From a virus (taxonomy: Duplodnaviria > Caudoviricetes), in the IMG/VR virus record IMGVR_UViG_3300036850_000032, positions 1 through 61,243 of that record: a DNA stretch of 61,243 nucleotides; one strand, given 5' to 3'. The position numbers were made by a program, and so were the translations under genes. Numbering within the stretch: the stretch's first letter is position 1; the number at the start of each line of letters is the position of its first letter. This document shows positions 1 through 61,243 of this stretch, piece by piece. The notes beneath the pieces were generated by a model. It had not been told where the DNA came from. It saw only the letters and a program-made list of their open reading frames with translations, and made no database searches.

Positions 1-99
1 AACTTGGTCTCGCCAGCGGTGCGGGAACAGATGCAGAAGGATCAGGCGGCCGTGCGACGCTTGGTCTCGACGCCACTTCAGAAGACAGGAACACACTGA
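1..99 (+). CDS. probable C-terminal end of the giant protein starting at 55057 (partial)
   Basis: Frame 1 is open from base 1 (NLVSPAVREQMQK...TGTH*) and ends in a TGATG overlap with the ATG at 99, a coupling pattern used throughout this genome. Confidence 0.55.
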   Translation, partial: NLVSPAVREQMQKDQAAVRRLVSTPLQKTGTH

Positions 100-1253
100 T
101 GCCTGGCACGGTCATGCCCAACCCGAAATTCTTCGCGGTGGATGCGAATGGCTCGCCGTATGCTGGTGGGACACTGACCACGTATGCCGCTGGCGGAACG
201 ACACCGCTCGCTACCTTCAGCGATGTGGGATTGGCCACGCCGAACGCCAACCCGGTTGTATTGGATGCCGCCGGACGGGCCACAGTGTTCTTGTCGCCTG
301 CCGCGTATCGTTTCGTTCTGAAGGACTCAGGTGGCGTTCAGATTTGGGACCAAGACAACATCAACGCCACACCGCCGTTCAACGTCGATGTCGATGTCGT
401 GGCCCTGGCCGGTGTCGCCATCGCGGCCGGCGAAGCTGTGTATCTATCAGATGGGAGCGGCGGCCTCACGGCGGGCCGCTGGTATCTCGCTGACTCCGAC
501 AATCCGTACAGCTCGATTCAAGCCGTGCTGGTGGGCATGGCCCCTGCGGCGATTGCGAGTGGGGCCTTGGGCTCCGTCCGCATCCTCGGCCGCATCACGG
601 GACTCACAGGGCTGACCGCTGGGGCCACGTATTACGCCAGTGCCACGGCCGGTGCGATTACCACCACGCGCCCCGTCAACGCGATGATCATGGGCGTCGC
701 GGACTACACCACCACCGCACTGGTGCTGCGCCCGCGGCAAGTGGCGGATGTCGTCCTCGATCGTGATGTTAGCACCACGACGCAAGCGGCGGCAGGCCCG
801 ACCACGCACTACACCTACTCGGTCCCGGGTGGGACGCTCGGCACGCTGGGCACACTGCGGTTCCGCGCGATTCTTGATTTCCTCAACAACACCGGCGTTG
901 ATCGGACCGTCCGTGTCGAAGTCCTGTACGGCGCGACCACGATTTTTGACTCCACGGCCGTAGCCGTCACGACAAGTGCGAGTCGGCGTGGCGTCAAGGT
1001 GGAGGTGGATTTGAGTGCCAACAACGCCACGAATGCGCAGGTGGCCTCAAGTCGGATGGAGATCTATGAGCCCGCCACGGCTTCTGGAGTGGCGGTGGCG
1101 ACGGCCGCGCTCTCGTGGACCTTGCCTGCCGTCCACAACGCTGTTGCTGAAGATTCGACCGCAGCTAAGACGCTGCTGATGCGTTGCACGCTCAGCACCA
1201 CTGACGCCAATCTGGTGGTGCGCACCTTTACCGCCACCTTGGAGTTGCTCTAA
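99..1253 (+). CDS. tail fibre/tailspike-like protein with P22-type head-binding N-terminal domain
   Basis: N-terminus FFAVDANGSPYAGGTL..YAAG.TTP.ATFSD..NANPVVLDAAGRA resembles podovirus tailspike attachment domains; Ala/Thr/Gly-rich beta-type remainder; follows the ejection genes. Confidence 0.75.
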   Translation: MPGTVMPNPKFFAVDANGSPYAGGTLTTYAAGGTTPLATFSDVGLATPNANPVVLDAAGRATVFLSPAAYRFVLKDSGGVQIWDQDNINATPPFNVDVDVVALAGVAIAAGEAVYLSDGSGGLTAGRWYLADSDNPYSSIQAVLVGMAPAAIASGALGSVRILGRITGLTGLTAGATYYASATAGAITTTRPVNAMIMGVADYTTTALVLRPRQVADVVLDRDVSTTTQAAAGPTTHYTYSVPGGTLGTLGTLRFRAILDFLNNTGVDRTVRVEVLYGATTIFDSTAVAVTTSASRRGVKVEVDLSANNATNAQVASSRMEIYEPATASGVAVATAALSWTLPAVHNAVAEDSTAAKTLLMRCTLSTTDANLVVRTFTATLELL

Positions 1254-1573
1254 TGCTGTGGGTCTACCGCACCACCGATAGCGTGTTCCTCCGCGACCGC
1301 GGCACTGAGGATCTGAAGCCAGATGAGGCCGAAGTGGAATTGGACTCGGTGCCGGATGTTGTGCGCGAACGGTTTGAGGCTACGGCTCCGAACAAGCGCC
1401 GACTCGCCATCGCAACAGAGGCGGCGTCGGTGACCGATGTTCAGCGAGACAGCGAGATTGACAACATGAAAGCCTTTCAGGCACTCGCACGGGCCACGCA
1501 CGAACTGAAGACCAATGCGTGGACGCTGGCGCAATTCGGCGCACGCATCAAGCAGATTTACCGGGGCTTGTAG
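1253..1573 (+). CDS. hypothetical protein, possible tail fibre accessory/chaperone
   Basis: TAATG coupling to the tail fibre gene; 106 aa. Confidence 0.55.
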   Translation: MLWVYRTTDSVFLRDRGTEDLKPDEAEVELDSVPDVVRERFEATAPNKRRLAIATEAASVTDVQRDSEIDNMKAFQALARATHELKTNAWTLAQFGARIKQIYRGL

Positions 1574-1773
1574 TGGAAGACGTTGAGACGCTGAAATGGT
1601 TTGTGTCGCTGGGGGTCGGGGGCATCCTCGCGGGCATGATGTTTTTCTTCTATCGCAAGGACGCCGCGCAGTGGCAGGCGGCCTGGAGAGGACAAAGCGA
1701 AATGCTGGTCCAGGTCGTGAAGGAAAACACGGCAGCAGTGACCGCCCTGATCGAAAAACTGGAAGATAAATGA
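1573..1773 (+). CDS. holin-like small membrane protein (BhlA/UviB-like layout)
   Basis: GTG overlaps the upstream TAG; one TM segment (WFVSLGVGGILAGMMFFFY) followed by a coiled-coil. Confidence 0.55.
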   Translation: MEDVETLKWFVSLGVGGILAGMMFFFYRKDAAQWQAAWRGQSEMLVQVVKENTAAVTALIEKLEDK

Positions 1774-2024
1774 CGCGCGTTCTCCTCATCTCACTGTTCT
1801 GGGGCGGGTTCGGGTTCTTGATCGCCGTGGCCATGTGGGCCGTGGTCACCATCACGCGGATGCGGGCCGAGCAGGCGGCAGCAATCGGCATGCTGCGCGT
1901 GCTCGCGGCGAGGGCAGGACTACAGGAAGCGTTAGAAAAGGTGCAGACGAGCAAGGACGCGGCGCACCGAGCGATCAATGACGTGGGCGGCGCGCCGCCA
2001 CCAAATGAGTCAAAAGGGGGCTGA
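1770..2024 (+). CDS. small membrane protein of lysis cassette
   Basis: N-terminal hydrophobic segment then a helical tail; overlaps the upstream stop. Confidence 0.6.
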   Translation: MTRVLLISLFWGGFGFLIAVAMWAVVTITRMRAEQAAAIGMLRVLAARAGLQEALEKVQTSKDAAHRAINDVGGAPPPNESKGG

Positions 2025-2027
2025 CCA

Positions 2028-2207
2028 ATGGACCTCATAGTTTTGGTGTTGGTTCTCGTCGCGGTGGGCTTTGTCGTGTATCTCCTGACGACAAAGATCC
2101 CGATGCCGCCGTACTGGGCTACGGCGATTCAACTCGTGGCACTGCTTTTGATGCTGCTGTTTCTGCTCCGACAACTGGGCGTCTCGTTACCCAATCTGTT
2201 GCGCTGA
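2028..2207 (+). CDS. two-TM small membrane protein (59 aa), holin candidate; not in ORF track
   Basis: Translated by hand: MDLIVLVLVLVAVGFVVYLLTTKIPMPPYWATAIQLVALLLMLLFLLRQLGVSLPNLLR; purine-rich RBS upstream. Confidence 0.7.
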   Translation: MDLIVLVLVLVAVGFVVYLLTTKIPMPPYWATAIQLVALLLMLLFLLRQLGVSLPNLLR

Positions 2208-2219
2208 AACGGTGGTGTT

Positions 2220-2618
2220 ATGGCAATTCCGACTCTTGCGGCCGTCTTACCCAAGGAGGACTCTCCGGGGGACATGCCACACCCCCGGCCACGGAAAGGC
2301 TGGGATATGTCGCCCGCACTGAAAGAGCCGTCACTGACAGATGCATCGAAACTGAGCTTCCCCCTGCAGCTCGTCATCATGATCGCCTCGGCCCTCGGGG
2401 CAGTCTGGGCGAGTCAATATGGCCTGCGGTCGGATGTGCGGGACATCCTCACCCGCATGGAAGCCACGGCGAAGATCGCCGAGATTCAGACCAAGGCGCA
2501 GGAAGACCGGATGACCTCGCTCAACAATGACATCAATGAGATGAAGCGCCGACTGGAGCTCCAGCAGATGCAGTACCAGCAACTCCGCGAAACCGTGTTG
2601 GAAGTGAAAAGGAGATAA
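2220..2618 (+). CDS. membrane-anchored coiled-coil protein (holin/spanin-like); true start may be downstream
   Basis: TM segment LQLVIMIASALGAVWA followed by a long heptad-rich helix. Confidence 0.55.
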   Translation: MAIPTLAAVLPKEDSPGDMPHPRPRKGWDMSPALKEPSLTDASKLSFPLQLVIMIASALGAVWASQYGLRSDVRDILTRMEATAKIAEIQTKAQEDRMTSLNNDINEMKRRLELQQMQYQQLRETVLEVKRR

Positions 2619-2621
2619 CCG

Positions 2622-2834
2622 ATGGGCGATCCGGAACTCAATTGTTTATTGGCGGTGTGTTGTGAGCCTGCGCAGCAAGAAGCCACGCTGGCGAAGGAAC
2701 TGGTGAAGGCGGGCGCGTGTGACAAGGAGTACGCCCCGAAGGCCGCCGCGTGGCTGCTGGCGCAGTTCGATCTCGCGCCGAAGGGGACGCTCCGGCCGTT
2801 CGTGGAAGTCATCACCCGATTGGCGCGGGGATGA
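2622..2834 (+). CDS. hypothetical protein
   Basis: AGGAG RBS upstream; coupled to next gene. Confidence 0.6.
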   Translation: MGDPELNCLLAVCCEPAQQEATLAKELVKAGACDKEYAPKAAAWLLAQFDLAPKGTLRPFVEVITRLARG

Positions 2835-3310
2835 CACTCGACGGGTTCCTGACGATCGACGGCGAGCGCAAGGCGGTCACGCTGGAGATCCCAGCGCTGA
2901 ACCCGCAGGAGGGCGAGCCGGTGATCGCGCTGCCGCAGGCCGACATCATCGCCCACCTGAACGAACTCACGTTTCGACAGCATCCCGATTTCGTCGATCC
3001 GGCGGGCATTGGGTTTGTTGGGAACGGGCTCAGCTACGGGCACCTGTCGGGGAGTCAGGCGCGCGCAGATGGCGGGCGGGAGATGTCCACGTTGATGCAG
3101 TTCAAGAAGGATGAGCGCACGCGGAATGATCCGCACCGCCACGGCGGCGAGATCACGATTCACTGCCGCGATGGCGACATCGAACAGCGTGGGCGCGAGG
3201 ATGGGATGCGGCTCTCGGCGTTATTCCGACCCGGCTATCTCTACGCGAAGCGCATCGTCGTGGATGAAATTGTCGCGGCCCGAGCCTGGCTGCGCGGAGT
3301 GGAAGTGTAA
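2831..3310 (+). CDS. hypothetical protein
   Basis: ATGA overlap start (MTLDGFLTIDGERK...). Confidence 0.55.
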   Translation: MTLDGFLTIDGERKAVTLEIPALNPQEGEPVIALPQADIIAHLNELTFRQHPDFVDPAGIGFVGNGLSYGHLSGSQARADGGREMSTLMQFKKDERTRNDPHRHGGEITIHCRDGDIEQRGREDGMRLSALFRPGYLYAKRIVVDEIVAARAWLRGVEV

Positions 3311-3319
3311 AGGAACCCC

Positions 3320-4978
3320 ATGAGCTACTTTCCAACGTCCGCCCTTCAACGCTCTGAGCTCGCTGATGCTGCTGCCGCGGCCGTCCCGAACCGTCTCGCC
3401 ATCGCGGAACAGACGAACCGAGAACACCCGAGATTGCTGCGATGGAACACGCCGGCCGCTTGCGCGGAGTATCTCCAGCGCACCCGCGCGGCGATGCCAC
3501 CGGCCGACCGTTTCGGGTTCCTGACAAAGAGCGACGGCGAGGCTGGATACACGCTGCCGAACGGCCATCGGATCGCGCTCGACGTGCTCGCGTTGCCGGA
3601 TGGCAATCGTATCGACATCATCAGCGGCAGCAACAATCACCCGCTACCGGCCGGGCCGTCGTGGCAGGTGATTCCGCCGGAGCACTGGCGGCCGTCCAAC
3701 GTCTACATCGACGGCTCGGCATGGCCGATCTTTGACAGCGGCACGCCTGGTGGTGCTCAGCCAGCGAAGCCGCTCGTCTGCGGGATGGGCGCGTTCCCGC
3801 TGCTGCGCGCGTTGGCAGAGTGGGGCGACGAGATGCAGACAAACGCACGCTTTATCCGCGAACGGCTCCCCGTGAAAGTGTGGCGATGCTTCCTCGACGT
3901 CGAAGGGATCTCGCACATCCGCGGCACTATGCCGGACCCGTGGCGCGACGCTGGGATCGACGGACGCGCGTCGAACTGGAGCGATCGATTCAAGGCCGCG
4001 CTCGACTTCGCCGGCAATGCGGGCGAGCAACTCTGGTGCTGCGTCTACGGCGGGCGCAATCATTTCCCCGAAGCGCACAGCCGGCGCGTGTTTCACGATC
4101 GCATCGTGCAGGCGGCACAAGGGCGCTGGTCGGCGATCTGGGGCTTCGAGATGATGAACGAGTACCTGGTGAATCGCTGGGAACTGCGCGAGGTCCAGGA
4201 CGCCGGCGCCGACCTCCGCAGCAAGATCCCTGCTGGTACCAGACTCGCGCTCAGCTCGCCATGCTTGGCACACGCGCTCACGCCCGATGATCGCGAAGCG
4301 ACGAACGAAGAGATGGCAGCGGCCGTGAACGACGTTGCCGGGCACGGTGCCAGCGTACTCACGATTCACAAAATGCGAGACGCGCGATCCAAGTGGGCCG
4401 ACGCGTTCGCCTACAACGGCTACCGGCCCGATCTGCCGAAGATTGACGGCGAGCCCTTCGGCGATGGAGCTAGCGCGGGCGGCGACACGAGCGACCCGCG
4501 CCTCATCGCGGCGGATGCGCAGCGCACGAGAGATGCTGGCTACGCGCTGCGCATCGAGCACCCAGCATCGTTTTGCATTTGGATGGCGCGCATTCCGTCT
4601 GAGTACGGCCTGCGTCAGTACCGCTTCATCAAAGATGTGCCGCACATCGAAGAGACGTTCCGCCTGCTGCAGACCGTGTACGGCGGCGGCACCGTTCAAC
4701 CCGGCCAGCCAGGAGTACCCGAAATGCCACTACCAGATCGCGGCGACGTGATGCGCGCCATCGATTGGCTGCACGACTTCTACAAAGCGCCCGAAGGCTT
4801 GAAGCGCCCCGATGGCCTGTGGAAGAACGGCCGCCCAGACACCGAAGGGATCGGCGCTTGGGGCTTCGATGTCTACCTCCGCGAGCGCCAGAAAGGCAAG
4901 ACGCACGACGACGCGATCGCGGAAGTCAGACGGCAGATCGAAGCGTCTGACGAATGGAAGCGGAAGCACGCGGCATGA
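3320..4978 (+). CDS. candidate endolysin: N-terminal domain + TIM-barrel glycoside-hydrolase-like domain + C-terminal helical domain
   Basis: Lies in the lysis cassette; WGFEMMNE resembles the clan GH-A (GH5-like) acid/base motif, with a later IDGEP; Pro/Gly linkers separate the domains. Confidence 0.5.
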   Translation: MSYFPTSALQRSELADAAAAAVPNRLAIAEQTNREHPRLLRWNTPAACAEYLQRTRAAMPPADRFGFLTKSDGEAGYTLPNGHRIALDVLALPDGNRIDIISGSNNHPLPAGPSWQVIPPEHWRPSNVYIDGSAWPIFDSGTPGGAQPAKPLVCGMGAFPLLRALAEWGDEMQTNARFIRERLPVKVWRCFLDVEGISHIRGTMPDPWRDAGIDGRASNWSDRFKAALDFAGNAGEQLWCCVYGGRNHFPEAHSRRVFHDRIVQAAQGRWSAIWGFEMMNEYLVNRWELREVQDAGADLRSKIPAGTRLALSSPCLAHALTPDDREATNEEMAAAVNDVAGHGASVLTIHKMRDARSKWADAFAYNGYRPDLPKIDGEPFGDGASAGGDTSDPRLIAADAQRTRDAGYALRIEHPASFCIWMARIPSEYGLRQYRFIKDVPHIEETFRLLQTVYGGGTVQPGQPGVPEMPLPDRGDVMRAIDWLHDFYKAPEGLKRPDGLWKNGRPDTEGIGAWGFDVYLRERQKGKTHDDAIAEVRRQIEASDEWKRKHAA

Positions 4979-5184
4979 AAGGCACCCTGCGGATCTTCGC
5001 GAACGCCAGCGGTGCGGTTCTGTACTGGCACACCGAAGGCGTGGACTACGGCCCACGGGCGAAGACAACCGTCGCGCTGTTTCGCGCACGGCCTTGTCAA
5101 TCGGCGCGTGAGTGTCAACGCCTCGCTGGGCTGCTCAAGACCGCGATGGAGCAGGGCAACGATCCTGCGCTGCCTGCCGCATGA
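4975..5184 (+). CDS. hypothetical protein
   Basis: ATGA overlap with upstream gene. Confidence 0.5.
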   Translation: MKGTLRIFANASGAVLYWHTEGVDYGPRAKTTVALFRARPCQSARECQRLAGLLKTAMEQGNDPALPAA

Positions 5185-5366
5185 ACGGCGAACCGTCCGC
5201 CTGCCCGTACTGCGACACCTCCGCCCGTCCAGAAGAGGTGCAGGTGGCGCGCAAGCGGAAGGACCGCCGGTTTTGGTTCTGCAATACGTGCGGCCATGCG
5301 TGGTCCACCCGATCTGAAGGCGAGCCCGATCGCGCTGGGGAATCACCGTCACCCAACCGACGATGA
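5181..5366 (+). CDS. small zinc-ribbon protein
   Basis: CPYC...CNTC motifs; ATGA overlap. Confidence 0.55.
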   Translation: MNGEPSACPYCDTSARPEEVQVARKRKDRRFWFCNTCGHAWSTRSEGEPDRAGESPSPNRR

Positions 5367-5392
5367 TGCGGTGGTCGGGTTCGTCTTCAGGA

Positions 5393-5420
5393 TGGCGGAG
5401 AGCGCGCGATTCGAACACGA
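5393..5420 (-). mobile_element. putative attP core = 3' end of a tRNA (Ser-like)
   Basis: Minus strand reads TCGTG-TTCGAAT-CGCGC-GCTCTCC-G-CCA (T-loop, acceptor 3' strand, discriminator G, CCA), ~150 bp downstream of the integrase. Confidence 0.75.
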
Positions 5421-5571
5421 TTCGCTCCGTCGTTCACTCCACAAATTCCACGCTAAACCTGTAACAGCCGCTCTCGCAACACGTTACCGTCAATAGCCAC
5501 AAGCTCCAGGAGTCGGCGCCACTCCCGACGTGTGCAGTCCGTCAAGCGCGTTCTAACAAGCGCAACTCACT

Positions 5572-6897
5572 CTACGCATTAGACTTGCGGCCTTTCATCT
5601 GTGCTACTGGTCTGATCCGCCGCGCCTTCCGGACGAGCCGATTCTGCCCTTTGGTGAGCCGTGTAGACGAATGAAGTCGCTCCGGGGTTCGCTCCGCTCC
5701 AGACAGTCGCTCCGCACGCCGCACACGGGGAGCCTTCGCAATCACCACGGAGGCGATGTCCACGGCCTGTGAAAGCTGCTCAGCCGCGAGGCGTTGATCG
5801 TCGGCCTCAAGGTGCGTGTAGCCGCGCGTGGTGGCAAAGTCGCCGTGGCCCATGAGCTGCTGATGAAGCAGGGGCGACACACCCAGCCGTGCAAGTAGGG
5901 TAGACATCGAATGCCGTAGCGTGTGGAACGTCACCCCGTGATCGACATCGCGGCCCCACGTCAGCCCCGCCTCAAGCGCGGCGGCTTTCACGGCGCAATC
6001 GATCGTCTTGACGGGGCCATTCCGGTAGAGCACCACACGATGGCTGGCGATCTCAGGATGGCGCTGATAGGCGTCTCGGAGGATCATGTCGAGCTGCGTC
6101 GAGATCGGAGCTACCAAGGGCTCGCCGCGCGCGTCGGTCTTGTGCGCTTGCACCGTGATCACCCGCCGGGCGAAATCGACATCAGACCAGTTCAGCGCCA
6201 GAATATTCGCCAGCCGAAGCTTCGGCGCTAAGGCCGCAATCGCCATCGCCAGCTTGGCATGATACGACGCGTGCGACAGCCACGCCAACAACTGCGGGCC
6301 GGTCACCGTCGCCGTCCGGCGCTTCCACCGCGTCCGGGGCCGATACGAGAACGGGTTGATGCCGACGCCTGACGCTAGATGGCGGTATTCGGGGTGCTGC
6401 GCCAGCCAGTAGAGGCGCGAGAGGGTGTTGAGGTAGTGATTGCGGGTCGACTTCGCCACCCCACGTAGCTGGATCCACGCTTCGAAGTCGCGCAGCCAGG
6501 CCGGATGCTCGATCGGATCGGTGAGCCGGAGATCGTGGTAGGGGCAGGGGTACTCTGGTGTGGGTTCCTCGGGCACCTCGGGACGCGCGCCGAAGAAGCG
6601 GAGAACCACGCGGAGGGTCAGTTCAATGGCCTCGGGGCGCTTTAGGAGCCCGAGGCGTGCCTGTTCCTGCACGAAGGCCATGTAGACGCCAGCCCATTCC
6701 GAGAAGCGTGGCGCGGGCGGCAGGGCTGTGGGATCGAGCTCCAGGCCAGCGGCGCGGCGCGTCAGACTGCGGCGCAGGATGGCCTCGGCGTCCAGGGCGT
6801 CCCGCTTCGTTTCGAAGGCCCGCTTGGACTGGTAGCGGGTTTTGTCGTAGAAGAAGCTCCAGCGCCAGCCCCGCATCTTGTCGAAGTACGCGCCCAT
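5572..6897 (-). CDS. int: tyrosine recombinase/integrase
   Basis: Catalytic residues: KLRLANI (R), HKT (K), HTLRH, MGH, TTRGY (Y); arm-binding-like N-terminus; start revised to ATG 6897 (TGATG overlap). Confidence 0.93.
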   Translation of the reverse strand: MGAYFDKMRGWRWSFFYDKTRYQSKRAFETKRDALDAEAILRRSLTRRAAGLELDPTALPPAPRFSEWAGVYMAFVQEQARLGLLKRPEAIELTLRVVLRFFGARPEVPEEPTPEYPCPYHDLRLTDPIEHPAWLRDFEAWIQLRGVAKSTRNHYLNTLSRLYWLAQHPEYRHLASGVGINPFSYRPRTRWKRRTATVTGPQLLAWLSHASYHAKLAMAIAALAPKLRLANILALNWSDVDFARRVITVQAHKTDARGEPLVAPISTQLDMILRDAYQRHPEIASHRVVLYRNGPVKTIDCAVKAAALEAGLTWGRDVDHGVTFHTLRHSMSTLLARLGVSPLLHQQLMGHGDFATTRGYTHLEADDQRLAAEQLSQAVDIASVVIAKAPRVRRAERLSGAERTPERLHSSTRLTKGQNRLVRKARRIRPVAQMKGRKSNA

Positions 6898-7343
6898 CAG
6901 AAGAGGAACTTGAAAATGTTCCCGTCTGAGTCTTTCGCGATGCCAAAGCCGTGGCGTGTCCCGGCACCCGTGACGAACTCCAGTTGGACGGTACGGCCGG
7001 TGGCGCACGTGGCTAGCCCTTGGCCCGGATTCTGGCTACCGCCGGGCGACACCGTGAGCGCGGACAGGTAAATGGCGCCGTATTCAGACATCAGACTGCC
7101 GCTCGTGTAGCCGACACCGGAGCCCGCGGCCGACGCCCAGCGGCCGACACACGCATCGGCAGGAGGCAGGGTAAAGGTCAGCTTGCCTGAGCCGCCGAAC
7201 ATGACGCCATCGGCCTTGACGTTGATGACCGGCGCGGGGCGGGTGAGACTCATGGGACCTTCAACGGGTATCATGGTGGCATGGAGTGAGCAGCCCGCGA
7301 GCGCGGCCGTGAGGACGATGACGGCGAATAGTCTGCGGGTCAT
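6897..7343 (-). CDS. lipoprotein in immunity/integration region (superinfection-exclusion candidate)
   Basis: MTRRLFAVIVLTAALAG|C lipobox; co-oriented with cI and int. Confidence 0.75.
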   Translation of the reverse strand: MTRRLFAVIVLTAALAGCSLHATMIPVEGPMSLTRPAPVINVKADGVMFGGSGKLTFTLPPADACVGRWASAAGSGVGYTSGSLMSEYGAIYLSALTVSPGGSQNPGQGLATCATGRTVQLEFVTGAGTRHGFGIAKDSDGNIFKFLF

Positions 7344-7639
7344 GGGGTCTGCTCCTGTCAGGTTCACAGAATTTCAAACGGTCACTACGGCTGATAACGT
7401 GTCTCGGATGGACAGCTTGTGGCGGTCGAACGGATGCTTACCATTCTCGATCTTGACTGTTCCGTATGTAGACAATTAGCATGAGTCCGTTTCCGCACGC
7501 TGGGTTGTTTGCCCTCCCCATCACCACCGGCGACATCAGCCGATGATCCTGAGAGGAGCGTCGGTCATGGCGTCGTTGCCCCCGCGTCGTCGAGCCGCAG
7601 ACCTGCTGTTTTCCACGCTCAAGCCATCACAGCAGCGGC

Positions 7640-7999
7640 TCATGCTCCGCCAGATGTGGCGTCTGATTCCGCGTCGGCGTCGATCATCGCCCGGACTTGC
7701 TTCAGCACGTCCCTACGCGCGGATTCGTCAAGTAGCGGCCAGAATTTTGTTAGTCGTCGCATAACAGGGTCCGGTTCCGTGCGAAACAACTCCAGCACGT
7801 TGCGGAACCCCAATGCCCGCGCGACCTTGTCGTACTGCGAGAGGTAGACGTTTTCACCGCGCTCCAGCCGCGACACGAGCGCGTTTTCGATGCCGGCGCG
7901 TTCAGCCACGTCCGTCTGTTTCAGGTTCTGTGCCTGACGCACGGCGCGGACAAACGCCCCCACTCGCACGAACGGCCGCACGCGTTTCGGCTCAGTCAC
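7640..7999 (-). CDS. cI: CI-like XRE HTH repressor (no S24 peptidase domain)
   Basis: VRAVRQAQNLKQTDVAERAGIENALVSRLERGE HTH; divergent from cro-like gene. Confidence 0.85.
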   Translation of the reverse strand: MTEPKRVRPFVRVGAFVRAVRQAQNLKQTDVAERAGIENALVSRLERGENVYLSQYDKVARALGFRNVLELFRTEPDPVMRRLTKFWPLLDESARRDVLKQVRAMIDADAESDATSGGA

Positions 8000-8118
8000 A
8001 GCCCGTATTGTGACGCCAACCGCTAGACCCGTAACACTTTAGGGATACGTGCAATTTTTTTGGGATAGGTCGCATTTTCCCTCTTGACAGATTCGGTGCT
8101 CATCCCAATAATAGCGAC
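8000..8118. promoter_or_regulatory. divergent lysis/lysogeny promoters and operators
   Basis: TTGACA(8084)-N17-AATAAT(8107) rightwards; CACAAT -10 leftwards; GGGAT half-sites at 8042, 8062 and (inverted) 8102-8106. Confidence 0.75.
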
Positions 8119-8355
8119 ATGTCACAAATGAGTCTGGAGCGCGCCCGCAAGCTCCTGAATTGGACGCAAAGCCGACTCGCGCGGGAAGCCCATACCAACA
8201 TTTCCAACATCCGCGACTTGGAGAGCGGCAAGAACAGCCGCCCCGCCTTCGCGCTGGTGATGGATGTGACCAACGCCCTGCGGCGCGGCGGACTCTCGGG
8301 GCTCGCCCCAGAAGACATCTTCGATACGACGAAGCCCGATCAGGTGGCTTCATGA
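8119..8355 (+). CDS. cro: Cro-like XRE HTH regulator
   Basis: LERARKLLNWTQSRLAREAHTNISNIRDLESGK HTH; first gene of the rightward early operon. Confidence 0.85.
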   Translation: MSQMSLERARKLLNWTQSRLAREAHTNISNIRDLESGKNSRPAFALVMDVTNALRRGGLSGLAPEDIFDTTKPDQVAS

Positions 8356-8747
8356 CTCCCCGTCAACTCCCGGTAGCGGGCGATCAGGCGACACATCCGG
8401 CGTCTGTGCCAGTCGATCGTGACGAGGATCTCCTCGATGTCCAGACGGAGTGCGCGGGCATCCCGATCGTCACCGCTACCGCTGAGAGGCTCTCGCTCCG
8501 TCCCCGTGTCCCGACGCTGTTCCGGTTCCCGCTCGCCCTCGGCCGGTTCGAGTACGTGTTCGCGTGCCCCTGTGGCTTCATCAGCCGTGAGCACGACTCG
8601 GCGGCGCGGGCCGCCAAAGAGTTCTGCACCGTTTGTCTCGACACGAAGATGAGCCGGATTCGTCGCCGGCACTACCTCGCGCGCCTTGGTGTGCGGCCGT
8701 CTGAACCCGCGCTGCGATCGACGGAAAGCGTTGTGCGTCATGGGTAG
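8352..8747 (+). CDS. hypothetical Zn-binding protein
   Basis: ATGA overlap; CPCG...CTVC. Confidence 0.5.
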   Translation: MTPRQLPVAGDQATHPASVPVDRDEDLLDVQTECAGIPIVTATAERLSLRPRVPTLFRFPLALGRFEYVFACPCGFISREHDSAARAAKEFCTVCLDTKMSRIRRRHYLARLGVRPSEPALRSTESVVRHG

Positions 8748-9126
8748 CAGTGTCCAACTGAATCTGCCGCCAACGGCAGTAAACAGAGTTGGCGCAACGA
8801 CGCCAACTGCTGCCAACTCAGATAGTGCAACGGTCGATCTCGCGTCCGTCGTGCTGTCGGCCGGCGATCGCCTCGGGCTGGCGGACAAGGATCTGGCTGG
8901 CATTTTCGATTTGTCGGCGCCGGACTTCTCCAGTGCGTTTTCTCCACATCGTCTTGATCGCAATCGGCTGATGAAGATCAAGTTGCCGGACACATTGGCC
9001 CGCGAAGTGGCGCGCGTAATGGGTGAGCGCACGGGGTTGGTGATCGGCGGACCTGATGCTGAGCGTCATGCGGTGGCGGATCTGATGGTGGCAGCGGCTG
9101 GCTATCTGCGTGTGGTGCAACGATGA
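8740..9126 (+). CDS. HTH-like regulator (CII-like position)
   Basis: GLADKDLAGIFDLSAPDFSSAFS is HTH-like; two genes after cro. Confidence 0.5.
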   Translation: MGSSVQLNLPPTAVNRVGATTPTAANSDSATVDLASVVLSAGDRLGLADKDLAGIFDLSAPDFSSAFSPHRLDRNRLMKIKLPDTLAREVARVMGERTGLVIGGPDAERHAVADLMVAAAGYLRVVQR

Positions 9127-10121
9127 AGATCCCGATCGCCTCCATCGCCTTCGATGCAGGAACGCAGATCCGCGAAGCGATCAACGAAGCCGTGGTGGCT
9201 GAGTACGCCGAGCGAATGACCGAAGGCGTCATCTTCCCGCCTGTGGTGCTATTCCACGACGGCAACCAGTACTACATGGCGGACGGGTTCCATCGCGCGC
9301 TCGCCGCGAAGCGGAACGACTTCGGCGACATCGACGCGGACGTGCAGCCTGGCACGAAGACCGATGCGCTGTGGTTCGCGCTCGGGGCGAACAAGGCCAA
9401 CGGACAGCGCCTCACGATCGCCGACAAGAAACACGCGGTCATGTTGGCCTTGCAGACGTGGCCGGATAAGAGCGCCGGCCAAATTGGTGAGCAGGTCGGC
9501 TGCAGTCATTCGTATGTCTCGGCTATCAGAAACGAGGTTTCCATGACTGGAAACCCGGAACACGTGACCGGCAAGGACGGTTCGACGTATCCGGCGTCCA
9601 AGAGTGCTCGCGAGCGGCGTCGTGAAACAGTCGCGAGTCTCTTAGTGCAGGGACAAAGCGTGGCCGAGGTGCGGGCCGCGACTGGCGTCGGTCGTGACGT
9701 GATCTCCGAAGTCAGGCGCGATCTGGGCCTCAGTGGTGTGCCCACGACAAAGGACGCCATCGCGCGACGCCTTGATCGGATGCGAACGATGGCGGCTGAA
9801 GGCTACAGCTCGCGTCAGATTGCCGCCGAAGTCGAATTGTCTGACGACAGATGCCGCGAGCTCCTCCGCCGAGAGGGGATTGACGTACCGGCCGATGCCG
9901 TCATTGGGAAGACGAAGCGCCACGATGCCACCCGCATCATCGAGCGCATCGTGGCCGATGCGGAAAACCTCACCGAAGGCGTGACGCTCATTGACTTCGC
10001 GGACGTGGACCGCGCACAGCTTCCGGCTTGGCTGAAGTCTTTGCAGGATTCACGCGACAAACTCGGCACGTTCATCCGTCGATTGATGAAGGAGCGACAG
10101 AATCATGGCGAAGCAGCCTAG
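9123..10121 (+). CDS. ParB/Srx-domain protein with multiple HTH motifs
   Basis: FPPVVLF...YYMADGFHR motif, N..NG.RLT.ADKK, HTH repeats. Confidence 0.8.
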   Translation: MKIPIASIAFDAGTQIREAINEAVVAEYAERMTEGVIFPPVVLFHDGNQYYMADGFHRALAAKRNDFGDIDADVQPGTKTDALWFALGANKANGQRLTIADKKHAVMLALQTWPDKSAGQIGEQVGCSHSYVSAIRNEVSMTGNPEHVTGKDGSTYPASKSARERRRETVASLLVQGQSVAEVRAATGVGRDVISEVRRDLGLSGVPTTKDAIARRLDRMRTMAAEGYSSRQIAAEVELSDDRCRELLRREGIDVPADAVIGKTKRHDATRIIERIVADAENLTEGVTLIDFADVDRAQLPAWLKSLQDSRDKLGTFIRRLMKERQNHGEAA

Positions 10122-10917
10122 TCGGAAGCCGTCGAAGATCAAGCCTGTGCCGATCGGCCAGATGCGCATTCCGCCCGCGCTGGTCACGCAGCGCGAGTTC
10201 CGCAAGGCCCACGGCGATCGGATCGCGGCCGAACTGGATCTCAACAAGCTTGGGTATCCGATCATCAACCATCGCGACGGCAACTACTGGGTGGTGGATG
10301 GTCAACACCGGGTCTACGCGCTGAAACAGAACGGGTTCGAGAAGGACGTGTTGGACTGCGAAGTCTACGAGGACATGTCCGACTCGGAGATGGCGGAAAT
10401 CTTTCTCGGCCGCGATGCGCGCAAGCCCATTCCGCTCTACGACAAGTTCCACGTGGCGATCACGGCTGGGCGACGCCGCGAGCGGGATATTCAACGCGCC
10501 GTGGAAGCGAACGGCCAGAAGATTAGTCGCGATCAGAGCGATGGCGGCATCAGCGCGGTTGGTGCGCTGGGGACCGTCTACGACCGGAACGGTGAGGTGG
10601 TCCTCGGGCAAGTCATTCGCACCATCAATCTCGGGTTCGGTGGGGATCCGGTGGCCTTTGATCGGGCTGTGATTGAAGGGCTCGGCCTGGTGTTCAACCG
10701 CTACAACGGCCGCACGAACGAAAAACAGCTGGGGGCGAAGCTGTCGGATCTTCGGCATGGCGCGCGCGAATTGCTACGCAAGGCGGAGGCCATCCGTGAG
10801 CGCACCGGCAATCAGAAAAAGCAGTGCATCGCGGCGGCGGTCGTGGACATCTACAACAAGGGCCTCGGCCCGCGAGACTCGCATCGTCTGCCGTCGTGGT
10901 GGAAAGAAGCTGAGTAG
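10105..10917 (+). CDS. ParB-like DGQHR-motif protein (DUF6551-like)
   Basis: YWVVDGQHR motif; AEIFL..D.RKP...DKF. Confidence 0.75.
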   Translation: MAKQPSRKPSKIKPVPIGQMRIPPALVTQREFRKAHGDRIAAELDLNKLGYPIINHRDGNYWVVDGQHRVYALKQNGFEKDVLDCEVYEDMSDSEMAEIFLGRDARKPIPLYDKFHVAITAGRRRERDIQRAVEANGQKISRDQSDGGISAVGALGTVYDRNGEVVLGQVIRTINLGFGGDPVAFDRAVIEGLGLVFNRYNGRTNEKQLGAKLSDLRHGARELLRKAEAIRERTGNQKKQCIAAAVVDIYNKGLGPRDSHRLPSWWKEAE

Positions 10918-10919
10918 TG

Positions 10920-11096
10920 ATGCACAGCCTCTATCTCGCGGCGATCGTCGCCGGCGTGATTGCGTGCGGCGCGGGTGTGCAAGCGGTGCGCTCTCCCTCT
11001 GGCTCTGAAAACCGCTTGTTGGGCGTGGCGTTTGCACTCTGGGGCGTAGTGGCGGTGCTGGTGTTTGCTGGCTTGGGTTGGCGGGTGACGCGATGA
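10920..11096 (+). CDS. small two-TM membrane protein (58 aa); not in ORF track
   Basis: MHSLYLAAIVAGVIACGAG...LLGVAFALWGVVAVLVFAGLGWRVTR; ATGA overlap with xis. Confidence 0.6.
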   Translation: MHSLYLAAIVAGVIACGAGVQAVRSPSGSENRLLGVAFALWGVVAVLVFAGLGWRVTR

Positions 11097-11401
11097 GCCG
11101 CGAACCCTTGTTGACGATCGCCGACGTGATGCGGCAGTTGTCGATCCGCCGGCGCGTCGTCTATGCATTGATTCGCAAGGGTTCGCTGGTGGCCGCCCGT
11201 GTCGGGAAAGAGTGGCGCATCGCCCAAGCGGATGTCGATGGGTATCTCGAGCGCGCACGGGTGTCCTCCCGGCCAGTCGTGCGCGACGTACCCCAGCCCG
11301 GACGGCCGATTCATCACCGGCAGTTGCGAACCAGAGGCGTGGAGTTGAACGTGCCTGGCGCGGATTTCTTTCTGAAGCCACGGCGGCACGGAGCGCACTG
11401 A
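11093..11401 (+). CDS. xis: excisionase-like HTH_17 DNA-binding protein
   Basis: LLTIADVMRQLSI.RR.VYALIRKGSL.AARVGKEWRI..ADV..YL. Confidence 0.75.
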   Translation: MSREPLLTIADVMRQLSIRRRVVYALIRKGSLVAARVGKEWRIAQADVDGYLERARVSSRPVVRDVPQPGRPIHHRQLRTRGVELNVPGADFFLKPRRHGAH

Positions 11402-11622
11402 TGGGCAAACCGATCGGCATCATCCATCACGAACCGCCGCTGACTTCGTGGTGGTGTGTGGCTCCGGCTCAGGGCTTTCTGGCCTATGTGCTTCGGGAGC
11501 AGTGGCCCCGGATGCGGGGGACGATGGCCGCCAACTTCTTGACGGGGTCCGAGTCGGGGGCGTGTGTCAGTCAGTGGCACCGACGCAAGCTGACGGGCAC
11601 GACCGAGATGTTTGAGGAGTAG
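11401..11622 (+). CDS. hypothetical protein
   Basis: TGATG coupling. Confidence 0.5.
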   Translation: MGKPIGIIHHEPPLTSWWCVAPAQGFLAYVLREQWPRMRGTMAANFLTGSESGACVSQWHRRKLTGTTEMFEE

Positions 11623-11625
11623 CGA

Positions 11626-11793
11626 ATGTGTTGCCCGGCCAAGCTCGCAATCGGGGACGACCACGGCGACAACGAGGCCACGATGCACTGTCAGCTTGAA
11701 GACGGCCACGAGGGACCGCACGAGGAGCGTTACGACACGACCGACAGCGACGGTCACGCACAGGTTGTTGTCCAGTGGACGCGCGAGGAGTAA
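11626..11793 (+). CDS. small His/Cys metal-binding protein (55 aa); not in ORF track
   Basis: GAGGAG RBS; MCCPAKLAIGDDHGDNEATMHCQLEDGHEGPH... Confidence 0.55.
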   Translation: MCCPAKLAIGDDHGDNEATMHCQLEDGHEGPHEERYDTTDSDGHAQVVVQWTREE

Positions 11794-11857
11794 ACCGATG
11801 CGGCCCACGTCCCTGCTGTCACAGAGACGTGAGCCTTTCCTGAGGGGAGTGCGACGA

Positions 11858-12187
11858 ATGGACACGCAGATTGTAAACGAGAACGAATCTCCACCGCAAG
11901 CACGCAGTGACGCCGAGCGCGATCTCGAAAAGGTCGCCATCGCCCTGTCCCTGTGCTCGCGTCCCCGCAAGCTCGTCTCCCAGCTGGCCGAAGAGGAGAT
12001 CCGCAGCCTGACGGATCGGGCACGACTGGCGATCAACCTCGGCAGCCAGGAAGCGCTCGACGCGGCCCATGCCGATGTGACGCTGGCGATCTCGAGATTG
12101 CCAGAGGAGAACGACGCCCATGCCGTGGCGGCTCTCGCCATCGCCACGTGGATCACGAGCATGTCGACGCAGAAAGGGGGAGTCTGA
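11858..12187 (+). CDS. hypothetical protein
   Basis: GAGGGGAG RBS; MDTQIVNE... Confidence 0.55.
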   Translation: MDTQIVNENESPPQARSDAERDLEKVAIALSLCSRPRKLVSQLAEEEIRSLTDRARLAINLGSQEALDAAHADVTLAISRLPEENDAHAVAALAIATWITSMSTQKGGV

Positions 12188-12384
12188 TGGCGAAATGCAC
12201 CATCTGCGCTGCCCTGGAGTCGGCGTTCGTGATCTATCCGAGTCACGCCGCTGTTGCCTCTCGCGTGCCACGTCGGGAGATTTGCGGACACTGCGCGGCC
12301 GATCTTGTGGACTCCGGCAAGGCCGAGCGGATTGGCTCGTTCGCGTTCGTCATGCGCGAATCAGCAGAACAGGCGGGTGCTTGA
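12187..12384 (+). CDS. small zinc-finger protein
   Basis: CTIC...CGHC; TGATG coupling. Confidence 0.55.
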   Translation: MAKCTICAALESAFVIYPSHAAVASRVPRREICGHCAADLVDSGKAERIGSFAFVMRESAEQAGA

Positions 12385-12692
12385 TGGCCCTCGCCCACAC
12401 CGATCGCACCGTCGATAACTACACCGACCTGCTAGCGAAGTCAGCCGTACCGACGCATCTCCAAGCGGGACTCGTTCGGTACTTCGTCGGGCACATCGCG
12501 CCCGGCTCGTTCGTGCTGGCAATCCTCCAGAACGATCTCGCGGGCGCCACGAAGGCCGCAGCGGACGAAGAGACGCGGGACGCCATCATCCCGATCGTGG
12601 ATTGGCTCTACCGGGAAGCTCCGCCGGATTCGTGGGGCAGCATCGCCCGCGTGCGTGTGTGGCTTCAACACCGAAAGGATGGCACCTCATGA
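12384..12692 (+). CDS. conserved phage hypothetical protein
   Basis: P.H...GL.RY...HI.PGSF..A.L.NDL...WLY.EAP..SWGS pattern typical of a widespread phage family. Confidence 0.7.
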   Translation: MALAHTDRTVDNYTDLLAKSAVPTHLQAGLVRYFVGHIAPGSFVLAILQNDLAGATKAAADEETRDAIIPIVDWLYREAPPDSWGSIARVRVWLQHRKDGTS

Positions 12693-13510
12693 GCGCCAAG
12701 CAAGGGGCTGTCCTCCCGATGGACGAATCGCCCGTGACCGAGACCGTGACGCTGCAACATGCTACACCGCTCAGCGATGCAACCGGATTGGCGCTCGTGG
12801 TCGAACGGCTCGCCGCGAACCCAGACGTTGACGTGCTCAAGCTCGAAAAGATCATCGAGCTCCAGGAGCGGCTGCTGGCGAGTCAGGCCAAGGCCGCGTT
12901 TGATGCAGCCTTCGCCCTCATGCAGCCGGAGATCCCCGAGATCGACGAGAAGGGACGGCTGATCAATCACAAGACGGACACGCTCCAGAGTATGTACGCG
13001 AAGAACGAGGACATCCAGAAGGTGCTCCGTCCGATTCTGGCGCGGCACGGGTTCTCGCTCAGCTTCCGAACCGAGTGGCTTGACGAGCGGACGGTGGTCG
13101 TATTCGGCATCCTCTCACACCGAGACGGGCACTCGCGTGAATCCACGTTCCGGTCGAAGGCCGACGACAGCGGCAACAAGAACGCGATTCAGGCGCTCGG
13201 CTCGACCATCTCGTACGGCCATCGCTACACCACAACCGACCTCCTGAATATCACCAGCCGCGAACCAGGCAGGGGCGCGGACGATGACGGCGCGAGCAGC
13301 GAGAAATACAAGCAGCCCGCCGCCCCTGAAGGCTACGACGCATGGTGGGCCGTGCTGGAAGGGCTCGCCAAAGACGGCTTCGCGCCGCTGTCGTCCGCGT
13401 GGAACAAGTCCAAGCAGGAGTTCTGCACCTACAACGCGAAGTATGAGAAACACAAATGGGACGCCCTGAAGAATGCCGCGCTCACGGTAGACAAGGCGGC
13501 GAAGAAATGA
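12689..13510 (+). CDS. erf: ERF-family single-strand annealing recombinase
   Basis: YA..EDI...RPILARHG; GSTISYGHRY...LLNI...DDDG ERF signature. Confidence 0.85.
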   Translation: MSAKQGAVLPMDESPVTETVTLQHATPLSDATGLALVVERLAANPDVDVLKLEKIIELQERLLASQAKAAFDAAFALMQPEIPEIDEKGRLINHKTDTLQSMYAKNEDIQKVLRPILARHGFSLSFRTEWLDERTVVVFGILSHRDGHSRESTFRSKADDSGNKNAIQALGSTISYGHRYTTTDLLNITSREPGRGADDDGASSEKYKQPAAPEGYDAWWAVLEGLAKDGFAPLSSAWNKSKQEFCTYNAKYEKHKWDALKNAALTVDKAAKK

Positions 13511-14160
13511 CCTTCATCGAACACGACGTGCCGCAACGATCCGACGCGTGGCGGATGCTCCGGCTTGGCCGCCTGACGGGTTCGCGGGCGCATCACATCC
13601 TCGCCAAAGGCAAAGGGAGCGATGAAGCGGTCGGCCGTCGCAACCTTCGACTGCAGCTCACTCTCGAACGGCTGACGCAGCGTCCGCAGGAGAGCGATTA
13701 CATCAGCCCCGCGATGCAGGCCGGGATTGACCGGGAAGCGGACGCCTTCGCTTGCTATGAGGCGTTCACGCGGAACGTGGCCCTGCGCGCGGGGTTCCTC
13801 GCGCACACCAGCCTGATGGCCGGCTGCAGTCTCGACGGCCACATCGGGAACTTTCAGAAACTCCTGTCGATCAAGTGCCGTCAACCGGCGGCGCATCTCG
13901 AGTTTCTCCGCACCGGGAAGATCCCGGCTGATGCCTTCGCGCAAATTCTGCACGAGTTGTGGCTGACCGGCGCGCAAGAACACGACTATTTCTCGTGGAA
14001 TCCAGATTTCCCAGACGCGCTGCAGTCCAAGGTAGTCACGCTCAAGCGCGTCGAGGCAGACATCGAGGCCTACGGCGCGGCGGCGCGGACGTTTCTGTCC
14101 GAGGTAGACAAGGAAGTCTCGGCCCTCGCTGCGCTCGCAGCAGAAAGCGCGGTGGCGTAA
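13507..14160 (+). CDS. YqaJ/lambda-exonuclease-family protein
   Basis: QRSDAW..LRLG.LTGS; MQAGIDRE..A; GCSLDG...IKC; Q..H.LW.TG. Confidence 0.88.
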   Translation: MTFIEHDVPQRSDAWRMLRLGRLTGSRAHHILAKGKGSDEAVGRRNLRLQLTLERLTQRPQESDYISPAMQAGIDREADAFACYEAFTRNVALRAGFLAHTSLMAGCSLDGHIGNFQKLLSIKCRQPAAHLEFLRTGKIPADAFAQILHELWLTGAQEHDYFSWNPDFPDALQSKVVTLKRVEADIEAYGAAARTFLSEVDKEVSALAALAAESAVA

Positions 14161-14294
14161 TGGGCAAGCCGAGCCAGATCGACCGCGCCATTGAGGACAT
14201 CGAGGGCGAGATTGAAGTCTTGCAAGCCGCCCTTGCTCGCTTGCAACGTCAGAAGGATGAGCAGCAGGCGAAGAAAGTGACGGTGACGCCGTGA
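14160..14294 (+). CDS. small coiled-coil protein
   Basis: TAATG coupling; MGKPSQIDRAIEDIEGEIEVLQAAL... Confidence 0.55.
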   Translation: MGKPSQIDRAIEDIEGEIEVLQAALARLQRQKDEQQAKKVTVTP

Positions 14295-14551
14295 GCACCC
14301 CTGAACCTCGCTACAACCCTGATAACGACGGCCCGCGAGAAACCGAACAGCTCCGGCGCTGCGACGACAATTTTAGCTCCGACTGCCGCGATGACGGGCA
14401 GTACCAAGTGTGGGACCGTGAGACGAACCTGTTCCTGAATCTCTGCCTGCCCTGCCGGCGAGCCTACGAGAACCGCGAGTTCAATCACGATCAGCGCTTC
14501 CCTCACACCGAAGGGGGCGTGGTGTACCACGAACAGCAGGTACGACGATGA
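14291..14551 (+). CDS. hypothetical protein (Cys motifs)
   Basis: GTGA overlap; CLPC. Confidence 0.5.
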   Translation: MSTPEPRYNPDNDGPRETEQLRRCDDNFSSDCRDDGQYQVWDRETNLFLNLCLPCRRAYENREFNHDQRFPHTEGGVVYHEQQVRR

Positions 14552-14742
14552 TGGTTGACCGCTTCAAGCTGGATCGGGCACTGGAACGTGTGCAGCGCGC
14601 GCTGGCCGTTGCCAAGGACTTTGCGGGCGAACAGCAGCGCGGCGAACTCTCCAAGCTGGTCGTGCGAGAGATGGAAGAGGGCGAGAAGGCCGCCCGTCAA
14701 TTGCACTACTACGCCCTCGGGTTCGACACAGAGATCGGATAG
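14548..14742 (+). CDS. hypothetical helical protein
   Basis: Coupled start, 64 aa. Confidence 0.5.
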   Translation: MMVDRFKLDRALERVQRALAVAKDFAGEQQRGELSKLVVREMEEGEKAARQLHYYALGFDTEIG

Positions 14743-14746
14743 GCAC

Positions 14747-15208
14747 ATGGCTGTCTCCCGCACCTTCCGTGTCGTGATGCAGGACGGCAAGTTCCACCTG
14801 ACCGCCCCGAAGGCCTACGCCGAGTTCTGCGCCCGCATCGGCGACGGGGAAGAGCGGGACATGGTGATCAAGACGGCGGCGCAACGGCAGGGGACGCAAT
14901 CCCTACGGTACCTCAGAGGTGTGGTGATTCCAGATATTGCAGAAGCCTGCGGGTACAACCCAGAAGACCCGGACGAGTGTCAGGACGTGTACGACGGTGT
15001 CATGTGGCGACTATTCAGATTGCCAGACGGGAAGTTCGGCCAGCCTCGCCGTGAAAGCTGCAGCAAGGACTCCATGTCACAAGAGCGCATCACTGAAGTG
15101 ATCGACAAAATCATCGTGTGGGCCGAAACGACCATCACGGGATGCTCCATTCGTCGGCCAGAAGATGTTGAGATGGACCAGATTCGTGACCACGAGTTCG
15201 CGGCATGA
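14747..15208 (+). CDS. NinB/Orf-like recombination accessory protein
   Basis: R...Q.LRYL.GVV...IAE..GY and MS.E.I.E.ID.I..WA resemble the NinB-like layout. Confidence 0.55.
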   Translation: MAVSRTFRVVMQDGKFHLTAPKAYAEFCARIGDGEERDMVIKTAAQRQGTQSLRYLRGVVIPDIAEACGYNPEDPDECQDVYDGVMWRLFRLPDGKFGQPRRESCSKDSMSQERITEVIDKIIVWAETTITGCSIRRPEDVEMDQIRDHEFAA

Positions 15209-15471
15209 CGTGGAACATGCGCAGCGAATCGTTCGAAGCGGGTGCGCGGCGACGTTTCTGGGCACGTGTCCAGAAGTCTGAAGACGGATGCTGGCTTTGG
15301 ACTGGCCTCAAGGACAAGGACGGCTACGGTGTGTTCGCCTACAAGTATCGGAATCACCGACCGCATCGTCTGGCATTCCAATGGGAACACGGGCCGATCG
15401 TCGGCATCGTACGTCACTCGTGCGATACACCAGCCCGTATGAGCGAACAGACGAAAGAAAAGAACGACTAG
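15205..15471 (+). pseudogene. truncated HNH endonuclease
   Basis: FWARV.K..DGCWLWTG...DGYG.F...HRLAF...GPI..VRHSCDTPA, then diverges before the CVNPxHL catalytic half. Confidence 0.7.
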
Positions 15472-15547
15472 TGGTCGTGACCATCACCGAAGTGCCCTAC
15501 CCGATGACACAGAGCCGGAGTGATTGCGGAGCAAACGGAACCATCTG

Positions 15548-15733
15548 ATGACCAAGACGTTCTGCGATCGCTGCGGGAAAGAGGGGAAGGTGGACAGCAT
15601 CCGCATGCCCAAGATCGGGCCGGCTGCCTCGGGGTGGGTCTACGCCGCAGTTGAACTGTGTAGCGAGTGCTGCCATGACATCGCGTATTACCTGGCTCAG
15701 GCGCCGCCAGAGAAGAAAGGCGACGGTCGCTGA
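15548..15733 (+). CDS. small zinc-finger protein
   Basis: CDRCG...ELCSEC. Confidence 0.6.
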   Translation: MTKTFCDRCGKEGKVDSIRMPKIGPAASGWVYAAVELCSECCHDIAYYLAQAPPEKKGDGR

Positions 15734-16185
15734 TGTTCTGCCCATGTCCGAAACCGCCGCCTCGCGTGAAGGTGCCGAAGGTTGGCCCGACCGCCCGCAG
15801 ACGGGCGCAGAAAGCCCGTGTGGTGACGCTGGCGGAACGCGCAGTGAAGAGCCTAGTCAAGGATATGGACGGCCGGAGATGCCGCTGGCCGGACTGCGAG
15901 GTGCCGCCGTTGTCATTCTGGGGTCAACTCCAAGCGGCGCATTACAAAGCCGAAGGGATGGGCGGCGATCCGAACCTCGTGCGCTGCACGGTGGACAACA
16001 TGCTGGCCGCATGTCGCTGGCATCACAGGGGGCCGAGAGGGTTGCATTCAGGGCTCGCGAAGATGGAGCCGTTGACCGAGCTCGGGACACGCGGGCCGGT
16101 GCAGTTCTCAGTAATGGAGCGTGGTGAGGGTGGCCGATGGAGCGTTATTGGCGTGACGAGTCCGCCGAAGGAGTGGAGCGAATGA
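15733..16185 (+). CDS. HNH-like Zn-binding nuclease (NinG/Ref-like)
   Basis: V..MDG.RC..PDC...AAH...GMGG...N....C..HH. Confidence 0.6.
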   Translation: MFCPCPKPPPRVKVPKVGPTARRRAQKARVVTLAERAVKSLVKDMDGRRCRWPDCEVPPLSFWGQLQAAHYKAEGMGGDPNLVRCTVDNMLAACRWHHRGPRGLHSGLAKMEPLTELGTRGPVQFSVMERGEGGRWSVIGVTSPPKEWSE

Positions 16186-16445
16186 ATCGTTGGCGCGTCA
16201 AGGCGTCCCGCACGACACCGACGTGGTATCACGCCTGCGAAGTGTCGTTCGTTGACGCAGCCGACGCGCACGAGGCGAAGGCACTGATCGAAGGGCGCAG
16301 CGAACCCGGTAACCAGTTCCGTGCCTGGGCGATCACGCCGGCCACGCCGGAGATGGAAGCGGCGCATCAGGCTTGGCTCGATCGGTGCGCGCGATGGATT
16401 GTTGCCGCGAGGACAGCCTCTGCGCATCGGGGGATCATCCCGTGA
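16182..16445 (+). CDS. hypothetical protein
   Basis: ATGA overlap, GGAG RBS. Confidence 0.5.
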   Translation: MNRWRVKASRTTPTWYHACEVSFVDAADAHEAKALIEGRSEPGNQFRAWAITPATPEMEAAHQAWLDRCARWIVAARTASAHRGIIP

Positions 16446-17068
16446 TTGTGCTGGTGTCTGGCGCGAGCCGGTATCCGCGGAGCGAGGAGGTCGGACACCT
16501 CATCATGCCGCGACAAGGGAACCGTGCCGATGCGCTCGACCTGCAGCCTGGCCGATGGGCGATGGATAACGGCGCGTTTGGCGGCGGGTTCGATCCGGGG
16601 TCGTTCGTAGACATGTTGCAGGACTTCTACGGTTTCCCTGGGTGTTTGTTCGTGACAGCACCAGACGTGATTTACAAGAGCGGCATCGGAAACGCAGCTG
16701 AGACGCGCAAACGGTGGCCGTTCTGGTCGCGCCTGATTCGCGGGCTTGGGTTTCCGCCGGCGTTTGTGGCACAGGACGGGCTCCAGTTGCATCAGGTGCC
16801 GTGGGATGAAATGGGCGCGCTCTTTATCGGCGGGAGCACCGAATACAAGGAAGGCCGAGACGCGCAGAATTTGTGCTCCTACGCCAAGGCGATCGGGATC
16901 TGGGTGCATTGGGGCCGCGTCAACGGACGCACGCGCTACACGAAAGCCAAAGAGCGCGGCGCGGACTCGATCGACGGCACAGGGTTCTCGATCGCACCGG
17001 ACATCAACATCCCACTTGTAGCCGAGTGGGAGCGTGATCGAGTAGCGCAACCTGGGCTCGCGCTATGA
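16442..17068 (+). CDS. TGT/DpdA-like TIM-barrel protein (possible DNA base-exchange enzyme)
   Basis: WAMDNGAF, APDV, AFVAQDG, LFIGGS, WVH.GRVN, GADSIDGT motifs parallel the tRNA-guanine transglycosylase fold. Confidence 0.6.
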   Translation: MIVLVSGASRYPRSEEVGHLIMPRQGNRADALDLQPGRWAMDNGAFGGGFDPGSFVDMLQDFYGFPGCLFVTAPDVIYKSGIGNAAETRKRWPFWSRLIRGLGFPPAFVAQDGLQLHQVPWDEMGALFIGGSTEYKEGRDAQNLCSYAKAIGIWVHWGRVNGRTRYTKAKERGADSIDGTGFSIAPDINIPLVAEWERDRVAQPGLAL

Positions 17069-17273
17069 CCACGTTTGTGCTCGTCTGCGGCTGTCGCGCG
17101 GTGCCCTCGGGACATCCCGCAGGACGGTGGCGGCAACAGGGTGTTGTCGGGGAAGTGGGATCTTCCCGCGAGCACAATTCAGAACGACGACGATGAGGGG
17201 TAGCGACCGTCACCGATGTGTCCTACCCAGTGACACAGAGCCTGAGTCATCTTGGAGCGAACGGAGTCACCGA

Positions 17274-17960
17274 ATGACGATCGGTACAAAGAGTGTTCTC
17301 TACGGCGCGCACTGTTTCTTCCTGCATCCGTGGTTCGTCGCTGCGGCATGGTGGCAGCTGTACGGCTTCCCGTGGGACCCGCGCCTCTGGGTCGCGTTCT
17401 TCGTGCATGACCTCGGCTACATCGGGAAGCCGAACATGGACGGGCCGGAGGGCGAGACGCATCCGCTGCTCGGCGCTCGGATCATGGGTCGGCTGTTCGA
17501 TCGACTTCGAAACGGCGGACGCCCCATTCGCGGCGTTCCACAGGATCTCTCTCAGTGGTTCGTCATAAGGGACGGCGAGTGGCTGGGTCGCTGGGCTCGA
17601 TTCTCCCTGCTGCATTCCCGGTACTACGCGAAGACGCTCGGCCTGCAACCGTCGCGACTCTGCATCGCTGACAAGCTCGCGATTGCGCTGACGCCGGCGT
17701 GGCTCTACCTGCCGATGGTGCGCGCGACCGGAGAGATCCACGAGTACATGGCGCACGCGCACTATCGATCGAAGGGCAACGAAGCCCTGAGCGCCGACGA
17801 ACGTGCGCGTGTCACCTCCGGGCGTGAGCGCGATTGGTATACAGGCGTGCAGTCGTACTGCCGGCGCTGGGCGACGGAACACGCCGACGGCAAGCGCGAC
17901 ACCTGGACGTCCGATGCTCGACAGCGAGCAAAGGTCAACTCGGACGGCGTTTGGAAGTAA
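17274..17960 (+). CDS. HD-domain-like phosphohydrolase
   Basis: H...H, VHDLGY, H, LLHSR, CIADKLA metal-ligand pattern. Confidence 0.6.
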   Translation: MTIGTKSVLYGAHCFFLHPWFVAAAWWQLYGFPWDPRLWVAFFVHDLGYIGKPNMDGPEGETHPLLGARIMGRLFDRLRNGGRPIRGVPQDLSQWFVIRDGEWLGRWARFSLLHSRYYAKTLGLQPSRLCIADKLAIALTPAWLYLPMVRATGEIHEYMAHAHYRSKGNEALSADERARVTSGRERDWYTGVQSYCRRWATEHADGKRDTWTSDARQRAKVNSDGVWK

Positions 17961-18003
17961 GCGAAGAAAGTCAGCAAAAATGATTGATTCGCAGGCGGAC
18001 ACG

Positions 18004-18090
18004 AGTGGTAGAATCGGAGCGAGTCGAGGCCGACAGGGTTGTGACCCCCTGCCGACCTCTAACCAGCACGCAGTAGGAGCTGCGCACATG
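18004..18090 (+). promoter_or_regulatory. extended -10 promoter and structured two-hairpin leader
   Basis: TGG-TAGAAT; hairpin GAGGCCGACAGGG...CCCTGCCGACCTC; hairpin CGCAG-TAGGAG-CTGCG around the RBS. Confidence 0.55.
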
Positions 18091-18423
18091 GCTGAGAATC
18101 AATCTAGTCTACCCCAATCCCGACAATCTAGCCCCGCTGAATTTTCGCCTGCGAGCCGCTATGCCGTAGGTCGCCAGCCCTGCGCGAACTTCACGCCGAA
18201 GGACGAACTGTTCCCCGGCAGCGGCAACGTCCACGAGTGCCTTGCACCGTTCGGCGCTCCGATTGAGGAGCGATGCGCCGTGACGCGCGGGGGCCTCGTG
18301 TCGTTCTGCACCAACTGTAATCGTGATCACCATCAGGACGGATACGAGAACTGCGACGGTTACTGGTCGAGGCCGTTGCGACCCATCGCGAAACCCGAAG
18401 CTAAGCCCAAGGTGCGCCGATGA
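18088..18423 (+). CDS. hypothetical Cys/His-rich protein
   Basis: AGGAG RBS; CTNCNRDHH. Confidence 0.55.
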   Translation: MAENQSSLPQSRQSSPAEFSPASRYAVGRQPCANFTPKDELFPGSGNVHECLAPFGAPIEERCAVTRGGLVSFCTNCNRDHHQDGYENCDGYWSRPLRPIAKPEAKPKVRR

Positions 18424-18463
18424 GCGCCACCCCTCGCCCGTGGACAACCGAGGGTCGCGAACC

Positions 18464-18664
18464 ATGACCTTACAACGCATCTTGCGCGTGACGCAATCGC
18501 CCATGAACGCCGAGCGATGGTGCTTTGACTTGGTGTGCGGCCACGAGGCGTGGGTCACCAGTAAGCGGCGACCACAGACGATGCGGACGTGGCGCAATAG
18601 TGAGGGCGAGAAAATGATCAGCCCGCGCTCAATGCCGTGCCCGAAGTGCAAGAGTGAACCATGA
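18464..18664 (+). CDS. small zinc-ribbon protein
   Basis: LVCGH...CPKC; ATGA overlap with the replication gene. Confidence 0.55.
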   Translation: MTLQRILRVTQSPMNAERWCFDLVCGHEAWVTSKRRPQTMRTWRNSEGEKMISPRSMPCPKCKSEP

Positions 18665-19452
18665 CCTGGGTCAAGTTCGACGACGGCTTCCCTGAGCACC
18701 CCAAGGTACTCGGCCTGTCCGATACCGCGTTCAGTCTCCACGTCCGTGCGATCTGCTACGCCGCCCGCAACCTGACCGATGGAATCATTCCCCGCGTCTG
18801 GCTCAAGGGCGCGAAGGCCGCGATCCTCCTAGCCGTCCAGCAGCTGATCGAAGCCCGACTGTGGACCGAACACCCAGACGGATGGGAAGTGCATGACTAC
18901 CTCCAGTACCAGCCGAGCCGCGCGAAAGTCGAACAGCAGCGCGAGCAAAACAATACGCGCGTGAAACGGCACCGTAACGCATTACAGCCGCGAGACTGTA
19001 ATGGTAGTGAAACAACACCCCGTCCCGTCCCGTCCCGTCCCGAAGATCCAATCAACAGATCGGATCTTACGGGCGCTCTACCGGTAACACCGCCTGCGCG
19101 CGCGACTTCCGCCGCCGGCATGTCACCACTCGCATGGGGAAATAAGCACTCCGATCATATAAGCGGTTTCTGTGATTGGATGTGTTTTCCTTCGGATTTG
19201 GCTGGGCAATTTGCATCACGGTTCAATCCGAGCGATCCGGACGCTGGGCTAGTGGATGTGCGCGACTGGGCCAAGTCTGTCCGGCGCTCGTGGGAAGAAA
19301 GCGGACGGGTTCCTGCCGGCACGAAGTGGTACGACTGGTGGAACGACCGCTGGACTGAGGCGCACGGCGACGGAAAACCCGTCACGGATGGCGCGGCCGG
19401 CAAGCAACGGCGGACGCGTGAAGCCCTCACCCGCTTCGTGGAGCACGGCTGA
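18661..19452 (+). CDS. phage replication initiation protein
   Basis: MTWVKFDDGF.EHPKV..LSD.AF.L.V..ICY...N.TDG; WEVHDY..YQ; central repeat-rich linker. Confidence 0.75.
   Translation: MTWVKFDDGFPEHPKVLGLSDTAFSLHVRAICYAARNLTDGIIPRVWLKGAKAAILLAVQQLIEARLWTEHPDGWEVHDYLQYQPSRAKVEQQREQNNTRVKRHRNALQPRDCNGSETTPRPVPSRPEDPINRSDLTGALPVTPPARATSAAGMSPLAWGNKHSDHISGFCDWMCFPSDLAGQFASRFNPSDPDAGLVDVRDWAKSVRRSWEESGRVPAGTKWYDWWNDRWTEAHGDGKPVTDGAAGKQRRTREALTRFVEHG
18961..19042. repeat. putative replication origin inside the initiator gene
   Basis: Perfect IR CATTACAG/CTGTAATG (18980-19003) flanked by two GTGAAAC; (CGTCC)x4 at 19021-19042. Confidence 0.45.
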
Positions 19453-19943
19453 TGGAACAACTTAAGAGCATCGCGGATCGTGTCCTGGCGGGACATGTGG
19501 AGCCGCGCCCGAGCACGTCACGGGAAGCCCGCCAGCAGTTTGCGAAGGCGCTCGATCACCTCGCTGCGGCCTACCGTCACGAGATGGTTGATGAGGCCGT
19601 GGCGGTCTACTGGCACGCGCTGAAAGACATCCCGCTTGAGATTCGCGCGGAAGGGATGAGCCGGTGCGCGGCCACGTTGAAGTTTTTTCCGACCGTGGCC
19701 GAGCTCCGGACAGCCTGCTGTGACGTGGTCGATGAGCGGCGGAAGCGCGCGGCCGTGACCGCGAAGGTGATTCAGGAAGGGTGCCTGGTGTGCCTCGGGA
19801 CGGGCTGGCAGAACGTCACCGTCAACGGCGAACTGAAGGCGGCGCGCTGCGATTGCTTCAAGCGTGCGCTCAAGTTGGTGCAGGACGCAGGGCAGGCGAT
19901 TCAACGGCCAGCCCTCGTGGAGCATCAGGAAGATCCGCTGTGA
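19452..19943 (+). CDS. helicase loader/inhibitor-like protein with Zn finger
   Basis: YW..L.D...KFFPTVAELR motif; C..C.GTGW...RCDC; follows the initiator. Confidence 0.65.
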   Translation: MEQLKSIADRVLAGHVEPRPSTSREARQQFAKALDHLAAAYRHEMVDEAVAVYWHALKDIPLEIRAEGMSRCAATLKFFPTVAELRTACCDVVDERRKRAAVTAKVIQEGCLVCLGTGWQNVTVNGELKAARCDCFKRALKLVQDAGQAIQRPALVEHQEDPL

Positions 19944-19971
19944 TTCTCGATCAGCGAAGGGCAGGGAGCGA

Positions 19972-20184
19972 ATGACTCAACGCGAAGAAGGCTTGCTATG
20001 TGCTGCGAGGCAAGCCCGTCGCCGAGCGGAGGAATACCGCGAGTTCGGCAACAAGAAAAACCGCAGACGCATCGGAAGCGGCGATTGGCAGTTCAAGATC
20101 GCTGAGGAGTTAGACAATCTCGCGGCTTGGTGTGAGTGCGAAGCGAATACCTACACGGGCGCGAGTCTGGTGGTGATGCCATGA
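19972..20184 (+). CDS. hypothetical protein
   Basis: GGGAG RBS. Confidence 0.5.
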   Translation: MTQREEGLLCAARQARRRAEEYREFGNKKNRRRIGSGDWQFKIAEELDNLAAWCECEANTYTGASLVVMP

Positions 20185-20381
20185 AACCCGGTGACACCTC
20201 GCATGCCGCGATGGTCCGTTTGACGGACACCGAGTATGCCGAATTGCAGCGCTTGAAAGATCACTATCGGATCTCGCAACCCCGGGTGATGCGCATGGCC
20301 TTGTCGAAGTTGGCACGGAGATCCCGAGTCCTGGGCGATCGTGGGAGCTGGATAGGTACGAACGAGGGGCCGAGCAAATGA
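20181..20381 (+). CDS. ribbon-helix-helix-like regulator
   Basis: AAMVRLTDTEYAELQRL...SQPRVMRMAL. Confidence 0.55.
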   Translation: MKPGDTSHAAMVRLTDTEYAELQRLKDHYRISQPRVMRMALSKLARRSRVLGDRGSWIGTNEGPSK

Positions 20382-20917
20382 CTGAACCACGACAGAAGCC
20401 GGGCCGCTCGAAGCAGAACTACGTGACCCCGGACAACTTCATCAACGCGGTAAAAGCGCGACTCGGTATCACGCGGTTCGCGCATGACTTCGCGGCCGAC
20501 GCGACTAACCGGAAGGCGTTGACGCACTTTGATGAGGAAACCGACGCGCTGAGCGTGCCTCGATGGGAACTGTCGTTGGAACTAGGTGGCTGTCCCGTGA
20601 GTGGTCAGAACTGGGGCTGGTTGAATCCTCCATTCTCCAACATCGGCCCGTGGGCGAAGCGCTGCCGTGAGACAAGGAACGCCGGCGGATCGATCGCGTT
20701 CCTCGTGCCGGCCGCCGTGGGATCGAACTGGTTCCGTGATCACGTGGACGGACACGCGCTCGTGTTGTTGTTGAACGGTCGCATTCACTTCATGCCGGAT
20801 CGGCCGAATTGGGGCTATCCGAAGGACTGCATTCTGGCGCTGTTTTCGCCGCTGATTGCGCCTGGATACGAAGTCTGGACGTGGAAGAACACTGCCAAGC
20901 GGAGGACAGCCGCATGA
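20378..20917 (+). CDS. phage DNA N6-adenine methyltransferase (Dam-like)
   Basis: Y.TP, F..DFAA...N, WLNPPFS, FLVPA...NWF, GRIHF. Confidence 0.85.
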   Translation: MTEPRQKPGRSKQNYVTPDNFINAVKARLGITRFAHDFAADATNRKALTHFDEETDALSVPRWELSLELGGCPVSGQNWGWLNPPFSNIGPWAKRCRETRNAGGSIAFLVPAAVGSNWFRDHVDGHALVLLLNGRIHFMPDRPNWGYPKDCILALFSPLIAPGYEVWTWKNTAKRRTAA

Positions 20918-21207
20918 CAAACGATCAGCACGCAGCCATCTTAGACGCCCTCGCCCGCGATGAACGCGCGGATCAGGACGCCTCCGAAGACGACGCGCCT
21001 GAGTATGCGGCCGAGTGTGGGGAGAAAGCCGCCGCCTGCGAGGCTGGAGCTGCCGCCCTCAGGCGAGGGACGTGCCTCTGGACAGAGGATTCCTCGGGTG
21101 AGTACTGGACAAGCGAATGCGGCCAGACGTGGACCTTTTCGAACGATGGATCGCCCAGCGAGAACGGCATGACGTTCTGTTTTGGCTGCGGGAAGGAACT
21201 GGCATGA
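20914..21207 (+). CDS. hypothetical protein with C-terminal Zn ribbon
   Basis: C.W..D...W.SECG...FCFGCG. Confidence 0.6.
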   Translation: MTNDQHAAILDALARDERADQDASEDDAPEYAAECGEKAAACEAGAAALRRGTCLWTEDSSGEYWTSECGQTWTFSNDGSPSENGMTFCFGCGKELA

Positions 21208-21554
21208 GCCGTCCTCGCTCCGGCCATCACAAGTATGGGGCGGTCGCCACGACGGTTGACGGCATCCGATTCGCCAGCAAGAAGGAGAGCCTGCGCTACC
21301 TTGAATTGAAGCTGCTGGAGAAGGCCGGGGAGATTAAAGGGCTCGTGCTACAGATGCCGTATGACCTCCACGCATTCGGGGCGACATCGCCGCGCGACAA
21401 GCTGCTGGGGCGCTACATCGCTGACTTCTCCTACGTCAACACGCGCACGGGGCGTCATGTCGTGGAAGACGTGAAAGGCTTCAGGACGCCCCTGTATCGC
21501 TGGAAAAAGAAGCATGTCGAGGCTCAGTATGGCATCGAAATCGTCGAAATCTGA
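21204..21554 (+). CDS. DUF1064-family PD-(D/E)XK nuclease (resolvase-like)
   Basis: KYGA..T.VDGI.F.SK.E..RY..L; Y.ADF.Y...VVEDVKG..T..Y..KKK. Confidence 0.85.
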   Translation: MSRPRSGHHKYGAVATTVDGIRFASKKESLRYLELKLLEKAGEIKGLVLQMPYDLHAFGATSPRDKLLGRYIADFSYVNTRTGRHVVEDVKGFRTPLYRWKKKHVEAQYGIEIVEI

Positions 21555-21590
21555 AGCGGGCGCCAGGGCCTTGGCAGAGGAGTTGATCGG

Positions 21591-22175
21591 ATGACGCCGT
21601 TGGCGTTTTCAGCGTACTTGGTGACTTGTGAGACTACCGGCAAACGGTACATCGGTATCACGTCCGGAGATGTCGCACGACGTTGGAAGGACCACATTTA
21701 CTACTCTCGTCGCCGAAGGTCGCGAGCCTCAGCCCTTTCTGATGCCATCAGGAAGTACGGCCCAGAAGTGTTCTCTGTGTTGGAGGTCTGCGCGGCTCGG
21801 TCGCTCCAGGATGCCGTTGCGGTTGAGCGCATTCTCATTCAGCAATTCGGCACGTTCGCTCCTGTCGGTTACAACCTCACGCTCGGCGGTGAAGGGCGAT
21901 TTGGCTACAGGCCATCGCCTGAATCAGTAGAGCAGAGCGCAGCGAAGCACCGTGGGCGTCCATGCCATCCAAATACTCGGTTAGCTGGAAGGCGCACGCA
22001 TTTAGGGAAACAGAAGACGCTCCCGCATCGGGAGCGGATCGCCGCTGCAAAGAGAGGCGTTCATCGAAGCGAGGCGACCAAGGCGAAACTGCGTGCGTAT
22101 TGGGCCGCGCGTCGTGACCGAAACGAGTTCACGACATCACAGCCCTACGAACACCACGCCCGGAGAACTGCATGA
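21591..22175 (+). CDS. GIY-YIG homing endonuclease with NUMOD3-like repeats
   Basis: AYLVT...GKRYIGIT...RW..H; AIRKYG..F; GYN.T.GGEG; basic C-terminal repeats. Confidence 0.8.
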   Translation: MTPLAFSAYLVTCETTGKRYIGITSGDVARRWKDHIYYSRRRRSRASALSDAIRKYGPEVFSVLEVCAARSLQDAVAVERILIQQFGTFAPVGYNLTLGGEGRFGYRPSPESVEQSAAKHRGRPCHPNTRLAGRRTHLGKQKTLPHRERIAAAKRGVHRSEATKAKLRAYWAARRDRNEFTTSQPYEHHARRTA

Positions 22176-23011
22176 AACCACTGGCGGTGGATTTGTGCGC
22201 GGGCCTTGGCGGCTGGACAGATGGGCTACTCGCAGAAGGATGGGATGTCGTCGGGTTTGATATTGAACGCCATCAGTACGGAGATGCGCACTATCCGGCC
22301 CAACTGGTGCTGCAGGACATCCGCACGATCGACGGTCGGCAATTCCTTGGAAAAGTTTCGCTCATCGTGGCTTCGCCCCCCTGTCAAAAGTACTCGTACA
22401 TGGCGATGCCGTGGACTCGCGCGAAAGACTTGGCGCGCTGGTATCGAGATCCAGAACACCCGGAGCGCATCGTTGAATTGAATGAGCTATTTGACACCTG
22501 CTTCCGCATTGCAAGAGAGGCCAACTGTCCAATCGTCCTCGAGAACGTGCGTGGAGCTCAACCTTGGGTTGGCCGGGCACGCTGGATGTACGGATCGTTC
22601 TACCTCTGGGGCGATGTGCCGGCACTGATGCCGATCACGCGGAAACACGTCAAGGTGCCGACGATGGGCGCTGGCTGGTATCCGCCCGACCACCCGAAAC
22701 ACGTTCGCGGCCTTGCCTTCAACGGGCACGCCGATAGAAACCTGCGCGCCACGAAGAACGAAGGCGGCTCGTGGTTCGCCATCGCGCACAACACCACGAG
22801 CGGACACGGGCAGAATCCAGACGGGCGGAAAGCGCCAAGCGGAACGCAATGGTTCAATGACGGGCCGCGCACGCCCGATAGCCTCGCCAGCATGGGCGGC
22901 AAATCGACCGCCCGCAAGGCCGCCTCCGCACACATCGCGAAGATTCCGTTGGCACTCGCCAGACACATCGCCCGCGCCTGGTATCCGGTATGCGAGGCTC
23001 ATGCCGGCTGA
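22172..23011 (+). CDS. C5-cytosine DNA methyltransferase
   Basis: DLCAGLGG (motif I), SPPCQ (IV), LENV (VI). Confidence 0.8.
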   Translation: MKPLAVDLCAGLGGWTDGLLAEGWDVVGFDIERHQYGDAHYPAQLVLQDIRTIDGRQFLGKVSLIVASPPCQKYSYMAMPWTRAKDLARWYRDPEHPERIVELNELFDTCFRIAREANCPIVLENVRGAQPWVGRARWMYGSFYLWGDVPALMPITRKHVKVPTMGAGWYPPDHPKHVRGLAFNGHADRNLRATKNEGGSWFAIAHNTTSGHGQNPDGRKAPSGTQWFNDGPRTPDSLASMGGKSTARKAASAHIAKIPLALARHIARAWYPVCEAHAG

Positions 23012-23189
23012 TGACTCTCCGGCGTCCCAGGCCCAAGCGGACAAGCGAGCGGCCGAGGATCGTGCGCATCTCCGCGCTGCGGAAAAGCTGATGGTGAAAC
23101 TCTTAGATGGCGATCATCCCGTGAAGGTGAGAAAAGCCGTGTATGACTGGTTAGCCGCACAGGCGGCACGAGAGGACGGGAGAACGTAG
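23001..23189 (+). CDS. hypothetical protein
   Basis: Helical 62-aa ORF between the MTase and next gene. Confidence 0.45.
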   Translation: MPADDSPASQAQADKRAAEDRAHLRAAEKLMVKLLDGDHPVKVRKAVYDWLAAQAAREDGRT

Positions 23190-24623
23190 ATGACGACGAA
23201 GGACGACGATCTGGAATCCTGCGGAGACACCGAAGTCCCTGAGGCCGATGCGGAGGCGTTACAACTCTCTTCGCTGATTGAACGGATCGCGCGCGAGCGC
23301 GATAGAGCTCGGCGTCGTGCCAGCGAATTTAGAGCCCAAAACGAGCCCACGCACGCGTTCGGATGCGATTCTATTGCCGTCGTGCTGTCGGCCATTCTTG
23401 CCGATGCTGAATCAGCGAAGGCTCTCCAATCCGCCTCCGTGGCGGTGAATCAGAGCCGGGAGACTGTCACGACCCCAAGTCTTCCGCCGTCTTCTCCTCT
23501 CGCCCTACAGGCGGTCCCCGGTGACTCGTGGGCAGGCGTCGAGTTGATTGCGCGCGAGCGTCAGCGACAGATCGCCGTCGAAGGCTGGACTCCGGAACAC
23601 GATGACAGCCAAGAAGGCGCCGAGTTGTTGCAGGCGGCGGTCTGGTACCTCGACAACGGTGCCGAGTATGACTTCGGGCTGAGTGTGCCGCCGTGGCCGT
23701 GGGAGCGATCGGCATGGAAGCCGAGCGACGATCGCGTGGATCAACTCGCGAAGGCTGGCGCGCTCATTGCCGCCGAGATCGATCGCATTCAACGGCGGGA
23801 CACCCCCACAGGAGGATCAGATGAACCGCACACAAGCCCGGAAACGGAAGTCGCGGGCACGACCGAACGGGCAGAGGCATCCCACGAAATCGCTCCGCTG
23901 GTGCCGGCGGTGCCGGAAGTGGATCCCCGAGGACGAGTGGTGACGTGCCCTCGCCGATGCTCGGTGACGACGGATCGAAATGTGTGCGCGGCGGAATCAG
24001 GGCTGAGCATTACCGTGTGCTGCTGCGACTGCCACGCGGTATCGTCCTCATCCCCTGTGACGGCCGAGACGTTGATCAAGCGGCTGCGTGCCAACGCTGA
24101 ATTGCTGGAGCAAGCCTACCCGAACCTTGTTGAAGAAGCCGCAGACGCCCTCGCCTCCCTCACCCACGAGCGCCAGGAGGCCGAGACGCAGCACAAGGCG
24201 ACGCTCATCGGCTACGAGCAGGAAGCGGATCGCCTGACGGCTGAGGCTCTCGCCCTCCGTCAGCAACTCGCCGAGCGTGACGCGCAGATCGACCGGCTGT
24301 TGGCGAGGGTTGCGGGTGCTGAGCACTGCTACCGCGAGACTGCCGATCGCCTGGATACCCTCCAAGCCGAACAGTGTCGATTCTTCAACGCGAGAGAAGA
24401 CGAGTCTATTGCCGAGGCCGCTACAAGACGGTTTATGGAAGTCTCAAAGACGACTCGCGCAACCGCCATCGCCCACACGATCGATCAGGTGCTCCAGATC
24501 GTGCGGAAGCGGCACATCCCCGGTCATTCAGTTGTCACCCCGGTACTGCACACGATCGAGCAGGAAGTCGCCGCCCTCCGTCCCCAGACAGGAGAGACGA
24601 CGAACGAGAAGGACAAGGGGTGA
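23190..24623 (+). CDS. mosaic phage protein containing a conserved ER.RQ..EGW..EHDD...WPW...WKP...KAGALI.AEI domain and coiled-coil
   Basis: A widespread phage domain is recognisable in the middle, flanked by apparently fused modules. Confidence 0.65.
   Translation: MTTKDDDLESCGDTEVPEADAEALQLSSLIERIARERDRARRRASEFRAQNEPTHAFGCDSIAVVLSAILADAESAKALQSASVAVNQSRETVTTPSLPPSSPLALQAVPGDSWAGVELIARERQRQIAVEGWTPEHDDSQEGAELLQAAVWYLDNGAEYDFGLSVPPWPWERSAWKPSDDRVDQLAKAGALIAAEIDRIQRRDTPTGGSDEPHTSPETEVAGTTERAEASHEIAPLVPAVPEVDPRGRVVTCPRRCSVTTDRNVCAAESGLSITVCCCDCHAVSSSSPVTAETLIKRLRANAELLEQAYPNLVEEAADALASLTHERQEAETQHKATLIGYEQEADRLTAEALALRQQLAERDAQIDRLLARVAGAEHCYRETADRLDTLQAEQCRFFNAREDESIAEAATRRFMEVSKTTRATAIAHTIDQVLQIVRKRHIPGHSVVTPVLHTIEQEVAALRPQTGETTNEKDKG
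23821..23943 (+). CDS. nested out-of-frame small basic CxxC protein (40 aa)
   Basis: AGGAGG at 23810-23815 then ATG; MNRTQARKRKSRARPNGQRHPTKSLRWCRRCRKWIPEDEW. Confidence 0.4.
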   Translation: MNRTQARKRKSRARPNGQRHPTKSLRWCRRCRKWIPEDEW

Positions 24624-24654
24624 CCAGCGCCTCACGGTATACTGAGCCAGAACC

Positions 24655-25200
24655 ATGTCAGACAAGCCGCTGACGCCGAAACAGGCGCGTTTCGTGGCCG
24701 AATACCTCATTGACCTGAACGCGACCCAAGCCGCGATCCGTTCCGGGTACAGCGCGAAGACCGCGGCTGAGCAAGCTTCCCGCTTGTTAACCAATGTCAA
24801 GATTGCCGAAGCGGTCGCCATAGGCCAAGGCGCTGCGCTCAGAGCCGCTGGTGTGACCGCTGAGCGGGTCATGCTGGAGGCTGCACGTCTGGCCTTTTCC
24901 GACGTGCGCGGCCTTTTTGACGCGGAGACAGGCCGACTACTGGATGTGTCCGCGCTGAGTGAGGATATGGCGCGGGCGGTGGCCTCCGTTGAGGTGTTGC
25001 GCGAGAAGTCCACCCGGCGCGTCGGCGAGGATACCGAGACAGACACTCAAGAACAAGTGATGAAAATCCGCGTGTGGGACAAGCCGCGCAGTCTGGAGCT
25101 GCTCGCGCGGTGCCTCGGAATGCTGAAGGATAGGGTGGAGCACGGCGGCTCAATCGCGTTCATCAAGAAAATCGAGCATGTCCACGAGCCCGGCGCCTAG
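24655..25200 (+). CDS. terS: terminase small subunit
   Basis: LTPKQARFV.EYLIDLNATQAAIR.GYS.KTA...ASRLL; IA/LAFSD; K...DK..LELL. Confidence 0.93.
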   Translation: MSDKPLTPKQARFVAEYLIDLNATQAAIRSGYSAKTAAEQASRLLTNVKIAEAVAIGQGAALRAAGVTAERVMLEAARLAFSDVRGLFDAETGRLLDVSALSEDMARAVASVEVLREKSTRRVGEDTETDTQEQVMKIRVWDKPRSLELLARCLGMLKDRVEHGGSIAFIKKIEHVHEPGA

Positions 25201-26608
25201 CGATACCTGTCGCATGATTTGGCGCGGGAAGCACTCTGGCGCCCTCCTTGATACCACCACGCGCGAACTTGACATCGAAGGCGCCGTGCGCGCCGGCAAG
25301 ACTACCGTCTGCCTCTGGCGTGAACTGAACGCGTGTCTGGAACATCCTAGTATCTACGGTCTCCTAGCGCGGTGGACAGACACCGGCGTGTATGGGCTGG
25401 TGCTCCCCATCTGGCGCCGCATCTGCGAACAAGCTGGCGTCGCACTGAAGTGGCATCCCGATGAGGAGTACGACGAGCTGCCCAATGGTAGCCGCATGTA
25501 TGTGCGCGGGTTGAAAAGCCAGGACGCCACGCTGCGCTACAGCAAGTTCCGCGGGCTGACGCTCTCGAGAGTGTACGTGGATCAGGCTGAGGAAGTGCCG
25601 CAGGACGTGTATCTTGAACTGGCCGCGCGTCTCAGCCAAGCCGGATTCCCCCATCAGATCACGATTTCGCCGCAGTCGGTCGCGAATGACCACTGGATTG
25701 CCAAGGAGTTTCCCGAGGATAACCGCTTCCTGCCGCATCGCCGACTGCTGCAGTTGTCCGTGTACGACAACGCGCACAACCTTAGTGACGAGGTCATTCC
25801 GGCCCTGAAACGGCTGTATCCGCCTGAGCATCCTCAACATCGGACGCTGCTGCTGGGCTTGCGTGGGCTCAACGTCATCGGGGAGCCGGTCTACAAGGGC
25901 GCGTTTGTGCGGGCGATCCACGAGGCGACGGCTGAGTATGATCCGTCGCTGGCGCTCGAAATGGCCTTGGACTTCGGCAAGCACCACCCCTGCGCGGTGT
26001 TCCGCCAAGTGTCAAGCCTCGGCCAAGTGCGGTATCTGGGCGGGATTCTGGGCCAACAGCTGTATCTAGATGACTTTCTCGACATCGTGTTGCAGTATCG
26101 GGCGCAGTGGTTCCCGCAGCCGGTGGAACTCCGGGAGTGTATGGATCCGGCTGGGGCTGCGGACACCTCCCACGGGACGGATGGCGCGATTGTGACGCTG
26201 CGCAAGCGCGGGATGAAGCCGGTCTATGTGGAGGGGGCCAACTCGCCCGCGGTCCGCTTGGCGATGGTGGAACGGCTGGCAAGCCTGATGCGGAAGCGGG
26301 CCGCCAACCGGCAGGAGGCCCTGATCGTGAGCAATTCTGAGCGCTGGCTGAGGATTTCGGAGCAAGCGACGTTGGTGGATCGGTTCGTGGCGGATGCGTT
26401 CGAGGCGGGCTACGTCTGGGATCAGCACATGGTCTCAGTGGGGTCAAAGCAGATGCGCAAGCCGAAGAAGGACGGCTGGTATGAGCACGGGATGAACTGC
26501 TGCGAGTACCTGGAGTGCAACTTTGGCTCCGCGCCGCCGGTCAAGGAGCCCCCGAAGCGGGAGAAGCGGCCCCCGTTACAGGCGGGCCGTCAAGGGTGGA
26601 TGGCCTAA
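25178..26608 (+). CDS. terL: terminase large subunit
   Basis: Walker A GAVRAGKT, Walker B VYVDQAEE, nuclease LDFG..HP, DPAG; follows terS. Confidence 0.9.
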   Translation: MSTSPAPSDTCRMIWRGKHSGALLDTTTRELDIEGAVRAGKTTVCLWRELNACLEHPSIYGLLARWTDTGVYGLVLPIWRRICEQAGVALKWHPDEEYDELPNGSRMYVRGLKSQDATLRYSKFRGLTLSRVYVDQAEEVPQDVYLELAARLSQAGFPHQITISPQSVANDHWIAKEFPEDNRFLPHRRLLQLSVYDNAHNLSDEVIPALKRLYPPEHPQHRTLLLGLRGLNVIGEPVYKGAFVRAIHEATAEYDPSLALEMALDFGKHHPCAVFRQVSSLGQVRYLGGILGQQLYLDDFLDIVLQYRAQWFPQPVELRECMDPAGAADTSHGTDGAIVTLRKRGMKPVYVEGANSPAVRLAMVERLASLMRKRAANRQEALIVSNSERWLRISEQATLVDRFVADAFEAGYVWDQHMVSVGSKQMRKPKKDGWYEHGMNCCEYLECNFGSAPPVKEPPKREKRPPLQAGRQGWMA

Positions 26609-26613
26609 CCCCT

Positions 26614-26886
26614 ATGTCAGACATCACATTAACGGACACATCAGACAGCACCTCCGACACTGCAGCCGACGTGGATCGCCTGCTGACGGCGTCCCGCGGG
26701 GCGCATGAGCGCGCGAAGTCGGCACGCCATCACAAGCGCCCGGATGCGCTAGCCCTACTCATAGAAGCGCGCGATCTGCGGGTGCAGGCGCACCAGCTTG
26801 ATCCAGAGCACACGTCCCCGGCCTGGGCGTTGGAGGAGACGAGCCACGCGGCCTATATGGCGTTCTATCAGCAGAAGGTGCCGTGA
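26614..26886 (+). CDS. hypothetical protein
   Basis: ORF directly after terL. Confidence 0.55.
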   Translation: MSDITLTDTSDSTSDTAADVDRLLTASRGAHERAKSARHHKRPDALALLIEARDLRVQAHQLDPEHTSPAWALEETSHAAYMAFYQQKVP

Positions 26887-26888
26887 GC

Positions 26889-26918
26889 TTGTGGCTGTGA
26901 TTGTGGTATTGTGTGGGA
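26889..26918 (+). promoter_or_regulatory. extended -10 promoter with tandem 6-bp repeats
   Basis: TTGTGG-CTGTGA-TTGTGG then TATTGT (26907-26912) 6 nt before GTG 26919. Confidence 0.5.
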
Positions 26919-27164
26919 GTGGCGAAATCGGAGCCCACACACGAGTCCGTCTCGGTTCGACTCCCGCGTGGGTTGTGGGCGCGGGTACGGAGGCGGTCGT
27001 TTGATGAGCGCGTGCCGGCGTCGGTGCTCGTCGGGTTGGCAGTTGAGCGATGGCTGGCGAGCGTCGAGCAGTCGCCCGCGCGTCGAGCGCCCGTTGATGC
27101 TCAGGTGAAGGTTCGGCAGACGACCATGGAACCGGGCGGCTACACCTACGAGCCGGAAATCTGA
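26919..27164 (+). CDS. ribbon-helix-helix regulator
   Basis: ESVSVRLPRGLWARVRR.SFDE..PAS.LV..AVE.WL. Confidence 0.65.
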   Translation: MAKSEPTHESVSVRLPRGLWARVRRRSFDERVPASVLVGLAVERWLASVEQSPARRAPVDAQVKVRQTTMEPGGYTYEPEI

Positions 27165-27610
27165 TGGCTGGCCGCGGTTGGAAGCGGGTCGACGTAGAAA
27201 CCGCCAACTACGGTGGCCTTTATGCCATCTGTGAGGGGAGACGCGTAGTTTACATTGGGCAATCGTCGATGCTTTCACGGCGGCTGGCCGCGCACGCCTA
27301 CTTTCGAGCTACGAGTCGCGATGTCCGATGGGTGAAAGCGTGCGTGGTCGAGGACCGTGGAGAGCGAGAGGTGGCCGAGGAACGTCTCATCAGGAGACTG
27401 TGCCCACCACTAAACCTCGCCCTTAACGCGCGTCGGCGGCAACAACATGACGATCCAGAAACGAGCCGATTCGCTGCTGAAGTGACGAAGCAACAAGCCC
27501 TCCGGATCGACCCGGCCCTATGGCGTCGTGCTCGCATGAAGGCGATCATGGACGGGCACTCCATGAACACCGTGGTGCAGGAGTTGCTGATGATGTGGTT
27601 GGACGAGTGA
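27164..27610 (+). CDS. GIY-YIG nuclease fused to C-terminal RHH domain
   Basis: GLYAI...VVYIGQS..L.RRL..H...E..LI..L.P.LN; LRIDPALWRRA...A..DG.SMN.VV.ELL..W. Confidence 0.7.
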   Translation: MAGRGWKRVDVETANYGGLYAICEGRRVVYIGQSSMLSRRLAAHAYFRATSRDVRWVKACVVEDRGEREVAEERLIRRLCPPLNLALNARRRQQHDDPETSRFAAEVTKQQALRIDPALWRRARMKAIMDGHSMNTVVQELLMMWLDE

Positions 27611-27638
27611 CTGTGAACTGTCGGCGGTTTCGGGAGGC

Positions 27639-27902
27639 GTGATGGGCATGATCCTCGCTGGCGGTCCTGATTCGCGCTGCACCTATGGGCTCCACGTCTA
27701 CGTGCCGCATGACGTGACATGCGAGTGTGGGGCGGAGCCTACGCCAATGGGCCGTCGTCAAGGGCTGGTGAGCCATCCAGAGCGGGGTCCGATGTTGGAA
27801 GAGGCCGCCGTGTCCGAGCGCGCGATGCTCAACTACGATCTGGAGTATCGACGGGCGATGGCACGATACGACGCCTTTGTCGCCTCCACAAAGGACGAGT
27901 AA
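27639..27902 (+). CDS. hypothetical protein
   Basis: GGAGG RBS; CECG. Confidence 0.5.
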   Translation: MMGMILAGGPDSRCTYGLHVYVPHDVTCECGAEPTPMGRRQGLVSHPERGPMLEEAAVSERAMLNYDLEYRRAMARYDAFVASTKDE

Positions 27903-27907
27903 TCCTC

Positions 27908-28315
27908 ATGGCGGAGACCTTCGATCAACAACTCGCCCGGTTGCGTTCGCTCGCTGCCATCGAACTGGATGACGATCCGATGGACCCTATCGGCGTGGCG
28001 GATCAAGCTGCCCTCGCGGAACTGCTCCGCCGCTGGGATGCGATCCATGCGCCCAAAGTACCGCGTCCGTGGACGGCTGACGAGATGCGCGTGGCTGAGT
28101 GCGATGCGCGCCGGATCCTCTCGCAGTACCCGCCGACGATAGATGGTGCGTCTCAGGCAACGAGTTCAGCTGAGTGGCGCCAGCATCCCGTGTTGCAAGG
28201 CAAGGCAGCCATCATGAATACGATGAACGAGAAGGCCGTCGAGTTCTGCGCGCTGGTCGATCTGGTGACGGCCCCAGCTTCATTCCCGGCGTATATTGCG
28301 ATCGATCCGCGTTGA
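27908..28315 (+). CDS. protein sharing a domain with ejection protein 50152-51288
   Basis: ARRILSQYPPTIDGASQATSSAEW vs AGRILSRYPATSQGVRQAMQDPEW, 13/24 identical. Confidence 0.65.
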   Translation: MAETFDQQLARLRSLAAIELDDDPMDPIGVADQAALAELLRRWDAIHAPKVPRPWTADEMRVAECDARRILSQYPPTIDGASQATSSAEWRQHPVLQGKAAIMNTMNEKAVEFCALVDLVTAPASFPAYIAIDPR

Positions 28316-28340
28316 CACCGGCACCAGTACACCCTAGCAT
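28312..28340 (+). promoter_or_regulatory. sigma70-like promoter
   Basis: TTGACA-N17-TAGCAT. Confidence 0.6.
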
Positions 28341-28357
28341 GAGGGAGATTCCAGACC

Positions 28358-28609
28358 ATGAAAGTCTTGCGCTTGTTGATCGTCTTGCGCTGGTGGTTGC
28401 CACTGGTATTCATGCTCGGTGTCCTGTGTAGTCTTGGCGCGTGTCACACCAATTACGATCCTGATCAGCATCCTGACGGGGTGTACGCACATAACATCGT
28501 CATTCGTGACGTGCAGGGCGAGTGTTGGCGTGTACTTGTTCTGTCGAGCAAACATACCTATCTGGAACATCTCAAGCCCGAAGCGTGCGAACGGCGGACC
28601 GAGCGATGA
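28358..28609 (+). CDS. putative lipoprotein
   Basis: Basic N-terminus, hydrophobic core, SLGA|C lipobox; GGGAG RBS. Confidence 0.6.
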   Translation: MKVLRLLIVLRWWLPLVFMLGVLCSLGACHTNYDPDQHPDGVYAHNIVIRDVQGECWRVLVLSSKHTYLEHLKPEACERRTER

Positions 28610-28649
28610 ACAGGCGATCGTTTCTGCCAGCAGCATAAGGGAGCATCCC

Positions 28650-28919
28650 GTGAACAAAACGTGGAGCGATGTGGAAGAGGCAGCGATGGGGCGCCCCTGG
28701 ACTGACGCCCCGTTTTTGACGCTCGCCTCGCCTTATCGTGCGCTGTTTCATCAGGCGGTAACGATGGTCGAACTCGGCCAGATGACACGCGAAGAGGCGC
28801 TGATTGCCCTCTCGCTCGCGCTGCTGGATGGTAACGAGCGCCAGCACGCGGAACTAGTTGACGCCTACAACCGCCGTCCGCCCGCGCCGATCATTCTACA
28901 GGGGATCTCCCATGAATAG
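28650..28919 (+). CDS. hypothetical protein
   Basis: AAGGGAG RBS, GTG start. Confidence 0.5.
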   Translation: MNKTWSDVEEAAMGRPWTDAPFLTLASPYRALFHQAVTMVELGQMTREEALIALSLALLDGNERQHAELVDAYNRRPPAPIILQGISHE

Positions 28920-29232
28920 GCGATCATTTCTCCTGTCGGTGGCGGCGGTACCCCTCGCGACCGTGAGCGTGCGGCAGTCGGTGCGTCCGCGCTCAGCCTC
29001 GCGGCGCATCATTGACGGCGTCACGGCCGACGAGCGGAAGGCGCACGCGATGCGGGTGCTCGTCCATTACCCGGCGACGTTAGCGGGTCTCCGTGCAGCG
29101 TTTCACTCAAAGGAATGGGGCTCTGATCCTTGGCTGCGCGATGCGTGGCTGGATGGACGGCGCGGTATTCTGACGTGGCCAGACGGCTTCGCGGCCGATC
29201 TGCTGATGCCGTGGGGTCAGGACGCGCAGTGA
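28912..29232 (+). CDS. Tat-signal protein, paralogue of an ejection-protein domain
   Basis: MNRRSFLLSVAAVPLA twin-arginine motif; 18/41 identities to 50686-50808. Confidence 0.7.
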   Translation: MNRRSFLLSVAAVPLATVSVRQSVRPRSASRRIIDGVTADERKAHAMRVLVHYPATLAGLRAAFHSKEWGSDPWLRDAWLDGRRGILTWPDGFAADLLMPWGQDAQ

Positions 29233-29552
29233 CTCCTGAAGTCCGCGCTGCGCTCGGTGTCACGGCGCTTGCCATCCTCGCCCGCTATGCCCCTCCCCCA
29301 CTAGATGTGCAGGAGTTCCGCCGCCGTGCCGCCTTGGAAGGCGATCAGCGAGTCGCCGCCAAGCGGAACTACGAACTGAATCAGAGCGTGCTACAGGCCA
29401 TGAACGATCCGGAGTGGAAGCGGCATCCGGTCCTGCAGCGGGCGTTTTTCGATGCGGCGAACGCGCGGATCCAGGTGGATGACTGGTCGTTGGAGGTGAT
29501 TGCGTGGGCGGATCGGCTGGCGGCCATCGGACAGGAGCCAGTGAAGTCGTGA
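29229..29552 (+). CDS. third member of the ejection-domain paralogue family
   Basis: ILARY...VLQAMNDPEWKRHPVLQRAFF vs ILSRY...VRQAMQDPEWLADADLSRATF. Confidence 0.6.
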   Translation: MTPEVRAALGVTALAILARYAPPPLDVQEFRRRAALEGDQRVAAKRNYELNQSVLQAMNDPEWKRHPVLQRAFFDAANARIQVDDWSLEVIAWADRLAAIGQEPVKS

Positions 29553-29803
29553 GTGCTCCCAAGTCCAGTGGTCGCACGGTTGACGATTACGAGTGGCTGC
29601 ACCTTGCGGCCCTCATGATGCGCGACGGACGCACGCAGGCAAACCTGAATGAACTGGAGGCGCGTCGTTACAGGCAGTGCAGAATAGCCGAAGACGCCGA
29701 CGTGCAACGAATCCTCCATGTCCCGGACGCGCGATGCCCTTTGCAAGAGCCGCACTTCCCGCACGAATGCGGACGGCGTTTTGATCTGGGTGGGTTCAAG
29801 TGA
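29549..29803 (+). CDS. hypothetical protein
   Basis: GTGA overlap; C...H..H.C. Confidence 0.45.
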   Translation: MSAPKSSGRTVDDYEWLHLAALMMRDGRTQANLNELEARRYRQCRIAEDADVQRILHVPDARCPLQEPHFPHECGRRFDLGGFK

Positions 29804-30024
29804 GCGTCTGTCCACGGTGCGGGGCCGATCGACCCGCGAAGTGTCCGGCCTTTTTCCAAGTTCACAGAGACAACGGCACGGGAACTGAGTACGTGTGCAG
29901 TTTGCCGGAAGATCATTCATGGCCGCATCGGGCACTGCACGCGAAGACAGGCGCGGTCGTGGCATCATGGGGATTTACGCCAGGCAACGCAGTGAATGGG
30001 ACGGTGGCCGCGATTCATGGCTAA
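29800..30024 (+). CDS. small Cys/His protein
   Basis: CPRC...C...H..PH. Confidence 0.5.
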   Translation: MSVCPRCGADRPAKCPAFFQVHRDNGTGTEYVCSLPEDHSWPHRALHAKTGAVVASWGFTPGNAVNGTVAAIHG

Positions 30025-30508
30025 CCTCTCCATCCCCCCTGACTTCCAGACGTTTGCCCAGCAGCTGGCGGCGCGTTCTTCGGACGGGATCGAGCAGTTC
30101 CGTCAGCATATCCTGTCCGATGATCTGCTGCTCTGTGAAGTCGTCGCCGGCGGGAAGTTTACCTGGATGCGTGAGTTTTTCAACTACACGCGGGCCAACG
30201 GGTTCGTTGCCCCGACCGACGTGGGCGAGCAGTTGTACGTCCACTTCTGCGAGCAGGTCCGGCGCCGCTTCAATGCCGGCGAGACGGATCCCAAGAAGGT
30301 GGCTGGGATGGTGCTGGACAAGGCCGAGGTGAAGACACCTCTGACGGAACTGGAGAAGGATCGGAGCTGGAAGATCGAGACGGAAGCCTCAGAGGACGGG
30401 TTCCGCTCGCGGTATGGTCCAGCGGGCGATCCCAATGCGGAACTGGACAAGGTAATGGACCGGGGGCGAACGGTGGCGCCGATCGTGGTGAAGACAGACA
30501 AGGAGTAG
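30017..30508 (+). CDS. hypothetical protein
   Basis: 163-aa ORF with phage-like composition. Confidence 0.6.
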   Translation: MANLSIPPDFQTFAQQLAARSSDGIEQFRQHILSDDLLLCEVVAGGKFTWMREFFNYTRANGFVAPTDVGEQLYVHFCEQVRRRFNAGETDPKKVAGMVLDKAEVKTPLTELEKDRSWKIETEASEDGFRSRYGPAGDPNAELDKVMDRGRTVAPIVVKTDKE

Positions 30509-30512
30509 CGCC

Positions 30513-30782
30513 GTGGCAGTGGATGAGATCATCGAGATTGACGAAGACGGCAAGGTTCACGGCAACGACCTTGAGCACGAGGTAGCCAGCGTTTTGAATC
30601 GGTTCAGCGCGGAGAACCCATCGAACACGCCGGATTGGATTCTCGCGCAGTTTCTGCTCGGCTGTCTGGCGGCGTGGAATCAGGGCATCCAGCAACGTGA
30701 GACGTGGTACGGTCGGGACGCGAGGCCAAGGGGCGGCAGTGGCCTGGCGCCGATGGACCTCGCATCGAAGACACAGGAGTAA
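30513..30782 (+). CDS. conserved phage hypothetical protein
   Basis: LNR.S.EN.SNTPD.ILA.FL..CL pattern; AAGGAG RBS. Confidence 0.7.
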   Translation: MAVDEIIEIDEDGKVHGNDLEHEVASVLNRFSAENPSNTPDWILAQFLLGCLAAWNQGIQQRETWYGRDARPRGGSGLAPMDLASKTQE

Positions 30783-30787
30783 CCCCG

Positions 30788-30973
30788 ATGGACATGCGCA
30801 CAGGTGAGACGTACCCCTCGTTGAAGGAGGCACTGGAGGCCGGAGTGCCGGAGTCAGACATCGCGCTCGTGGAGCAGGAACCCGGCAAACCGCCGCGCGT
30901 GACGTTCCCGAAGCATCAGCCGTTCAAGTCCTTCAAGAACCGCGTCGTGACAGGAGAGCAGCATGGCGATTGA
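30788..30973 (+). CDS. hypothetical protein
   Basis: AGGAG RBS; MDMRTGETY. Confidence 0.6.
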   Translation: MDMRTGETYPSLKEALEAGVPESDIALVEQEPGKPPRVTFPKHQPFKSFKNRVVTGEQHGD

Positions 30974-31211
30974 CATGGGCGGCATCAAACGCGCCCCGAT
31001 GGATCTTCCCCCTCATCCGCGAGCGGACAAGGTGACGATCACCCCGGCACAGGGCGGCGGGTTTGCGGTGGAGTGCCAGCGGGACGGCGGCGTGGAAACG
31101 TCGGTGCTACCGGACTTCAACGCCACGCTGGACTACGTTGCTTCGGAGCTTGGGGGAGGGGAACAGGCCCAGCCCGAGATGTCGATGGGGCCACCTGAGG
31201 AGATGGCCTAG
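30963..31211 (+). CDS. small acidic hypothetical protein
   Basis: AGGAG RBS. Confidence 0.6.
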   Translation: MAIDMGGIKRAPMDLPPHPRADKVTITPAQGGGFAVECQRDGGVETSVLPDFNATLDYVASELGGGEQAQPEMSMGPPEEMA

Positions 31212-31214
31212 CTT

Positions 31215-31490
31215 GTGGCGAAACACAACTTGGCGCTTGGGGCGCCAAACTGTCACAACATCGTGCCGGGTGACGATGTGGCACCATTCGACTCGCGTCC
31301 AACCTGCCGGCTGACTATTGAGTGCTCGGATGGTACCGTCGCGTGGGCCGACATGACGATCCCCGAGGAACTCCGGGACTTGGATGGCGACATGTACCGA
31401 GAGCGGTATCTGGTGCCTGCCGCAGGTGCTGCGTGGTCAATGATGCGGAAGCACTTGCGGGACCACTATCGATTCAAGCTCCAGAATTGA
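31215..31490 (+). CDS. hypothetical protein with coat spine-helix-like segment
   Basis: EELRDLDGDMYRERYLVPA vs coat EETTQVDDYRSRYIQPG. Confidence 0.5.
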   Translation: MAKHNLALGAPNCHNIVPGDDVAPFDSRPTCRLTIECSDGTVAWADMTIPEELRDLDGDMYRERYLVPAAGAAWSMMRKHLRDHYRFKLQN

Positions 31491-31516
31491 CAGGCACAAG
31501 TACACGCGCGTAGGAT
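31487..31516 (+). promoter_or_regulatory. sigma70-like promoter
   Basis: TTGACA-N18-TAGGAT; spacer shares GGCACnAGTACAC with the promoter at 28312. Confidence 0.55.
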
Positions 31517-31790
31517 GAGAGCCGAGCCCTTGAACGAACCGACACGTACAGCCGTCCCGTGCGATTGCGGATCATGGCCGCACCGTTTTGGTTGCGCGTT
31601 CCTCAAGTGGTGCGTGGCTGAGCGCAAGGCCGGGTTCTGTTCTCGGTGCCACAAGGCGCTCATCAGCGAGCGCGACGGACACATCGTCTACTGCCCCACC
31701 GGATGCTCTCACGAGATGAGCGGCGAGGCCGCCCTTGACTTCATGGACGCGACCGGATCCGGTTGGATCCGAAAGCTGGTCACTCCGTGA
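31515..31790 (+). CDS. Cys-rich Zn-binding protein
   Basis: CDC..H..C, CSRC, C..GC. Confidence 0.5.
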   Translation: MRAEPLNEPTRTAVPCDCGSWPHRFGCAFLKWCVAERKAGFCSRCHKALISERDGHIVYCPTGCSHEMSGEAALDFMDATGSGWIRKLVTP

Positions 31791-31999
31791 CGCCTCCTGA
31801 CGCCTTCACCCGCTGGGCGCAGTCGAACGCCATCCCGCAGGAATATTGGCATCTCTGCCGGCAAGCGTGGGAGGCTGGCGTTCGCCATCGGCATCTCAAC
31901 GCGCCTTTCACCATTGCCGATGCGACGGGCTGGTCAGAGACCGATGCGATCGCCACCACGGGATGCAAGGCGACCGTCTCCAGTCGATTGGACACATGA
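31787..31999 (+). CDS. hypothetical protein
   Basis: GTGA overlap. Confidence 0.45.
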   Translation: MTPPDAFTRWAQSNAIPQEYWHLCRQAWEAGVRHRHLNAPFTIADATGWSETDAIATTGCKATVSSRLDT

Positions 32000-32271
32000 C
32001 TGTGGGCTACGCCGCTCGCACCAACCTGCGCAGTCCTGACGGCAAAGACACCGCCGCCGCGTACGCCGCTCAGTTACAGTCCACCGTCCGCCAGCTCAAG
32101 ACACCCCGGCAGTATCAGCGCTTTCTGGATACCTTCCCCGCTGAGACACGAGACGATGTCCGGCAACTCACCAAAGCCTATTGCGAGTGGGATCTCGACG
32201 CCATCAGGGCAGAGGACGCATTGATCGCACGGGCGGCGACGGTGGCGGCGCGGACAGCAGGTGGCACATGA
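31996..32271 (+). CDS. hypothetical protein
   Basis: ATGA overlap. Confidence 0.55.
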   Translation: MTVGYAARTNLRSPDGKDTAAAYAAQLQSTVRQLKTPRQYQRFLDTFPAETRDDVRQLTKAYCEWDLDAIRAEDALIARAATVAARTAGGT

Positions 32272-32462
32272 CGATCGAAGTAGCACTCGCGAGCGGTTCA
32301 GTTGAAGCCTTCACGGCCGACGCGCCCATTCGCGTGGATGTGGATGAAGGCCGCGCGCTCATCATCAGCTACTCGCACGGGGAAGTCATTGCCGTGTTCG
32401 CGCCGGGCGTGTGGAGTTCGGCCAAGAAGCAACCGGATCGCGTGAGGACGCTGGACGAATGA
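32268..32462 (+). CDS. small beta-rich hypothetical protein
   Basis: ATGA overlap; VIAVFAPGVW. Confidence 0.55.
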   Translation: MTIEVALASGSVEAFTADAPIRVDVDEGRALIISYSHGEVIAVFAPGVWSSAKKQPDRVRTLDE

Positions 32463-32614
32463 CACTCCCCGCGAAGCCACCGAAGCGCAACCCAAACGAT
32501 ACCACCTTCCGCAACCTGAATGCCTTGAAGGTGCGGGTGGCGAAGTTGGAAAAGCTCGTGGCGTATCTGGCGAGTTGTCACGAGCCGAAGAAGGTCGGCG
32601 CGAAGCAGACGTAA
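32459..32614 (+). CDS. small basic coiled-coil protein
   Basis: ATGA overlap; RNPNDTTFRNLNALKVRVAKLE. Confidence 0.55.
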   Translation: MTLPAKPPKRNPNDTTFRNLNALKVRVAKLEKLVAYLASCHEPKKVGAKQT

Positions 32615-32625
32615 CAGAGTTTCGA

Positions 32626-32765
32626 TCCTCTCAGTGACGCGGACTAATTACCCGCGCTAAAGGCACTCCCGAGCCGCACTGAGGAGGAACAACGGGACAC
32701 GACAGCACGGGGCTGTGTGACGACTCTGCGATGACAGAGGCGCTTACACAGCCCCTTTTGTTTTG
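32626..32765 (+). ncRNA. structured intergenic RNA/leader ending in a terminator-like hairpin
   Basis: Multi-stem TCCTCTCAGTG...CACTGAGGAGGA enclosing CGCGG-ACTAATTAC-CCGCG; long stem GGGGCTGTGT...ACACAGCCCC followed by TTTTGTTTT. Confidence 0.5.
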
Positions 32766-32787
32766 TCCCGACTTTTTGGAGGCCGAC

Positions 32788-33354
32788 ATGATCAAGAGAC
32801 GGTCGTTTCTGACGGCGCTGACGGGTCTGTTCGTGGTGCCCGCTGTTCTCAAAGGCAGCACGCCACGCGTGGATCCATCAGTCGTCGTGGATCGAGTGCC
32901 GGTGACGCCCCTGCCACCCGCAGGATGGCCGCAGCGTGCGGTCAGATGGTTCACGGACGAACTCGGCCGACAACTTGCCGATATGCGCCCACAGTTGGAC
33001 CCCGCGCTGGATCGCACCCTGCCGTACACGCCAAGTGAAGCGGTGCAGATCAATATCGCTGCTCGCGATGGCGCTCGAACAGGCCCCGCCTTGGGGCCGT
33101 CTGCGATGGGCAACCAGCGACTGACGCCGTGGTCCACCGAAGACGACATTCGTTACGCCGCGCGCCATGTCGCGGAGGCGTGTCGGCGCGAGGGATTGAC
33201 GCGGTTCGGCCATCTTCCGCTTCCCTCCGGCATGTATGCGGTGGAGCGGTGTTCCTCACAATCGCTCGGCGTGTCGGTCAGGCTGTGCGTGAACTACGAC
33301 ATTTCCGCTGACATGCAGGCCCTGCGTTTCGACGTGTTAGGAGCACGCGGGTAA
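32788..33354 (+). CDS. Tat-signal truncated paralogue of the major capsid protein
   Basis: GGAGG RBS; MIKRRSFLTALTGLFVVPA; C-terminal 42 aa 22/42 identical to the coat C-terminus. Confidence 0.75.
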   Translation: MIKRRSFLTALTGLFVVPAVLKGSTPRVDPSVVVDRVPVTPLPPAGWPQRAVRWFTDELGRQLADMRPQLDPALDRTLPYTPSEAVQINIAARDGARTGPALGPSAMGNQRLTPWSTEDDIRYAARHVAEACRREGLTRFGHLPLPSGMYAVERCSSQSLGVSVRLCVNYDISADMQALRFDVLGARG

Positions 33355-33355
33355 G

Positions 33356-35755
33356 GTGGCTGAAGGCGCTGATCTCGACATCCGCCCCGCCCGTTCGGTG
33401 CAACTCGTCACCGCTGGCCGGGACGTGTCTCCCGAGGATCAGCGAGACAGCAAAGCCGCCGAAGCGGAGCGCCTCCGCAAGCAAAAGCTTGTGGAGGAAG
33501 GCATCCGCCGCTGGAAAGCCTGCTCGGAAGCCGAAGCCAAGCAACGCCAGCGCGAGAAAGAGGATCTGGAGTTTGCCCGCGCGCTCCCCGAAGATCAGTG
33601 GCCCGAGGAACTGCTCAGAACCCGTGCCGGCGGGACGATCAACGGCATCGTGACGGCGGCGCGTCCCTGCCTCGTCATTCCCAAACTCAATGCCCCAGTT
33701 GATCAGACGGTCAACGAAGCGCGCAATGCCCGACTGAGTATCCGGGTCAAGCCCAAGGGGCAATTCTCGAACAAGAAGGGCGCCCAACTCCGCCAGGAGA
33801 TGATCCGTGCGATCGAGGTGGACAGCAACGCCACCCAGCCGCGGCTGTGGGCACTCAACCGAGCCGCCATCTGCGGCCGGGGCTGGTATCGCGTCGTGAA
33901 GGAGTACGCCGCCGATGGCGACTTCCTGATCGATCTCGTCACGAAGGGCATTCCGAATCAAGGCTCGGTCTACTGCGATCCCTTCGCGAATGAACCAGAC
34001 AAGTCCGATGCCGAGTTCATGTTTGTGACCTCGGACTTCGCGCCAGCCGAATACAAGCGGCGGTTTCCGAAGAGTGAACTGGCGGAGTCAAGCGCCGATG
34101 GCGACCTGTTCTCCACGACGGCGGATCTGCCTTTGGATTGGGTGAACGAGAAGCATTTCCGGGTGGCGGAGTACTTCTACGTTGAGCACAAGGATCGCAT
34201 CCTGATCGAAACCCCGCTAGAGCTCGGCGGCAAGCATCGTTTCGCGGATGAACTCCCGCCCGAGTTGCAAGCGGCCATCCCGAAGGGCATCAAGACGCGT
34301 ACCGTCGACCATCGCACCGTCCGCTGGTGCCTGATGAACGCCGTCGAGATCCTCGAGGAAGAGCAGTGGGAAGGCCGGACGATCCCGATCATCCCCGTGG
34401 TCGGCTCTGTCTCCAATGTGGAAGGCGAGTGGGTCTACAAAGGCATCGTCAGCAACGCCAAGGATGCCCAGCGCTCGTACAACTACGGCCGTTCAGCGCA
34501 AGTCGAGAGTGTCGGACTCGCCCCGCGCGCGCCGTGGGTCATTGCCGAGGGGCAAGTGAAGGGCTACGAGGACGTGTGGGAGCAGGCGAATACCTACGGC
34601 GGCAATTACCTGCCGTATGTGCCCACGAGTCTGGAAGGCCAGCCCGTTCCCCCGCCGCAACGCAATACCGTCGAGCCTGCTATCCAGGCGATCACTTTGA
34701 TGGTGCGCGAGGCGGACAACGACATCAAGGCCACGACAGGCCGGTACGATCCCAGTCTCGGCAATCTCGATCCGAACGCCCGTTCGGGCAAAGCCCTCAA
34801 GGAACTAAAACAGCAGGGCGAGCTCGGCTCCAGTCACTTCCTGGACAACCTCGCCAACGTGTCGATGCGGCGGGAAGCCCTGATCTATCTGGAGATGCTC
34901 TATCCGGTCTATGGCACGACACCGGGCCGGATCGCGCGGTTGCTCGGCGAGGAAGAGGAAGACGCCCGCGAAGTGATGCTCGGCAAGCCATTCGTGCCCG
35001 ATGAGGACGGCCGTCCAGTCGAAGCGCCGGCGGATCATCCCGCCGCCCAGCGCTACGAGCTGGACGAAGACGGCGAATACGCCGTGGTGGTGAGTGTCGG
35101 CAAGTCCTCGCAGACGCAGCGGGAAGACAACGCGGAACTGCTCAAGTCCATCTTTGAAGCGGCTCCGCAAGTCGCCGAGGCTGGCGCGGACATCTTCGTG
35201 GAGCAGTTGGAAGGCCCGGTCGCGGAACGGCTCGCTAAGCGCTTACGGAAGCTCAATCCGGCCCTCGCCGATGAGGACGAGAGCGGAGCGAAGCCGCCGG
35301 TCGATCCCGCGATGCAGCAACAACTCCAGCAGCTGCAGCAGGCGAATCAGCAGTTGGAAACCTCGCTGAAGCAAACCGTCGAGGAACTGAAGACGCAGAA
35401 GGCAGCCGCGGACGCTGAGGCCCAAGTCAAGCGCGAGGAGATTCAGGCCAAGGCCCAAGCCGCGCAGGCGGAGCAGGCCGCGAAGCAGCAGACCGCGCAG
35501 ATGGAACTGGAAGCCAAACAGCGTCAGTTTGAGGCGGAACTCGCGGCGAAGCGCGAGATGTTTGCAATGGAGCTGGCGAGCAAGAAGGAACTGGCGCTGC
35601 TGGAGATGGAGAACGATCTTCGCAAGGCGCAGATCGCATCGGATGCGAAGGCGCAGCAGTTGGAGATGCAGGCACAGGCCGCGCGCGAGTCACAGGTGCG
35701 GGATCAGGCGTTTCAGGCAGTGAGTGAGAAGCCGGAGATGGGAGCAGGCGCGTGA
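33356..35755 (+). CDS. P22-like portal protein
   Basis: RPCL.I.KL, CG.GW.RV, V..DP....D.SDA, VAEYF, G.V...KD.QR.YNY, SGKAL...QQG...F.DNL, long C-terminal helical barrel. Confidence 0.92.
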   Translation: MAEGADLDIRPARSVQLVTAGRDVSPEDQRDSKAAEAERLRKQKLVEEGIRRWKACSEAEAKQRQREKEDLEFARALPEDQWPEELLRTRAGGTINGIVTAARPCLVIPKLNAPVDQTVNEARNARLSIRVKPKGQFSNKKGAQLRQEMIRAIEVDSNATQPRLWALNRAAICGRGWYRVVKEYAADGDFLIDLVTKGIPNQGSVYCDPFANEPDKSDAEFMFVTSDFAPAEYKRRFPKSELAESSADGDLFSTTADLPLDWVNEKHFRVAEYFYVEHKDRILIETPLELGGKHRFADELPPELQAAIPKGIKTRTVDHRTVRWCLMNAVEILEEEQWEGRTIPIIPVVGSVSNVEGEWVYKGIVSNAKDAQRSYNYGRSAQVESVGLAPRAPWVIAEGQVKGYEDVWEQANTYGGNYLPYVPTSLEGQPVPPPQRNTVEPAIQAITLMVREADNDIKATTGRYDPSLGNLDPNARSGKALKELKQQGELGSSHFLDNLANVSMRREALIYLEMLYPVYGTTPGRIARLLGEEEEDAREVMLGKPFVPDEDGRPVEAPADHPAAQRYELDEDGEYAVVVSVGKSSQTQREDNAELLKSIFEAAPQVAEAGADIFVEQLEGPVAERLAKRLRKLNPALADEDESGAKPPVDPAMQQQLQQLQQANQQLETSLKQTVEELKTQKAAADAEAQVKREEIQAKAQAAQAEQAAKQQTAQMELEAKQRQFEAELAAKREMFAMELASKKELALLEMENDLRKAQIASDAKAQQLEMQAQAARESQVRDQAFQAVSEKPEMGAGA

Positions 35756-36054
35756 CGGCTCGCAATGGCATTCAGATATTAGCCGAGTGGGCCGAACAGC
35801 AAGACGCCCAAGGGAATGACATTGGGAAACAAGCCGTGATTGATAGCTTGGCGGCTGCGGCAACCGCGATGGAGATTGTACTCCGTTTGGCTGCTGGGGA
35901 AGTCCTCACGAATTCGCGCCATTTCGATGGTATGTGCGTCTTTTGCGGTGTTCAACGCCAGCCGTACGGACGGCCGCCATTTCCGCATACCAACGATTGC
36001 ATTTGGCTCAAAGCTCGCGCGCTCATCATGCAATCAGAAGAAGCGAAGGCATAA
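35752..36054 (+). CDS. hypothetical Zn-binding protein inserted between portal and scaffold
   Basis: CVFC...H..DC; visibly more AT-rich than its neighbours. Confidence 0.55.
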   Translation: MTARNGIQILAEWAEQQDAQGNDIGKQAVIDSLAAAATAMEIVLRLAAGEVLTNSRHFDGMCVFCGVQRQPYGRPPFPHTNDCIWLKARALIMQSEEAKA

Positions 36055-37209
36055 ATGGCAGGTATCGAATCCAATTCCACCGTCCTCCCCCCGATCACCT
36101 CGGGCACCGCGGATAGCTGGTCCTTTGACTCGGCGAGTATCAGCGATCAATCCGAACCGCTCGGCACCGTGACGGAGCCGGAGCCCGGCGATCAGCCCGC
36201 GCCCGATGACGCCGAACTGGCCACCGAACCTGCCGCGCCTGCTGCACCGAAGGTGGAAGCGAAGCCTGAGGCCCCGGCACAGCCCAGTAAGAAGCGTCAG
36301 ACGATCACTGAGCGGACAAACGTCCTCAAGGCGGAACTGGCGCAAACACTGCGCGAGCGGGCACAGGCGCGTGAGGAACTCGCCGATCTGCAACGCCAGC
36401 GTGACGCCCTCCGCGGCGAAGTCGGACGCCAACCGGCACCGCCACGACAGGAGCCAGCCCGCTCGGCACCGCCGCCTGCGTCCACGCTCGGCCCGAAACC
36501 GGAGTGGGACAAATTCGAGGCTGACGGCAAGTCATGGAAGGAATACGAGGACGCCAAAGATGCGTGGCTGGAAGCCAAGGCCGAGGAAAAGGCCACGGCC
36601 CGCATCAAGAGCGAGATCGCGTCGATCGAAGATCGCCGTCTCTCTGACGCCCAGCGCGCCCGAGAGGCGGAGATCGCGCAGAGGTACGCCGCGAAGATGG
36701 ACGCGGTCCACGCCAAGTACCCCGACTTCGCGGCGCAAGTGGATGCGAATCTGGCCGGCGTGCAAACCTCTGGCTTCATGAAAGCCATTCTTGTGCATCA
36801 CGCACAGGGTGGCGAAGTGTTGTATCATTGGGCGCGGCATCCGCATCAAGCCGAAATCATCGCGACCTTCCGGCCCACGAGGCCGATCATGGACGCGGTG
36901 GCGACGGCCGAGGATCCGATTCCGCTCTTATCTCACTTTGCCGAGCATCGGGCAGAGTTCGAGGCGCTGACACAGATGCCTCCGGCCAGACAACTCCTCG
37001 AGTTGGGCCGCCTCCAACAGCGACTTGAGGGTGCCTCGCGCACGTCCGACCCGCCCTCACGGTCATCGGTGAAATCTCCGGCACCTCCCTTCCGGGCGAT
37101 GGGCGGTACGGCTGCGGCGGTCAGCGACAGCTCCGAGACCACAGGCGATGACTTCGCGGATTGGGTCCGCGCAGAGAATCGCCGGCAAGCGCAGAGAGCA
37201 GGTCGTTAA
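36055..37209 (+). CDS. scaffolding protein
   Basis: Between portal and coat; acidic/Pro-rich N-terminus, coiled-coil, KYPDF, G.EVLY.., ELGRL. Confidence 0.8.
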   Translation: MAGIESNSTVLPPITSGTADSWSFDSASISDQSEPLGTVTEPEPGDQPAPDDAELATEPAAPAAPKVEAKPEAPAQPSKKRQTITERTNVLKAELAQTLRERAQAREELADLQRQRDALRGEVGRQPAPPRQEPARSAPPPASTLGPKPEWDKFEADGKSWKEYEDAKDAWLEAKAEEKATARIKSEIASIEDRRLSDAQRAREAEIAQRYAAKMDAVHAKYPDFAAQVDANLAGVQTSGFMKAILVHHAQGGEVLYHWARHPHQAEIIATFRPTRPIMDAVATAEDPIPLLSHFAEHRAEFEALTQMPPARQLLELGRLQQRLEGASRTSDPPSRSSVKSPAPPFRAMGGTAAAVSDSSETTGDDFADWVRAENRRQAQRAGR

Positions 37210-37229
37210 GCCGTCACACCCGGTGACGC

Positions 37230-38624
37230 ATGAGACATCATGCCTATGATTCCGATCCTCCGCGTTCTCGACTCGCACTGATTACCTGGCTCGCTCTCGC
37301 GGTCTGCGTGACGGCGGCGAGTCTGGTCCTCAGTCACTACACGTCGGACTGGTCCGGCGTGCTCGCGCTCAATACCCTCATCACCCCGACGTGGGTCATG
37401 CGTGAAGTCGGCCGGCTGCTCGTCAACAATCTGAAGTTCTCCGCGAACGTCAGCCGCAGTTACGACAGCCAATACAAGCGCATGGGCGCGAAGGTGGGCA
37501 ACACGGTCAATGCCCGTCTCCCCTTCCGGCCGCGCGTCTCCAAGTCGCAGGCGATCAACATCCAGTCGGTGGCGGATCAGATCGTCCCGATCACCCTCAC
37601 CGATCAGGCCAACACCGCCGTGGACTTCTCCACGATGGAAGAGACCACGCAGGTCGATGACTACCGGAGTCGCTACATCCAGCCCGGCGTTGAGTCCCTC
37701 GTCAACACGATGGATGCCGATGGCCTCAACCGGATGTATAAGGCGACGTTCTGGACGGTCGGCACACCCGGCACCGTGCCAGGCTCCACCGGCACCAACC
37801 CGCAAGCCGCCTATCTCACCTATCTGCAAGCGGGCGTGAAGCTCTCGAACAGCGCGGTTCCGCCGGATGGACGCATTGCCGTGTTGAACCCCAACATGCA
37901 CGCGTACCTCGCGGCTGGCGGCCTGACGATCTTCAACCCGCAGGCGCAGATGAGCAAGGTGTATCGCTCAGGGCAGTTCAGCGGGCATGCGCTGGGCTTC
38001 TCGGCGTGGTACGAAGATCAGAACGTGTTCCCGCACGTCATCGGGACGGCGACGGGCACGCCGCTCATCAACGGGGCGTCGCAGACCGGCTCCAGCATCA
38101 TCACCGATGGCTGGACGGCGAGCGTCACGATCCTGCTGCAGGGCGATGTCATCCAGTTCGCGGGCGTCAACGCCGTGAACCCGATGTCCTACCAGAGCAC
38201 GGGGCAGTTACAGGATTTCGTGGTCACGGCGGATGTCACCTCGGACGGATCGGGCAATGCGACCATCCCGGTCTACCCCGCGCTCACCACGAGTGGGCAG
38301 CTCCAGACCGTGACCGGTTCGCCCGCGAACAACGCCGCGATCACCGTGTTCGGGACGGCGCAAGCGGGTCTCGCGGCGCAGGCGGGCATCACCACGCCGC
38401 AAGCGCTGATGTATCACCCCGACGCGTATGCGCTGGTCATGGCGGATCTCGTGCTGCCGAAGGGCTTGTGGATGAGCGAGCGGATCTCCAGTGAGGAACT
38501 GGCGGTCTCGGTGCGCTTCCTCAAGCAATACGACATCATGACCGACCTGTCGGCGGCGCGCGTCGATGTGCTCTACGGCTGGAAGGCCGTGAGACCAGAG
38601 ATGGGGGCCAGGCTCGCAGCCTGA
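37230..38624 (+). CDS. P22-like major capsid (coat) protein with N-terminal hydrophobic extension
   Basis: NTLITP.W..RE...L.NNL.F...V.R.YD, G.KVG.T...R.P, DD...RYI.P, I-domain GDVI.FAGV.AVNP, QYDI..D....R.DVLYG...VRPE. Confidence 0.93.
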   Translation: MRHHAYDSDPPRSRLALITWLALAVCVTAASLVLSHYTSDWSGVLALNTLITPTWVMREVGRLLVNNLKFSANVSRSYDSQYKRMGAKVGNTVNARLPFRPRVSKSQAINIQSVADQIVPITLTDQANTAVDFSTMEETTQVDDYRSRYIQPGVESLVNTMDADGLNRMYKATFWTVGTPGTVPGSTGTNPQAAYLTYLQAGVKLSNSAVPPDGRIAVLNPNMHAYLAAGGLTIFNPQAQMSKVYRSGQFSGHALGFSAWYEDQNVFPHVIGTATGTPLINGASQTGSSIITDGWTASVTILLQGDVIQFAGVNAVNPMSYQSTGQLQDFVVTADVTSDGSGNATIPVYPALTTSGQLQTVTGSPANNAAITVFGTAQAGLAAQAGITTPQALMYHPDAYALVMADLVLPKGLWMSERISSEELAVSVRFLKQYDIMTDLSAARVDVLYGWKAVRPEMGARLAA

Positions 38625-38637
38625 GAAAGAGGACATC

Positions 38638-39465
38638 ATGAGTCTCACCTATCTCAACTCCACGACGATCACCAATGCCATCGCTGCCGATACGCAGCGA
38701 TTCCTCGTCGCCAGTACGACCAACATCACGGTTGGCGGGTTTCTGGTGGCGAACAAAGAATGCATGCTCGTGCAGGCGATCCCGGTCAGTGGGACCGTGG
38801 AGGTCATGCGCGGCGTGAACGGGAGCGTCGCGGCGGCCTACCCGGCACTCCAGACCGTCTGGATCGGGACCGGATCGTCGATCGGCGTGCCCAATGCCGA
38901 TGGCGAGGTCCAGCTCGTGGCCACCCCGTCCACGGGCCTCCCTGGCTACAAGCTGCCGCTCGGTACGCGCATCCGTCTGGCGGGCAGTGAGTACGTGTTG
39001 TGCGACTTCAGCGCGACCATGTACAGCCGGCAGCCCTGCACGATCGATGAGGGGACGTGGTTGGCCACGCCCATCGCGACCACGGGCCGGGGTCGGATCG
39101 GCGTCGTGGCGGAGCCCGAAGGCGGCACGTCCGATCAGTGGGGCTGGGTCCAGATCTATGGCCGCTGCCTCATGCAGATCGGGATGTCGGGCGTGTCGCC
39201 GTCGGATGCGGCGAACGGCCCGACCACGCTCAGCACGTCCGTGCAAACGCGGTTCGCCCTGCCCACGTCACTCACCACCCCGGCCGCGCTGGGCTGGGTC
39301 TCGGATCCCTCGTCTGGTGGGTACATCGTGCAAGGGATGTGGGTCGCGACCGATGCCTCGCCCGGCGATGTGTCGGCCGTGACGAGTGCGGCGAGTCACA
39401 CCGGATCGCAGATCGCGGTGTTTCTCAACTACCCCAGCCTCAAGTTCGAGGTGGAGGCGACGTAA
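38638..39465 (+). CDS. probable head decoration/cement protein
   Basis: Strong AAAGAGGA RBS directly after coat; beta-rich, WGWVQIYG motif. Confidence 0.55.
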   Translation: MSLTYLNSTTITNAIAADTQRFLVASTTNITVGGFLVANKECMLVQAIPVSGTVEVMRGVNGSVAAAYPALQTVWIGTGSSIGVPNADGEVQLVATPSTGLPGYKLPLGTRIRLAGSEYVLCDFSATMYSRQPCTIDEGTWLATPIATTGRGRIGVVAEPEGGTSDQWGWVQIYGRCLMQIGMSGVSPSDAANGPTTLSTSVQTRFALPTSLTTPAALGWVSDPSSGGYIVQGMWVATDASPGDVSAVTSAASHTGSQIAVFLNYPSLKFEVEAT

Positions 39466-39470
39466 GCCTG

Positions 39471-40289
39471 ATGGCGGCGATCATGTTTCTGTCGGGCCAA
39501 GGACACGGGGGGGCGGCACACCGCCGCCCTCCCTATTTCCGTGGCACAAAGAAGCTCGGCCTCATCGGCAGCACGACCAACAACCAACATGCGCCGTGGC
39601 ATGACACGAGTTGGATGCTGGTCTCACACACCTGTAGCCGACCGGACTGCAAGCGTGAGCCAGATTGGTACTTTGACCTGCATCGGCGTGAGTGCTTCAC
39701 GCAGCGAAAGCGCTGGAATCTGAACTATCACCAGTGGCTCAAGACGCTGCAAACGCCGATCTTTATGCAGGAGGAGTGGAAAGAGATCCCGATGTCTGTG
39801 CGGTATCCGCTCGAGCGGGTGCAGGCGGAGTACGGCACCTCTGTTCATGCAGGGAACGTGTTCACCAATCACGTCTCCTACATGTTTCCGTTGGCGATGG
39901 CGGAGGGGATCGAGACGATTGGTTTGTTCGGCTGTCAGTACTCGGCCGCGGATGATCGCGGGCCGCAGCGCGACACGTTGCTGTATTGGATGGGGCGCTT
40001 TGAGCAATGGGGCGGCCGTCTCGTGATCCCGTCCCCGAATACGCTGCTGGCCGTCCCGCGGGGCTTGTACGGCTACGAGAGTCACGACGAGCACGGCAAG
40101 CTGGTACCGGAATACACCGCCGTCAAAGCCCCCGCCGCTTCCGCTCCTGTGGAGCCGTCACAGACCTTACGCGAGCGCGGCGCCGTGGTGATTGACATGG
40201 ATCGGGTGGAGGGTCGCCCGCCCCTGACACCGCCGCCGAATGGAGAGCCCATCGCATGGGATCGATCTGGACTGACACGGCACGCGTAA
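39471..40289 (+). CDS. glycosyltransferase-like protein (GT29/MAF-like fold)
   Basis: IGS...APW.D..W; WYFDLH; YP; FTN.VSYM..LA..EG.E.IGLFG..Y...QR....YW.G. Confidence 0.55.
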   Translation: MAAIMFLSGQGHGGAAHRRPPYFRGTKKLGLIGSTTNNQHAPWHDTSWMLVSHTCSRPDCKREPDWYFDLHRRECFTQRKRWNLNYHQWLKTLQTPIFMQEEWKEIPMSVRYPLERVQAEYGTSVHAGNVFTNHVSYMFPLAMAEGIETIGLFGCQYSAADDRGPQRDTLLYWMGRFEQWGGRLVIPSPNTLLAVPRGLYGYESHDEHGKLVPEYTAVKAPAASAPVEPSQTLRERGAVVIDMDRVEGRPPLTPPPNGEPIAWDRSGLTRHA

Positions 40290-40585
40290 TCGCGCGGATC
40301 TTCAGCCTGACGCGATGGGCGCGGGACTTACGCATGGCGCTCTATCGCGGGCAACCGATTCGCCTGAGACGCGGGCGACTGATCGTGAGGCCGCGTGCAT
40401 CCCGTTGAAGCGGCGACGTGGCGGACCTGTGCGGCCTATCTGACGGCCTTACTCGAGGAGTACGGCCCGATGCCGGCGACGGCCTTGCGGAGAGCCGCAA
40501 AGGAATGCCGACAGATGGCTGACACGCAGGGCGATCCGCGCTGTCGGGTGCGGGAGATGCTCGCGACACGTGACGAGGTAGCCGT

Positions 40586-40921
40586 ATGACGAGACAAATG
40601 CTTTCTCTAATCGCCGGACTACTGGTGCTCACGGTGCCGCTGACTGCTCAGCGCGTACAGACGTACGAGCAGCTCACCGTGTCCAGCACGGCGGTGCTGA
40701 TCTCGGCCGCCACGTTGAGCAAGATGAACGCTGGACAAGGCGTCTTGCAGGGCGCCGAGATTCGCTACCGCTGCGACGGCACGGCCCCCACTACTACCGT
40801 GGGCACACCACTCCAGGTGGGCAGCACGATTACCTTCGGGAACGTCATCGATGCGCGGGCCTGTCAATTCATCAGGACGACTGGGACCGACGGCGTGCTC
40901 AATCTGAATTTCTGGCAGTAA
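40586..40921 (+). CDS. small beta-rich structural-type protein with Sec signal peptide
   Basis: MTRQMLSLIAGLLVLTVPLTA|Q; IRYR.DGTAPT...G..L..G motif. Confidence 0.7.
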   Translation: MTRQMLSLIAGLLVLTVPLTAQRVQTYEQLTVSSTAVLISAATLSKMNAGQGVLQGAEIRYRCDGTAPTTTVGTPLQVGSTITFGNVIDARACQFIRTTGTDGVLNLNFWQ

Positions 40922-40925
40922 GACC

Positions 40926-41600
40926 ATGACCACACACCTTCGGTCAATCGCGGCACTGTGCGTCGCGCTGCTTGCGATGTTCGCGATTGGATTGCCAGCG
41001 CAGGTCTCACAGACGCCTGGGCCGTTTGTGCTCGGGAGTGGTGCATTTACCCCTCAACTGTTTGGGCCAGTGGTCGGGAACTGCACCACGCCCGCGTACA
41101 GCTTTGCCGGCGATGGGAACACGGGCTACGGCGCGTCCAGTACTGAGACGTTGGTGCTGTGTACCGCTGGCACTGAGCGGATCCAGATTTCCAACAACAT
41201 CATCATCCTCGGATCTGGTGCGGCGTCGGCCTCGATTCGCTTTAACAACGCCCCCACGCTTGGATTCGGGACCTCCGTCTTCATGTCTGGCACGGCGCCG
41301 ACGATCAGCTCCGGCTTCGGCACCTCTCCGTCCGTCGTGGCGAACAACGGGACTGCCGCCTTCACGATCAACGTCGGGACCGGCGGCACGGCCTCTACTG
41401 GCGTGATTGGATTGCCTGCAGCCACCACGGGGTGGCATGTGCAGTGCCAGAACACAAGCACCAATACCGCGACCGTCTTCATCACGAAACAAACCGGCGC
41501 GACCACCACCACCGCCACCATCGGCAACTACGATGCGGCCGGCGCGGCAGCCGCTTGGGTGGCCTCCAACGTCCTCTTGTGCTCGGCGACGGGGTACTGA
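40926..41600 (+). CDS. fibre-like protein with Sec signal peptide
   Basis: MTTHLRSIAALCVALLAMFAIGLPA|Q; P.YSF.GD.NTG fibre repeat; Thr/Gly/Ala-rich. Confidence 0.7.
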   Translation: MTTHLRSIAALCVALLAMFAIGLPAQVSQTPGPFVLGSGAFTPQLFGPVVGNCTTPAYSFAGDGNTGYGASSTETLVLCTAGTERIQISNNIIILGSGAASASIRFNNAPTLGFGTSVFMSGTAPTISSGFGTSPSVVANNGTAAFTINVGTGGTASTGVIGLPAATTGWHVQCQNTSTNTATVFITKQTGATTTTATIGNYDAAGAAAAWVASNVLLCSATGY

Positions 41601-41604
41601 GGCG

Positions 41605-42684
41605 ATGCGTATCGTGACGGTTCCTGTGCTTCTCCTCCTCAGCGTCGCCACAATGGGACAGATCCGGCGTGGCGACGGCAGTTTGGAAACCCCCATTTTG
41701 CCGGCGGACTGTTTCGGCACGGGCAAGGCGCTCACGATCGAGGCAGGACTATTCGGCTGCAACACGATTGAGGGCGGCTCTGGCGCTCCGGCCGATGCCA
41801 CCTATTTGACGCAGACCGCACACGCCGGCCTGAGTGCCGAACAAGCCCTCTCCGCGCTCGCGACGGGGCTGCTGAAAGTCACCAACGGCACGGGTGTCCT
41901 CTCCACCGCCAGCGCGCCAGCGGACTACGTGGCGACCGGCGATAGCCGACTCTCGGATGCGCGCACACCGCTCGGCCATGCCGCGACACACATCTCCAGC
42001 GGCAGCGATCCCATCAACGGCGCGACGACGGCCGTCCGCGGAACGGTCGAACTCGCCACCGATGGGGAGAGTGCGGCGAACCTCGTGCCACAGGCCAATG
42101 ATGCACGGCTGAGTAATGCCCGCACGCCCACGGCGCACGAAACGACGCATCGCAGCGGCGGCAGTGACGCGCTCTCGGTGCTCACCCTGTCCGGCTATCC
42201 GGGCGGCACGACGAACTTTCTTCGGGCTGACGGCGCCTTTGCCGCACCTCCCGGCGGTGGAGGCGGCGCTACCAAACTGATCGTCACCGCGGATCGCCAG
42301 AACACCACCACCACCTTTGCCGACGTAACGGACCTGACGTTGGCGGTGAGTGCCACGACGCGCTACGTGTTTGAATGCGTTCTGACGAGCACGACAGCCG
42401 TGTCGACGACGGCCATGCAAGTCTCCGTGAATGGCCCGACGCAGACCAGTCTTCGCTACACGGTCGAGACTGCCACGACCGCGTCGGCGACCCACCGCGC
42501 CACGCAAACGGCCTATGACACAGTCACGAATCCGGCGACGGGTGCCGCAGCCGTGCCCCTGCCGGTGTATCTGCGAGGGCAGATTCTCACCAATGGATCC
42601 GGCACGCTCGCCGTACGGTTTCGGTCGGAGGTGTCGGCGTCAGCCGTCAACATCCTCGCCGGTAGCTATTGTCTCGTGCAGTGA
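41605..42684 (+). CDS. fibre-like protein with Sec signal peptide and internal repeats
   Basis: MRIVTVPVLLLLSVATMG|Q; two copies of D.RLS.ARTP..H..TH.SG.D (fibre shaft repeat). Confidence 0.7.
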   Translation: MRIVTVPVLLLLSVATMGQIRRGDGSLETPILPADCFGTGKALTIEAGLFGCNTIEGGSGAPADATYLTQTAHAGLSAEQALSALATGLLKVTNGTGVLSTASAPADYVATGDSRLSDARTPLGHAATHISSGSDPINGATTAVRGTVELATDGESAANLVPQANDARLSNARTPTAHETTHRSGGSDALSVLTLSGYPGGTTNFLRADGAFAAPPGGGGGATKLIVTADRQNTTTTFADVTDLTLAVSATTRYVFECVLTSTTAVSTTAMQVSVNGPTQTSLRYTVETATTASATHRATQTAYDTVTNPATGAAAVPLPVYLRGQILTNGSGTLAVRFRSEVSASAVNILAGSYCLVQ

Positions 42685-42696
42685 GGGTTGCTGATG

Positions 42697-43374
42697 TCAC
42701 CCCTCCATCGGCAGACGGCGACGACAAACGAGCACGAACTGGTACGCGAACAGCGTTGGCCAGAGACGTGTGATCTGGTGATGCAGCCAGTGCAGTGCGG
42801 CCAAGCGTCCGCCCCTCCCTGTCGCCGGCCACAGCAGCGGCAGCGGGACCGGTGTGGGCTGCACCGTGAGCACGATCAGGCCGGCATCTGTCATCAATTG
42901 GCGTGCCGTGCGACGCGTGAAAAAGCGGAGATGCGTGCGATCGAGAATCCCGCGATCCGTGTAGTCGAATCGCCCGCACAGCATCTGCAGGCGAATCCAG
43001 AGATGCGCCACATTGGGCACCGACACGAGCACGTAGCCGAACGAGCGCACCAGCGGCACCAGTCGTGTCAGCGTGGCCAGCGGATCGGGCAGATGCTCCA
43101 GCACGTCCCCAATCACGATCGCGTCGAACGCGGACAGTCCGGACAGATCTACCGTCTGCACGTCGCCGATGATCAGGCGGTCGCAGCTCGTCGCGTCGGC
43201 CACGGTTGCATCACATTCGATCGCGGTCACCGAGCACCCGTGCGCGCGCATGGCGCGACTCAGGTAGCCGCTCGCTGGACCGATCTCCAGCACCGTCTTC
43301 GATCGCACGTTGGCGATCCAATCGAGGATCTGGGCGTGAGAGCTGTAGTGGTCTGTGTCCTTGTAGGTGTACAT
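42697..43374 (-). CDS. class I SAM-dependent methyltransferase (glycan-cluster type), antisense to structural operon
   Basis: VLEIGPASG, FDAIV.GDVLEHL.DP, SVPN.AH, GILD.THLRFFT. Confidence 0.85.
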   Translation of the reverse strand: MYTYKDTDHYSSHAQILDWIANVRSKTVLEIGPASGYLSRAMRAHGCSVTAIECDATVADATSCDRLIIGDVQTVDLSGLSAFDAIVIGDVLEHLPDPLATLTRLVPLVRSFGYVLVSVPNVAHLWIRLQMLCGRFDYTDRGILDRTHLRFFTRRTARQLMTDAGLIVLTVQPTPVPLPLLWPATGRGGRLAALHWLHHQITRLWPTLFAYQFVLVCRRRLPMEG

Positions 43375-43395
43375 CCGCACGGCAGAGGGTAGCCC

Positions 43396-43503
43396 ATGAA
43401 CGCACGATTTGCCCAATTTATCGGACTCATGCTCCTGGCGGCGGTCTCGCTCGGTGCGCAGGAGCGCCTGGCGGGTACTCTCACGGGTAGTCCGCAGGAT
43501 TGA
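43396..43503 (+). pseudogene. signal-peptide-only remnant (35 aa); not in ORF track
   Basis: GAGGGT RBS; MNARFAQFIGLMLLAAVSLGA|QERLAGTLTGSPQD*. Confidence 0.5.
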
Positions 43504-43893
43504 ATGCCACGCGACCGCTTTTCGCGTGAGGCGACCGCGAAGCACGCGGAAGACGTGGCCCATGAGATGTGGGAGACGGCACAGGCGGAGGACGAGAAGG
43601 ATCAGCGCGGCCTGTATCGAAAGGTGGGACTCCCGGCGATGTTAGCCGGCATCGGATTGGACCTCGCGAGCACGCATCACGTGATGAGTCGTGGCGGACA
43701 CGAAGCCAATCCAGTCTACGGGAAGGATGCGAGCTTCGGGAAAGTGGCCGCGATCAACGCAGGGATTGCGGCAGGGATCGCGCTGGCCTTGGATCGGGTG
43801 GCGAAGAAACACCCGAAGGCGGCAACGGCAGCAGCGGCCAGTATCGGTGGTGTGAGGGGCGCAGTGGCCGCCCGGAATTGGTCACAGGAGTAA
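43504..43893 (+). CDS. membrane protein (DUF5658-like)
   Basis: LD..ST......GG.EANP motif with hydrophobic helices. Confidence 0.6.
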   Translation: MPRDRFSREATAKHAEDVAHEMWETAQAEDEKDQRGLYRKVGLPAMLAGIGLDLASTHHVMSRGGHEANPVYGKDASFGKVAAINAGIAAGIALALDRVAKKHPKAATAAAASIGGVRGAVAARNWSQE

Positions 43894-43898
43894 CCCAT

Positions 43899-44333
43899 AT
43901 GGCAGTTCTTGAGTATCCGTCGTGGCTCTATCACAAGGAACGCAAGCCACAGCTCGTCACCAGTCCCAGCCTCGGCGCGCGCATGCTCGCGGCTGGCTGG
44001 AGCGATACCCCAGCCACCTTCCAGACGCCTGAGCAGAAAGAGGCGGACCTCGATCCGCTCGGTCTGGGATCGGATGAATCGCTGGCGAAGGCTGACGCCG
44101 CTAAGCTCGAAGCGGAAGCGGAAGCGGAACGCGCAGCGCAACTGCACGGCACGTCGGCCGCAGTCATCATTGAATCGCTGGAGACGGTGGATGACTTGGA
44201 ACAACTAGAGAGAATCAGGGCGAGGGAGCAGAGCAACCCGGCACACGAGGGGGGCCGAAAAGGGGTGCTGGCCGCACTCGACAAGCGACTCAACGCGATT
44301 ATCGGTGAGCAGGTCGCGAAGGCCGGCGGATGA
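43899..44333 (+). CDS. hypothetical head-region protein
   Basis: AGGAG RBS; EYP.WLYH...GW.D.P; C-terminal E..GRKGVL.AL motif. Confidence 0.65.
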   Translation: MAVLEYPSWLYHKERKPQLVTSPSLGARMLAAGWSDTPATFQTPEQKEADLDPLGLGSDESLAKADAAKLEAEAEAERAAQLHGTSAAVIIESLETVDDLEQLERIRAREQSNPAHEGGRKGVLAALDKRLNAIIGEQVAKAGG

Positions 44334-44955
44334 GACGGACAGGCGCCGTCAGCGCCTTTTCAAGAGGCCAATGATATCTGAACAGTCGGTTGTGCAAGCA
44401 ACCTCTCGGCAGGCCGTACTCACGGCTCCATGCTTCTACGCTCAGTGTTCGTCCGTCAAACGTCATCAGTTGATTGGCGCGCGTGTTGTTCGCTTGCTCC
44501 GTGCGCGATGCCCAGACGCAATTCTCGGCCGAGTAGCCTTGGTCGTTGTCGCGGCGCTCCAGTGTCAGGCCGTCTGGGCATGGTCCCATATCAGCCAAGA
44601 ATTGCTCAAAACTGTCTGCCCATTCCGGACAGACGGTGATGCCTCTGCCTCCGTATCGGTGGTAGTTCCTGATCTTCGGATTACTGCAACGGGCTTTCAT
44701 GTTGCTCCAGCGCGTGTACTCCCTCGACTGAGAGTTTCCGTGCTTCGTGCTCCTGACGCGTGCAACATCATCGCGGTGGCAACCGCACGATCGCGTGTGG
44801 CCAGATCGAAGATTTGGAAGCCTGACGGTGATGACCGTACCGCAGATGCAGCGGCAGCTCACGAGTCGCTCCCGCTCTCCTGGCGCACGTCCTGCCTCGC
44901 CGAGAATAGTCAGGCGTCCGAATGTGTCGCCGGGGGTAATCTCGATGGCACGCAT
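44299..44955 (-). CDS. HNH-type homing endonuclease
   Basis: G..FGRLT, CRC.CG, SCGC, W.NMK.RC.NP, YGGRGI.VC.EW, TLER.DN..GY..ENC.WA...QANN. Confidence 0.85.
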   Translation of the reverse strand: MRAIEITPGDTFGRLTILGEAGRAPGERERLVSCRCICGTVITVRLPNLRSGHTRSCGCHRDDVARVRSTKHGNSQSREYTRWSNMKARCSNPKIRNYHRYGGRGITVCPEWADSFEQFLADMGPCPDGLTLERRDNDQGYSAENCVWASRTEQANNTRANQLMTFDGRTLSVEAWSREYGLPRGCLHNRLFRYHWPLEKALTAPVRLIRRPSRPAHR

Positions 44956-45050
44956 TGCGACCTCCCTAGGGTCGTTGTGAATAGGGGCGCGGCCAGTGTT
45001 TCTGCACTGTCGCGTCCCGTCATTATAACGCCACGTCTGCACGGTGCCGC

Positions 45051-45797
45051 ATGACAGCAGATGACATTTCTACGCGGGCGTTGCGGCTGATTTCAGTCTA
45101 TGAGGCCAGCGAAACGCCTCCGAATGCGGATCTGGCTGAAGCCTTCGTTGTGCTCAATGAGTGGGTCGGCGAGCTGGGCACGTTGTCACCGACGATGTAT
45201 TTCCTGCTCCGTACCTTACACGTGTTGGCGAGCGGAACCGCGAGCTACACCATTGGGGCGGGGGGTACCATCAACATCCAGCGACCGACGTTTCTCCCGA
45301 AGGGCAACGCCAAGCTGATCATCGACAACACGGCGGCGGCGACGAGCATTACCGAAGTGCCGTTGGACGTGTTTACCGATCAGGAGTGGAAGGACATCCC
45401 GCAGAAGGGCTTCCAATCCTCGCAATCGCAAGGGATCTGGTACGACCACAACTGGTCCGCGGGGTTGGGCCGGATCTACCCGTGGCCCATTCCGAACGTC
45501 GCCACCACCACACTGGTGCTCTACACCATGCAAGCGCTCGCGGCCTTCGCGGATCGGAACACGACAGATTACACGTTCCCGCCGGGGTATGCGCGGGCGA
45601 TCCGCTACAACCTCGCGGTGGAGCTCGGGCCGATCTTCGAGCGGGACGTGCCGCCGCAGGTGGAACGCATCGCGATCAAGTCTCTCGCGGACATCCAGCG
45701 TGCGAACTTCCGCAAGACCTCGGCGGGGATGGATCCGGCGTTGTCCTGGAACTGGCGCGGCTCGGCCTATGCGATTCGCAGTGACACATTCAGATAA
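45051..45797 (+). CDS. head completion / P22 gp4-like adaptor
   Basis: D...RAL.LI.V...E.P...LN.W; FPPGY..A..YNLA.EL.P. Confidence 0.7.
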   Translation: MTADDISTRALRLISVYEASETPPNADLAEAFVVLNEWVGELGTLSPTMYFLLRTLHVLASGTASYTIGAGGTINIQRPTFLPKGNAKLIIDNTAAATSITEVPLDVFTDQEWKDIPQKGFQSSQSQGIWYDHNWSAGLGRIYPWPIPNVATTTLVLYTMQALAAFADRNTTDYTFPPGYARAIRYNLAVELGPIFERDVPPQVERIAIKSLADIQRANFRKTSAGMDPALSWNWRGSAYAIRSDTFR

Positions 45798-47278
45798 TGG
45801 CCCGCTACCCCGCGTTTGTCGGCGGCTCCTACGTCTCGCAAAGTCCGATTGCGGATCAGCAGAGAACCGTCTGTTTTTACGTTGAGCGCTTGGAAGTTGA
45901 AGGTGGCAAGGCGCGCATGGTGCTGTACCCGTCGCCAGGCGTCGAAGCCTTCACGGCTGAGTTTGAACTCGCCCCAGCTCGAGGAAGCTTTTACCAGAAC
46001 GGCCGCTGTTTCTTCGTCATTCGCGATCGGCTCGTAGAAGTGTTTGACGATGGCACTCTGAACGGACTCGGCTCGGCCGGTCAGATGGTGCTGGATGGCT
46101 ACCCGGTGACCATGTCCGCCAATGGGGACGGCGGTGGCGAGTTGTTCATTACCACGGGCAACAACGGCTACATCTTCGATCTCCTCCTCAACTCCCTGGC
46201 GATTGTGCGCACCGGAGCGACGACTCAGGGCGGGATGCTCGACGGCTATTTCATCGCGCTCGACGCCGCGACATCCACGTTCTTTCTCTCGGATTTGCTG
46301 GATGGGACGACGTGGGATCCGACGCAGTTCGCGCAACGCACGATCGCCCCGGATGCGTGGGTCGCGATGACGGTGATGGACACGGCGCGGCAGTTGTGGC
46401 TGTTCGGGGATGAGACCTCGGAAGTCTGGTACAACGCCGGCACGTTCCCGTTTCCGTTCGCCCCGCATCCCTCGGGATTGATTCCGTTCGGCATCGCCGC
46501 GCGGTCCTCGCCGAAGAACGTCGGCGGTGCGCTGATGTGGCTGTCTCGCACGAAGGGCGGGAGTGGGCAAGTCATCAGAGCAGACGGGTTGAATGCGCGC
46601 GTGGTGAGCACCTACCCGATGGCGGTCGCGTTTGAGCGGTATCTGAGCACCTACGGACAGATGGCGCTGGATGATGCGGTCGGTGATGCGTTCGAATGGA
46701 TGGGGCACTGGTTCTACGTGCTGACCTTCCCCACGGCGAATGGGACATGGGTCTATGACCGCTCAACGGAAACATGGGTGGAGTGGCTGACGTGGATCGC
46801 GAATGAGAACCGCTACACCGGCTGGCGTCCGCTGTTTCATGTCAATGCGTTCGGTCAGCACTTGGTGGGCGATCGGCTGAGCGGGACCGTGTATCGGCTG
46901 GACGCCACGATCGGCACCGATGTCGCGGGCTTGCCGATTCGTCGGGTGCGCCGTGCCCCGGCACTCTCAATGGAAGGGCAGCGGATTTTCTACTCCAGTT
47001 TGGAGCTGTGCTTGGAGCCGGGCCTCGGCCTGAACAGCGGGCAGGGCTCGGATCCGCAGGTGATTCTCTATTTTTCTGATGATGGCGGAAAGACCTGGAA
47101 ATCGGCAGGCCAGCGCTCAGCCGGTCGCATGGGTGAGTATCAAACACGTGTGATTTGGAACCGGCTGGGCAGTTCAAGGGACCGCGTTTTCGAGGCAGTT
47201 GTTACCGACCCGATCCCCTGGCGCTACATTGACTGCTTTCTGACCGCGAAGCCTGGAATGTCTCGGAGAGTGGCCTAG
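45797..47278 (+). CDS. P22 gp10-like tail hub (packaged DNA stabilisation) protein
   Basis: DGYFI, LWLFG..T.EVWYN.G, GH.FYVLTFP, DPQV.L..SDDGG.TW, G..GEY.TRV.W.RLG.SRDRVF. Confidence 0.88.
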   Translation: MARYPAFVGGSYVSQSPIADQQRTVCFYVERLEVEGGKARMVLYPSPGVEAFTAEFELAPARGSFYQNGRCFFVIRDRLVEVFDDGTLNGLGSAGQMVLDGYPVTMSANGDGGGELFITTGNNGYIFDLLLNSLAIVRTGATTQGGMLDGYFIALDAATSTFFLSDLLDGTTWDPTQFAQRTIAPDAWVAMTVMDTARQLWLFGDETSEVWYNAGTFPFPFAPHPSGLIPFGIAARSSPKNVGGALMWLSRTKGGSGQVIRADGLNARVVSTYPMAVAFERYLSTYGQMALDDAVGDAFEWMGHWFYVLTFPTANGTWVYDRSTETWVEWLTWIANENRYTGWRPLFHVNAFGQHLVGDRLSGTVYRLDATIGTDVAGLPIRRVRRAPALSMEGQRIFYSSLELCLEPGLGLNSGQGSDPQVILYFSDDGGKTWKSAGQRSAGRMGEYQTRVIWNRLGSSRDRVFEAVVTDPIPWRYIDCFLTAKPGMSRRVA

Positions 47279-47967
47279 ATATGCTTCCAATTGCGTCGTT
47301 GTCTGATTGCGTCGATCGTGCTCTTATGCACGTCGTAACGAGCCGCCACAACGTGCGCTGGCCAGCGACTCGCGCGGATCGCGAGCACATCTGCCGTCGC
47401 CAGCTTGGCATGATTGTTTCGTTCTCCGCGAGCCTTCAGGCCGGTCTTGGCCGCGTGTTGATGGTTTTGTTGCGGAGTGACGTACTCAAGGTTATCGAGT
47501 CGGTTGTTCTGCTTGTTGCCGTCTTTGTGGTTGACTTGATGGCCGGCTGGTTCTGGGCCAAGAAAGGCCAGAGCAACCAAACGATGAATACGCACGACTT
47601 TCGACTGGCTGTGTTTCGACAATTCAAGGGCGCTATACCCTCTCCTGAGATGAGGTTTGAGCGTTGGCCTCGGCAGGTAGCGGCATGCACGGCGAACGTT
47701 GCCAGCATCCGACACTTCATACAGATGTTCGTACCCAGCGATAGGGGCTGGACGCCACTGTTCAGGTGTGTCTGGGACAACCGGCACATCGTTCGGATCA
47801 TCGATGTGTTTCCAAGAGCGACGAGAGCGAATGCACCAAATGGCCGCGATTCCCACGCTGTAACGTTCGGCCAATATCTTCTGTGGTTCGGGGCTGCGGC
47901 GAATGGCTCTGATATCTTGTTCCGTCAACTTCGAAGTACCTACTTGGCTGCCTTGAGCGTGTTTCAC
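47275..47967 (-). CDS. NUMOD4-HNH homing endonuclease with duplicated HTH-like domain
   Basis: EQWRP...GYE..YEVSD.G.VR (NUMOD4); HRLVA.AF, VNHKDG.K.NN...NLEY (HNH). Confidence 0.88.
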   Translation of the reverse strand: MKHAQGSQVGTSKLTEQDIRAIRRSPEPQKILAERYSVGIAAIWCIRSRRSWKHIDDPNDVPVVPDTPEQWRPAPIAGYEHLYEVSDAGNVRRACRYLPRPTLKPHLRRGYSALELSKHSQSKVVRIHRLVALAFLGPEPAGHQVNHKDGNKQNNRLDNLEYVTPQQNHQHAAKTGLKARGERNNHAKLATADVLAIRASRWPAHVVAARYDVHKSTIDAIRQRRNWKHI

Positions 47968-48009
47968 ACCACAAAGTTTAACCTCACCAACATTGAGGCA
48001 CAAGCTTAA

Positions 48010-48507
48010 ATGGCAACAACCACGCTCAATGCCTGGGTGCCGTTTGTGAACGTGCGGGATGCCTTACTGGATCCCGTCACGAAGCTCGTGGAAGCCCGCT
48101 GGCAGGAGTGGTTTCTGGCGCTGTGGAACTGCGTCAACAACGCCTCGCAGCAACAGAAGCGCGTCACGCTGACGGCGCAAGGCGCGAGCATCGCCGCGAC
48201 CGCGATCCCGCTGGCGAAGATTGATGAGCGCATCTATCACGTCAGTGTCTTTGCACGGGTGACCCGCGCTGGCAGCGTGTCGAGCAGTCTGGCGATCTCC
48301 ATTCGCGGGATTGATGGCGGGGTGACCTATGACCGCGTGATTGGCACGGTCACGACGAATACGACAGCGTCGATCTTATCGGCCGTGGTACCGATGAAGA
48401 CCGACAAAGACGGACCCATAAGTTACTTGACCACATATGCCGATGGCGGTGGGGCCACTTCCATGCAGTACTCACTCGACATCATCGCCGAGGCGTTACC
48501 CTCATGA
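48010..48507 (+). CDS. tail-associated structural protein
   Basis: Follows gp10-like gene; L.DP.T..V...W..WF..L N-terminal motif. Confidence 0.55.
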   Translation: MATTTLNAWVPFVNVRDALLDPVTKLVEARWQEWFLALWNCVNNASQQQKRVTLTAQGASIAATAIPLAKIDERIYHVSVFARVTRAGSVSSSLAISIRGIDGGVTYDRVIGTVTTNTTASILSAVVPMKTDKDGPISYLTTYADGGGATSMQYSLDIIAEALPS

Positions 48508-49298
48508 CCGCCACTCTTGATCGTCCGATCGTCTCTCCGCGCCGCGTCTACACGTTGCCGCCGCTCTCGATCGGTATCGGTCGGACGATGGATGCTGCGC
48601 ACCTGAACCGTGTCGCGAATCATCCTGCGGTGCGGCCGTGGCTTGGCGGAGATGGCGTGCTGGATCTGACGGCGCTGATCACGAACCCCGACAACATCGC
48701 GGTGGTCTCAGAGCATGGCGGGTTTATCGGGGTGGCGCAAGCCTACGGCCGCTATGAGGTGCATTCGCTGTTCACGCCAGATCGTCCGGGCGCGGAGACG
48801 ATGCAGGCCATGCGCGCGGGCCTTGATTTCATGTTCACGGCGACGGACTGTCTGGAGTTGGTCACGAAGGTTCCGCAGGACAACCGTGCCGCAGCAGCGC
48901 TCGCGCTCAGGGCTGGATTTGAGCAGCGGTGGACAGCTCCGCTGAAGTGGACGGATGGACAGATGGTGACGGCGGACTTTCTCGGGCTAACGCTGGAGCG
49001 GTGGGCCTTGCGCTCGCCGCAGACGCCAGTGCTGGGGGAGTGGTTCCATCATGCGGTCGCGTGTCCTGAACATCCAGACGATCCCGTGCATGACCGTATC
49101 GTCGGTGCCACGGCATGGATGCTGAGCGCCGGCAATTTACGCAAGGCGGTGGAGTTCTACAACGGCTGGGCGCGGCTCTCTGGGTACACGCCCGTGATCG
49201 TCCTGCGTGATCAGCCGATTGTGCTGGATGTGGACCGCGTGATCCTCGAATGTCGCGCGACCGAGATGGAGGTGTTGTCATGCCCGCAGGAGCAGTAA
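48504..49298 (+). CDS. GNAT-like acetyltransferase (P22 gp14/DUF2824-like)
   Basis: N.VANHP.V.PW, YEVH..F, .T.VP..N.AA..LA..AGF. Confidence 0.7.
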   Translation: MTATLDRPIVSPRRVYTLPPLSIGIGRTMDAAHLNRVANHPAVRPWLGGDGVLDLTALITNPDNIAVVSEHGGFIGVAQAYGRYEVHSLFTPDRPGAETMQAMRAGLDFMFTATDCLELVTKVPQDNRAAAALALRAGFEQRWTAPLKWTDGQMVTADFLGLTLERWALRSPQTPVLGEWFHHAVACPEHPDDPVHDRIVGATAWMLSAGNLRKAVEFYNGWARLSGYTPVIVLRDQPIVLDVDRVILECRATEMEVLSCPQEQ

Positions 49299-50152
49299 TC
49301 GCCGCCGCTATCACCGCAGGCGCAGGCACAGCAACCGCCGTCCACGGGCGCCGAGCGCAGACACGTGCGGGCCGTCAAGCCGCGAAGTACACCGAAGCCG
49401 CCGCGAGCCAGGCCACGCGGATCGAACAGGATGCCGAAACCCGCCGCCGCGAAGAGTACGAGCGCGAAACCGCCGAGGAACAGCGCCGCCATGAAGCCGA
49501 GCAAGCGCAACTCATGGAAGATCGGCGACTCGCGCAGGAGGACCGTCTCCGCGCCCAGCGGCTCGAGGAAGAGGATCGCCGCCTGCGTGATGAGGATCGC
49601 CGCATTGCCGAAGAGGAACGGCAGCGCAACATCGCGATCTGGAATGAACGCGAAGCCCGTCTGGCTCCGTATCGACAAGCCGGTGCAGGGGCACTCTCGG
49701 AACTGCAGCGGCTCGCGGGACAGAGCGGCGGCGCGGCACCTAGTGCTGGCCCGCGGCCGATGCCAGAAGGCTGGACGCCAGACGCAAGCGCCCAGACGAG
49801 TGCCGCGCCGCCCGTGTCGGATCTGCCGACGACCGCCAGCCGGGCCTCGCTGGAGTCCTATACCAGCAGCTTGCCGGTGACACGCGATCGATCGCTGGCG
49901 CAGGAGATGGGCGAACCAGAGCCGCCGATGGACGAACCGATGAGTGGTGCCCTGTCGCAGATGCGGCAACCGGCGGAAGACGTGAACTACCTGCTCGACA
50001 ACCCGTCCACGATGTCCCCGGAGGCGTATCGGCGCTTGGTGCAGGCCCAGGGTGGGGAAGGCGATCCTGATGCGATGCCCCTGTCCATGATGCGCCAGCC
50101 GGTCTGGGCGAATCGTCGCCGGCCATATCGCCGATCGGAGGCGAGAGCCTGA
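49280..50152 (+). CDS. ejection protein (P22 gp7-like)
   Basis: GGAGG RBS; Ala/Gly-rich N-terminus, coiled-coil, LAPY.QAG.GAL..L. Confidence 0.7.
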   Translation: MPAGAVIAAAITAGAGTATAVHGRRAQTRAGRQAAKYTEAAASQATRIEQDAETRRREEYERETAEEQRRHEAEQAQLMEDRRLAQEDRLRAQRLEEEDRRLRDEDRRIAEEERQRNIAIWNEREARLAPYRQAGAGALSELQRLAGQSGGAAPSAGPRPMPEGWTPDASAQTSAAPPVSDLPTTASRASLESYTSSLPVTRDRSLAQEMGEPEPPMDEPMSGALSQMRQPAEDVNYLLDNPSTMSPEAYRRLVQAQGGEGDPDAMPLSMMRQPVWANRRRPYRRSEARA

Positions 50153-51288
50153 TGGCGTGGCGTGACGAACTCTACAACCCGTATCGCGAAAGCGTGCAGC
50201 GTCTGCGGCTGCCGAGTCGTCCGTCGACGCTGGCCAACTGGCGCGATCCGACGCAATTCAGGACACTGATTTCAGACGAGGGGAACTCGCCGCCTGGAAC
50301 CACCCCGCCGCCGCCGACCACGCCGCCTGGGAACACGACTCCTCCGCCCAACCCGCCGAACCGCAACGACCCGAGCACCTCGCGGAATGCCCCTCGCCTG
50401 ATTCAAGAAGGCGATCGGTGGATTCTAACCGAGCATGGGAATCGGCGTGTCCTGCAGCCCGACGAAGTGCCCGGCGCGCAAGCGTACGTGGATGATTTCT
50501 GGCGACAGTTCCCGACCGGATTCCAACCAGGTCAAGGCCCGCAGACCAACGAAGGGTATGGGCCGCCCGGAGAAAACACGCCACCGCAAGGCGGGCGCCG
50601 TGTAGGACTGACGGGGCGTGAGCAGTTCGATCCCACGGCTGGCTTCGATTTGGACAACTTCAATGATCTGACCAATCAGAATTTGAAGTACCGCGCCGGC
50701 CGTATCTTGTCGCGGTATCCGGCCACTTCACAAGGTGTTCGTCAAGCCATGCAAGATCCCGAGTGGCTGGCGGATGCGGATCTGTCGCGGGCCACGTTTA
50801 ACGGCCGCGATCGTATTCACTTCCACGGGGCGCTCAGTGACGGAGAGTCAGGCGTTCCGGTCAATGAAGTCGATGTCCTCCGCTCCAATCAAGAAGATGG
50901 CAGCTCAGTTGGCCTCTGGTGGGGCGATCAGGATGCGATGGGCTATGGGAGCGGCGCACCGCCCACGACACCGACGACACCGACAACACCGACGACCGGC
51001 GGCGGTACGCGCGTGCTTCCGGATGGCACGATCGAACGTCCGGCTCAAACCATCCCAGAAGAGGGCACGCCGTTCCCCGGCGGCGGGAATCGGCCAATGG
51101 GCAATCTGTCAGGGATGCGCGATCCCGCCACTGTCTTTGGCGCGCAAGGGGCCTCAGTGGTAGGCAGCAATGCCCCGCAGCAGCCGCAGATTTCTCAAGA
51201 GCCCTATCGCAAGCTCGTCTCGCCGCTTGGGGATGGCCTGATGCCCCTGAATGAGTATGCGTGGCTCGGTCGCCGGAGGACGGCGTAA
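50152..51288 (+). CDS. putative ejection/internal virion protein
   Basis: TGATG-coupled within the ejection cluster; low-complexity ends with a central globular domain. Confidence 0.6.
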   Translation: MAWRDELYNPYRESVQRLRLPSRPSTLANWRDPTQFRTLISDEGNSPPGTTPPPPTTPPGNTTPPPNPPNRNDPSTSRNAPRLIQEGDRWILTEHGNRRVLQPDEVPGAQAYVDDFWRQFPTGFQPGQGPQTNEGYGPPGENTPPQGGRRVGLTGREQFDPTAGFDLDNFNDLTNQNLKYRAGRILSRYPATSQGVRQAMQDPEWLADADLSRATFNGRDRIHFHGALSDGESGVPVNEVDVLRSNQEDGSSVGLWWGDQDAMGYGSGAPPTTPTTPTTPTTGGGTRVLPDGTIERPAQTIPEEGTPFPGGGNRPMGNLSGMRDPATVFGAQGASVVGSNAPQQPQISQEPYRKLVSPLGDGLMPLNEYAWLGRRRTA

Positions 51289-53570
51289 TGGCCTCACCGC
51301 TCGCCACTCCAGGGGCGACACTCAGGCGTCCCTCCACAGGCTATGAGGAGGATGAGTACTACAAGACGCTGCCCGATCAGATCGGCGGTCCGACAGGCAT
51401 CCCGCAGATTGGCCAGATCGCGGGACTGGACGGCACGTCCGCGCCGGGGGTCTCCCTGTGGGGCGATCCGCAACAGATGCGCGGCGGATCGACGAGCGAC
51501 GCTCAGCGATCGGCTGACGGCGGGGGGAGCGGTCAGAATCTCGGACGGCCGCAGACCGGCACCAGTCCGCAGACGACGAACCTGATCGCGGAAGCGGCGC
51601 GGCTGACGGGCAATCCTCCTCCCGAGGAGCAACGTCCGCCCGGCGTTTTTGCGCAAGCCCCACATATCTCCGCTGGTCGGACCGACATTGAAAGCCCTGT
51701 CGGGATGCAGACCGGAGGGACGGTGCAGCCGCACGCGCTCCCCGCGGCCTCTGGTCAGTTTGCGGCGGTTGATCCGGGAGGCGTCTACACGCCAGAGGAC
51801 GCCTTGGCGCTGCTCGAGCAGCGGGCCGGCCGCGCGTTATCACCAGAGGAGCGCACGGCGGCGATTCAGGCCAGTGGATGGAATCAATCTGGCTCCCTCA
51901 CGGGCGCACACATCAACAGCATCCTGCAATGGGGTGCGGGTGCAATGGGCGGGCAGTTTACGCCGTGGGGCGGCAGTGGAGGCCAGCCGCCCCCACCAAC
52001 ACGGCCGCCGAGCCCCACCGGCACCTACACACCGGAAGACGCCGAAGCCCGCGCCCGCGAACGCTTCCGCGGCCGGTTCAATCGTGATCTGACGCCGCAG
52101 GAGTGGACAACGCTCCTCGCACGGGTGCCGGGGTTCCAGCCGGGCCAGCCGATCTCACAGGCGCAACTGGATGAAGCCTTCCGGCTGATCGATGAGTATG
52201 GCGGCACGCTGCCGGGCGGTGGTGGTGGAGGTGGTCCTGTCGCCCCGCCGCCGCGTGCGCCCGTGCCGCCGCCCTCTGCGCCAACGGGTGGGCCACGGGT
52301 GCCCTACGAGCCGTATACGCCCACCCCGCGCACGCCGATTCCGCCAGCGGCACCCTATCAAGCGCCGACTACACCGTGGGGGCCAGCGCTGACCTCGAAC
52401 GTGACGCCTGCGCCGGAATTTCGGGCACCCGAGTATCGTCCGCCCCCGGCGTATCGGGCACCGGATCCGTTCTCGTACGAGGACTACACCGCGCCGGCGC
52501 CGTTTCAGTACGACCCCTATCAGGCGCCAGCGGCGTTTCAATATGCTGACTATCAGGCTCCGGAGAACTTCGCGTTCCGCGAGCATGAGGCCCGGCCCGA
52601 GTTTGTCGCACCGACATGGGATGAGATCCAGAACGACCCCGGCTATCAGTTCCGTTTGCGGGCGGGCACGCAAGCGCGTGAGCAATCCGCTGCGGCCGGA
52701 GGCGTCCTGCGCACGGGCGGCACCTTGAAGGGCTTGGAAGACTACGCACAGGGGCTGGCCAGCCAAGAATACGGCAATGTGTACAACCGCCGAGCCAGCG
52801 AATGGGATCGCGCGAACGCCGCGAACACGGAAGATTACACGCTGGATCGCGACACCGCACGCGGCACATGGGATCGCAATACGGCGCTCGGCCAATCCGC
52901 CTACGACCGGAACCGGGCCGGCGCCGAATCCGCTTGGGATCGGAATACCGGCCTCGGCGAACGGGCCTACGAACGCAATCGGGCTGGCGCCGAACGCGCC
53001 TACGATGTCAACGCCGCCGCAGGACGCTACGCCCACGAAACCAACCGTGCCGGGGCTGAGCGGGATTACGACCGCAACACCGCAACCGGCCGGTATGCCT
53101 ACGAGACCGCCGCCGATCGTGCCGATCGGGAATACGCCGCCGCCTTTCAAGGCGCACAGGCGGAATACGATCCGCGGTTTGCCGGATGGCAGGCACGGAC
53201 GGCGGCGGATCAACGCACGGGCGAGCTCAATTTCGATCGCCAGCATCAGCAGGCCCTCTACGATCGGGATGACGCATGGCGTCAGTACGCGTTTCAGACG
53301 GGCATGGAACAAGATCGCTTGCGGTACAACAACCAAGCCGATTGGGAACGTGAAGTCTTCGGACGGCAGCAGGAAGTGGATCGCGCCCGTTACCTCGGGG
53401 ACGACGCGTACCGCCGCGAGCGCGACGCAAACGATCTAGAGCTTCAGAGGGCCATCAGAGGATCGGACGAAGCGTGGCGAGAATTTGTGAACGCACAAGA
53501 AAACGCCTGGCGGCGGGAAGAGTTAGAGGAGTCTAGGCGCAGATTTTTGATCGAAGTGGGGATGCGCTGA
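51288..53570 (+). CDS. putative ejection protein with 11-aa repeats
   Basis: DPGYQFR...G..A...SAAA.G.L..G.TLK.L..Y.Q.LASQEY.N.YNR motif of P22-like DNA-transfer proteins. Confidence 0.7.
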   Translation: MASPLATPGATLRRPSTGYEEDEYYKTLPDQIGGPTGIPQIGQIAGLDGTSAPGVSLWGDPQQMRGGSTSDAQRSADGGGSGQNLGRPQTGTSPQTTNLIAEAARLTGNPPPEEQRPPGVFAQAPHISAGRTDIESPVGMQTGGTVQPHALPAASGQFAAVDPGGVYTPEDALALLEQRAGRALSPEERTAAIQASGWNQSGSLTGAHINSILQWGAGAMGGQFTPWGGSGGQPPPPTRPPSPTGTYTPEDAEARARERFRGRFNRDLTPQEWTTLLARVPGFQPGQPISQAQLDEAFRLIDEYGGTLPGGGGGGGPVAPPPRAPVPPPSAPTGGPRVPYEPYTPTPRTPIPPAAPYQAPTTPWGPALTSNVTPAPEFRAPEYRPPPAYRAPDPFSYEDYTAPAPFQYDPYQAPAAFQYADYQAPENFAFREHEARPEFVAPTWDEIQNDPGYQFRLRAGTQAREQSAAAGGVLRTGGTLKGLEDYAQGLASQEYGNVYNRRASEWDRANAANTEDYTLDRDTARGTWDRNTALGQSAYDRNRAGAESAWDRNTGLGERAYERNRAGAERAYDVNAAAGRYAHETNRAGAERDYDRNTATGRYAYETAADRADREYAAAFQGAQAEYDPRFAGWQARTAADQRTGELNFDRQHQQALYDRDDAWRQYAFQTGMEQDRLRYNNQADWEREVFGRQQEVDRARYLGDDAYRRERDANDLELQRAIRGSDEAWREFVNAQENAWRREELEESRRRFLIEVGMR
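52800..53130 (+). repeat. degenerate 33-bp (11-aa) coding repeats
   Basis: AYDRNRAGAES / AWDRNTGLGER / AYERNRAGAER / DYDRNTATGRY etc. Confidence 0.75.
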
Positions 53571-55057
53571 TGGCGGCTGGACCTGTGCCATTCGTGCGAC
53601 GGCGGTACGACGATACCGCCCACACCAATCGCCTGAGTGACATGCTCAGATGGCGAGGCGATCAGGCCGCGCAAGCCGCGATCCGTCAAGGCGAGAACTC
53701 CGCGCAGTTGTGGGGCGATGTCGGGAACATCATCGGGCAGACGGCGCAGACGATCAGTCGCGAGCGGGCAGAACGTCCGCAACGGGAACGCGAGCAACGC
53801 GAACAGGAGCGCGCGGATAAGTTGCAAACGGTGCTCTCTGAGGTGGGATCTCTGCCGCCGGAGCAGGCCATTCAGCGCGTGCGCGCGGCTGGATTCGCGG
53901 CGGAAGCCAATACGCTCCAGAAGCAATACGACGATCAAGTGCTTAATCGCCTGCAGCGCGAGAATACCACGCTGGATCTGGCAAGTAAGCGGATCTCGCA
54001 GGCGCGCACGATGTTCGAGGAAATCAACGCGGCACCTGAGGAGGAGCGGCCGGCGATCTATCAGCAGATTGCCCCGCGTGTGCGCGAACTGGTTGGCCCT
54101 GAACTCGGATCACGCGTGAAGGATGAATACGATCCGCAATTCGTTGAACGGGCGATGACGTGGGGGATGTCCACCGTCGAGAAGCTGAACACCCGTCGTG
54201 CGGCGATCGGATTGGTGACTGAGGACACGAAGAACGCCGACGAACGCGACGACAAGGCGCGTCAGGCACTCATTCAATACCTGCCCACGGTTGATACGCA
54301 GGAGGAATTGGATCAAGCCCTGTCGATGGCGAAAGCGCGCGGGGCACGGCCGGAGACGCTCGCGCTGTTCCCGTCGAAGTACTCCCCAGAGGCTATGGCG
54401 CAAGTCAATGAGATCGGCCTGACACCGGAGCAGCGCGCGAAACGCGAGGAAGGCGCGGCGCCAGAGAGTGAACGCGCCTTCATCGAACGGGCCGCGCGTG
54501 AACAGGGGCGGCCGGTCGCCAGTTTCAACAACAACGAGATTGGCCGGCTCAAGGCCCAATTCGCCAGCTTGTCGCGCGCGCCGAAGGATGACGGCGGTAT
54601 CACCCAAGCGCAGCGCATGGCCGCGGAGCGGTGGAAACAGAACGAATTGCAACAGGCAGAGGATGATTTCCGCAAGGCCACAGCTCCGTACACGATCGAC
54701 CCGGATTCGAAGTTACCGATTGCCCAGCCGATGGCGCTTCCACAGGATTTGATCGATCAGCACGAGGCCAGGAAGCGGCGCATCCAGTTATCGTATCTGG
54801 AGCAGATCGGGGACACGTCCACGGGCCGTCCGACTGCGCTGCCGAATCCGCCAGCCGCTCCCACGCCGCCGCCCGTGCGTGCCGCGGCCGAGCCTCCGCC
54901 ATCTGCGCCAGTAGCCCCGGCTGCGCCACTTGGGGCGGCGCCAGCGAATGCAGCCTCTCCGTACACGGTCGGGCAGGTCGTGTCGGTGCGTGGGCAGCGT
55001 GTCCGCATCACGAAGATCAACCCGGACGGCTCGTTTGAAGGCGAGCGCGTGCCCTGA
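53570..55057 (+). CDS. putative ejection protein (gp20-like position)
   Basis: Helical, Gln/Glu/Arg-rich; TGATG coupling at both ends. Confidence 0.6.
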   Translation: MAAGPVPFVRRRYDDTAHTNRLSDMLRWRGDQAAQAAIRQGENSAQLWGDVGNIIGQTAQTISRERAERPQREREQREQERADKLQTVLSEVGSLPPEQAIQRVRAAGFAAEANTLQKQYDDQVLNRLQRENTTLDLASKRISQARTMFEEINAAPEEERPAIYQQIAPRVRELVGPELGSRVKDEYDPQFVERAMTWGMSTVEKLNTRRAAIGLVTEDTKNADERDDKARQALIQYLPTVDTQEELDQALSMAKARGARPETLALFPSKYSPEAMAQVNEIGLTPEQRAKREEGAAPESERAFIERAAREQGRPVASFNNNEIGRLKAQFASLSRAPKDDGGITQAQRMAAERWKQNELQQAEDDFRKATAPYTIDPDSKLPIAQPMALPQDLIDQHEARKRRIQLSYLEQIGDTSTGRPTALPNPPAAPTPPPVRAAAEPPPSAPVAPAAPLGAAPANAASPYTVGQVVSVRGQRVRITKINPDGSFEGERVP

Positions 55058-58000
55058 TGCCGCAGACGTTTCGCTTTACCGCCAGTGAGATCGACCCGCC
55101 GGCCCCGCCGCCCAGCTCGCGGTTTGTGTTCCGTGCCGAAGACATCGACGTGTATGATCCGCTGGATGATCCGTTTGCCATTCGGGCGCGTGATCCCGAT
55201 CCTGTTCCTCGCCCTATATCTCCTCCTCGTGTAACCCCGCCGCCGATGCGGATGGTGTCCTCGCACCGTCCGCCAGGAGCTGCCGGGAACGACCTTCAAT
55301 CGGCACTCCGACAGGTCTTGCCGGCGATGGCGGTCTCGCACGAGACGCAGCCTGAACCCGATCCGGCTGCCGCGTTCTCACGCGCCACTGGGATCAGCGC
55401 ACAACCACAGCGCAGCGTGTTGGACATTGCTGCAAATGCCCCACGGGCCGCTGCTGCTGGCCTCGTACGTGGGAATCAGGCGGTATGGGGAGGATTGCGA
55501 GCCGCGGCAGATGTCCTCGGGTTGGACTCCGTTGCCGAGTGGGCACGCGCGGCCGGTCAAGGCGCGACCGAGCTTGCGGAAACAGTGAGAGGCCCGCAGA
55601 CGGGCGCCAGCCCCACGGAGCAGGCGGTGCTCGGCGGCTTCGAGTCCATCGGGGCGTCTGCGCTGCCTCTGGCGGCTGGTGTGGTCAGTGGTCAGCCGTC
55701 AGTGGCCCTCGGCATGATGGGCGCGCAGACGGGCGGAGAAGCCTACCAGCAGGCGCGCAATGCCAAGGTCAACACGCCGGAGGCGCTCGCGTTTGCCGTG
55801 TCGCAGGGCGCGGTGGAAGTTGCCACCGAGCGGATTCCTGCCGGCCGATTGCTCGGCGATCTGGCGAAGCGGACAGGATTGCTCAAGACCATCATCCGGC
55901 AGGCCACCGCCGAGATTCCGAGTGAGCAGATCGCCACGGCTCTGCAAGACCTGAACGAGTGGGCCACGTTACAGCCGGACAAGCCGCTGTCCGCGTATCT
56001 CGAGGAACGCCCCTCTGCCGCCGCACAGACGCTCATCTCCACGCTGGTGGCGACGATTGGGCAGACGGCTGCATCGGCTGGTGTGGAACGTGTGACACGT
56101 CCACGCGAGCGTGTGCAGCCTTCCTCTCCGGCGGCGATAGTGCCTGCGCCCATCGTGGAGTCGCGTCCTTCGCCCGTGGCTCCGATTGCGCCGCCTGTTG
56201 CCGCCGGACCTTCGACTGTCGCGCGCCTCACCGATGCGGCTCCTGTTGTGGAACCTGCCCCACCGTTGGGCGTGGTGTCATTCACGGCGGATCAGATTGA
56301 TCAGCCGATCGTGGCGCCGTCGATCGTGGAACGGGCGCAGCAGATGCGAGCGGAAGATCCCACCATCGACGCCAGAGCGCGTGAGATGGCGGAACGTGCG
56401 CGAGCGGCGAAGGTGTCGGTGGTGGAGCCAGAAGGCGCGCAACTTATCGCAGCGATCGAAGACTTGTCGGCCGAACTTGATCAGCCGTATGGCGATCGTG
56501 ATGTCCTAGCCGGACTGCTGGATACCGACCCGGAGGACTTCTCGGCGTCCGATGTGCAGCTGCTGCGCGAGGTGTTGGCCGACCTACAGGACCAACAGGC
56601 CAAGCGTGGCGTGTTACGACAACTCAGTCCACAGGAGGAACCCCGTGCCCTTGAAACCCGGCAAGAGTCAGAAAGTCGTGAGCCAGAATATTCGGGAACT
56701 GAAAGCGAGCGGCAGGCCGCAGAAGCAGGCCGTGGCGATCGCCTTGAGCAACGCCCGTCAGCACCCGTCGCCGAAGAAACGCCGGTAGCGCGGGCCGTTA
56801 TTCAATCCGAGATTGACCGTCTCACAGAAGAGAATGCGCGTCTCGCCAAAGGACCGCCACCACTGCGGCCCAAGAAGCGCACCGCTACGCCTGTCGTGGA
56901 ACGCTCGCCCTCGGTGGATGAGTCACGAATCACCCCGTCAGAGCCGCCGAGTATCGCGGGCCTGATCGAGCTGAAAGAGGCTGAAGTCACCAGCGGCGCG
57001 CTGGCGGAGACGCCAGCATCGGCCGCCGCCGAAGTCCGCGCCGAAGTTGGCCGCGTCGTGGATCTCCGTGGCGTCAAAAGCGCCGCCGATGTGCAACGCC
57101 GTGTTGTCGCGACGCTGACCGAGGAATTGGAGCACGCGAAGGTTGGCGCCCCAGTGTTGGAAGTACGCCCGCAAAAGGCGTACGGCGGACGGGAGTTTAC
57201 CGTGTTTGCCGATGGTGAGCCGCTGGTGATGGTGGATCGCTACGGCCACATGAAAGCCTCCTACGGGGTGGATGACGACCGCGTCAAGGCGCTGAGTGGT
57301 GCGCCTGTTGCGCTCGGTCGGACGGGCGACAAAGCCTCGCTGGGGCAGATCGATCGCGCGAAGGACATGTCAAAGCCAGAGTTATACCGCTATGCGCAAG
57401 CGGAAATCTCGCGACGGCTGGGACAGCAGCGCGGCACCGTCACGGTACAGATTCCAGGCGATGGCACCTTCACGATCAATCGGACGCCGGAGGCCGTCTC
57501 AGAAGTCTTGCGGCGGATTACGAAAGCCGGTGTGTCGCCGTGGAAGGGGTTGAAGGGTGAAGGGCCTCCCCCGCTTAGGAAGTCGATTCCAGGTGTGACT
57601 CCGATCACGGATGTCGTAGCAACTCCGGAGCCAGTGAGCACAGAACCGACAGTCCGCAATCCTGGCTTTATCCCGCGCGGCGAGGTGCGCGTGGTTGAAC
57701 CGAAGCCACAGAAGATCGCCACAGAGCCGACCGGAGGACCGCCCGGCGTCTCGCTCAACGACATTCCGATGGACTTGGCGATCCGTGCCCACTCCGGCAC
57801 CTCGCATACGCCGGAGGTGCGCGCCAAGAGCGAACAAGAGGGCTATGTCTCCCACATGACCCACGTCTGGAACGAGATACAAAAGCTTGCGAAGACTGAT
57901 GAGCAGAAAGCCATCGCACGCGCGGAGTTTGCCCGCTACCGCTCCGGGTATCTCGAACGGAACCGCGCCTACATGAGCGCGCGCAGTGGCGTCGTCAGCG

Positions 58001-61000
58001 CGTACATCGCCGGGCCGAGCAAGTTTCCCAGCCGGCAGATGGAGAAGCGGAACAACGCCGTAGACAAGCGCCGGAACGAGTTCGTGGAGTGGGAACAGCG
58101 CGCGCTCCGTGCGATGCGAGAAGCCATCGAGCCAAGTGTGGCCCGAAGCATTTCCTCGGATCGCTCCGATGCCGTCGAAGCCTTACAGGCAAAGATTGAC
58201 GCAGCAAAGAAGCAACAGGAGTTGATGCGCACCGTCAACGCCATCGTGCGCACGAAAGCGACCGACGCGGAGAAGATCGCGAAGATTACCGCTGCGACAG
58301 GTTTCAAAGAGGCCACCGCCGCGAAGCTCCTTGAGCCTGATTTCATGGGTCGCAAGGGCTTCCCAGACTACGAACTGACGAACAACGCCGCCAACATCCG
58401 GCGCATGGAAGCGCGCATCGGCGAGGTGTCCGCGCAGAAGGCCAAGCCCGAAGGCGAAGCAATGTTTGACGGGGGACGTGTCGAGGAAAACGCCAGCCTG
58501 AACCGCATCCAGATTTTCTTCGACAGCAAACCTGATGAAGCCACGCGCGACAAACTGAAGGCTAACGGCTTTCACTGGTCGCCGCGTGAAGGAGCGTGGC
58601 AGCGGCAGCGCAACGACGCAGGACGAGAGGCCGTTCGGAAGGTGCTCGGCGTCACGCTCGGCGAGCGAGTGGCATCAGGCGAACCTGAGGGGGCCGTTGC
58701 CAAACTCCAAGCCGTCGAAGATGCCGCCAAAGCCCGCATCAAGGACCGAGGCACATTCAAAGGCAGCCGTCTCACCGCCGGTCTACCTGTCGACGACATC
58801 GCCGATCTGGTCATCATCGGTGCCGCCCGGATCGCGAAGGGCACGGTGCAGTTCGCGCAGTGGTCTGCTGAGATGGTGCGCGACTTCGGCGACGCCATTC
58901 GTCCGCACCTCCAAACCATCTACGACCGCGCCAAGGTGAAAGCCGCCGAGTTCGGCCCGCGTCCGATCCTGGCCGACACTGGCCGGGACATCCCCGATCA
59001 GCAGCGGTTGCCGAAGGACCGCGTCCTCGCGTTCCCCAGCCTGCAGAAGATGCCGGAGGCGATCCGCGGCGACATCGCGGACATGCTGGAGCGCTACAAC
59101 GGTTTCGAGACACAGCGGCGCGGCGTGCAACCGATTGCCCGCACGCAGGAGATTGCGAAGGATCTGTGGCTCCCGCTCGAAACGCTGAAGCCTGGCACCG
59201 CGCTCAACGCGGAGGAACTGGAAGCCTACAAGACCGCCCTCGCCACGGCACTGACCGAACGGCAGAAGGTGCTGGAGAAGATCAAGGACGGCACGGCCAC
59301 CGATTGGGATCGGCTCCAGTTCTCGCATCTGACAGACGTGGCGACGATCCTGACTGCGAGTTACCGCGGGGCGAAGGCGGAAGCCGGACGCGCGCTCAAC
59401 ATCCTGCGGGTGAAGGCGCGCGTGCTGGACTTGCAGGAATCGCGGTTCCTCGAAGCCGCCTTGAAGGCGCCCGGTTTCCAGAGCGACATCAGCGCGGTCG
59501 CGAAAGCCGCAACTGAGGCCGAAGGCGATCCGCTCGCCCAGCTCAGGCTGCTCCGCAAGCGTGCGGCTGGGAACTGGTTTGATCTGGTGCAAGCCGCGTA
59601 CTACACGAATCTGCTCTCCGGGCTCAAGACGCATCTGCGCAACGCGATCGGTAACAGCTTCAACACGTTTGCCAACACGATCGCGCCTATCGGTGGAGCG
59701 GCGGCGGACATCGTGCGCGCGACAGCCACGGGCCAGCCGCGAACCGTCTTCATCGGGGAGATCCGCGAGAACTTGGCTGGCGGATTCATCGGGCTCGATC
59801 GCGGGATGAAGAATGCCGCGTTCACGTTCCGGGAAGGGTTTCGGCCGAGCACCGTCGAATCAGCCGCAGGAGGCGTGTTCGATACCCCTCGCGTCGAATT
59901 ACCCGGAGGGGTCTGGACGAACTGGCCGAGCCGCGCCTTGGAAGCGGCCGACGAGTTCTTCCGCGCCATTGCCTATCAGCAGGAATTGCACGCCGGCGCC
60001 TACGCCGACGCTCGAGGAGAAGGACTCCGCAAGCCTGATGAGATTCACGCACGCATGGCCGAACTGATGACGGCTGTGGACGGGGAGGACGGGAAGACGT
60101 TCGCCGAGCTCCGCGATCGGGCGCAGACCTTCGCGGCCCGAGCGGTGTTTCAGGAAGAGCCGGGGCCGATCGTCAACTGGCTGCTGAAAGCCAAGGCGCC
60201 AACCTCGCCCATCCCGTTGAGAGCCGCGGCGTTGTTCGTCTCGCCGTTCATCAAGACCCCCTCAGCCATTCTTAGGCAGGGCGCGGAGTGGTCTCCGGTG
60301 GGCTTTGTCATGAAGGGCGCCAAACAAGGCGGACGGGAAGGCGCACAGGCTCTTGGACGGGCGGGACTGGGAACTGGGTTCATTCTCGGCCCGCTGGCAT
60401 GGTTCGCCGCGAATGGGCTGCTGACGGGCGCTCCGCCTGATGACGAAGGCGAGCGGGAGGAGTTCTACGCACAAGGCAAGCTCGGCAACGCCATCAAGAT
60501 CGGCGAGTACTGGGTCCGCTACACGCTGTTCCAGCCGTATTCGGTGTCGATGGCGGCGGTGGCAAATGCGTGGCAGCAGTTTCAAGAGTCGAAACAGGAC
60601 GAGACGGCGGTGGCCGAAGCGTTTGCTGGTGCGGTGGCCGGTGCTGGCGCGTCGTTATTGGATCAGTCGTTCCTCGCCGGACTCGGCACGGTGATTGATG
60701 CAGTCAACGATCCGCAACGGTACGCGGGCCAGTGGCTCAGCCTGTTCGTGCAGGGCCTTGTCCCCTACAGCGGGGCGATGCGGAACATTACGCAAGCGAT
60801 CGATCCGGTGGTGCGGAAACCATCCGGTGTGGCCGAGAGTGTGCAGGCGATCATTCCGTGGATGTCTTCGTCACTCCAGCCCAAACGGACACGGTTCGGC
60901 GAGGCGGTCACACGGCCCGGATCGGCCGTACAACGCGGATTCATCGTGCCAGAAGTGTCGAAGGCCGTGAGTGATGACGTGACGACGATCCTCGCACGGT

Positions 61001-61243
61001 TGCAGATCCAGCCGACAACCCCGCGGGCACGCTTCACCGTGAACGGCAAGCCCGTCGAGTTGACACGGGAGCAGCAGGACATCGTGACCGAAGCGATTGG
61101 CCGCGAACGGAAAGCCACCATTGAACGCGTCATCTCGTCGCCATTCTTCAAGGGTTTGAAGGATGAGTCGCAGCGGGCAGGATTGGAGCGGGCGATCAAC
61201 AGTGTCACGGATCGTGTCCGGCCGAACGTGATCCGTACACTAG
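55057..61243 (+). CDS. giant internal virion / large polyvalent protein (>2060 aa, runs off end; not in ORF track)
   Basis: Frame 1 from ATG 55057 appears stop-free to the window end; DUF3560-like domain (~57760-58650: GFP.YELTNN.ANIRR, R.QIFFD.KP, GF.WSP..GAWQR) and LPD38-like C-terminal region (PFIKTP, G.LTG..P, IKIG). Confidence 0.8.
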   Translation, partial: MPQTFRFTASEIDPPAPPPSSRFVFRAEDIDVYDPLDDPFAIRARDPDPVPRPISPPRVTPPPMRMVSSHRPPGAAGNDLQSALRQVLPAMAVSHETQPEPDPAAAFSRATGISAQPQRSVLDIAANAPRAAAAGLVRGNQAVWGGLRAAADVLGLDSVAEWARAAGQGATELAETVRGPQTGASPTEQAVLGGFESIGASALPLAAGVVSGQPSVALGMMGAQTGGEAYQQARNAKVNTPEALAFAVSQGAVEVATERIPAGRLLGDLAKRTGLLKTIIRQATAEIPSEQIATALQDLNEWATLQPDKPLSAYLEERPSAAAQTLISTLVATIGQTAASAGVERVTRPRERVQPSSPAAIVPAPIVESRPSPVAPIAPPVAAGPSTVARLTDAAPVVEPAPPLGVVSFTADQIDQPIVAPSIVERAQQMRAEDPTIDARAREMAERARAAKVSVVEPEGAQLIAAIEDLSAELDQPYGDRDVLAGLLDTDPEDFSASDVQLLREVLADLQDQQAKRGVLRQLSPQEEPRALETRQESESREPEYSGTESERQAAEAGRGDRLEQRPSAPVAEETPVARAVIQSEIDRLTEENARLAKGPPPLRPKKRTATPVVERSPSVDESRITPSEPPSIAGLIELKEAEVTSGALAETPASAAAEVRAEVGRVVDLRGVKSAADVQRRVVATLTEELEHAKVGAPVLEVRPQKAYGGREFTVFADGEPLVMVDRYGHMKASYGVDDDRVKALSGAPVALGRTGDKASLGQIDRAKDMSKPELYRYAQAEISRRLGQQRGTVTVQIPGDGTFTINRTPEAVSEVLRRITKAGVSPWKGLKGEGPPPLRKSIPGVTPITDVVATPEPVSTEPTVRNPGFIPRGEVRVVEPKPQKIATEPTGGPPGVSLNDIPMDLAIRAHSGTSHTPEVRAKSEQEGYVSHMTHVWNEIQKLAKTDEQKAIARAEFARYRSGYLERNRAYMSARSGVVSAYIAGPSKFPSRQMEKRNNAVDKRRNEFVEWEQRALRAMREAIEPSVARSISSDRSDAVEALQAKIDAAKKQQELMRTVNAIVRTKATDAEKIAKITAATGFKEATAAKLLEPDFMGRKGFPDYELTNNAANIRRMEARIGEVSAQKAKPEGEAMFDGGRVEENASLNRIQIFFDSKPDEATRDKLKANGFHWSPREGAWQRQRNDAGREAVRKVLGVTLGERVASGEPEGAVAKLQAVEDAAKARIKDRGTFKGSRLTAGLPVDDIADLVIIGAARIAKGTVQFAQWSAEMVRDFGDAIRPHLQTIYDRAKVKAAEFGPRPILADTGRDIPDQQRLPKDRVLAFPSLQKMPEAIRGDIADMLERYNGFETQRRGVQPIARTQEIAKDLWLPLETLKPGTALNAEELEAYKTALATALTERQKVLEKIKDGTATDWDRLQFSHLTDVATILTASYRGAKAEAGRALNILRVKARVLDLQESRFLEAALKAPGFQSDISAVAKAATEAEGDPLAQLRLLRKRAAGNWFDLVQAAYYTNLLSGLKTHLRNAIGNSFNTFANTIAPIGGAAADIVRATATGQPRTVFIGEIRENLAGGFIGLDRGMKNAAFTFREGFRPSTVESAAGGVFDTPRVELPGGVWTNWPSRALEAADEFFRAIAYQQELHAGAYADARGEGLRKPDEIHARMAELMTAVDGEDGKTFAELRDRAQTFAARAVFQEEPGPIVNWLLKAKAPTSPIPLRAAALFVSPFIKTPSAILRQGAEWSPVGFVMKGAKQGGREGAQALGRAGLGTGFILGPLAWFAANGLLTGAPPDDEGEREEFYAQGKLGNAIKIGEYWVRYTLFQPYSVSMAAVANAWQQFQESKQDETAVAEAFAGAVAGAGASLLDQSFLAGLGTVIDAVNDPQRYAGQWLSLFVQGLVPYSGAMRNITQAIDPVVRKPSGVAESVQAIIPWMSSSLQPKRTRFGEAVTRPGSAVQRGFIVPEVSKAVSDDVTTILARLQIQPTTPRARFTVNGKPVELTREQQDIVTEAIGRERKATIERVISSPFFKGLKDESQRAGLERAINSVTDRVRPNVIRTL
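56645..56788 (+). CDS. nested small basic phage protein (47 aa) in +1 frame
   Basis: AGGAGG at 56633-56638, GTG 56645; MPLKPGKSQKVVSQNIRELKASGRPQKQAVAIALSNARQHPSPKKRR matches a common small phage protein pattern. Confidence 0.75.
   Translation: MPLKPGKSQKVVSQNIRELKASGRPQKQAVAIALSNARQHPSPKKRR

What the first reader, a model, noticed from the sequence alone, without database searches (positions are those of the whole stretch)
26614..33354. Candidate virion-mimic cassette: ~6.7 kb between terL and portal encodes exported and truncated paralogues of the phage's own virion proteins
Seen: terL and portal, normally adjacent, are separated by ~25 small ORFs with their own promoters and RHH regulators. 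At least five are derived from this phage's structural genes: two coat-derived (32788 and, more weakly, 31215) and three ejection-domain-derived (27908, 28912, 29229). The only two twin-arginine signal peptides I found in the genome sit on one member of each family, and a lipoprotein (28358) lies among them. Inference: this may be a dedicated system that places decoy or dominant-negative virion-protein fragments in the cytoplasm and periplasm. Possible roles are superinfection exclusion (blocking DNA ejection or assembly of related phages) or titration of host defence sensors that recognise capsid or ejection proteins. I do not know a described system with this organisation.
Basis: partly seen in the sequence, partly recalled or inferred. 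Interest (0 to 1): 0.88.

Follow-up and report, generated by a model that had tools for sequence, protein, structure and literature searches.

The report
Phage accessory island with virion-gene paralogues
A temperate P22-like soil phage carries a 6.7 kb island of small genes between its terminase and portal genes, and four of them really are copies of pieces of its own coat and DNA-ejection-module genes (two with export signals), but what they do is still untested.

Summary
The core observation holds; the functional reading is untested.

The window is an IMG/VR viral contig of a temperate (integrase-bearing) P22-like phage. terL and portal are 6,747 bp apart, with about 22 small + strand ORFs between them.

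**Confirmed (4 of the 5 claimed derivatives)**
- ORF 32788 ends in a 43-residue copy of the coat protein's conserved C-terminal segment (52% identity; profile E 5e-7 over 930 ORFs).
- ORFs 27908, 28912 and 29229 carry the helical half of a ~77-residue domain. This domain is the conserved core of the protein at 50152-51288, which lies in the ejection/internal-virion module. An independent profile gives E 3e-6 to 1.5e-5.
- That domain defines an uncharacterised phage family: 69 clusters, no Pfam or PHROG match, a confident AlphaFold model, no PDB fold match.
- ORF 29229 has three orthologues at 57-76% identity.
- ORFs 28912 and 32788 start with RRSFL twin-arginine-type signals. A third, vestigial copy lies at 28606.

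**Not confirmed**
- 31215 as coat-derived.
- The cassette's "own promoters".
- The ribbon-helix-helix (RHH) regulator calls are weak.

**Context**
In relatives the terL-portal junction is a variable accessory-gene hotspot (0-2.6 kb).

**Reading**
Best reading: a moron island built by domain duplication and shuffling. A dominant-negative or superinfection-exclusion role is plausible but unshown.

The parts
26614..33354 (+). Accessory-gene island of about 22 small ORFs between terL and portal
   Evidence: ORF list. The + strand frames score best for coding. No DNA match in the phage collection. No cassette ORF matches any of 54 related loci, except the 32731 ORF against the coat gene of L054.
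25178..26608 (+). Large terminase (left border)
   Evidence: phrog_979 E 1.7e-7; 46% identical terL in L014.
33356..35755 (+). P22-type portal (right border)
   Evidence: phrog_156 E 3.4e-95; tblastn hits to annotated P22-like portals.
27908..28315 (+). Domain paralogue A (135 aa, no signal peptide). Family match at about 28103-28201.
   Evidence: Independent family HMM E 1.5e-5; pairs with the 74-aa protein P0064 in the domain tree.
28358..28609 (+). Small lipoprotein-like ORF (83 aa, hydrophobic N-terminus, LGAC)
   Evidence: Translation; no family hit. The lipobox is read by eye only.
28606..28638 (+). Vestigial third copy of the twin-arginine signal start (MNRRSFL..., 10 codons, then TAA), overlapping the stop of 28358 by ATGA
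   Evidence: 27-nt repeat family D1 at 28605, 28911 and 32790; three-frame translation. A contig of run X1 covers 28540-28690 with no differences.
28650..28919 (+). Small ORF (about 89 aa) with a GTG start behind AAGGGAG; its stop overlaps the start of 28912
   Evidence: Sequence; coding frame; no family hit when scanned as part of 28419-28916.
28912..29232 (+). Domain paralogue B (106 aa) with an N-terminal RRSFL twin-arginine-type signal. Family match at about 29032-29160.
   Evidence: HMM E 5.2e-6; blastp to P0001 E 3.2e-5; genome tool E 2.5e-4. Signal features; PF10518 only 14.3 bits.
29229..29552 (+). Domain paralogue C (107 aa, no signal), GTGA-coupled to 28912. Family match at about 29364-29468.
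   Evidence: HMM E 2.9e-6. Orthologues P0073, P0017 and P0074 at 76, 60 and 57% identity, with 44 invariant columns.
32788..33354 (+). 188-aa ORF: RRSFL signal, then about 115 residues with no detectable relatives, then the coat-like C-terminus
   Evidence: GGAGG lies 7 nt before the ATG. Only itself was found among 5.8 billion clusters at near length. No Pfam, PHROG or NCBIfam hit.
33211..33339 (+). Coat-like segment of ORF 32788 (residues 142-184)
   Evidence: All six columns that are invariant in 13 coat proteins are kept. No DNA-level similarity; dS 1.48, dN 0.59.
37230..38624 (+). Major coat protein (P22 type). The source-like segment is 38445-38573.
   Evidence: PF11651 E 6.1e-33; phrog_283 E 1.9e-63; PDB 8skg 'putative coat protein' E 4e-4.
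50152..51288 (+). P0001, a 378-aa protein in the ejection/internal-virion module. Conserved domain at about 50674-50892.
   Evidence: HMM E 2.4e-34. Neighbours hit phrog_598 'DNA ejection' (E 4.4e-4 upstream, 6.4e-12 downstream) and phrog_6651 'internal virion protein'. P0001 itself has no Pfam, PHROG or NCBIfam family.
26901..27610 (+). Two ORFs with weak ribbon-helix-helix signals; the second also has a weak GIY-YIG N-terminus
   Evidence: phrog_2639 E 0.072; phrog_6506 E 1.7e-4; PF05534 20.4 bits (cut-off 21); PF01541 E 0.023.
5572..7008 (-). Tyrosine integrase (shows a temperate lifestyle)
   Evidence: PF00589 E 4.4e-19.

Best explanation
The 6.7 kb block is a hypervariable accessory-gene (moron) island at the terL-portal junction of a temperate P22-like phage. 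It has grown partly by duplicating and shuffling pieces of the phage lineage's own virion-module genes.

**Shown**
- Three island genes are single-domain paralogues of the conserved alpha/beta domain of P0001. P0001 sits among the ejection and internal-virion genes.
- One island gene fuses a twin-arginine-type signal and an orphan region to a 43-residue copy of the coat protein's C-terminal beta-strand segment.
- The signal-coding start occurs three times, once as a 10-codon remnant.

**Inferred**
- These genes are maintained by selection.
- The domain-only paralogues, one probably exported and two cytoplasmic, bind whatever partner the P0001 domain binds. They would then modulate or compete with DNA-delivery proteins.
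- The most likely version is exclusion of related superinfecting phages by the lysogen.
- The role of the coat-like tail of ORF 32788 is unknown.
For: - **Paralogy is significant with independent profiles**.
- **The P0001 domain is a real, widespread family.** There are 69 representative clusters at E<=1e-3 among 1.84 billion proteins, and 67 of the 69 carry the core domain. The AlphaFold model has pLDDT 88.3 and pTM 0.79.
- **The small paralogues group with P0001.** They fall in the same 15-leaf clade (support 0.91) as P0001 and its closest long relatives.
- **29229 has three orthologues**.
- **The coat fragment is old but conserved.** dS is 1.48, there are 22 of 42 identical residues, and all 6 invariant residues of the segment are kept. 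Its nearest known relative is this phage's own coat protein (52%). The only 3 hits in the phage collection are 36-38% identical, and all lie under coat genes.
- **Gene starts suggest expressed genes.** SD sequences and overlapping start/stop codons are present.
- **An integrase is present**.
- **The junction is variable in relatives.** The gap is -102 to 1,423 bp in 35 of the 36 related loci with a detectable terL (54 loci examined). It is about 2.6 kb in L005, which holds about 8 small ORFs including a lipoprotein-like one.
- **Precedent.** P22 SieA shows that prophages of this group do exclude relatives by targeting ejection proteins (PMC10883804, abstract read).
Against: - No functional, expression or localisation data exist.
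- P0001 is called an ejection-module protein by position only.
- Only the helical half of the domain (HMM positions about 4-48 of 77) is recognisable in the small paralogues.
- The two signal-bearing genes have no orthologue in the databases searched, so they could be recent, lineage-specific accidents.
- Curated Tat models do not reach their cut-offs, and the host is unknown.
- The conserved residues in the coat fragment could have come from a recent copy of an unsampled foreign coat gene, rather than from selection on the fragment.
- A periplasmic coat fragment has no evident partner.
- 18 of about 22 island ORFs have no link to virion genes.
Confidence: 0.5

Rival explanations
1. The island is a dedicated, co-regulated virion-mimic system. 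Its coat-derived and ejection-derived fragments act as decoys or dominant negatives in cytoplasm and periplasm. Their targets would be rival phages or host defence sensors that recognise capsid or ejection proteins.
For: Both families of virion-derived fragments sit in one island, and each has a member behind the same RRSFL signal type. The frames are intact and conserved. The phage is temperate.
Against: - Only 4 of about 22 ORFs derive from virion genes; 31215 fails.
- There is no statistical support for the cassette's own promoters, and the regulator calls are weak.
- Defence sensors of capsid proteins act in the cytoplasm, whereas the coat fragment carries an export signal.
- The coat piece is only 43 residues of a roughly 400-residue fold.
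- The island position is a general hotspot with unrelated content in relatives.
Confidence: 0.12
2. Recombination debris. The coat-like tail of 32788, the vestigial signal start at 28606 and perhaps 28912 are by-products of illegitimate recombination during moron insertion. They have no function of their own. Only 29229 (and perhaps 27908) are functional genes, with a role unrelated to mimicry.
For: - A 10-codon remnant of the signal start lies 306 nt upstream of its full copy, showing that such scars exist here.
- 32788 and 28912 have no orthologues.
- The coding score drops over the last ~100 nt of 32788.
- The AlphaFold model of 32788 is poor, with pLDDT 48.7.
Against: - The 32788 frame is open for 188 codons and has a strong SD.
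- The fragment is in frame, and its synonymous sites are saturated relative to the coat gene while all invariant residues are kept.
- 28912 is translationally coupled on both sides.
Confidence: 0.2
3. The small paralogues are accessory virion or assembly components, not mimics. Under this reading the shared domain is a module for incorporation into the procapsid or ejection complex, or for chaperoning P0001. It would work like the shared targeting sequences of other phages' internal proteins.
For: The domain is the best-conserved part of a family found in proteins of 220-370 aa. Two of the three paralogues lack any signal peptide. They lie within the late-gene orientation, between two packaging genes.
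Against: One paralogue carries an export signal, which is incompatible with packaging into capsids. The island is absent from relatives' morphogenesis modules. There are no data on the virion proteome.
Confidence: 0.15

Closest known systems
P22 SieA superinfection exclusion (Leavitt et al., mBio 2024, PMC10883804; abstract read)
   Same: A protein encoded by the prophage of a P22-like temperate phage, located in the envelope. It blocks DNA delivery by relatives, and escape mutations map to ejection proteins gp16 and gp20.
   Different: SieA is described as an inner-membrane protein, not as a paralogue of ejection proteins. Here the candidates are soluble-looking single-domain copies of an ejection-module domain, one behind a Tat-type signal. 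No exclusion phenotype is known for them. I did not compare sequences with SieA.
Moron / accessory-gene islands of temperate phages (general concept; recalled, no call)
   Same: Small, fast-turnover genes inserted between conserved late genes, often encoding envelope proteins. The content differs between relatives at the same junction.
   Different: This island is unusually large for the site: 6.7 kb against 0-2.6 kb in 36 relatives. Part of its content derives from the phage's own virion-module genes.
P22 coat protein gp5, P-domain segment 358-416 (PMC9965877, section 3.2 passages read)
   Same: The 43-residue segment of ORF 32788 aligns to the conserved region 16-58 residues from the coat C-terminus. 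By offset, and by the near end-to-end PF11651 match, this corresponds to about gp5 370-415, the beta-sheet part of the P-domain (inference).
   Different: ORF 32788 lacks the N-arm, E-loop, spine helix, A-domain and I-domain. It matches 41 of 398 profile positions, so it is not a coat protein.
The uncharacterised P0001 domain family
   Same: The three island ORFs share its helical half and cluster with the P0001 subfamily.
   Different: Family members are mostly 220-370 aa with Pro/Gly-rich linkers and a C-terminal helix. The island ORFs are 106-135 aa, carry a single domain, and have a diverged beta half.
Capsid-size or assembly redirecting proteins of phage satellites (P4 Sid, SaPI CpmB; recalled, no call)
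   Same: Small mobile-element proteins that interfere with another phage's capsid assembly by binding coat protein.
   Different: As far as I recall, those are not coat fragments and carry no export signal. Nothing here was tested against them.

Membership tests
P22 coat protein family (PF11651) - for ORF 32788 | Match to the whole HK97-type coat profile above Pfam's gathering score | tested here: not met
   No Pfam hit at E<=1 for the 207-aa form. The coat-family HMM matches only positions 342-382 of 398. hhalign is confident only over the last ~50 residues.
P22 coat protein family - segment homology only | Significant similarity to the conserved C-terminal segment, with its invariant residues kept | tested here: met
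   E 5.8e-8 and E 5.4e-7 at Z=930. L143, R165, D175, R180, D182 and L184 are invariant across ORF 32788 and 13 coat proteins.
P0001 ejection-module domain family (unnamed) | Match to a family profile built without the window's sequences | tested here: met
   29229 at 2.9e-6, 28912 at 5.2e-6, 27908 at 1.5e-5; no other ORF of 930 scores below E 1.
P0001 ejection-module domain family (unnamed) | Full domain including the beta half (the DKIDFGG...GVPVG.VDV region of the consensus) | tested here: not met
   Matches cover only HMM positions 4-48 of 77. The beta half aligns by eye only.
Twin-arginine (Tat) signal peptide | RR-x-F-L motif near the N-terminus, a moderately hydrophobic h-region, and a basic residue in the c-region | tested here: met
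   MNRRSFL... and MIKRRSFL... are followed by hydrophobic stretches (12-residue Kyte-Doolittle means 2.19 and 2.31) and then by R or K.
Twin-arginine (Tat) signal peptide | Score above the curated cut-off of a Tat signal model | tested here: not met
   PF10518 gives 14.3 bits against a cut-off of 22.7 for 28912. There is no hit for 32788 in Pfam or NCBIfam.
Twin-arginine (Tat) signal peptide | Tat-dependent export in a host that has TatABC | not testable with these tools
   The host is unknown. No dedicated Tat or signal-peptide predictor was available.
Superinfection-exclusion proteins that act on DNA ejection (SieA-like function) | Expressed from the prophage and blocks DNA entry of related phages | not testable with these tools
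   No RNA holder was listed, and there is no isolate or host.
Ejection / internal virion protein (for P0001) | Homology to a known ejection protein, or presence in virions | tested here: inconclusive
   P0001 has no PHROG, Pfam or NCBIfam family. Both flanking genes hit phrog_598 'DNA ejection', and the giant downstream ORF hits phrog_6651 'internal virion protein'. The evidence is positional only.
Ribbon-helix-helix (Arc/MetJ-type) regulators (26901, 27164 C-terminus) | Profile match above cut-off | tested here: inconclusive
   phrog_6506 E 1.7e-4; PF05534 20.4 bits against 21; phrog_2639 E 0.072.
Variable accessory-gene hotspot | Same junction, different size and content in relatives | tested here: met
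   A terL hit was found in 36 of 54 related loci. Gaps run from -102 to 1,423 bp in 35 of them and 2,592 bp in L005. The gap ORFs are unrelated to the window's.

The most novel reading that the evidence does not exclude
The island encodes a new kind of phage-against-phage weapon built from the phage's own parts. Domain-only copies of an ejection-module protein would be placed in the periplasm (via Tat) and in the cytoplasm. There they would poison assembly of the DNA-delivery conduit of related superinfecting phages. A Tat-tagged copy of the coat P-domain strands would bind rival coat subunits and mislocalise them, possibly by Tat 'hitch-hiking'.
Probability: 0.12. Interest if true: 0.85.

Novelty: new variant of a known kind. 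Interest (0 to 1): 0.5.

Why it matters
If the domain-only paralogues do compete with the ejection machinery, this would be a self-derived, dominant-negative route to superinfection exclusion. It would be mechanistically distinct from SieA-type membrane blockers.

It would also give a handle on a phage protein family that currently has no annotation: 69 clusters, a confident predicted fold, no PDB match.

Even without that, the locus is a clear example of how moron islands are built. It shows duplicated signal-peptide starts, a vestigial copy, and in-frame capture of structural-gene segments.

The practical value today is modest. It amounts to a testable hypothesis and a new domain family to annotate in P22-like ejection modules.

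Tried and rejected
**Relatives of the cassette**
- blastn of the whole block against the phage collection gave no match.
- The search for related loci gave nothing for ORF 32731, A2 or P0017 in viral contigs.
- It also gave nothing for P0017 or A5 in metagenome contigs, or for A2 in genome contigs.
- A7 in genome contigs returned one 10.8 kb contig, L059. Its 10 ORFs gave no useful PHROG hit.
- The genome search with A10 on L059's genome gave no match.
- The genome search with A3 on 401 genomes of that phylum matched only the seed genome.
- I therefore could not see the genomic context of any orthologue.

**Structure of ORF 32788**
- AlphaFold with a partial alignment gave pLDDT 48.7.
- Foldseek against the PDB gave nothing at E<=0.001. 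The P22 procapsid coat appeared at rank 4 with E 0.33 over 47 columns, which adds nothing beyond the sequence match.
- phmmer against PDB sequences gave only a chance repeat-protein hit, E 0.37.
- The protein atlas gave no usable hit.

**Fold of the P0001 domain**
- No PDB match at E<=0.001.
- BFVD returned only a family member.
- A profile search against PDB sequences found nothing below E 0.2.

**Binding**
- Complex prediction of the P0001 domain with 29229 returned 'no answer' (score 0.03, mark 0.32). This is not evidence either way.

**Expression**
- No RNA holder was listed.
- The single DNA holder, X1 (a soil metagenome), has short contigs identical to parts of 28341-30197. It may be the source sample.

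**Rejected ideas**
- Assembly chimera at the 32788/portal junction: there is no DNA similarity to the coat gene.
- Frameshift joining the 28606 signal remnant to the 28650 ORF: no hydrophobic region follows in any frame.
- tRNAs: none in the window.

**Literature**
- 'superinfection exclusion' + 'ejection protein' + 'P22': 15 papers hold all three terms. I read the abstract of PMC10883804.
- 'twin-arginine' + 'prophage' + 'superinfection exclusion': 2 papers hold the terms and 1 was listed. It is an unrelated Bacillus signal-peptide screen; listing only.
- 'major capsid protein' + 'decoy' + 'anti-defense' + 'phage': 4 papers, reviews and a phage description; listing only.
- P22 coat domain terms: I read passages of PMC9965877.
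- These four searches found no description of Tat-tagged virion-protein fragments. They are not exhaustive, and supplementary files were not seen.

Full report
**What the window is.**
The window is a complete IMG/VR virus record of 61,243 bp. It is linear, and CheckV estimates it at 84% complete.
- It carries a P22-type morphogenesis module:
  - small terminase 24655-25200;
  - large terminase 25178-26608;
  - portal 33356-35755 (phrog_156, E 3.4e-95);
  - scaffold 36055-37209;
  - coat protein 37230-38624 (phrog_283 E 1.9e-63; PF11651 E 6.1e-33);
  - a gp10-like head-completion protein 45797-47278.
- Downstream lies a block of ejection and internal-virion genes. ORFs 49250-50152 and 51261-53570 hit phrog_598 'DNA ejection' (E 4.4e-4 and 6.4e-12). 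A giant ORF of at least 2,062 aa hits phrog_6651 'internal virion protein' (E 4.4e-21).
- A tyrosine integrase (PF00589, E 4.4e-19), an ERF recombinase and a YqaJ exonuclease show a temperate lifestyle.
- The closest portals in GenBank phages and IMG/VR are at most 36% identical. The phage therefore has no close sequenced relative in those collections.

**The island.**
- terL ends at 26608 and the portal starts at 33356.
- The 6,747 bp between them hold about 22 small + strand ORFs.
- A codon-usage log-odds scan trained on the long genes puts the best score in the expected + frames nearly everywhere. It is lower than in the structural genes, and it falls over the last ~100 nt of ORF 32788.
- Starts are credible:
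  - GGAGG lies 7 nt before ATG 32788;
  - AGGGGA precedes ATG 28912, which overlaps the upstream stop;
  - GTG 29229 overlaps the stop of 28912 as GTGA, and its orthologues begin with the same residues.
- Pfam, PHROGs and NCBIfam give almost nothing for the island ORFs. There are weak GIY-YIG and ribbon-helix-helix signals at 27164, a weaker RHH signal at 26901, phrog_31227 (unknown function, E 1.7e-15) at 30513, and phrog_4195 at 32181.

**The coat-derived piece.**
- In an all-against-all blastp of 22 island ORFs against 930 six-frame ORFs of the window, ORF 32731/32788 matched the coat protein. The match was 22 of 42 identical residues, E 5.8e-8. The genome tool found it independently (E 1.2e-7).
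- I built an HMM from the window's coat protein plus 15 relatives taken from related loci. It matches ORF 32788 residues 142-184 at profile positions 342-382 of 398 (E 6.5e-10 for one target; E 5.4e-7 over 930 ORFs).
- hhalign finds nothing reliable upstream of the last ~50 residues.
- There is no DNA-level similarity. Over the 42 codons, dS is 1.48 and dN is 0.59, and only 9 of the 22 conserved residues use the same codon.
- All six columns that are invariant in 13 coat proteins are also kept in ORF 32788.
- In the phage collection the fragment hits only 3 records, each under an annotated coat gene, at 36-38% identity. The phage's own coat protein (52%) is thus the nearest known relative.
- From the offset to the C-terminus and the near end-to-end Pfam match, the segment corresponds to about residues 370-415 of P22 gp5. 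That range lies inside the P-domain beta-sheet segment 358-416 given in PMC9965877 (passages read). This mapping is an inference.
- ORF 32788 is not a coat protein. It is a chimera of a signal peptide, about 115 orphan residues and a coat fragment.
- It has no relative of similar length among 5.8 billion clusters.

**The ejection-module domain.**
- blastp linked 28912, 27908 and 29229 to each other and to the ORF at 50152-51288, which I call P0001 (E 3e-5 to 0.05; E 2.5e-4).
- A word-seeded search with P0001 residues 165-250 found two longer homologues, P0003 and P0004. In these, the region is the best-conserved part between Pro/Thr-rich linkers.
- A profile search of 1.84 billion representatives returned 69 proteins at E<=1e-3, of which 16 were at E<=1e-10. 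These include the window's own 28912 and 27908, and the two homologues that were in the query.
- 67 of the 69 contain the ~77-residue core, mostly in proteins of 220-370 aa.
- None of 49 members has a Pfam or PHROG family.
- AlphaFold on P0001 residues 171-264 with 49 sequences gave pLDDT 88.3 and pTM 0.79. The model has three short helices followed by a three-stranded sheet.
- No PDB chain matched at E<=0.001. BFVD returned only a 663-aa family member.
- As a clean test I rebuilt the HMM from 43 members, excluding every window sequence and the small orthologues, and searched the 930 window ORFs:
  - P0001: 2.4e-34;
  - 29229: 2.9e-6;
  - 28912: 5.2e-6;
  - 27908: 1.5e-5;
  - nothing else below E 1.
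- The matches cover the helical half only (positions about 4-48).
- In a FastTree of the domain, all three island paralogues fall in one 15-leaf clade (support 0.91) with P0001 and its closest long relatives. 27908 pairs with the 74-aa P0064, and 29229 pairs with P0017. The alignment is short, so I treat this as indicative.
- A final word-seeded search with the small proteins found two further 29229 orthologues. The four sequences are 57-76% identical, with 44 invariant columns.
- 28912 has no orthologue in these searches.

**The signals.**
- 28912 and 32788 begin MNRRSFL... and MIKRRSFL.... Each start is followed by a hydrophobic stretch and then a basic residue.
- RR.FL occurs five times in all six frames. 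Three of these are at island ORF starts, against about 0.013 expected in the first ten residues of 90 genes.
- The repeat finder showed that the three starts form one 27-nt family.
- The third copy, at 28606, overlaps the stop of the lipoprotein-like ORF by ATGA. It runs only 10 codons to a TAA. An SD and GTG 28650 then open the next ORF. A contig of run X1 covers this stretch without differences.
- This is a vestigial signal start, 306 nt upstream of its full copy. It is direct evidence that the island was remodelled by duplication and insertion.
- Curated Tat models do not reach their cut-offs. The Tat assignment therefore rests on motif features.

**What failed.**
- 31215 is not detectably coat-derived (E 4.0 and 1.8).
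- Promoter-like sites are no more frequent than in shuffles: 4 against 2.1 +/- 1.8. Terminator-like sites are fewer: 3 against 7.8 +/- 3.3.
- The 'only two Tat signals' statement needs the vestigial copy added, plus an RR-containing lipoprotein signal beside the integrase.

**Context in relatives.**
- Of 54 related loci, 36 had a terL detectable by tblastn upstream of the portal.
- The terL-portal gap is -102 to 1,423 bp in 35 of them and about 2.6 kb in L005. Portal starts were extrapolated from alignments, and many loci are near-duplicates.
- The gaps hold one to about eight small ORFs that are unrelated to the window's. L005 has a lipoprotein-like ORF, and one gap gene is shared by L005 and L014.
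- The junction is therefore a general accessory-gene hotspot, and the window is its largest example among those seen.

**Mechanism.**
Shown:
- paralogy with virion-module genes;
- conservation of one small paralogue family;
- repeated use of one signal type;
- a temperate lifestyle;
- a variable junction.

Inferred:
- The single-domain paralogues bind the same partner as the P0001 domain, and so modulate or compete with DNA delivery.
- One acts outside the cytoplasm and two act inside it.
- The precedent is P22 SieA, which blocks relatives through their ejection proteins (PMC10883804, abstract).

I give the combined reading (shuffled moron island whose paralogues act on the ejection pathway) 0.5, and the full two-family decoy system 0.12. 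The other rivals are recombination debris for the two orphan signal-bearing genes (0.2) and accessory virion or assembly components (0.15).

The coat fragment's conserved residues could also be inherited from a recent copy of an unsampled coat gene.

**Novelty and limits.**
- The four literature searches listed under Tried and rejected found no description of Tat-tagged or domain-only paralogues of virion proteins in such an island. That is not proof of absence.
- The kind of thing (moron island, possible exclusion genes) is known. The self-derived content and the unannotated domain family are new variants.
- Limits: no expression data, no host, no context for any orthologue, a poor model for ORF 32788, and a complex prediction that gave no answer.

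Noticed in passing
window 28606-28638: A 10-codon remnant of the same RRSFL signal start used by 28912 and 32788. It is ATGA-coupled to the preceding lipoprotein-like ORF and ends in TAA just before the SD and GTG of the next ORF. It looks like a scar of insertion or duplication.
   Followed up: yes
window 6897-7343 (-): A 148-aa ORF beside the integrase has an RR-containing lipoprotein signal (LAGC lipobox) and a weak YgdI/YgdR lipoprotein hit (E 0.0024). This is a typical position for a lysogenic-conversion or exclusion gene.
   Followed up: partly
window 55057-61242 (+), runs off the end: A giant ORF of at least 2,062 aa matches phrog_19458 'primase' (E 8e-45, residues 975-1198) and phrog_6651 'internal virion protein' (E 4e-21). 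It may be a multi-domain injected protein.
   Followed up: no
window 50152-51288 and proteins P0003-P0071: This is an unannotated phage protein family: a ~77-residue alpha/beta core, Pro/Gly-rich linkers and a C-terminal helix. It has 69 representative clusters, a confident AlphaFold model and no PDB fold match. It is worth a family definition of its own.
   Followed up: yes
L005 4987-7690; L014 5929-6330: The nearest portal relative (L005) has its own 2.6-2.7 kb set of small ORFs between terL and portal, including a lipoprotein-like one. One gap gene is shared between L005 (6234-6620) and L014.
   Followed up: partly
window 27164-27610: A 148-aa ORF combines a weak GIY-YIG nuclease-like N-terminus with a weak Arc/HicB-like ribbon-helix-helix C-terminus.
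   Followed up: no
window 38638-39465: A 275-aa ORF directly after the coat gene has the highest GC3 in the window (0.86) and a weak tail-fibre-like N-terminal match (phrog_9851, E 4e-6). It may be a decoration or fibre protein.
   Followed up: no
window 37230-38624, residues 268-375: The coat protein carries an inserted domain. It matches a solved isolated 'putative coat protein' domain (PDB 6mnt, E 0.0015) and phrog_1302. So it has a P22-type I-domain-like insertion.
   Followed up: partly
window 29800-30024 and 31515-31790: Two small Cys-rich ORFs have zinc-ribbon-like CxxC pairs. The only hits are weak (PF25454, E 0.0014).
   Followed up: no

Follow-up and report, generated by a model that had tools for sequence, protein, structure and literature searches.

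Three small, clustered open reading frames (ORFs) of a soil phage are, judged by their sequences, old paralogues of one domain of P0004, a putative ejection-module protein of the same phage, and one of them carries a twin-arginine-type leader. Our leading reading, which we hold tentatively, is that they serve superinfection exclusion by mimicry; we consider a function in assembly almost equally probable.

The phage and the locus

The window analysed is the complete IMG/VR record IMGVR_UViG_3300036850_000032, a stretch of 61,243 nucleotides (61 kb) on which an integrase, Erf, TerL, a portal protein, a coat protein and a giant internal protein are encoded. The phage is podovirus-like, originates from soil and, given the integrase gene, is temperate. 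The three small ORFs belong to an accessory block that separates the terminase from the head genes, a late-gene neighbourhood in which they are tightly packed and co-directional with the terminase and in which many ORFs belong to no known family. P0001 (27908-28315, + strand; 135 aa) has an acidic N-terminus and no export signal; P0002 (28912-29232, + strand; 106 aa) consists of the leader and a domain copy at residues ~34-101; and P0003 (29229-29552, + strand; 107 aa) has a GTG start that overlaps the P0002 stop and, like P0001, no export signal. All three are existing gene calls with identical sequences in the protein collection, their stop and start codons overlap and their GC3 (0.69-0.74) is like that of known genes here.

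Two further ORFs lie between P0001 and P0002, neither of which has a family in Pfam, NCBIfam or PHROG. The first (28358-28609, + strand; 83 aa) is of the lipoprotein type according to the lipobox rule (leader ..LCSLGAC) and was considered as an o-spanin; no lysis genes were identified near it. The 42-base gap ahead of it contains a sigma-70-like promoter match (28312-28340, + strand; TTGACA-17-TAGCAT, 10/12), which is a consensus match only and is one of four promoter-like sites found in 7.1 kb, with 1.7 expected; the lipoprotein gene behind this site is placed 251 bases upstream of the P0002 start. The second ORF (28650-28919, + strand; 89 aa) lies between the two copies of a repeat described below, and its stop overlaps the P0002 start.

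Comparison of the DNA with 50,697 phage records gave no match, viral contigs contained no loci related by P0004, by the gene at 51261-53570 or by the P0003/P0103 alignment (P0103 being a protein from another contig, see below), and no close relatives were recovered in two metagenome scans and two genome scans. A 12-protein subgroup of the P0004 domain family served as the search alignment, wider alignments being too diverse. Portal relatives were found at 54 loci, at identities of at most 36%, which is too distant. With respect to host clues, the record contains no tRNA genes and its left end no host-like Pfam families. Among sequencing runs, none of RNA is listed for this DNA; two soil metagenome DNA runs, one of which may represent the source sample, carry short identical contigs at low depth and showed no useful joints or variants.

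The domain of P0004

P0004 (50152-51288, + strand; 378 aa) is a Pro/Gly/Thr-rich protein of the internal-virion module. Among its neighbours there are matches to phrog_598 'DNA ejection' and to an internal virion protein, and P0011 is a fusion of the domain with a homologue of the gene after P0004 (E 2e-28); it is this gene context by which P0004 was classed as a putative ejection-module protein, and it bears out the placement in an ejection-type cluster made in the preliminary description. The full domain comprises residues ~164-260 (50641-50931), some 90 aa of alpha/beta type to which neither Pfam nor PHROG gives a name. The AF2 model (pLDDT 91.2, pTM 0.83) has four short helices and a three-stranded sheet. 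The helical half is marked in the family by the motif K..A.RIL.RYP.TP.G..QAM.DP(E/D)(W/F) and the beta half by D.IDFGG.LSD...GVPV..VDV ... W.W, with F224, D241 and W257 invariant.

The family comprises 161 clusters at E ≤ 1e-3 (64 at ≤ 1e-10), and nearly all members are low-complexity proteins of 200-400 aa from internal-virion modules (length range 200-660 aa, median 287; 2 of 150 are ≤ 140 aa). All five other records (35-61% complete) have one family copy per phage and no small paralogues. The domain had no matches among PDB folds at E ≤ 1e-3, and the best E in a PDB sequence profile search was 0.92. The sole match in BFVD was a family member, A0A6J5SVL9 ('DUF4214 domain-containing protein', uncultured Caudovirales phage), which has the same domain (Foldseek TM 0.82, 40% identity, E 9.5e-8); its family has the complete domain and no leader, whereas the small ORFs, of about 105-135 aa, are cut-down versions.

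The small ORFs as paralogues

Each small ORF matches one stretch of ~25-50 aa of P0004 (pairwise E 1e-7 to 9e-5). A recount reproduced the positions and identities reported earlier: the segment K179-R219 of P0004 (50686-50808) is identical to P0002 at 18/41 positions, and the matches to P0001 and P0003 contain 13/24 and 8/10 (VLQAMNDPEW) identities; EW..HPVLQ, common to P0001 and P0003, and TADE, common to P0001 and P0002, are likewise visible in the translations. BLASTP extended the P0002 match to 19/50 (E 1e-7), that of P0003 was extended to 13/26 (E 5e-5), and the E-values were 9e-5 for P0001-P0004, 2e-6 for P0001-P0002 and 7e-5 for P0001-P0003; no direct alignment of P0002 and P0003 was obtained at E ≤ 100. 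In Smith-Waterman comparisons with 1000 shuffles per pair, the observed score was reached by none for P0002, P0001 and P0003 with P0004 and for P0001-P0002, by one for P0001-P0003 and by 22 for P0002-P0003.

Six-frame searches of the whole record recovered P0004 (E 1.2e-5) and P0001 (1.5e-3) with P0002, P0004 with P0003 (2.2e-3), and P0002 (4e-3) and P0004 (9e-3) with P0001, and revealed no fifth copy in the 61 kb. When all 930 frames were compared with each other, P0001-P0004 and P0003-P0004 had E-values of 0.05 and 0.03, where the noise border begins near 0.006. We accept these two pairs because the alignments of five of the six pairs come together on a single segment and because, in many unrelated family members, the small ORFs match this very place (43-48 of 151 proteins of the family; 43 for P0001 at E ≤ 10, best 3.7e-5, and 48 for P0002). 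P0103, which is 59% identical to P0003 over the full length and has the same insertion, also matches the P0004 family (E 1e-3), and its conservation was counted as probable selection on a small copy. The proposed paralogy with P0004 is thus upheld by pairwise BLASTP, by the shuffles and by the family matches.

The part that was kept in the small versions is the helical half (K..A.RIL.RYP.T..G..QAM.DPEW) together with the last conserved, Asp-containing strand, and the part that appears mostly lost is the conserved Gly/Asp-rich hairpin D.I.F.G.LS....GV.V. The hairpin with F224, G226, S229 and G234 is missing or shortened; the Asp of VDV (invariant column D72 of alignment A3) is present in all three ORFs, and the Trp in P0002. 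In P0001 the helical-half copy occupies residues ~55-97 and is followed by a short beta-like tail; in P0003 an insertion of ~27 aa separates the first and second helix. That the ORFs are free copies of the domain applies to the helical half; of the beta half probably only a shortened tail is left. The hhalign alignments also end at or before the hairpin, with probabilities of 20-62% over 28-44 columns (P0001 against the 60-protein family: E 1.4e-4, 52%, 38 columns; P0003/P0103 against the family: E 7.4e-5, 62%, 28 columns). A profile of the 60 long proteins, from which the small ORFs were left out, recovered P0004 (1e-52) and P0001 (E 0.007) in the record, and neither P0002 nor P0003 at E ≤ 10; with BLASTP, matches to the W-containing subfamily were obtained.

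Structure prediction, which the preliminary description had recommended, gave a compact P0004 domain, but the model of P0002 matched the one family member in BFVD over 46 columns only. This AF2 model, in whose alignment the family was included, has three 3-residue strands; a fold search with it gave no matches at E ≤ 1e-3, and the BFVD family member came at rank 14 with a non-significant match (E 2.5, rmsd 1.2 A). P0001 had no usable match in the ESM Atlas and its own model is of low confidence. A complex prediction for the P0004 domain and residues 31-106 of P0002 (score 0.02, mark 0.32) bears neither way on binding.

The copies have diverged to 25-40% identity, with the motif positions kept in all. 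A recent duplication from the phage's own P0004 was rejected, as other family members score equally well or better, and since the own P0004 is not the closest match there is no sign that the copies track their supposed target. No family above threshold was found for P0001-P0003 in Pfam, PHROG or NCBIfam, exclusion and defence families included.

The twin-arginine-type leader

P0002 starts with MNRRSFLL, followed by about 13-15 uncharged residues and then a basic c-region. Tat signals have the motif (S/T)-R-R-x-F-L-K near the N-terminus and, after it, at least 13 uncharged, mildly hydrophobic residues. The corresponding motifs are N-R-R-S-F-L-L at residues 2-8 of P0002 and K-R-R-S-F-L-T at residues 3-9 of P0155, a second leader-bearing ORF that is treated below, and in P0002 the stretch FLLSVAAVPLATVSV provides 15 uncharged residues (mean Kyte-Doolittle 2.02 over the scored 14-mer). 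When a crude twin-arginine rule was applied to the window's 2016 start codons, only 3 ORFs passed, and a credible leader was found in none of 150 other family proteins. P0002 thus shares RR-x-F-L, the mildly hydrophobic uncharged stretch and the basic c-region with Tat signal peptides, but it scores below the curated threshold (Pfam TAT_signal PF10518: 14.3 bits, cut-off 22.7, E 0.041) and has no A-x-A site directly after the hydrophobic stretch and no clear cleavage site. TIGR01409 gave no match at E ≤ 1. Of the Tat signal that had been assigned to this copy the motif stands, but the Pfam cut-off is not reached. As a clear A-x-A site is missing, P0002 and P0155 could be uncleaved anchors. The suggestion that the diverged copies could have different specificities in the periplasm does not fit P0001 and P0003 in their present form, as they carry no export signal.

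The start of P0002 is repeated in the first 20 bases of a 10-codon ORF, MNRRSFLPAA* (28606-28638, + strand; 18/20 identical, 306 bases apart). RRSFL-coding DNA occurs three times on the + strand, with synonymous differences only. The short ORF was also considered as a frameshift leader for 28650-28919 and rejected on visual inspection, there being no slippery heptamer and no hydrophobic stretch in the fusion.

A copy of a coat-protein segment

The second twin-arginine-type leader (MIKRRSFLTALTGLFVVPAVL), composed of KRRSFLT and a hydrophobic stretch, is that of P0155 (32788-33354, + strand; 188 aa), which had no Pfam match at E ≤ 0.1. Between its residues 143-184 and residues 407-448 of the coat protein (37230-38624, + strand; 464 aa; PDB 8skg_F 'putative coat protein', E 4e-4, and position after the portal) the identity is 52%. 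The P0155 gene immediately precedes that of the portal and follows a strong hairpin with a U-run. In the comparison of the 930 frames, the two highest-ranking internal similarities both connect a leader-bearing ORF to a virion protein, and the combination of a leader and a piece of a virion protein appears to be a repeated design in this genome. One would not expect to find coat protein in the periplasm, so the pattern is broader than that of an ejection decoy.

Possible functions

In the exclusion that we tentatively favour, the small copies would mimic the P0004 domain and bind the partner of its helical half without performing the rest of its job. P0002, whose gene may share a transcript with the lipoprotein gene that starts from the promoter-like match at 28312-28340, would be exported to the outer face of the cytoplasmic membrane, or be anchored there, and on encountering the delivery proteins of a related phage during entry it would interfere with the formation of their conduit. 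P0001 and P0003 could have an equivalent action in the cytoplasm, or could leave it with P0002 as folded partners. The coat-segment copy suggests that the phage may have used the same trick more than once. Support comes from the paralogy, the single family copy in other phages, the virion-module context and the leaders described above, from the temperate nature of the phage and the promoter-like site before the lipoprotein gene, and from the precedent of P22 SieA, whose superinfection exclusion acts, according to the available text, on the ejection proteins gp16/gp20 (PMC10883804). The reading is weakened by the absence of a signal from two of the three copies, by a leader that scores under the Pfam cut-off, by the lack of an obvious target for the coat fragment in the periplasm, by the late-gene neighbourhood, co-directional with the terminase, by the poor recovery of the small ORFs with the family profile and hhalign, by the contextual nature of the ejection role assigned to P0004, and by copies that do not track the own P0004. 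A more far-reaching version we consider doubtful: the lineage would have made free-standing proteins from its own virion parts repeatedly (the helical half of the ejection domain three times, the C-terminal segment of the coat protein once), and the two with twin-arginine leaders, together with the lipoprotein, would be envelope-directed 'self-mimics' that jam the entry (or assembly) of relatives, while the leaderless copies could be carried out through the Tat pathway as folded passengers of P0002.

It is possible, instead, that the small proteins are morphogenetic helpers, made late and mostly cytoplasmic, which occupy the binding site of the helical half, whether on the portal, on adjacent internal proteins or on the coat shell, and so set the timing of procapsid loading with internal proteins or assist it as chaperones, or which are minor virion components; on this view P0002 and P0155 would be tethered by their leaders to the membrane for assembly there, or the leaders would have no export activity. 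The location of the genes between terminase and portal, on the same strand and with overlapping stops and starts, would fit such helpers, as would the position of P0155 directly before the portal behind the hairpin with U-run and the lack of a leader in two of the three copies, and a coat-segment copy suits assembly better than a block of entry. However, one copy without small paralogues suffices in the five other, 35-61% complete records, no PHROG or Pfam scaffold or chaperone family is found among the small ORFs, and the twin-arginine-type leaders, of which the window has only three, are left unexplained.

That the ORFs are evolutionary debris, partial duplicates produced through illegitimate recombination within a mosaic accessory region and now drifting without function, seems unlikely. 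The 20-base repeat with its 10-codon stump of the P0002 start, 306 bases upstream, would be of this origin, the region is full of family-less ORFs, and no homologue of P0001, P0002 or P0155 was found in 5.8 billion clusters or in a scan of 1.84 billion proteins; yet none of the three frames is broken, their starts are coupled, their GC3 resembles that of genes, the motif positions were kept in spite of an old divergence, P0003 has its full-length homologue on another contig, and the RRSFL codons of the three copies differ synonymously only.

Defence sensors recognise conserved structural proteins, and the copies might act as counter-defence decoys that are bound by a host immune sensor for the virion domain (and the coat) without triggering it. 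We regard this as quite improbable: in its favour, one surface, the helical half, was kept with loss of the remainder and two different conserved virion proteins were copied, but Pfam, PHROGs and NCBIfam gave no defence or anti-defence family, the leaders are left without an explanation because the known sensors of this type are cytoplasmic, and early expression would be expected rather than a position beside the terminase. A chance resemblance of short helical segments, without common descent, is very improbable indeed, for although P0001-P0004 and P0003-P0004 are singly at the noise border (E 0.03-0.05) and P0002 and P0003 lack a direct alignment, the matches of five of the six pairs fall on a single segment with scores reached by 0-1 of 1000 shuffles, each small ORF matches this place in 43-48 of 151 independent proteins of the family, and P0103 matches the family too (E 1e-3).

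Relation to known exclusion systems

Exclusion by mimicry would have a close parallel in SieA, which is encoded by a temperate podovirus and acts in the envelope on the DNA-delivery conduit of relatives, as far as the available text on P22 goes (PMC10883804); the target class and outcome proposed here would be the same. SieA differs in that it is integral to the inner membrane and no resemblance to ejection proteins is reported for it, whereas the candidate P0002 is a small leader-bearing paralogue, and it has no sequence relation to the small ORFs (no Pfam or PHROG match). Llp of T5 is a small phage exclusion protein of the lipoprotein type; no such protein is known to use a twin-arginine leader. 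Ltp of phage TP-J34 is described, in the accessible part of the source, as a surface-exposed lipoprotein that is involved in exclusion (PMC3952083). Ltp and Llp resemble what is proposed here in that they are small envelope proteins with export leaders that block entry, and the locus has its own lipoprotein gene at 28358-28609; unlike P0002, they are not copies of virion proteins of their own phage. We found no description in the literature of exclusion by molecular mimicry of virion parts, and the available text of a 2024 review on exclusion contains no mention of decoy, paralog or Tat (PMC11436027).

If interference by imitation of virion parts were true, it would constitute a new route to superinfection exclusion, easily searched for elsewhere as a leader joined to part of one of the genome's own virion proteins, and it would indicate what a widespread, unnamed domain of the DNA-delivery module binds and does. 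Even with another function, the family and its compact fold, for which there is no solved or similar fold, merit a name, and a twin-arginine-type leader on a virion fragment, twice in one genome, needs explaining.

Genome content and layout of the small-ORF block

The linear IMG/VR record (61,243 bases; 84% complete by CheckV estimate) is that of a temperate, podovirus-like phage, as judged from its gene content: a tyrosine integrase (5572-7008, -), the large terminase (25178-26608), the portal (33356-35755), a coat protein (37230-38624, +; PDB 8skg_F 'putative coat protein', E 4e-4), a head-closure protein (45797-47278) and internal-virion proteins. Further genes code for an Erf-like annealing protein and for a replication initiator, and a low-complexity gene run ends with a protein that exceeds 2062 aa, matches internal-virion-protein families and is cut off by the end of the window. 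In two soil metagenome runs there are short contigs of identical sequence, and one of these runs may represent the source sample; no close relatives were found among phage records, viral contigs, metagenome contigs and species genomes.

An accessory block of tightly packed plus-strand genes with ATGA/GTGA stop-start overlaps contains three small ORFs that are gene calls on the record: P0001 (27908-28315), P0002 (28912-29232) and P0003 (29229-29552). The series further includes an 83-aa ORF with a lipoprotein-type leader (28358-28609; LGAC and three further cysteines), for which no known family was matched, and ORFs at 28650-28919, 29549-29803, 29800-30024 and 30017-30508. The GC3 of the small ORFs (0.69-0.74) is similar to that of terminase and portal, and a promoter-like site (28312-28340; TTGACA-17-TAGCAT, 10/12) precedes the lipoprotein gene. 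The start of P0002 (28912-28931) is duplicated in a 20-base direct repeat (18/20 identical, 306 bases apart), the upstream copy of which forms a 10-codon ORF (28606-28638, +; MNRRSFLPAA and stop) overlapping the lipoprotein stop; with ORF 28650-28919 between its copies, the repeat looks like the scar of a duplication or insertion. The block is divided from the portal and the preceding gene, P0155, by a very stable hairpin with U-run (32693-32770, +; followed by UUUUGUUUUG; -49.6 kcal/mol, z -7.5, 0/200 shuffles). This is likely an intrinsic terminator, which a simple terminator scan missed because of its long stem.

Paralogy with the putative internal-virion protein P0004

The preliminary description had presented the three ORFs as paralogues of a domain of P0004, the 378-aa product of 50152-51288 (+). 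Its coordinates match the gene calls, and its identity counts against P0004 (18/41 for P0002, 13/24 for P0001, 8/10 for P0003) are correct. Pairwise BLASTP aligned P0002-P0004 (E 1e-7), P0001-P0002 (E 2e-6), P0003-P0004 (E 5e-5), P0001-P0003 (E 7e-5) and P0001-P0004 (E 9e-5), and gave no alignment of P0002-P0003. The observed local score was reached by none of 1000 shuffles for each of the three pairs with P0004 and for P0001-P0002, by 1 for P0001-P0003 and by 22 for P0002-P0003. Six-frame searches of the whole record returned the same places only (E 1.2e-5 to 9e-3) and no fifth copy of the domain. Taken alone, the weaker pairs lie at the noise border of an all-against-all comparison of 930 frames (E 0.03-0.08, noise from about 0.006), so that the case for P0001 and P0003 rests on the convergence of all pairs on one segment and on family matches that are independent of the window.

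Those matches, always in the same place, came from BLASTP against 151 proteins of the domain family: 43 for P0001 at E<=10 (best 3.7e-5), 45 for P0003 and 48 for P0002 (best 3.2e-6), for which the phage's own P0004 ranks third. P0103, a 109-aa homologue encoded on a 1314-base contig from a different sample, shares 59% identity with P0003 along the whole length, an insertion of ~27 aa included, and by itself matches the family (E 1e-3). In view of these wide matches and of P0103, the small ORFs are, on sequence grounds, old paralogues of a Trp-containing subfamily; recent copying of the resident P0004 gene is ruled out by the matches across the family and the third rank of P0004.

An unnamed domain family

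A word-indexed search recovered five relatives of P0004, in which exactly the shared stretch is conserved. The profile built from eight segments (P0004, four relatives and the three small ORFs) found, among 1.84 billion representatives, 161 proteins at E<=1e-3, 64 at <=1e-10 and 1 at <=1e-30. The median length of 150 family proteins is 287 aa; two are of at most 140 aa and none has a credible twin-arginine leader. The 60 members scanned have no Pfam family in common and no PHROG match. The family is real and has no name in Pfam, PHROGs or NCBIfam. AlphaFold2 modelled the P0004 domain (residues 164-263, 78 aligned sequences; pLDDT 91.2, pTM 0.83) as a run of four short helices and, after them, a sheet of three strands. 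Searching PDB with a sequence profile found nothing, and Foldseek gave no PDB match at E<=1e-3 (best 2.4); the sole match in BFVD was a 663-aa 'DUF4214 domain-containing protein' of an uncultured phage (TM 0.82, 40% identity), itself a family member.

Gene context and a fusion support P0004 as a putative ejection or internal protein: the neighbours 49250-50152 and 51261-53570 match phrog_598 'DNA ejection' (E 4e-4 and 6e-12), two other viral loci have internal-virion-protein PHROGs close to the family gene, and P0011, a family protein of 659 aa, unites the domain in one chain with a homologue of gene 51261-53570 (35% identical over 235 aa, E 2e-28). The natural fusion in P0011 and P0008 links the adjacent window genes. 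Both proteins, from other samples, have two DUF4214-like repeats, then the domain, then the homologue. Exactly one copy each was found in all five other IMG/VR records searched whole (35-61% complete), in ORFs of 276-395 aa.

What the small ORFs retain

The small ORFs are truncated, and their detectable likeness to the family is limited to the helical half: hhalign against 60 family proteins aligned 44 columns of P0002 (E 1.1e-3, prob 20%), 38 of P0001 (E 1.4e-4, prob 52%) and 28 of P0003 with P0103 (E 7.4e-5, prob 62%). A family profile made without them found P0001 weakly, and neither P0002 nor P0003. The alignments suggest that all three retain the last strand with its invariant Asp and P0002 also the Trp, and that they have a shorter Gly/Asp-rich hairpin. 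For P0002, the AF2 model (pLDDT 74.9 overall, 84-95 for residues 41-90; residues 1-33 unstructured) has three helices and three 3-residue strands in the order of P0004, and its match to the BFVD family member covers only 46 columns (rmsd 1.2 A, rank 14, E 2.5); since the family is present in its alignment, the model is not independent evidence. We conclude that a helical subdomain is common to the small ORFs and the family, and that the beta half is probably reduced in the small ORFs.

Leaders and a coat-protein fragment

P0002 starts with MNRRSFLLSVAAVPLATVSV, then RQSVRPRSASRR, a leader in which a twin-arginine motif precedes 15 uncharged residues and then a basic tail; an N-terminus of twin-arginine type is absent from P0001 and P0003. 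The Tat signal claimed for one copy is recognizable in the motif and the uncharged stretch, but falls under the Pfam TAT_signal cut-off (E 0.041, 14.3 bits vs 22.7) and was not matched by TIGR01409. As no A-x-A site directly follows the hydrophobic stretch, the leader may stay uncleaved and serve as an anchor. A crude leader rule of our own (RR-x-[FLIVM]-[LIVMFA] in the first 14 residues and an uncharged hydrophobic 14-mer) was passed, among 2016 start codons opening at least 60 aa, by only three ORFs: P0002, P0155 (32788-33354) and a lipoprotein beside the integrase (7343-6897, -). The latter gene (6897-7343, -; 148 aa, RR in the leader MTRRLFAVIVLTAALAGC; Pfam LPAM_1 E 0.0023, under the cut-off) directly adjoins the integrase, where accessory genes expressed from prophages are typically found.

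P0155 (MIKRRSFLTALTGLFVVPAVL..., 188 aa), encoded just before the portal and after the hairpin with U-run, had no homologue in our searches elsewhere. Its C-terminal 42 aa (residues 143-184) are 52% identical to residues 407-448 in the C-terminal region of the coat protein (38445-38573; E 2e-10 as a pair and E 1e-7 in a search of the whole record); no other protein similarity within the genome is as strong. The comparison of 930 frames yielded only three non-overlapping pairs at E<=1e-3, with P0155-coat and P0002-P0004 as the top two. The plus strand has three stretches of DNA coding for RRSFL (28612, 28918 and 32797), with synonymous differences only, the first copy lying in the 10-codon stump that repeats the P0002 start. 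Together, the two cases make a leader plus a fragment of a virion protein a repeated design of this genome. For a short-tailed phage, no entry of coat protein into the periplasm is expected, and the idea of an ejection decoy can therefore not be the whole story.

Possible roles and further features

An exported decoy that blocks superinfecting relatives, as originally proposed, agrees with the paralogy and the one leader-bearing copy, but leaves the leaderless P0001 and P0003 and the coat copy in P0155 uncovered. In our leading, though tentative, reading the small copies would mimic the domain's helical face and vie with the domain for its partner, and P0002 would act at the outer face of the membrane and disturb conduit assembly by incoming relatives. 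P22 SieA targets gp16/gp20 (PMC10883804), a precedent for exclusion by acting on ejection proteins as proposed for P0002. Complex prediction of the P0004 domain with P0002 reached no verdict. Nearly as likely as such mimicry is a role in timing or chaperoning virion assembly, with which the late-gene neighbourhood, the two leaderless copies and the coat segment in P0155 are consistent. Functionless remnants seem improbable, anti-defence decoys slightly more so, and chance resemblance is very hard to credit.

Literature titles and abstracts on exclusion, twin-arginine and ejection proteins did not describe any exclusion that relies on exported virion-protein paralogues, and a passage search of a 2024 exclusion review (PMC11436027) gave no occurrence of decoy, paralog or Tat. 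Since it comes from one metagenomic genome, for which no close relatives were found, exclusion by a leader-bearing virion paralogue is put forward as a hypothesis.

Elsewhere in the genome, a 20-residue stretch is 70% identical between the minus-strand frames 15471-15923 and 17182-17481 (E 2e-4, all-against-all) and may stem from repeated DNA of the early region. The 148-aa ORF 27164-27610 (+) has weak GIY-YIG and HicB/Arc-like matches, all under curated cut-offs, and an HNH_3/NUMOD4 homing-endonuclease-like gene (47275-48003, -) lies on the opposite strand between the head-closure gene and the internal-protein module. The giant ORF 55057-61242 (+; >2062 aa), within which the record ends, has, besides internal-virion-protein regions, a primase-like PHROG region (residues 975-1198, E 8e-45).

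What the first reader, a model, noticed from the sequence alone, without database searches (positions are those of the whole stretch)
37230..37375. Major capsid protein begins with a ~47-aa leader containing a transmembrane/signal-like helix
Seen: MRHHAYDSDPPRSR-LALITWLALAVCVTAASLVL-SHYTSDWSGVLAL precedes NTLITP, where P22-like coats normally begin. There is no ATG near NTLITP; the only alternative is a GTG four codons upstream with no evident RBS. Inference: the coat may be made as a membrane-tethered precursor processed by a protease, implying membrane-associated procapsid assembly. No phage prohead protease is evident in the window. This fits the other export-signal observations.
Basis: partly seen in the sequence, partly recalled or inferred. 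Interest (0 to 1): 0.7.

Follow-up and report, generated by a model that had tools for sequence, protein, structure and literature searches.

The report
Membrane-type leader on phage coat protein
The shell protein of this uncultured soil-type phage is made with a conserved 47-residue front piece that looks like a bacterial membrane anchor or secretion signal, which is unexpected because such phage shells are built inside the cell.

Summary
ORF 37230-38624 is a P22-type coat (PF11651, E 6e-33) whose family match starts at residue 46. Residues 1-47 are a basic tip, a ~21-residue hydrophobic helix (Kyte-Doolittle 2.34) and a polar acidic linker.

It is not an ORF-calling artefact. The same in-frame extension occurs in 31 of 120 top homologues, window included, and in 13 of 82 distinct DNA loci. 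One of these is a prophage in a Vicinamibacterales chromosome.

Leaderless relatives start with ATG two to six codons before N48 (62 of 66). Leader-bearing loci never have an ATG there (0 of 12), and 5 of 12 have no ATG/GTG/TTG between helix and N48. In that class the Shine-Dalgarno signal and the start-proximal GC3 dip sit at the leader ATG. For the window alone the Shine-Dalgarno scores do not separate ATG 37230 from GTG 37359.

Function is inferred only. The charge pattern (basic before, acidic after the helix) fits a signal anchor. Taken literally, that topology would put the coat outside the cytoplasm, which is unexplained. No prohead protease was found. Cleavage and membrane-bound assembly remain untested.

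None of the 48 deposited phage records that matched showed the leader, and five literature searches found no description.

The parts
33356..35755 (+). P22-type portal gene (context)
   Evidence: PF16510 E 4.2e-125; phrog_156; N-terminus not hydrophobic
36055..37209 (+). Head scaffolding protein gene. It stops 20 nt before the coat ATG and is in a different frame.
   Evidence: phrog_8865 E 1.9e-23. The 20-nt gap is within the range of leader-bearing loci (14-77 nt) and near the median of leaderless loci (24 nt).
37222..37226 (+). GGTGA, a weak Shine-Dalgarno-like element 3 nt before ATG 37230
   Evidence: Read. Duplex with a 13-nt anti-SD tail -7.4 kcal/mol, but only -3.0 with the 9-nt tail. 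Equivocal in this window alone.
37230..37271 (+). Leader n-region, residues 1-14 (MRHHAYDSDPPRSR): start codon and basic tip
   Evidence: 3 K/R. GC3 0.29 in the first 14 codons. The start-proximal GC3 dip is shared by leader-bearing loci (mean 0.67 against 0.85 further on).
37272..37334 (+). Hydrophobic helix, residues 15-35 (LALITWLALAVCVTAASLVLS)
   Evidence: KD19 2.34; AF2 helix 14-37. GC3 of codons 15-47 is 0.85, against 0.87 for the coat body.
37335..37370 (+). Polar, acidic linker and junction, residues 36-47 (HYTSDWSGVLAL)
   Evidence: AF2 pLDDT below 50 for residues 36-49. Across leaders the linker has no K/R in 30 of 39 and has D/E in 30 of 39. A small residue lies in the last four positions in 39 of 39.
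37359..37361 (+). GTG (V44), the only upstream alternative start near the mature N-terminus
   Evidence: Not conserved: P0002 has Thr here. 7 of 12 leader-bearing loci have no ATG/GTG/TTG within 13 codons before N48.
37371..38624 (+). Coat body (N48 to stop): N-arm, HK97-type core and inserted domain
   Evidence: PF11651 E 6.1e-33; phrog_283 E 1.9e-63. PDB sequence matches to 'Gene 5 protein' 5l35 and 7sp4, E 1.1e-12.
37398..37400 (+). ATG (M57) inside the conserved N-arm. Gene callers used this position as the start in some homologues.
   Evidence: 7 of 120 homologues are called from this or a nearby downstream point ('trunc'). M57 is a conserved residue in both classes.

Best explanation
The coat gene is translated from ATG 37230. 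The product is a precursor with a 47-residue N-terminal leader of signal-anchor type: a basic tip, a ~21-residue hydrophobic helix and a polar acidic linker. The leader is joined to an otherwise ordinary P22-type coat that works with a separate scaffolding protein.

The leader is an inherited, selected module of a sub-lineage of temperate P22-like podophages of Acidobacteriota. It is not an annotation artefact (about 0.9).

Most likely (about 0.5, inferred) the helix sends the new coat subunit to the cytoplasmic membrane and holds it there. This would keep subunits out of the cytosol or concentrate them until scaffold and portal recruit them.

The leader is then either removed by a host enzyme near the conserved hydrophobic-hydrophobic-small junction just before N48 (about 0.3) or kept, tucked inside the shell.

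Shown: the ORF, its conservation, the position of the start signals, the hydropathy and the charge asymmetry. Inferred: membrane insertion, topology, cleavage and the benefit.
For: 1. Conservation.
- 31 of 120 top homologues, window included, carry a 33-53-residue extension with the same plan.
- So do 12 of 82 distinct DNA loci, plus L080 just under my threshold. L049 is a prophage in a Vicinamibacterales chromosome with portal, scaffold, coat, adaptor and head-closure genes.
- The closest relative, P0002 (81-83% identical overall), matches 33 of 47 leader residues and differs by an in-frame 3-codon gap (counted by eye).

2. Start signals.
- Leaderless loci have ATG within 6 codons before N48 in 62 of 66. 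Leader-bearing loci have it in 0 of 12.
- 5 of 12 have no ATG/GTG/TTG between helix and N48, and 2 more only at 14 or more codons.
- Median anti-SD duplex energy is -6.1 kcal/mol at the leader ATG and -2.4 at the position matching the leaderless start. Background is -2.6, and leaderless starts are -5.9.
- The GC3 dip sits at the leader ATG (0.67) and not at N48 (0.91). In leaderless genes the same N-arm codons dip to 0.59.

3. Gene layout. The gap from scaffold stop to leader ATG is 14-77 nt, similar to the gap to the normal start in leaderless loci (median 24 nt). This leaves no room for a separate small gene.

4. Membrane-type features.
- KD19 is 1.87 or more in 12 of 13 loci, against 0 of 65 reaching 1.6 in the other frames.
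- The N-flank has 2 or more K/R in 35 of 39 leaders. The linker has K/R in only 9 of 39 and D/E in 30 of 39.
- AF2 gives a single helix at 14-37.

5. Phylogeny. The leader state is clustered, with at least 5 changes against 27.3 for shuffled labels and 0 of 500 shuffles as low. One starred clade of 21 is all leader-bearing.

6. The module is coat-specific. 7 of 8 hits in 1.84 billion representatives are N-terminal coat fragments.
Against: - Topology problem. A basic N-flank and an acidic C-flank predict N-in/C-out (positive-inside rule, recalled). That would place the 417-residue coat domain outside the cytoplasm, away from scaffold, portal, terminase and ATP. None of those proteins has a hydrophobic N-terminus.
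- No membrane, cleavage or expression data exist.
- No phage protease was found. The record is only about 84% complete by CheckV.
- The linker of 12-17 residues is longer than the c-region of ordinary signal peptidase I substrates (recalled).
- The leader is dispensable for the fold. 66 of 82 loci lack it, including the window's next-nearest relative P0003.
- In this window alone the SD evidence does not separate ATG 37230 from GTG 37359, and a GTG does lie four codons before N48.
- The tree is FastTree only, and no AU test was run.
Confidence: 0.5

Rival explanations
1. Retained internal arm. The leader is translated but never enters a membrane. The hydrophobic helices of neighbouring subunits bundle under the capsomers inside the procapsid, acting as a small delta-domain-like assembly aid. 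The basic tip faces scaffold or DNA.
For: - The N-arm of P22-type coats faces the shell interior (recalled), so the leader would point inward.
- Many leaders have a conserved Asn/Gln after about 14 hydrophobic residues and an H-[YF] pair. This is sequence conservation beyond plain hydrophobicity.
- It avoids the topology paradox.
- No protease is needed, and none was found.
Against: - A helix with KD19 of 2.0-2.5 next to a basic N-tip is the kind that the cell's targeting machinery sends to the membrane (recalled).
- A full scaffolding protein is present in all seven leader-bearing loci tested, window included (phrog_8865), so no extra scaffold function is required.
- The consistent basic-before, acidic-after charge asymmetry is what topology selection gives.
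Confidence: 0.2
2. True export or moonlighting. The leader works as its sequence suggests (N-in/C-out). All or part of the coat pool, or the freed leader peptide, acts in the envelope, for example in exclusion, as a decoy or in lysis timing. Capsids would be built from a fraction that escapes targeting.
For: - The charge pattern fits N-in/C-out.
- The hydrophobic-hydrophobic-small residue junction is compatible with the -3/-1 rule in 39 of 39 leaders.
- Adjacent late genes carry classical signal peptides ending A|Q: window 40586 and 40926, and ORFs in L023, L029 and L097.
- Such ORFs occur downstream of the coat in 4 of 6 leader-bearing loci against 4 of 35 leaderless loci.
Against: - 5 of 12 loci have no internal start that could give a leaderless cytosolic form, and the phage needs hundreds of cytosolic coat copies per particle.
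- The linker is long for signal peptidase I (recalled).
- Positive N-arm residues K58, R62 and R63 follow the junction.
- The association with downstream signal-peptide genes may only reflect shared ancestry.
Confidence: 0.1
3. Two isoforms in this window. Both ATG 37230 and GTG 37359 are used, giving a minor anchored form and a major leaderless form.
For: - A GTG lies four codons before N48.
- Five of 12 leader-bearing loci have a GTG or TTG within five codons of N48.
- SD-like pairing before the GTG is not worse than before the ATG in this window.
Against: - The GTG is not conserved (Thr in P0002).
- Val and Leu codons are expected by chance in the hydrophobic junction.
- The class as a whole shows background SD energy at that site (-2.4 against a background of -2.6) and no GC3 dip there (0.91).
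Confidence: 0.12
4. Artefact. The leader is an untranslated, chance-open 5' extension, and the coat starts at GTG 37359 or ATG 37398.
For: - Most homologues lack the leader (66 of 82 loci).
- GC-rich DNA gives long open frames.
- The window's SD evidence is weak.
Against: - The frame stays open with the same n-h-linker plan across relatives down to about 44% identity.
- The hydrophobic signal is frame-specific (0 of 65 other frames).
- GC3 of codons 15-47 is 0.85, like the coat body.
- Start signals sit at the leader ATG.
- The ATG of the leaderless start is lost in 12 of 12 leader-bearing loci.
- A start at M57 would delete invariant N-arm residues.
Confidence: 0.06

Closest known systems
P22-type major coat proteins (Pfam PF11651; PDB 5l35 and 7sp4 'Gene 5 protein', which I recall to be phage Sf6; P22 gp5)
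   Same: Family match over residues 46-462. The inserted domain matches solved coat domains. The gene order is portal, scaffold, coat, followed further downstream by adaptor and head-closure genes. No prohead protease was found.
   Different: The solved and cultured members begin at the position of residue 46-48. Of the 40 listed rows (48 phage records matched), 38 start at query residue 38-51. The two remaining rows, Xylella phage Xfas53 at 27.8% identity, run across an annotated scaffold/capsid boundary and were not examined further.
N-terminal propeptides of HK97-fold coats removed at maturation (HK97 gp5 delta domain, T4 gp23 propeptide; recalled)
   Same: An N-terminal extension on the coat, ahead of the N-arm, that would face the procapsid interior.
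   Different: Those are soluble and are cut by a phage-encoded prohead protease. The HK97 delta domain replaces a scaffold. Here the extension is membrane-type hydrophobic, a separate scaffold gene exists, and no S78, S49, ClpP or S26 gene was found. The S77 search was uninformative.
Staphylococcal phage 80alpha capsid and scaffold leaders cut by the host protease Prp (recalled; also named in earlier scan note e1-6098468)
   Same: A precedent for a short coat leader removed by a host enzyme in a phage without a prohead protease.
   Different: That leader is about 14 residues, not hydrophobic, and is shared with the scaffold. Here the scaffold has no such leader.
Sec signal peptides and type II signal anchors, including the procoat of filamentous phages (M13 gp8; recalled)
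   Same: A basic n-region, a hydrophobic h-region, a polar region with helix breakers and a small residue at the junction.
   Different: The leader is 33-53 residues, with a ~20-residue hydrophobic stretch and a 12-17-residue linker. The passenger is a 417-residue capsid protein that must act in the cytoplasm. Filamentous-phage coats are small and assemble by extrusion through the membrane.
Membrane-anchored capsid proteins of membrane-containing or enveloped viruses (STIV major capsid C-terminal helix, flavivirus anchored capsid protein; recalled)
   Same: A hydrophobic terminal helix ties a capsid protein to a lipid bilayer, in one case until a protease frees it.
   Different: Different folds and different virus lineages. 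To my knowledge no tailed phage with an HK97-fold coat is known to use this. Five literature searches found none (listings and abstract starts only).

Membership tests
P22_CoatProtein (PF11651) | Profile match above the curated cut-off over the whole domain | tested here: met
   114.7 bits against a cut-off of 24, E 6.1e-33, residues 46-462 on profile positions 2-421 of 423
P22_CoatProtein (PF11651) | P22-like head module: portal, separate scaffold, coat, no prohead protease | tested here: met
   PF16510 portal and phrog_8865 scaffold. No protease family found (S77 uninformative). The record is about 84% complete.
P22_CoatProtein (PF11651) | Protein begins at the N-arm (M-A-N...) | tested here: not met
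   47 extra residues precede N48. This is the variant feature.
Type II signal anchor / single N-terminal transmembrane helix | A hydrophobic stretch of about 19 or more residues with Kyte-Doolittle mean above 1.6 (threshold recalled) | tested here: met
   KD19 2.34 in the window; 1.87-2.51 in 12 of 13 loci
Type II signal anchor / single N-terminal transmembrane helix | Positive-inside charge asymmetry | tested here: met
   The N-flank has 2 or more K/R in 35 of 39 leaders. The linker has K/R in 9 of 39 and D/E in 30 of 39.
Type II signal anchor / single N-terminal transmembrane helix | Actual membrane insertion and topology | not testable with these tools
   No experimental data, and no TMHMM or SignalP-type predictor was available
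Cleaved Sec signal peptide (signal peptidase I) | A short c-region (3-7 residues) with small residues at -1 and -3 (rule recalled) | tested here: inconclusive
   A small residue lies in the last four leader positions in 39 of 39, preceded by hydrophobic residues. However, the polar stretch between the hydrophobic core and the junction is 12-17 residues.
Cleaved Sec signal peptide (signal peptidase I) | The passenger functions outside the cytoplasm | not testable with these tools
   Established capsid biology argues against it. Portal, scaffold and terminase have no leader.
Twin-arginine (Tat) signal | An RR pair in an S/T-R-R-x-F-L-K-like motif before the h-region (recalled) | tested here: not met
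   The window has R12-S-R14. The common pattern is W-x-x-R-[SP] (20 of 39) with a second R four residues on. I saw adjacent RR in two leaders only, by eye.
Lipoprotein signal (lipobox) | L-[AS]-[GA]-C at the end of the h-region (recalled) | tested here: not met
   The window has L-A-V-C26 in mid-helix. P0002 has Leu at that position.
Prohead-protease-processed propeptide (HK97 delta, T4 gp23) | A phage-encoded prohead protease next to the coat gene | tested here: not met
   Six-frame searches for PF04586, PF01343, PF00574 and PF10502 found nothing. The PF03420 control was silent. Pfam on 55 ORFs found none.

The most novel reading that the evidence does not exclude
A lineage of tailed, HK97-fold phages really does anchor its major coat protein in the host inner membrane. 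Heads would then be nucleated or built on the membrane, or the virion would carry lipid or membrane-type helices inside. This would go together with the export-signal-bearing late proteins encoded beside the coat gene. It would be an assembly route not known for any tailed phage.
Probability: 0.15. Interest if true: 0.9.

Novelty: new variant of a known kind. Interest (0 to 1): 0.7.

Why it matters
Tailed-phage shells are textbook cytoplasmic self-assemblies. A conserved membrane-type leader on the major coat protein contradicts the expected cell biology, especially in a lineage with a normal scaffold and no maturation protease. It poses a clear and testable question: where is this coat made, and is the leader cut?

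Possible answers include membrane-assisted head assembly, host-protease maturation, and sequestration of free coat subunits away from cytosolic sensors.

The finding also has a practical side. Gene callers disagree on the start of these coat genes, so annotation of this family is inconsistent. Of the 120 top homologues, 7 are called from M57 or a nearby downstream point, about 31 are long and about 75 are short.

Tried and rejected
- A separate small membrane-protein gene between scaffold and coat. Rejected: there is no stop between leader and coat in 13 loci. In leaderless loci the scaffold-to-coat gap is a median of 24 nt, and 53 of 55 are at most 120 nt.
- The leader as a read-through tail of the scaffold. 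Rejected: the frames differ and a TAA lies at 37207.
- Tat, lipoprotein and prepilin signals. Their motifs are absent (by inspection).
- The leader module on other proteins. A profile of leader plus 12 N-arm residues against 1.84 billion representatives gave 8 hits. Seven are coat N-terminal fragments and one is an unrelated repeat protein. Full-length leader-bearing coats did not appear, presumably because 50% clusters are represented by other members. This search therefore cannot count the class.
- ESM Atlas on residues 1-52. There was no usable hit by features. The structure look-alikes are single N-terminal helices of unrelated anchored proteins and support no inference.
- Cultured phages. 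48 records matched, all at 37% identity or less, and none showed the leader.
- Literature. Five searches were seen as listings and abstract starts only. No paper was opened and none describes such a leader. Supplementary files were not consulted.
- Earlier notes on this genome: none.
I used the search for related loci instead.
- Not done: an AU test of one origin of the leader, RNA read mapping, and complex prediction.
Full report
WHAT IS THERE. The window is a linear virus record of 61,243 bases, about 84% complete by CheckV. It is a temperate P22-like podophage. It encodes an integrase, Cro/CI-type regulators, ERF and YqaJ recombination proteins, Dam, and small and large terminase. It also encodes a P22-type portal (PF16510, E 4e-125), a scaffolding protein (phrog_8865, E 2e-23) and a coat (PF11651, E 6e-33; phrog_283, E 2e-63), followed by adaptor, head-closure and ejection-protein genes.

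The coat ORF runs from 37230 to 38624 and encodes 464 residues. The Pfam profile starts at residue 46. They consist of a basic tip (MRHHAYDSDPPRSR), a 21-residue hydrophobic stretch (LALITWLALAVCVTAASLVLS) and a polar linker (HYTSDWSGVLAL).

IS IT MORE THAN CHANCE? The hydrophobic stretch scores 2.34 on the Kyte-Doolittle scale over 19 residues. The usual threshold of 1.6 is recalled, not computed here. In 13 leader-bearing loci the coat frame gives 1.38-2.51. The other five frames of the same DNA never exceed 0.94 (0 of 65 reach 1.6), and 76 coat bodies reach at most 1.74. GC3 of leader codons 15-47 is 0.85, the same as the coat body at 0.87. AlphaFold2 with 31 aligned sequences models residues 14-37 as one helix with block-mean pLDDT 71-79, followed by a low-confidence linker. 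The overall mean pLDDT is 65, so the model is only moderate.

IS IT TRANSLATED? The comparative evidence is the core of this report.

Of the 120 best homologues (2752 hits among 8000 scored candidates), 31 including the window carry a 33-53-residue extension with the same plan. Another 75 start at the N-arm. Seven are called from a downstream Met. Seven are odd or partial and were left out of the tree. I moved P0004 into the long class and P0100 out of it by hand.

At the DNA level, 82 distinct loci could be anchored on N48.
- 66 have a stop within 35 codons upstream and no leader.
- 12 have the open, hydrophobic extension. L038 and L090 have identical leaders.
- L080 has the extension with a lower score.
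- L077 has a long open frame without a helix and a normal M-P start.
- Two loci end at contig edges.

Leaderless loci have an ATG within six codons of N48 in 62 of 66, and exactly two codons before it in 50. Leader-bearing loci have none within 13 codons (0 of 12). Five of the 12 have no ATG, GTG or TTG anywhere between the helix and N48. Two more have one only at 14 or 16 codons. Five, including the window, have a GTG or TTG within five codons. The N-arm residues just after the junction are invariant or nearly so: N48 and P53 are invariant, and V51, T52 and V56 are at 90% or more. They must therefore be translated, and in those loci only the leader ATG can serve.

The ribosome-binding signal agrees. 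The median anti-Shine-Dalgarno duplex energy is -6.1 kcal/mol before the leader ATG. It is -2.4 at the site that matches the leaderless start. In-frame background is -2.6 (n = 4940), and real leaderless starts give -5.9.

The start-proximal drop in GC3 is a known mark of initiation regions (recalled). In the long class it lies at the leader ATG (0.67, then 0.85) and is absent at N48 (0.91). In leaderless genes the same N-arm codons drop to 0.59.

The scaffold stop lies 14-77 nt before the leader ATG. This is similar to the median of 24 nt before the normal start in leaderless loci. The leader is therefore an insertion inside the coat ORF and not a separate gene.

For this window alone the Shine-Dalgarno evidence is equivocal. 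A GGTGA lies 3 nt before the ATG. The scores are -7.4 for the ATG against -7.5 for GTG 37359 with a long anti-SD tail, and -3.0 against -4.8 with a short one. However, the GTG codon is not conserved in the closest relative. P0002 is 81-83% identical and has Thr at that position. Its leader matches the window's in 33 of 47 residues, by my count, with an in-frame three-codon gap.

WHO HAS IT. On a FastTree of 113 coat bodies with the leader columns removed, the leader state needs at least five changes. Starred branches force three of them. Shuffled labels need 27.3 on average, and 0 of 500 shuffles were as low. One starred clade of 21 is entirely leader-bearing. The window and P0002 form a starred pair next to the leaderless P0003. 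The module has therefore been kept for a long time in one clade and has been gained, lost or exchanged a few times. I did not run an AU test.

Named hosts are Acidobacteriota: a Vicinamibacterales chromosome (L049, leader-bearing), an 'Acidobacteria bacterium' contig and Candidatus Sulfopaludibacter (both leaderless).

Among 48 deposited phage records that match the coat, all at 37% identity or less, I saw no leader. Of the 40 rows listed, 38 start at query residue 38-51. The two Xfas53 rows start at residue 10 but cross an annotated scaffold/capsid boundary at 27.8% identity, and I did not follow them up.

A profile of the leader plus 12 N-arm residues found only N-terminal fragments of such coats (7 of 8 hits) in 1.84 billion representatives. 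No other kind of protein carried it.

WHAT KIND OF LEADER. Across 39 leaders the median length is 46 residues. The N-flank has two or more Lys/Arg in 35 of 39. The stretch after the hydrophobic core has Lys/Arg in only 9 of 39 and Asp/Glu in 30 of 39. A small residue preceded by hydrophobic ones sits in the last four positions in 39 of 39. The motif W-x-x-R-[S/P] occurs in 20 of 39. Many leaders also share an Asn or Gln after about 14 hydrophobic residues and an H-[Y/F] pair.

This is the layout of a signal anchor or a long signal peptide. It does not fit a Tat, lipoprotein or prepilin signal.

The same phages encode classical signal peptides ending in A|Q on late proteins beside the coat gene. 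In the window these are at 40586 and 40926. Such ORFs occur downstream of the coat in 4 of 6 leader-bearing loci with enough flank, against 4 of 35 leaderless loci. Shared ancestry may explain that link.

HOW IT MOST LIKELY WORKS. What is shown is a translated, conserved, membrane-type leader on an otherwise ordinary coat that has its own scaffold and no phage protease. Pfam on 55 ORFs and six-frame searches for S78, S49, ClpP and S26 were all negative. The S77 search was uninformative because its control was silent.

My best reading, at about 0.5, is that the helix targets and holds the new subunit at the inner membrane. The leader would then either be removed by a host enzyme near the conserved junction or be kept inside the shell.

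The serious difficulty is topology. The charge pattern predicts the N-terminus inside and the C-terminus outside. That would export the coat domain, yet portal, scaffold and terminase have no such leader and packaging needs the cytoplasm. I cannot resolve this by computation, so it stays unexplained.

The rivals are:
- a retained, non-membrane internal helix bundle (0.2);
- two isoforms in this window through the GTG (0.12);
- true export or moonlighting of the coat or the freed peptide (0.1);
- an untranslated artefact (0.06).

COMPARISON AND NOVELTY. The body is a member of PF11651 and matches solved coat proteins in the PDB (5l35 and 7sp4 'Gene 5 protein', E 1e-12). The leader has no counterpart there.

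Known coat propeptides (HK97 delta, T4 gp23, 80alpha; all recalled) are soluble and are cut by a phage protease or, in 80alpha, by a dedicated host protease. Known membrane-anchored capsid proteins belong to other virus lineages (recalled).

Five literature searches gave no description of such a leader. I saw listings and abstract starts only and read no paper.

Earlier notes of this scan report the same phenomenon in other genomes. One describes a 42-residue membrane-signal-like leader on a P22-type coat in a 94.5-kb soil phage (e1-5984645). Another describes Sec signals on late proteins of an Acidobacteria podophage (e1-5899522). A third describes a signal-like leader shared by coat and scaffold in another phage (e1-3431378). 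These are unchecked leads that agree with, but do not independently support, the present reading.

I rate this a new variant of a known kind, with interest 0.7.

Noticed in passing
window 40586-40921 and 40926-41600 (+): Two late-region ORFs of 111 and 224 aa begin with classical signal peptides ending ..TA|Q and ..PA|Q. Neither has a Pfam or PHROG match. ORFs with similar N-termini and a shared (Y/F)-E-(Q/S)-(L/I)-T-V motif lie downstream of the coat in L097 and L055.
   Followed up: partly
window 38638-39465 (+); L023:7881-9134; L029:7301-8542: The gene right after the coat shares a roughly 75-residue tail-protein-like domain (phrog_1101, positions about 556-637) with the post-coat genes of L023 and L029. 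Those two carry an N-terminal hydrophobic segment that the window's copy lacks.
   Followed up: partly
loci L023, L029, L097 and window, against leaderless loci: Signal-peptide-like ORFs within 4 kb downstream of the coat occur in 4 of 6 leader-bearing loci and in 4 of 35 leaderless loci (L039, L055, L076, L078). This used my own crude ORF and hydropathy rule and was not corrected for relatedness.
   Followed up: partly
leaders of P0008, P0015, P0019, P0022, P0028, P0029, P0034, P0035, P0043, P0047, P0053, P0056, P0065, P0102 and others: Many leaders have a conserved Asn or Gln after about 14 hydrophobic residues, then four or five hydrophobic residues and an H-[Y/F] pair. The window has S-H-Y. 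A polar residue inside the helix could drive helix-helix association.
   Followed up: no
protein P0100 (413 aa, seen on 41 contigs): This coat homologue has a different hydrophobic N-terminus that joins the coat near residue 80, so the N-arm is missing. It may be a mis-call or another variant.
   Followed up: no
window 1770-2024, 2028-2207, 2220-2618 (+): Three small adjacent ORFs have strongly hydrophobic segments and no family match. They may form a lysis cassette.
   Followed up: no
window 39057-40289 (+): A 410-codon open frame overlaps the 3' part of 38638-39465 in another frame. It has no Pfam or PHROG match, and its real start is probably near 39480.
   Followed up: no
loci L018, L023, L038, L082 upstream of the leader ATG: A conserved stretch GAG(A/G)GGTCTGAGCC or close variants precedes the leader ATG. 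It contains the Shine-Dalgarno element and an in-frame TGA.
   Followed up: no
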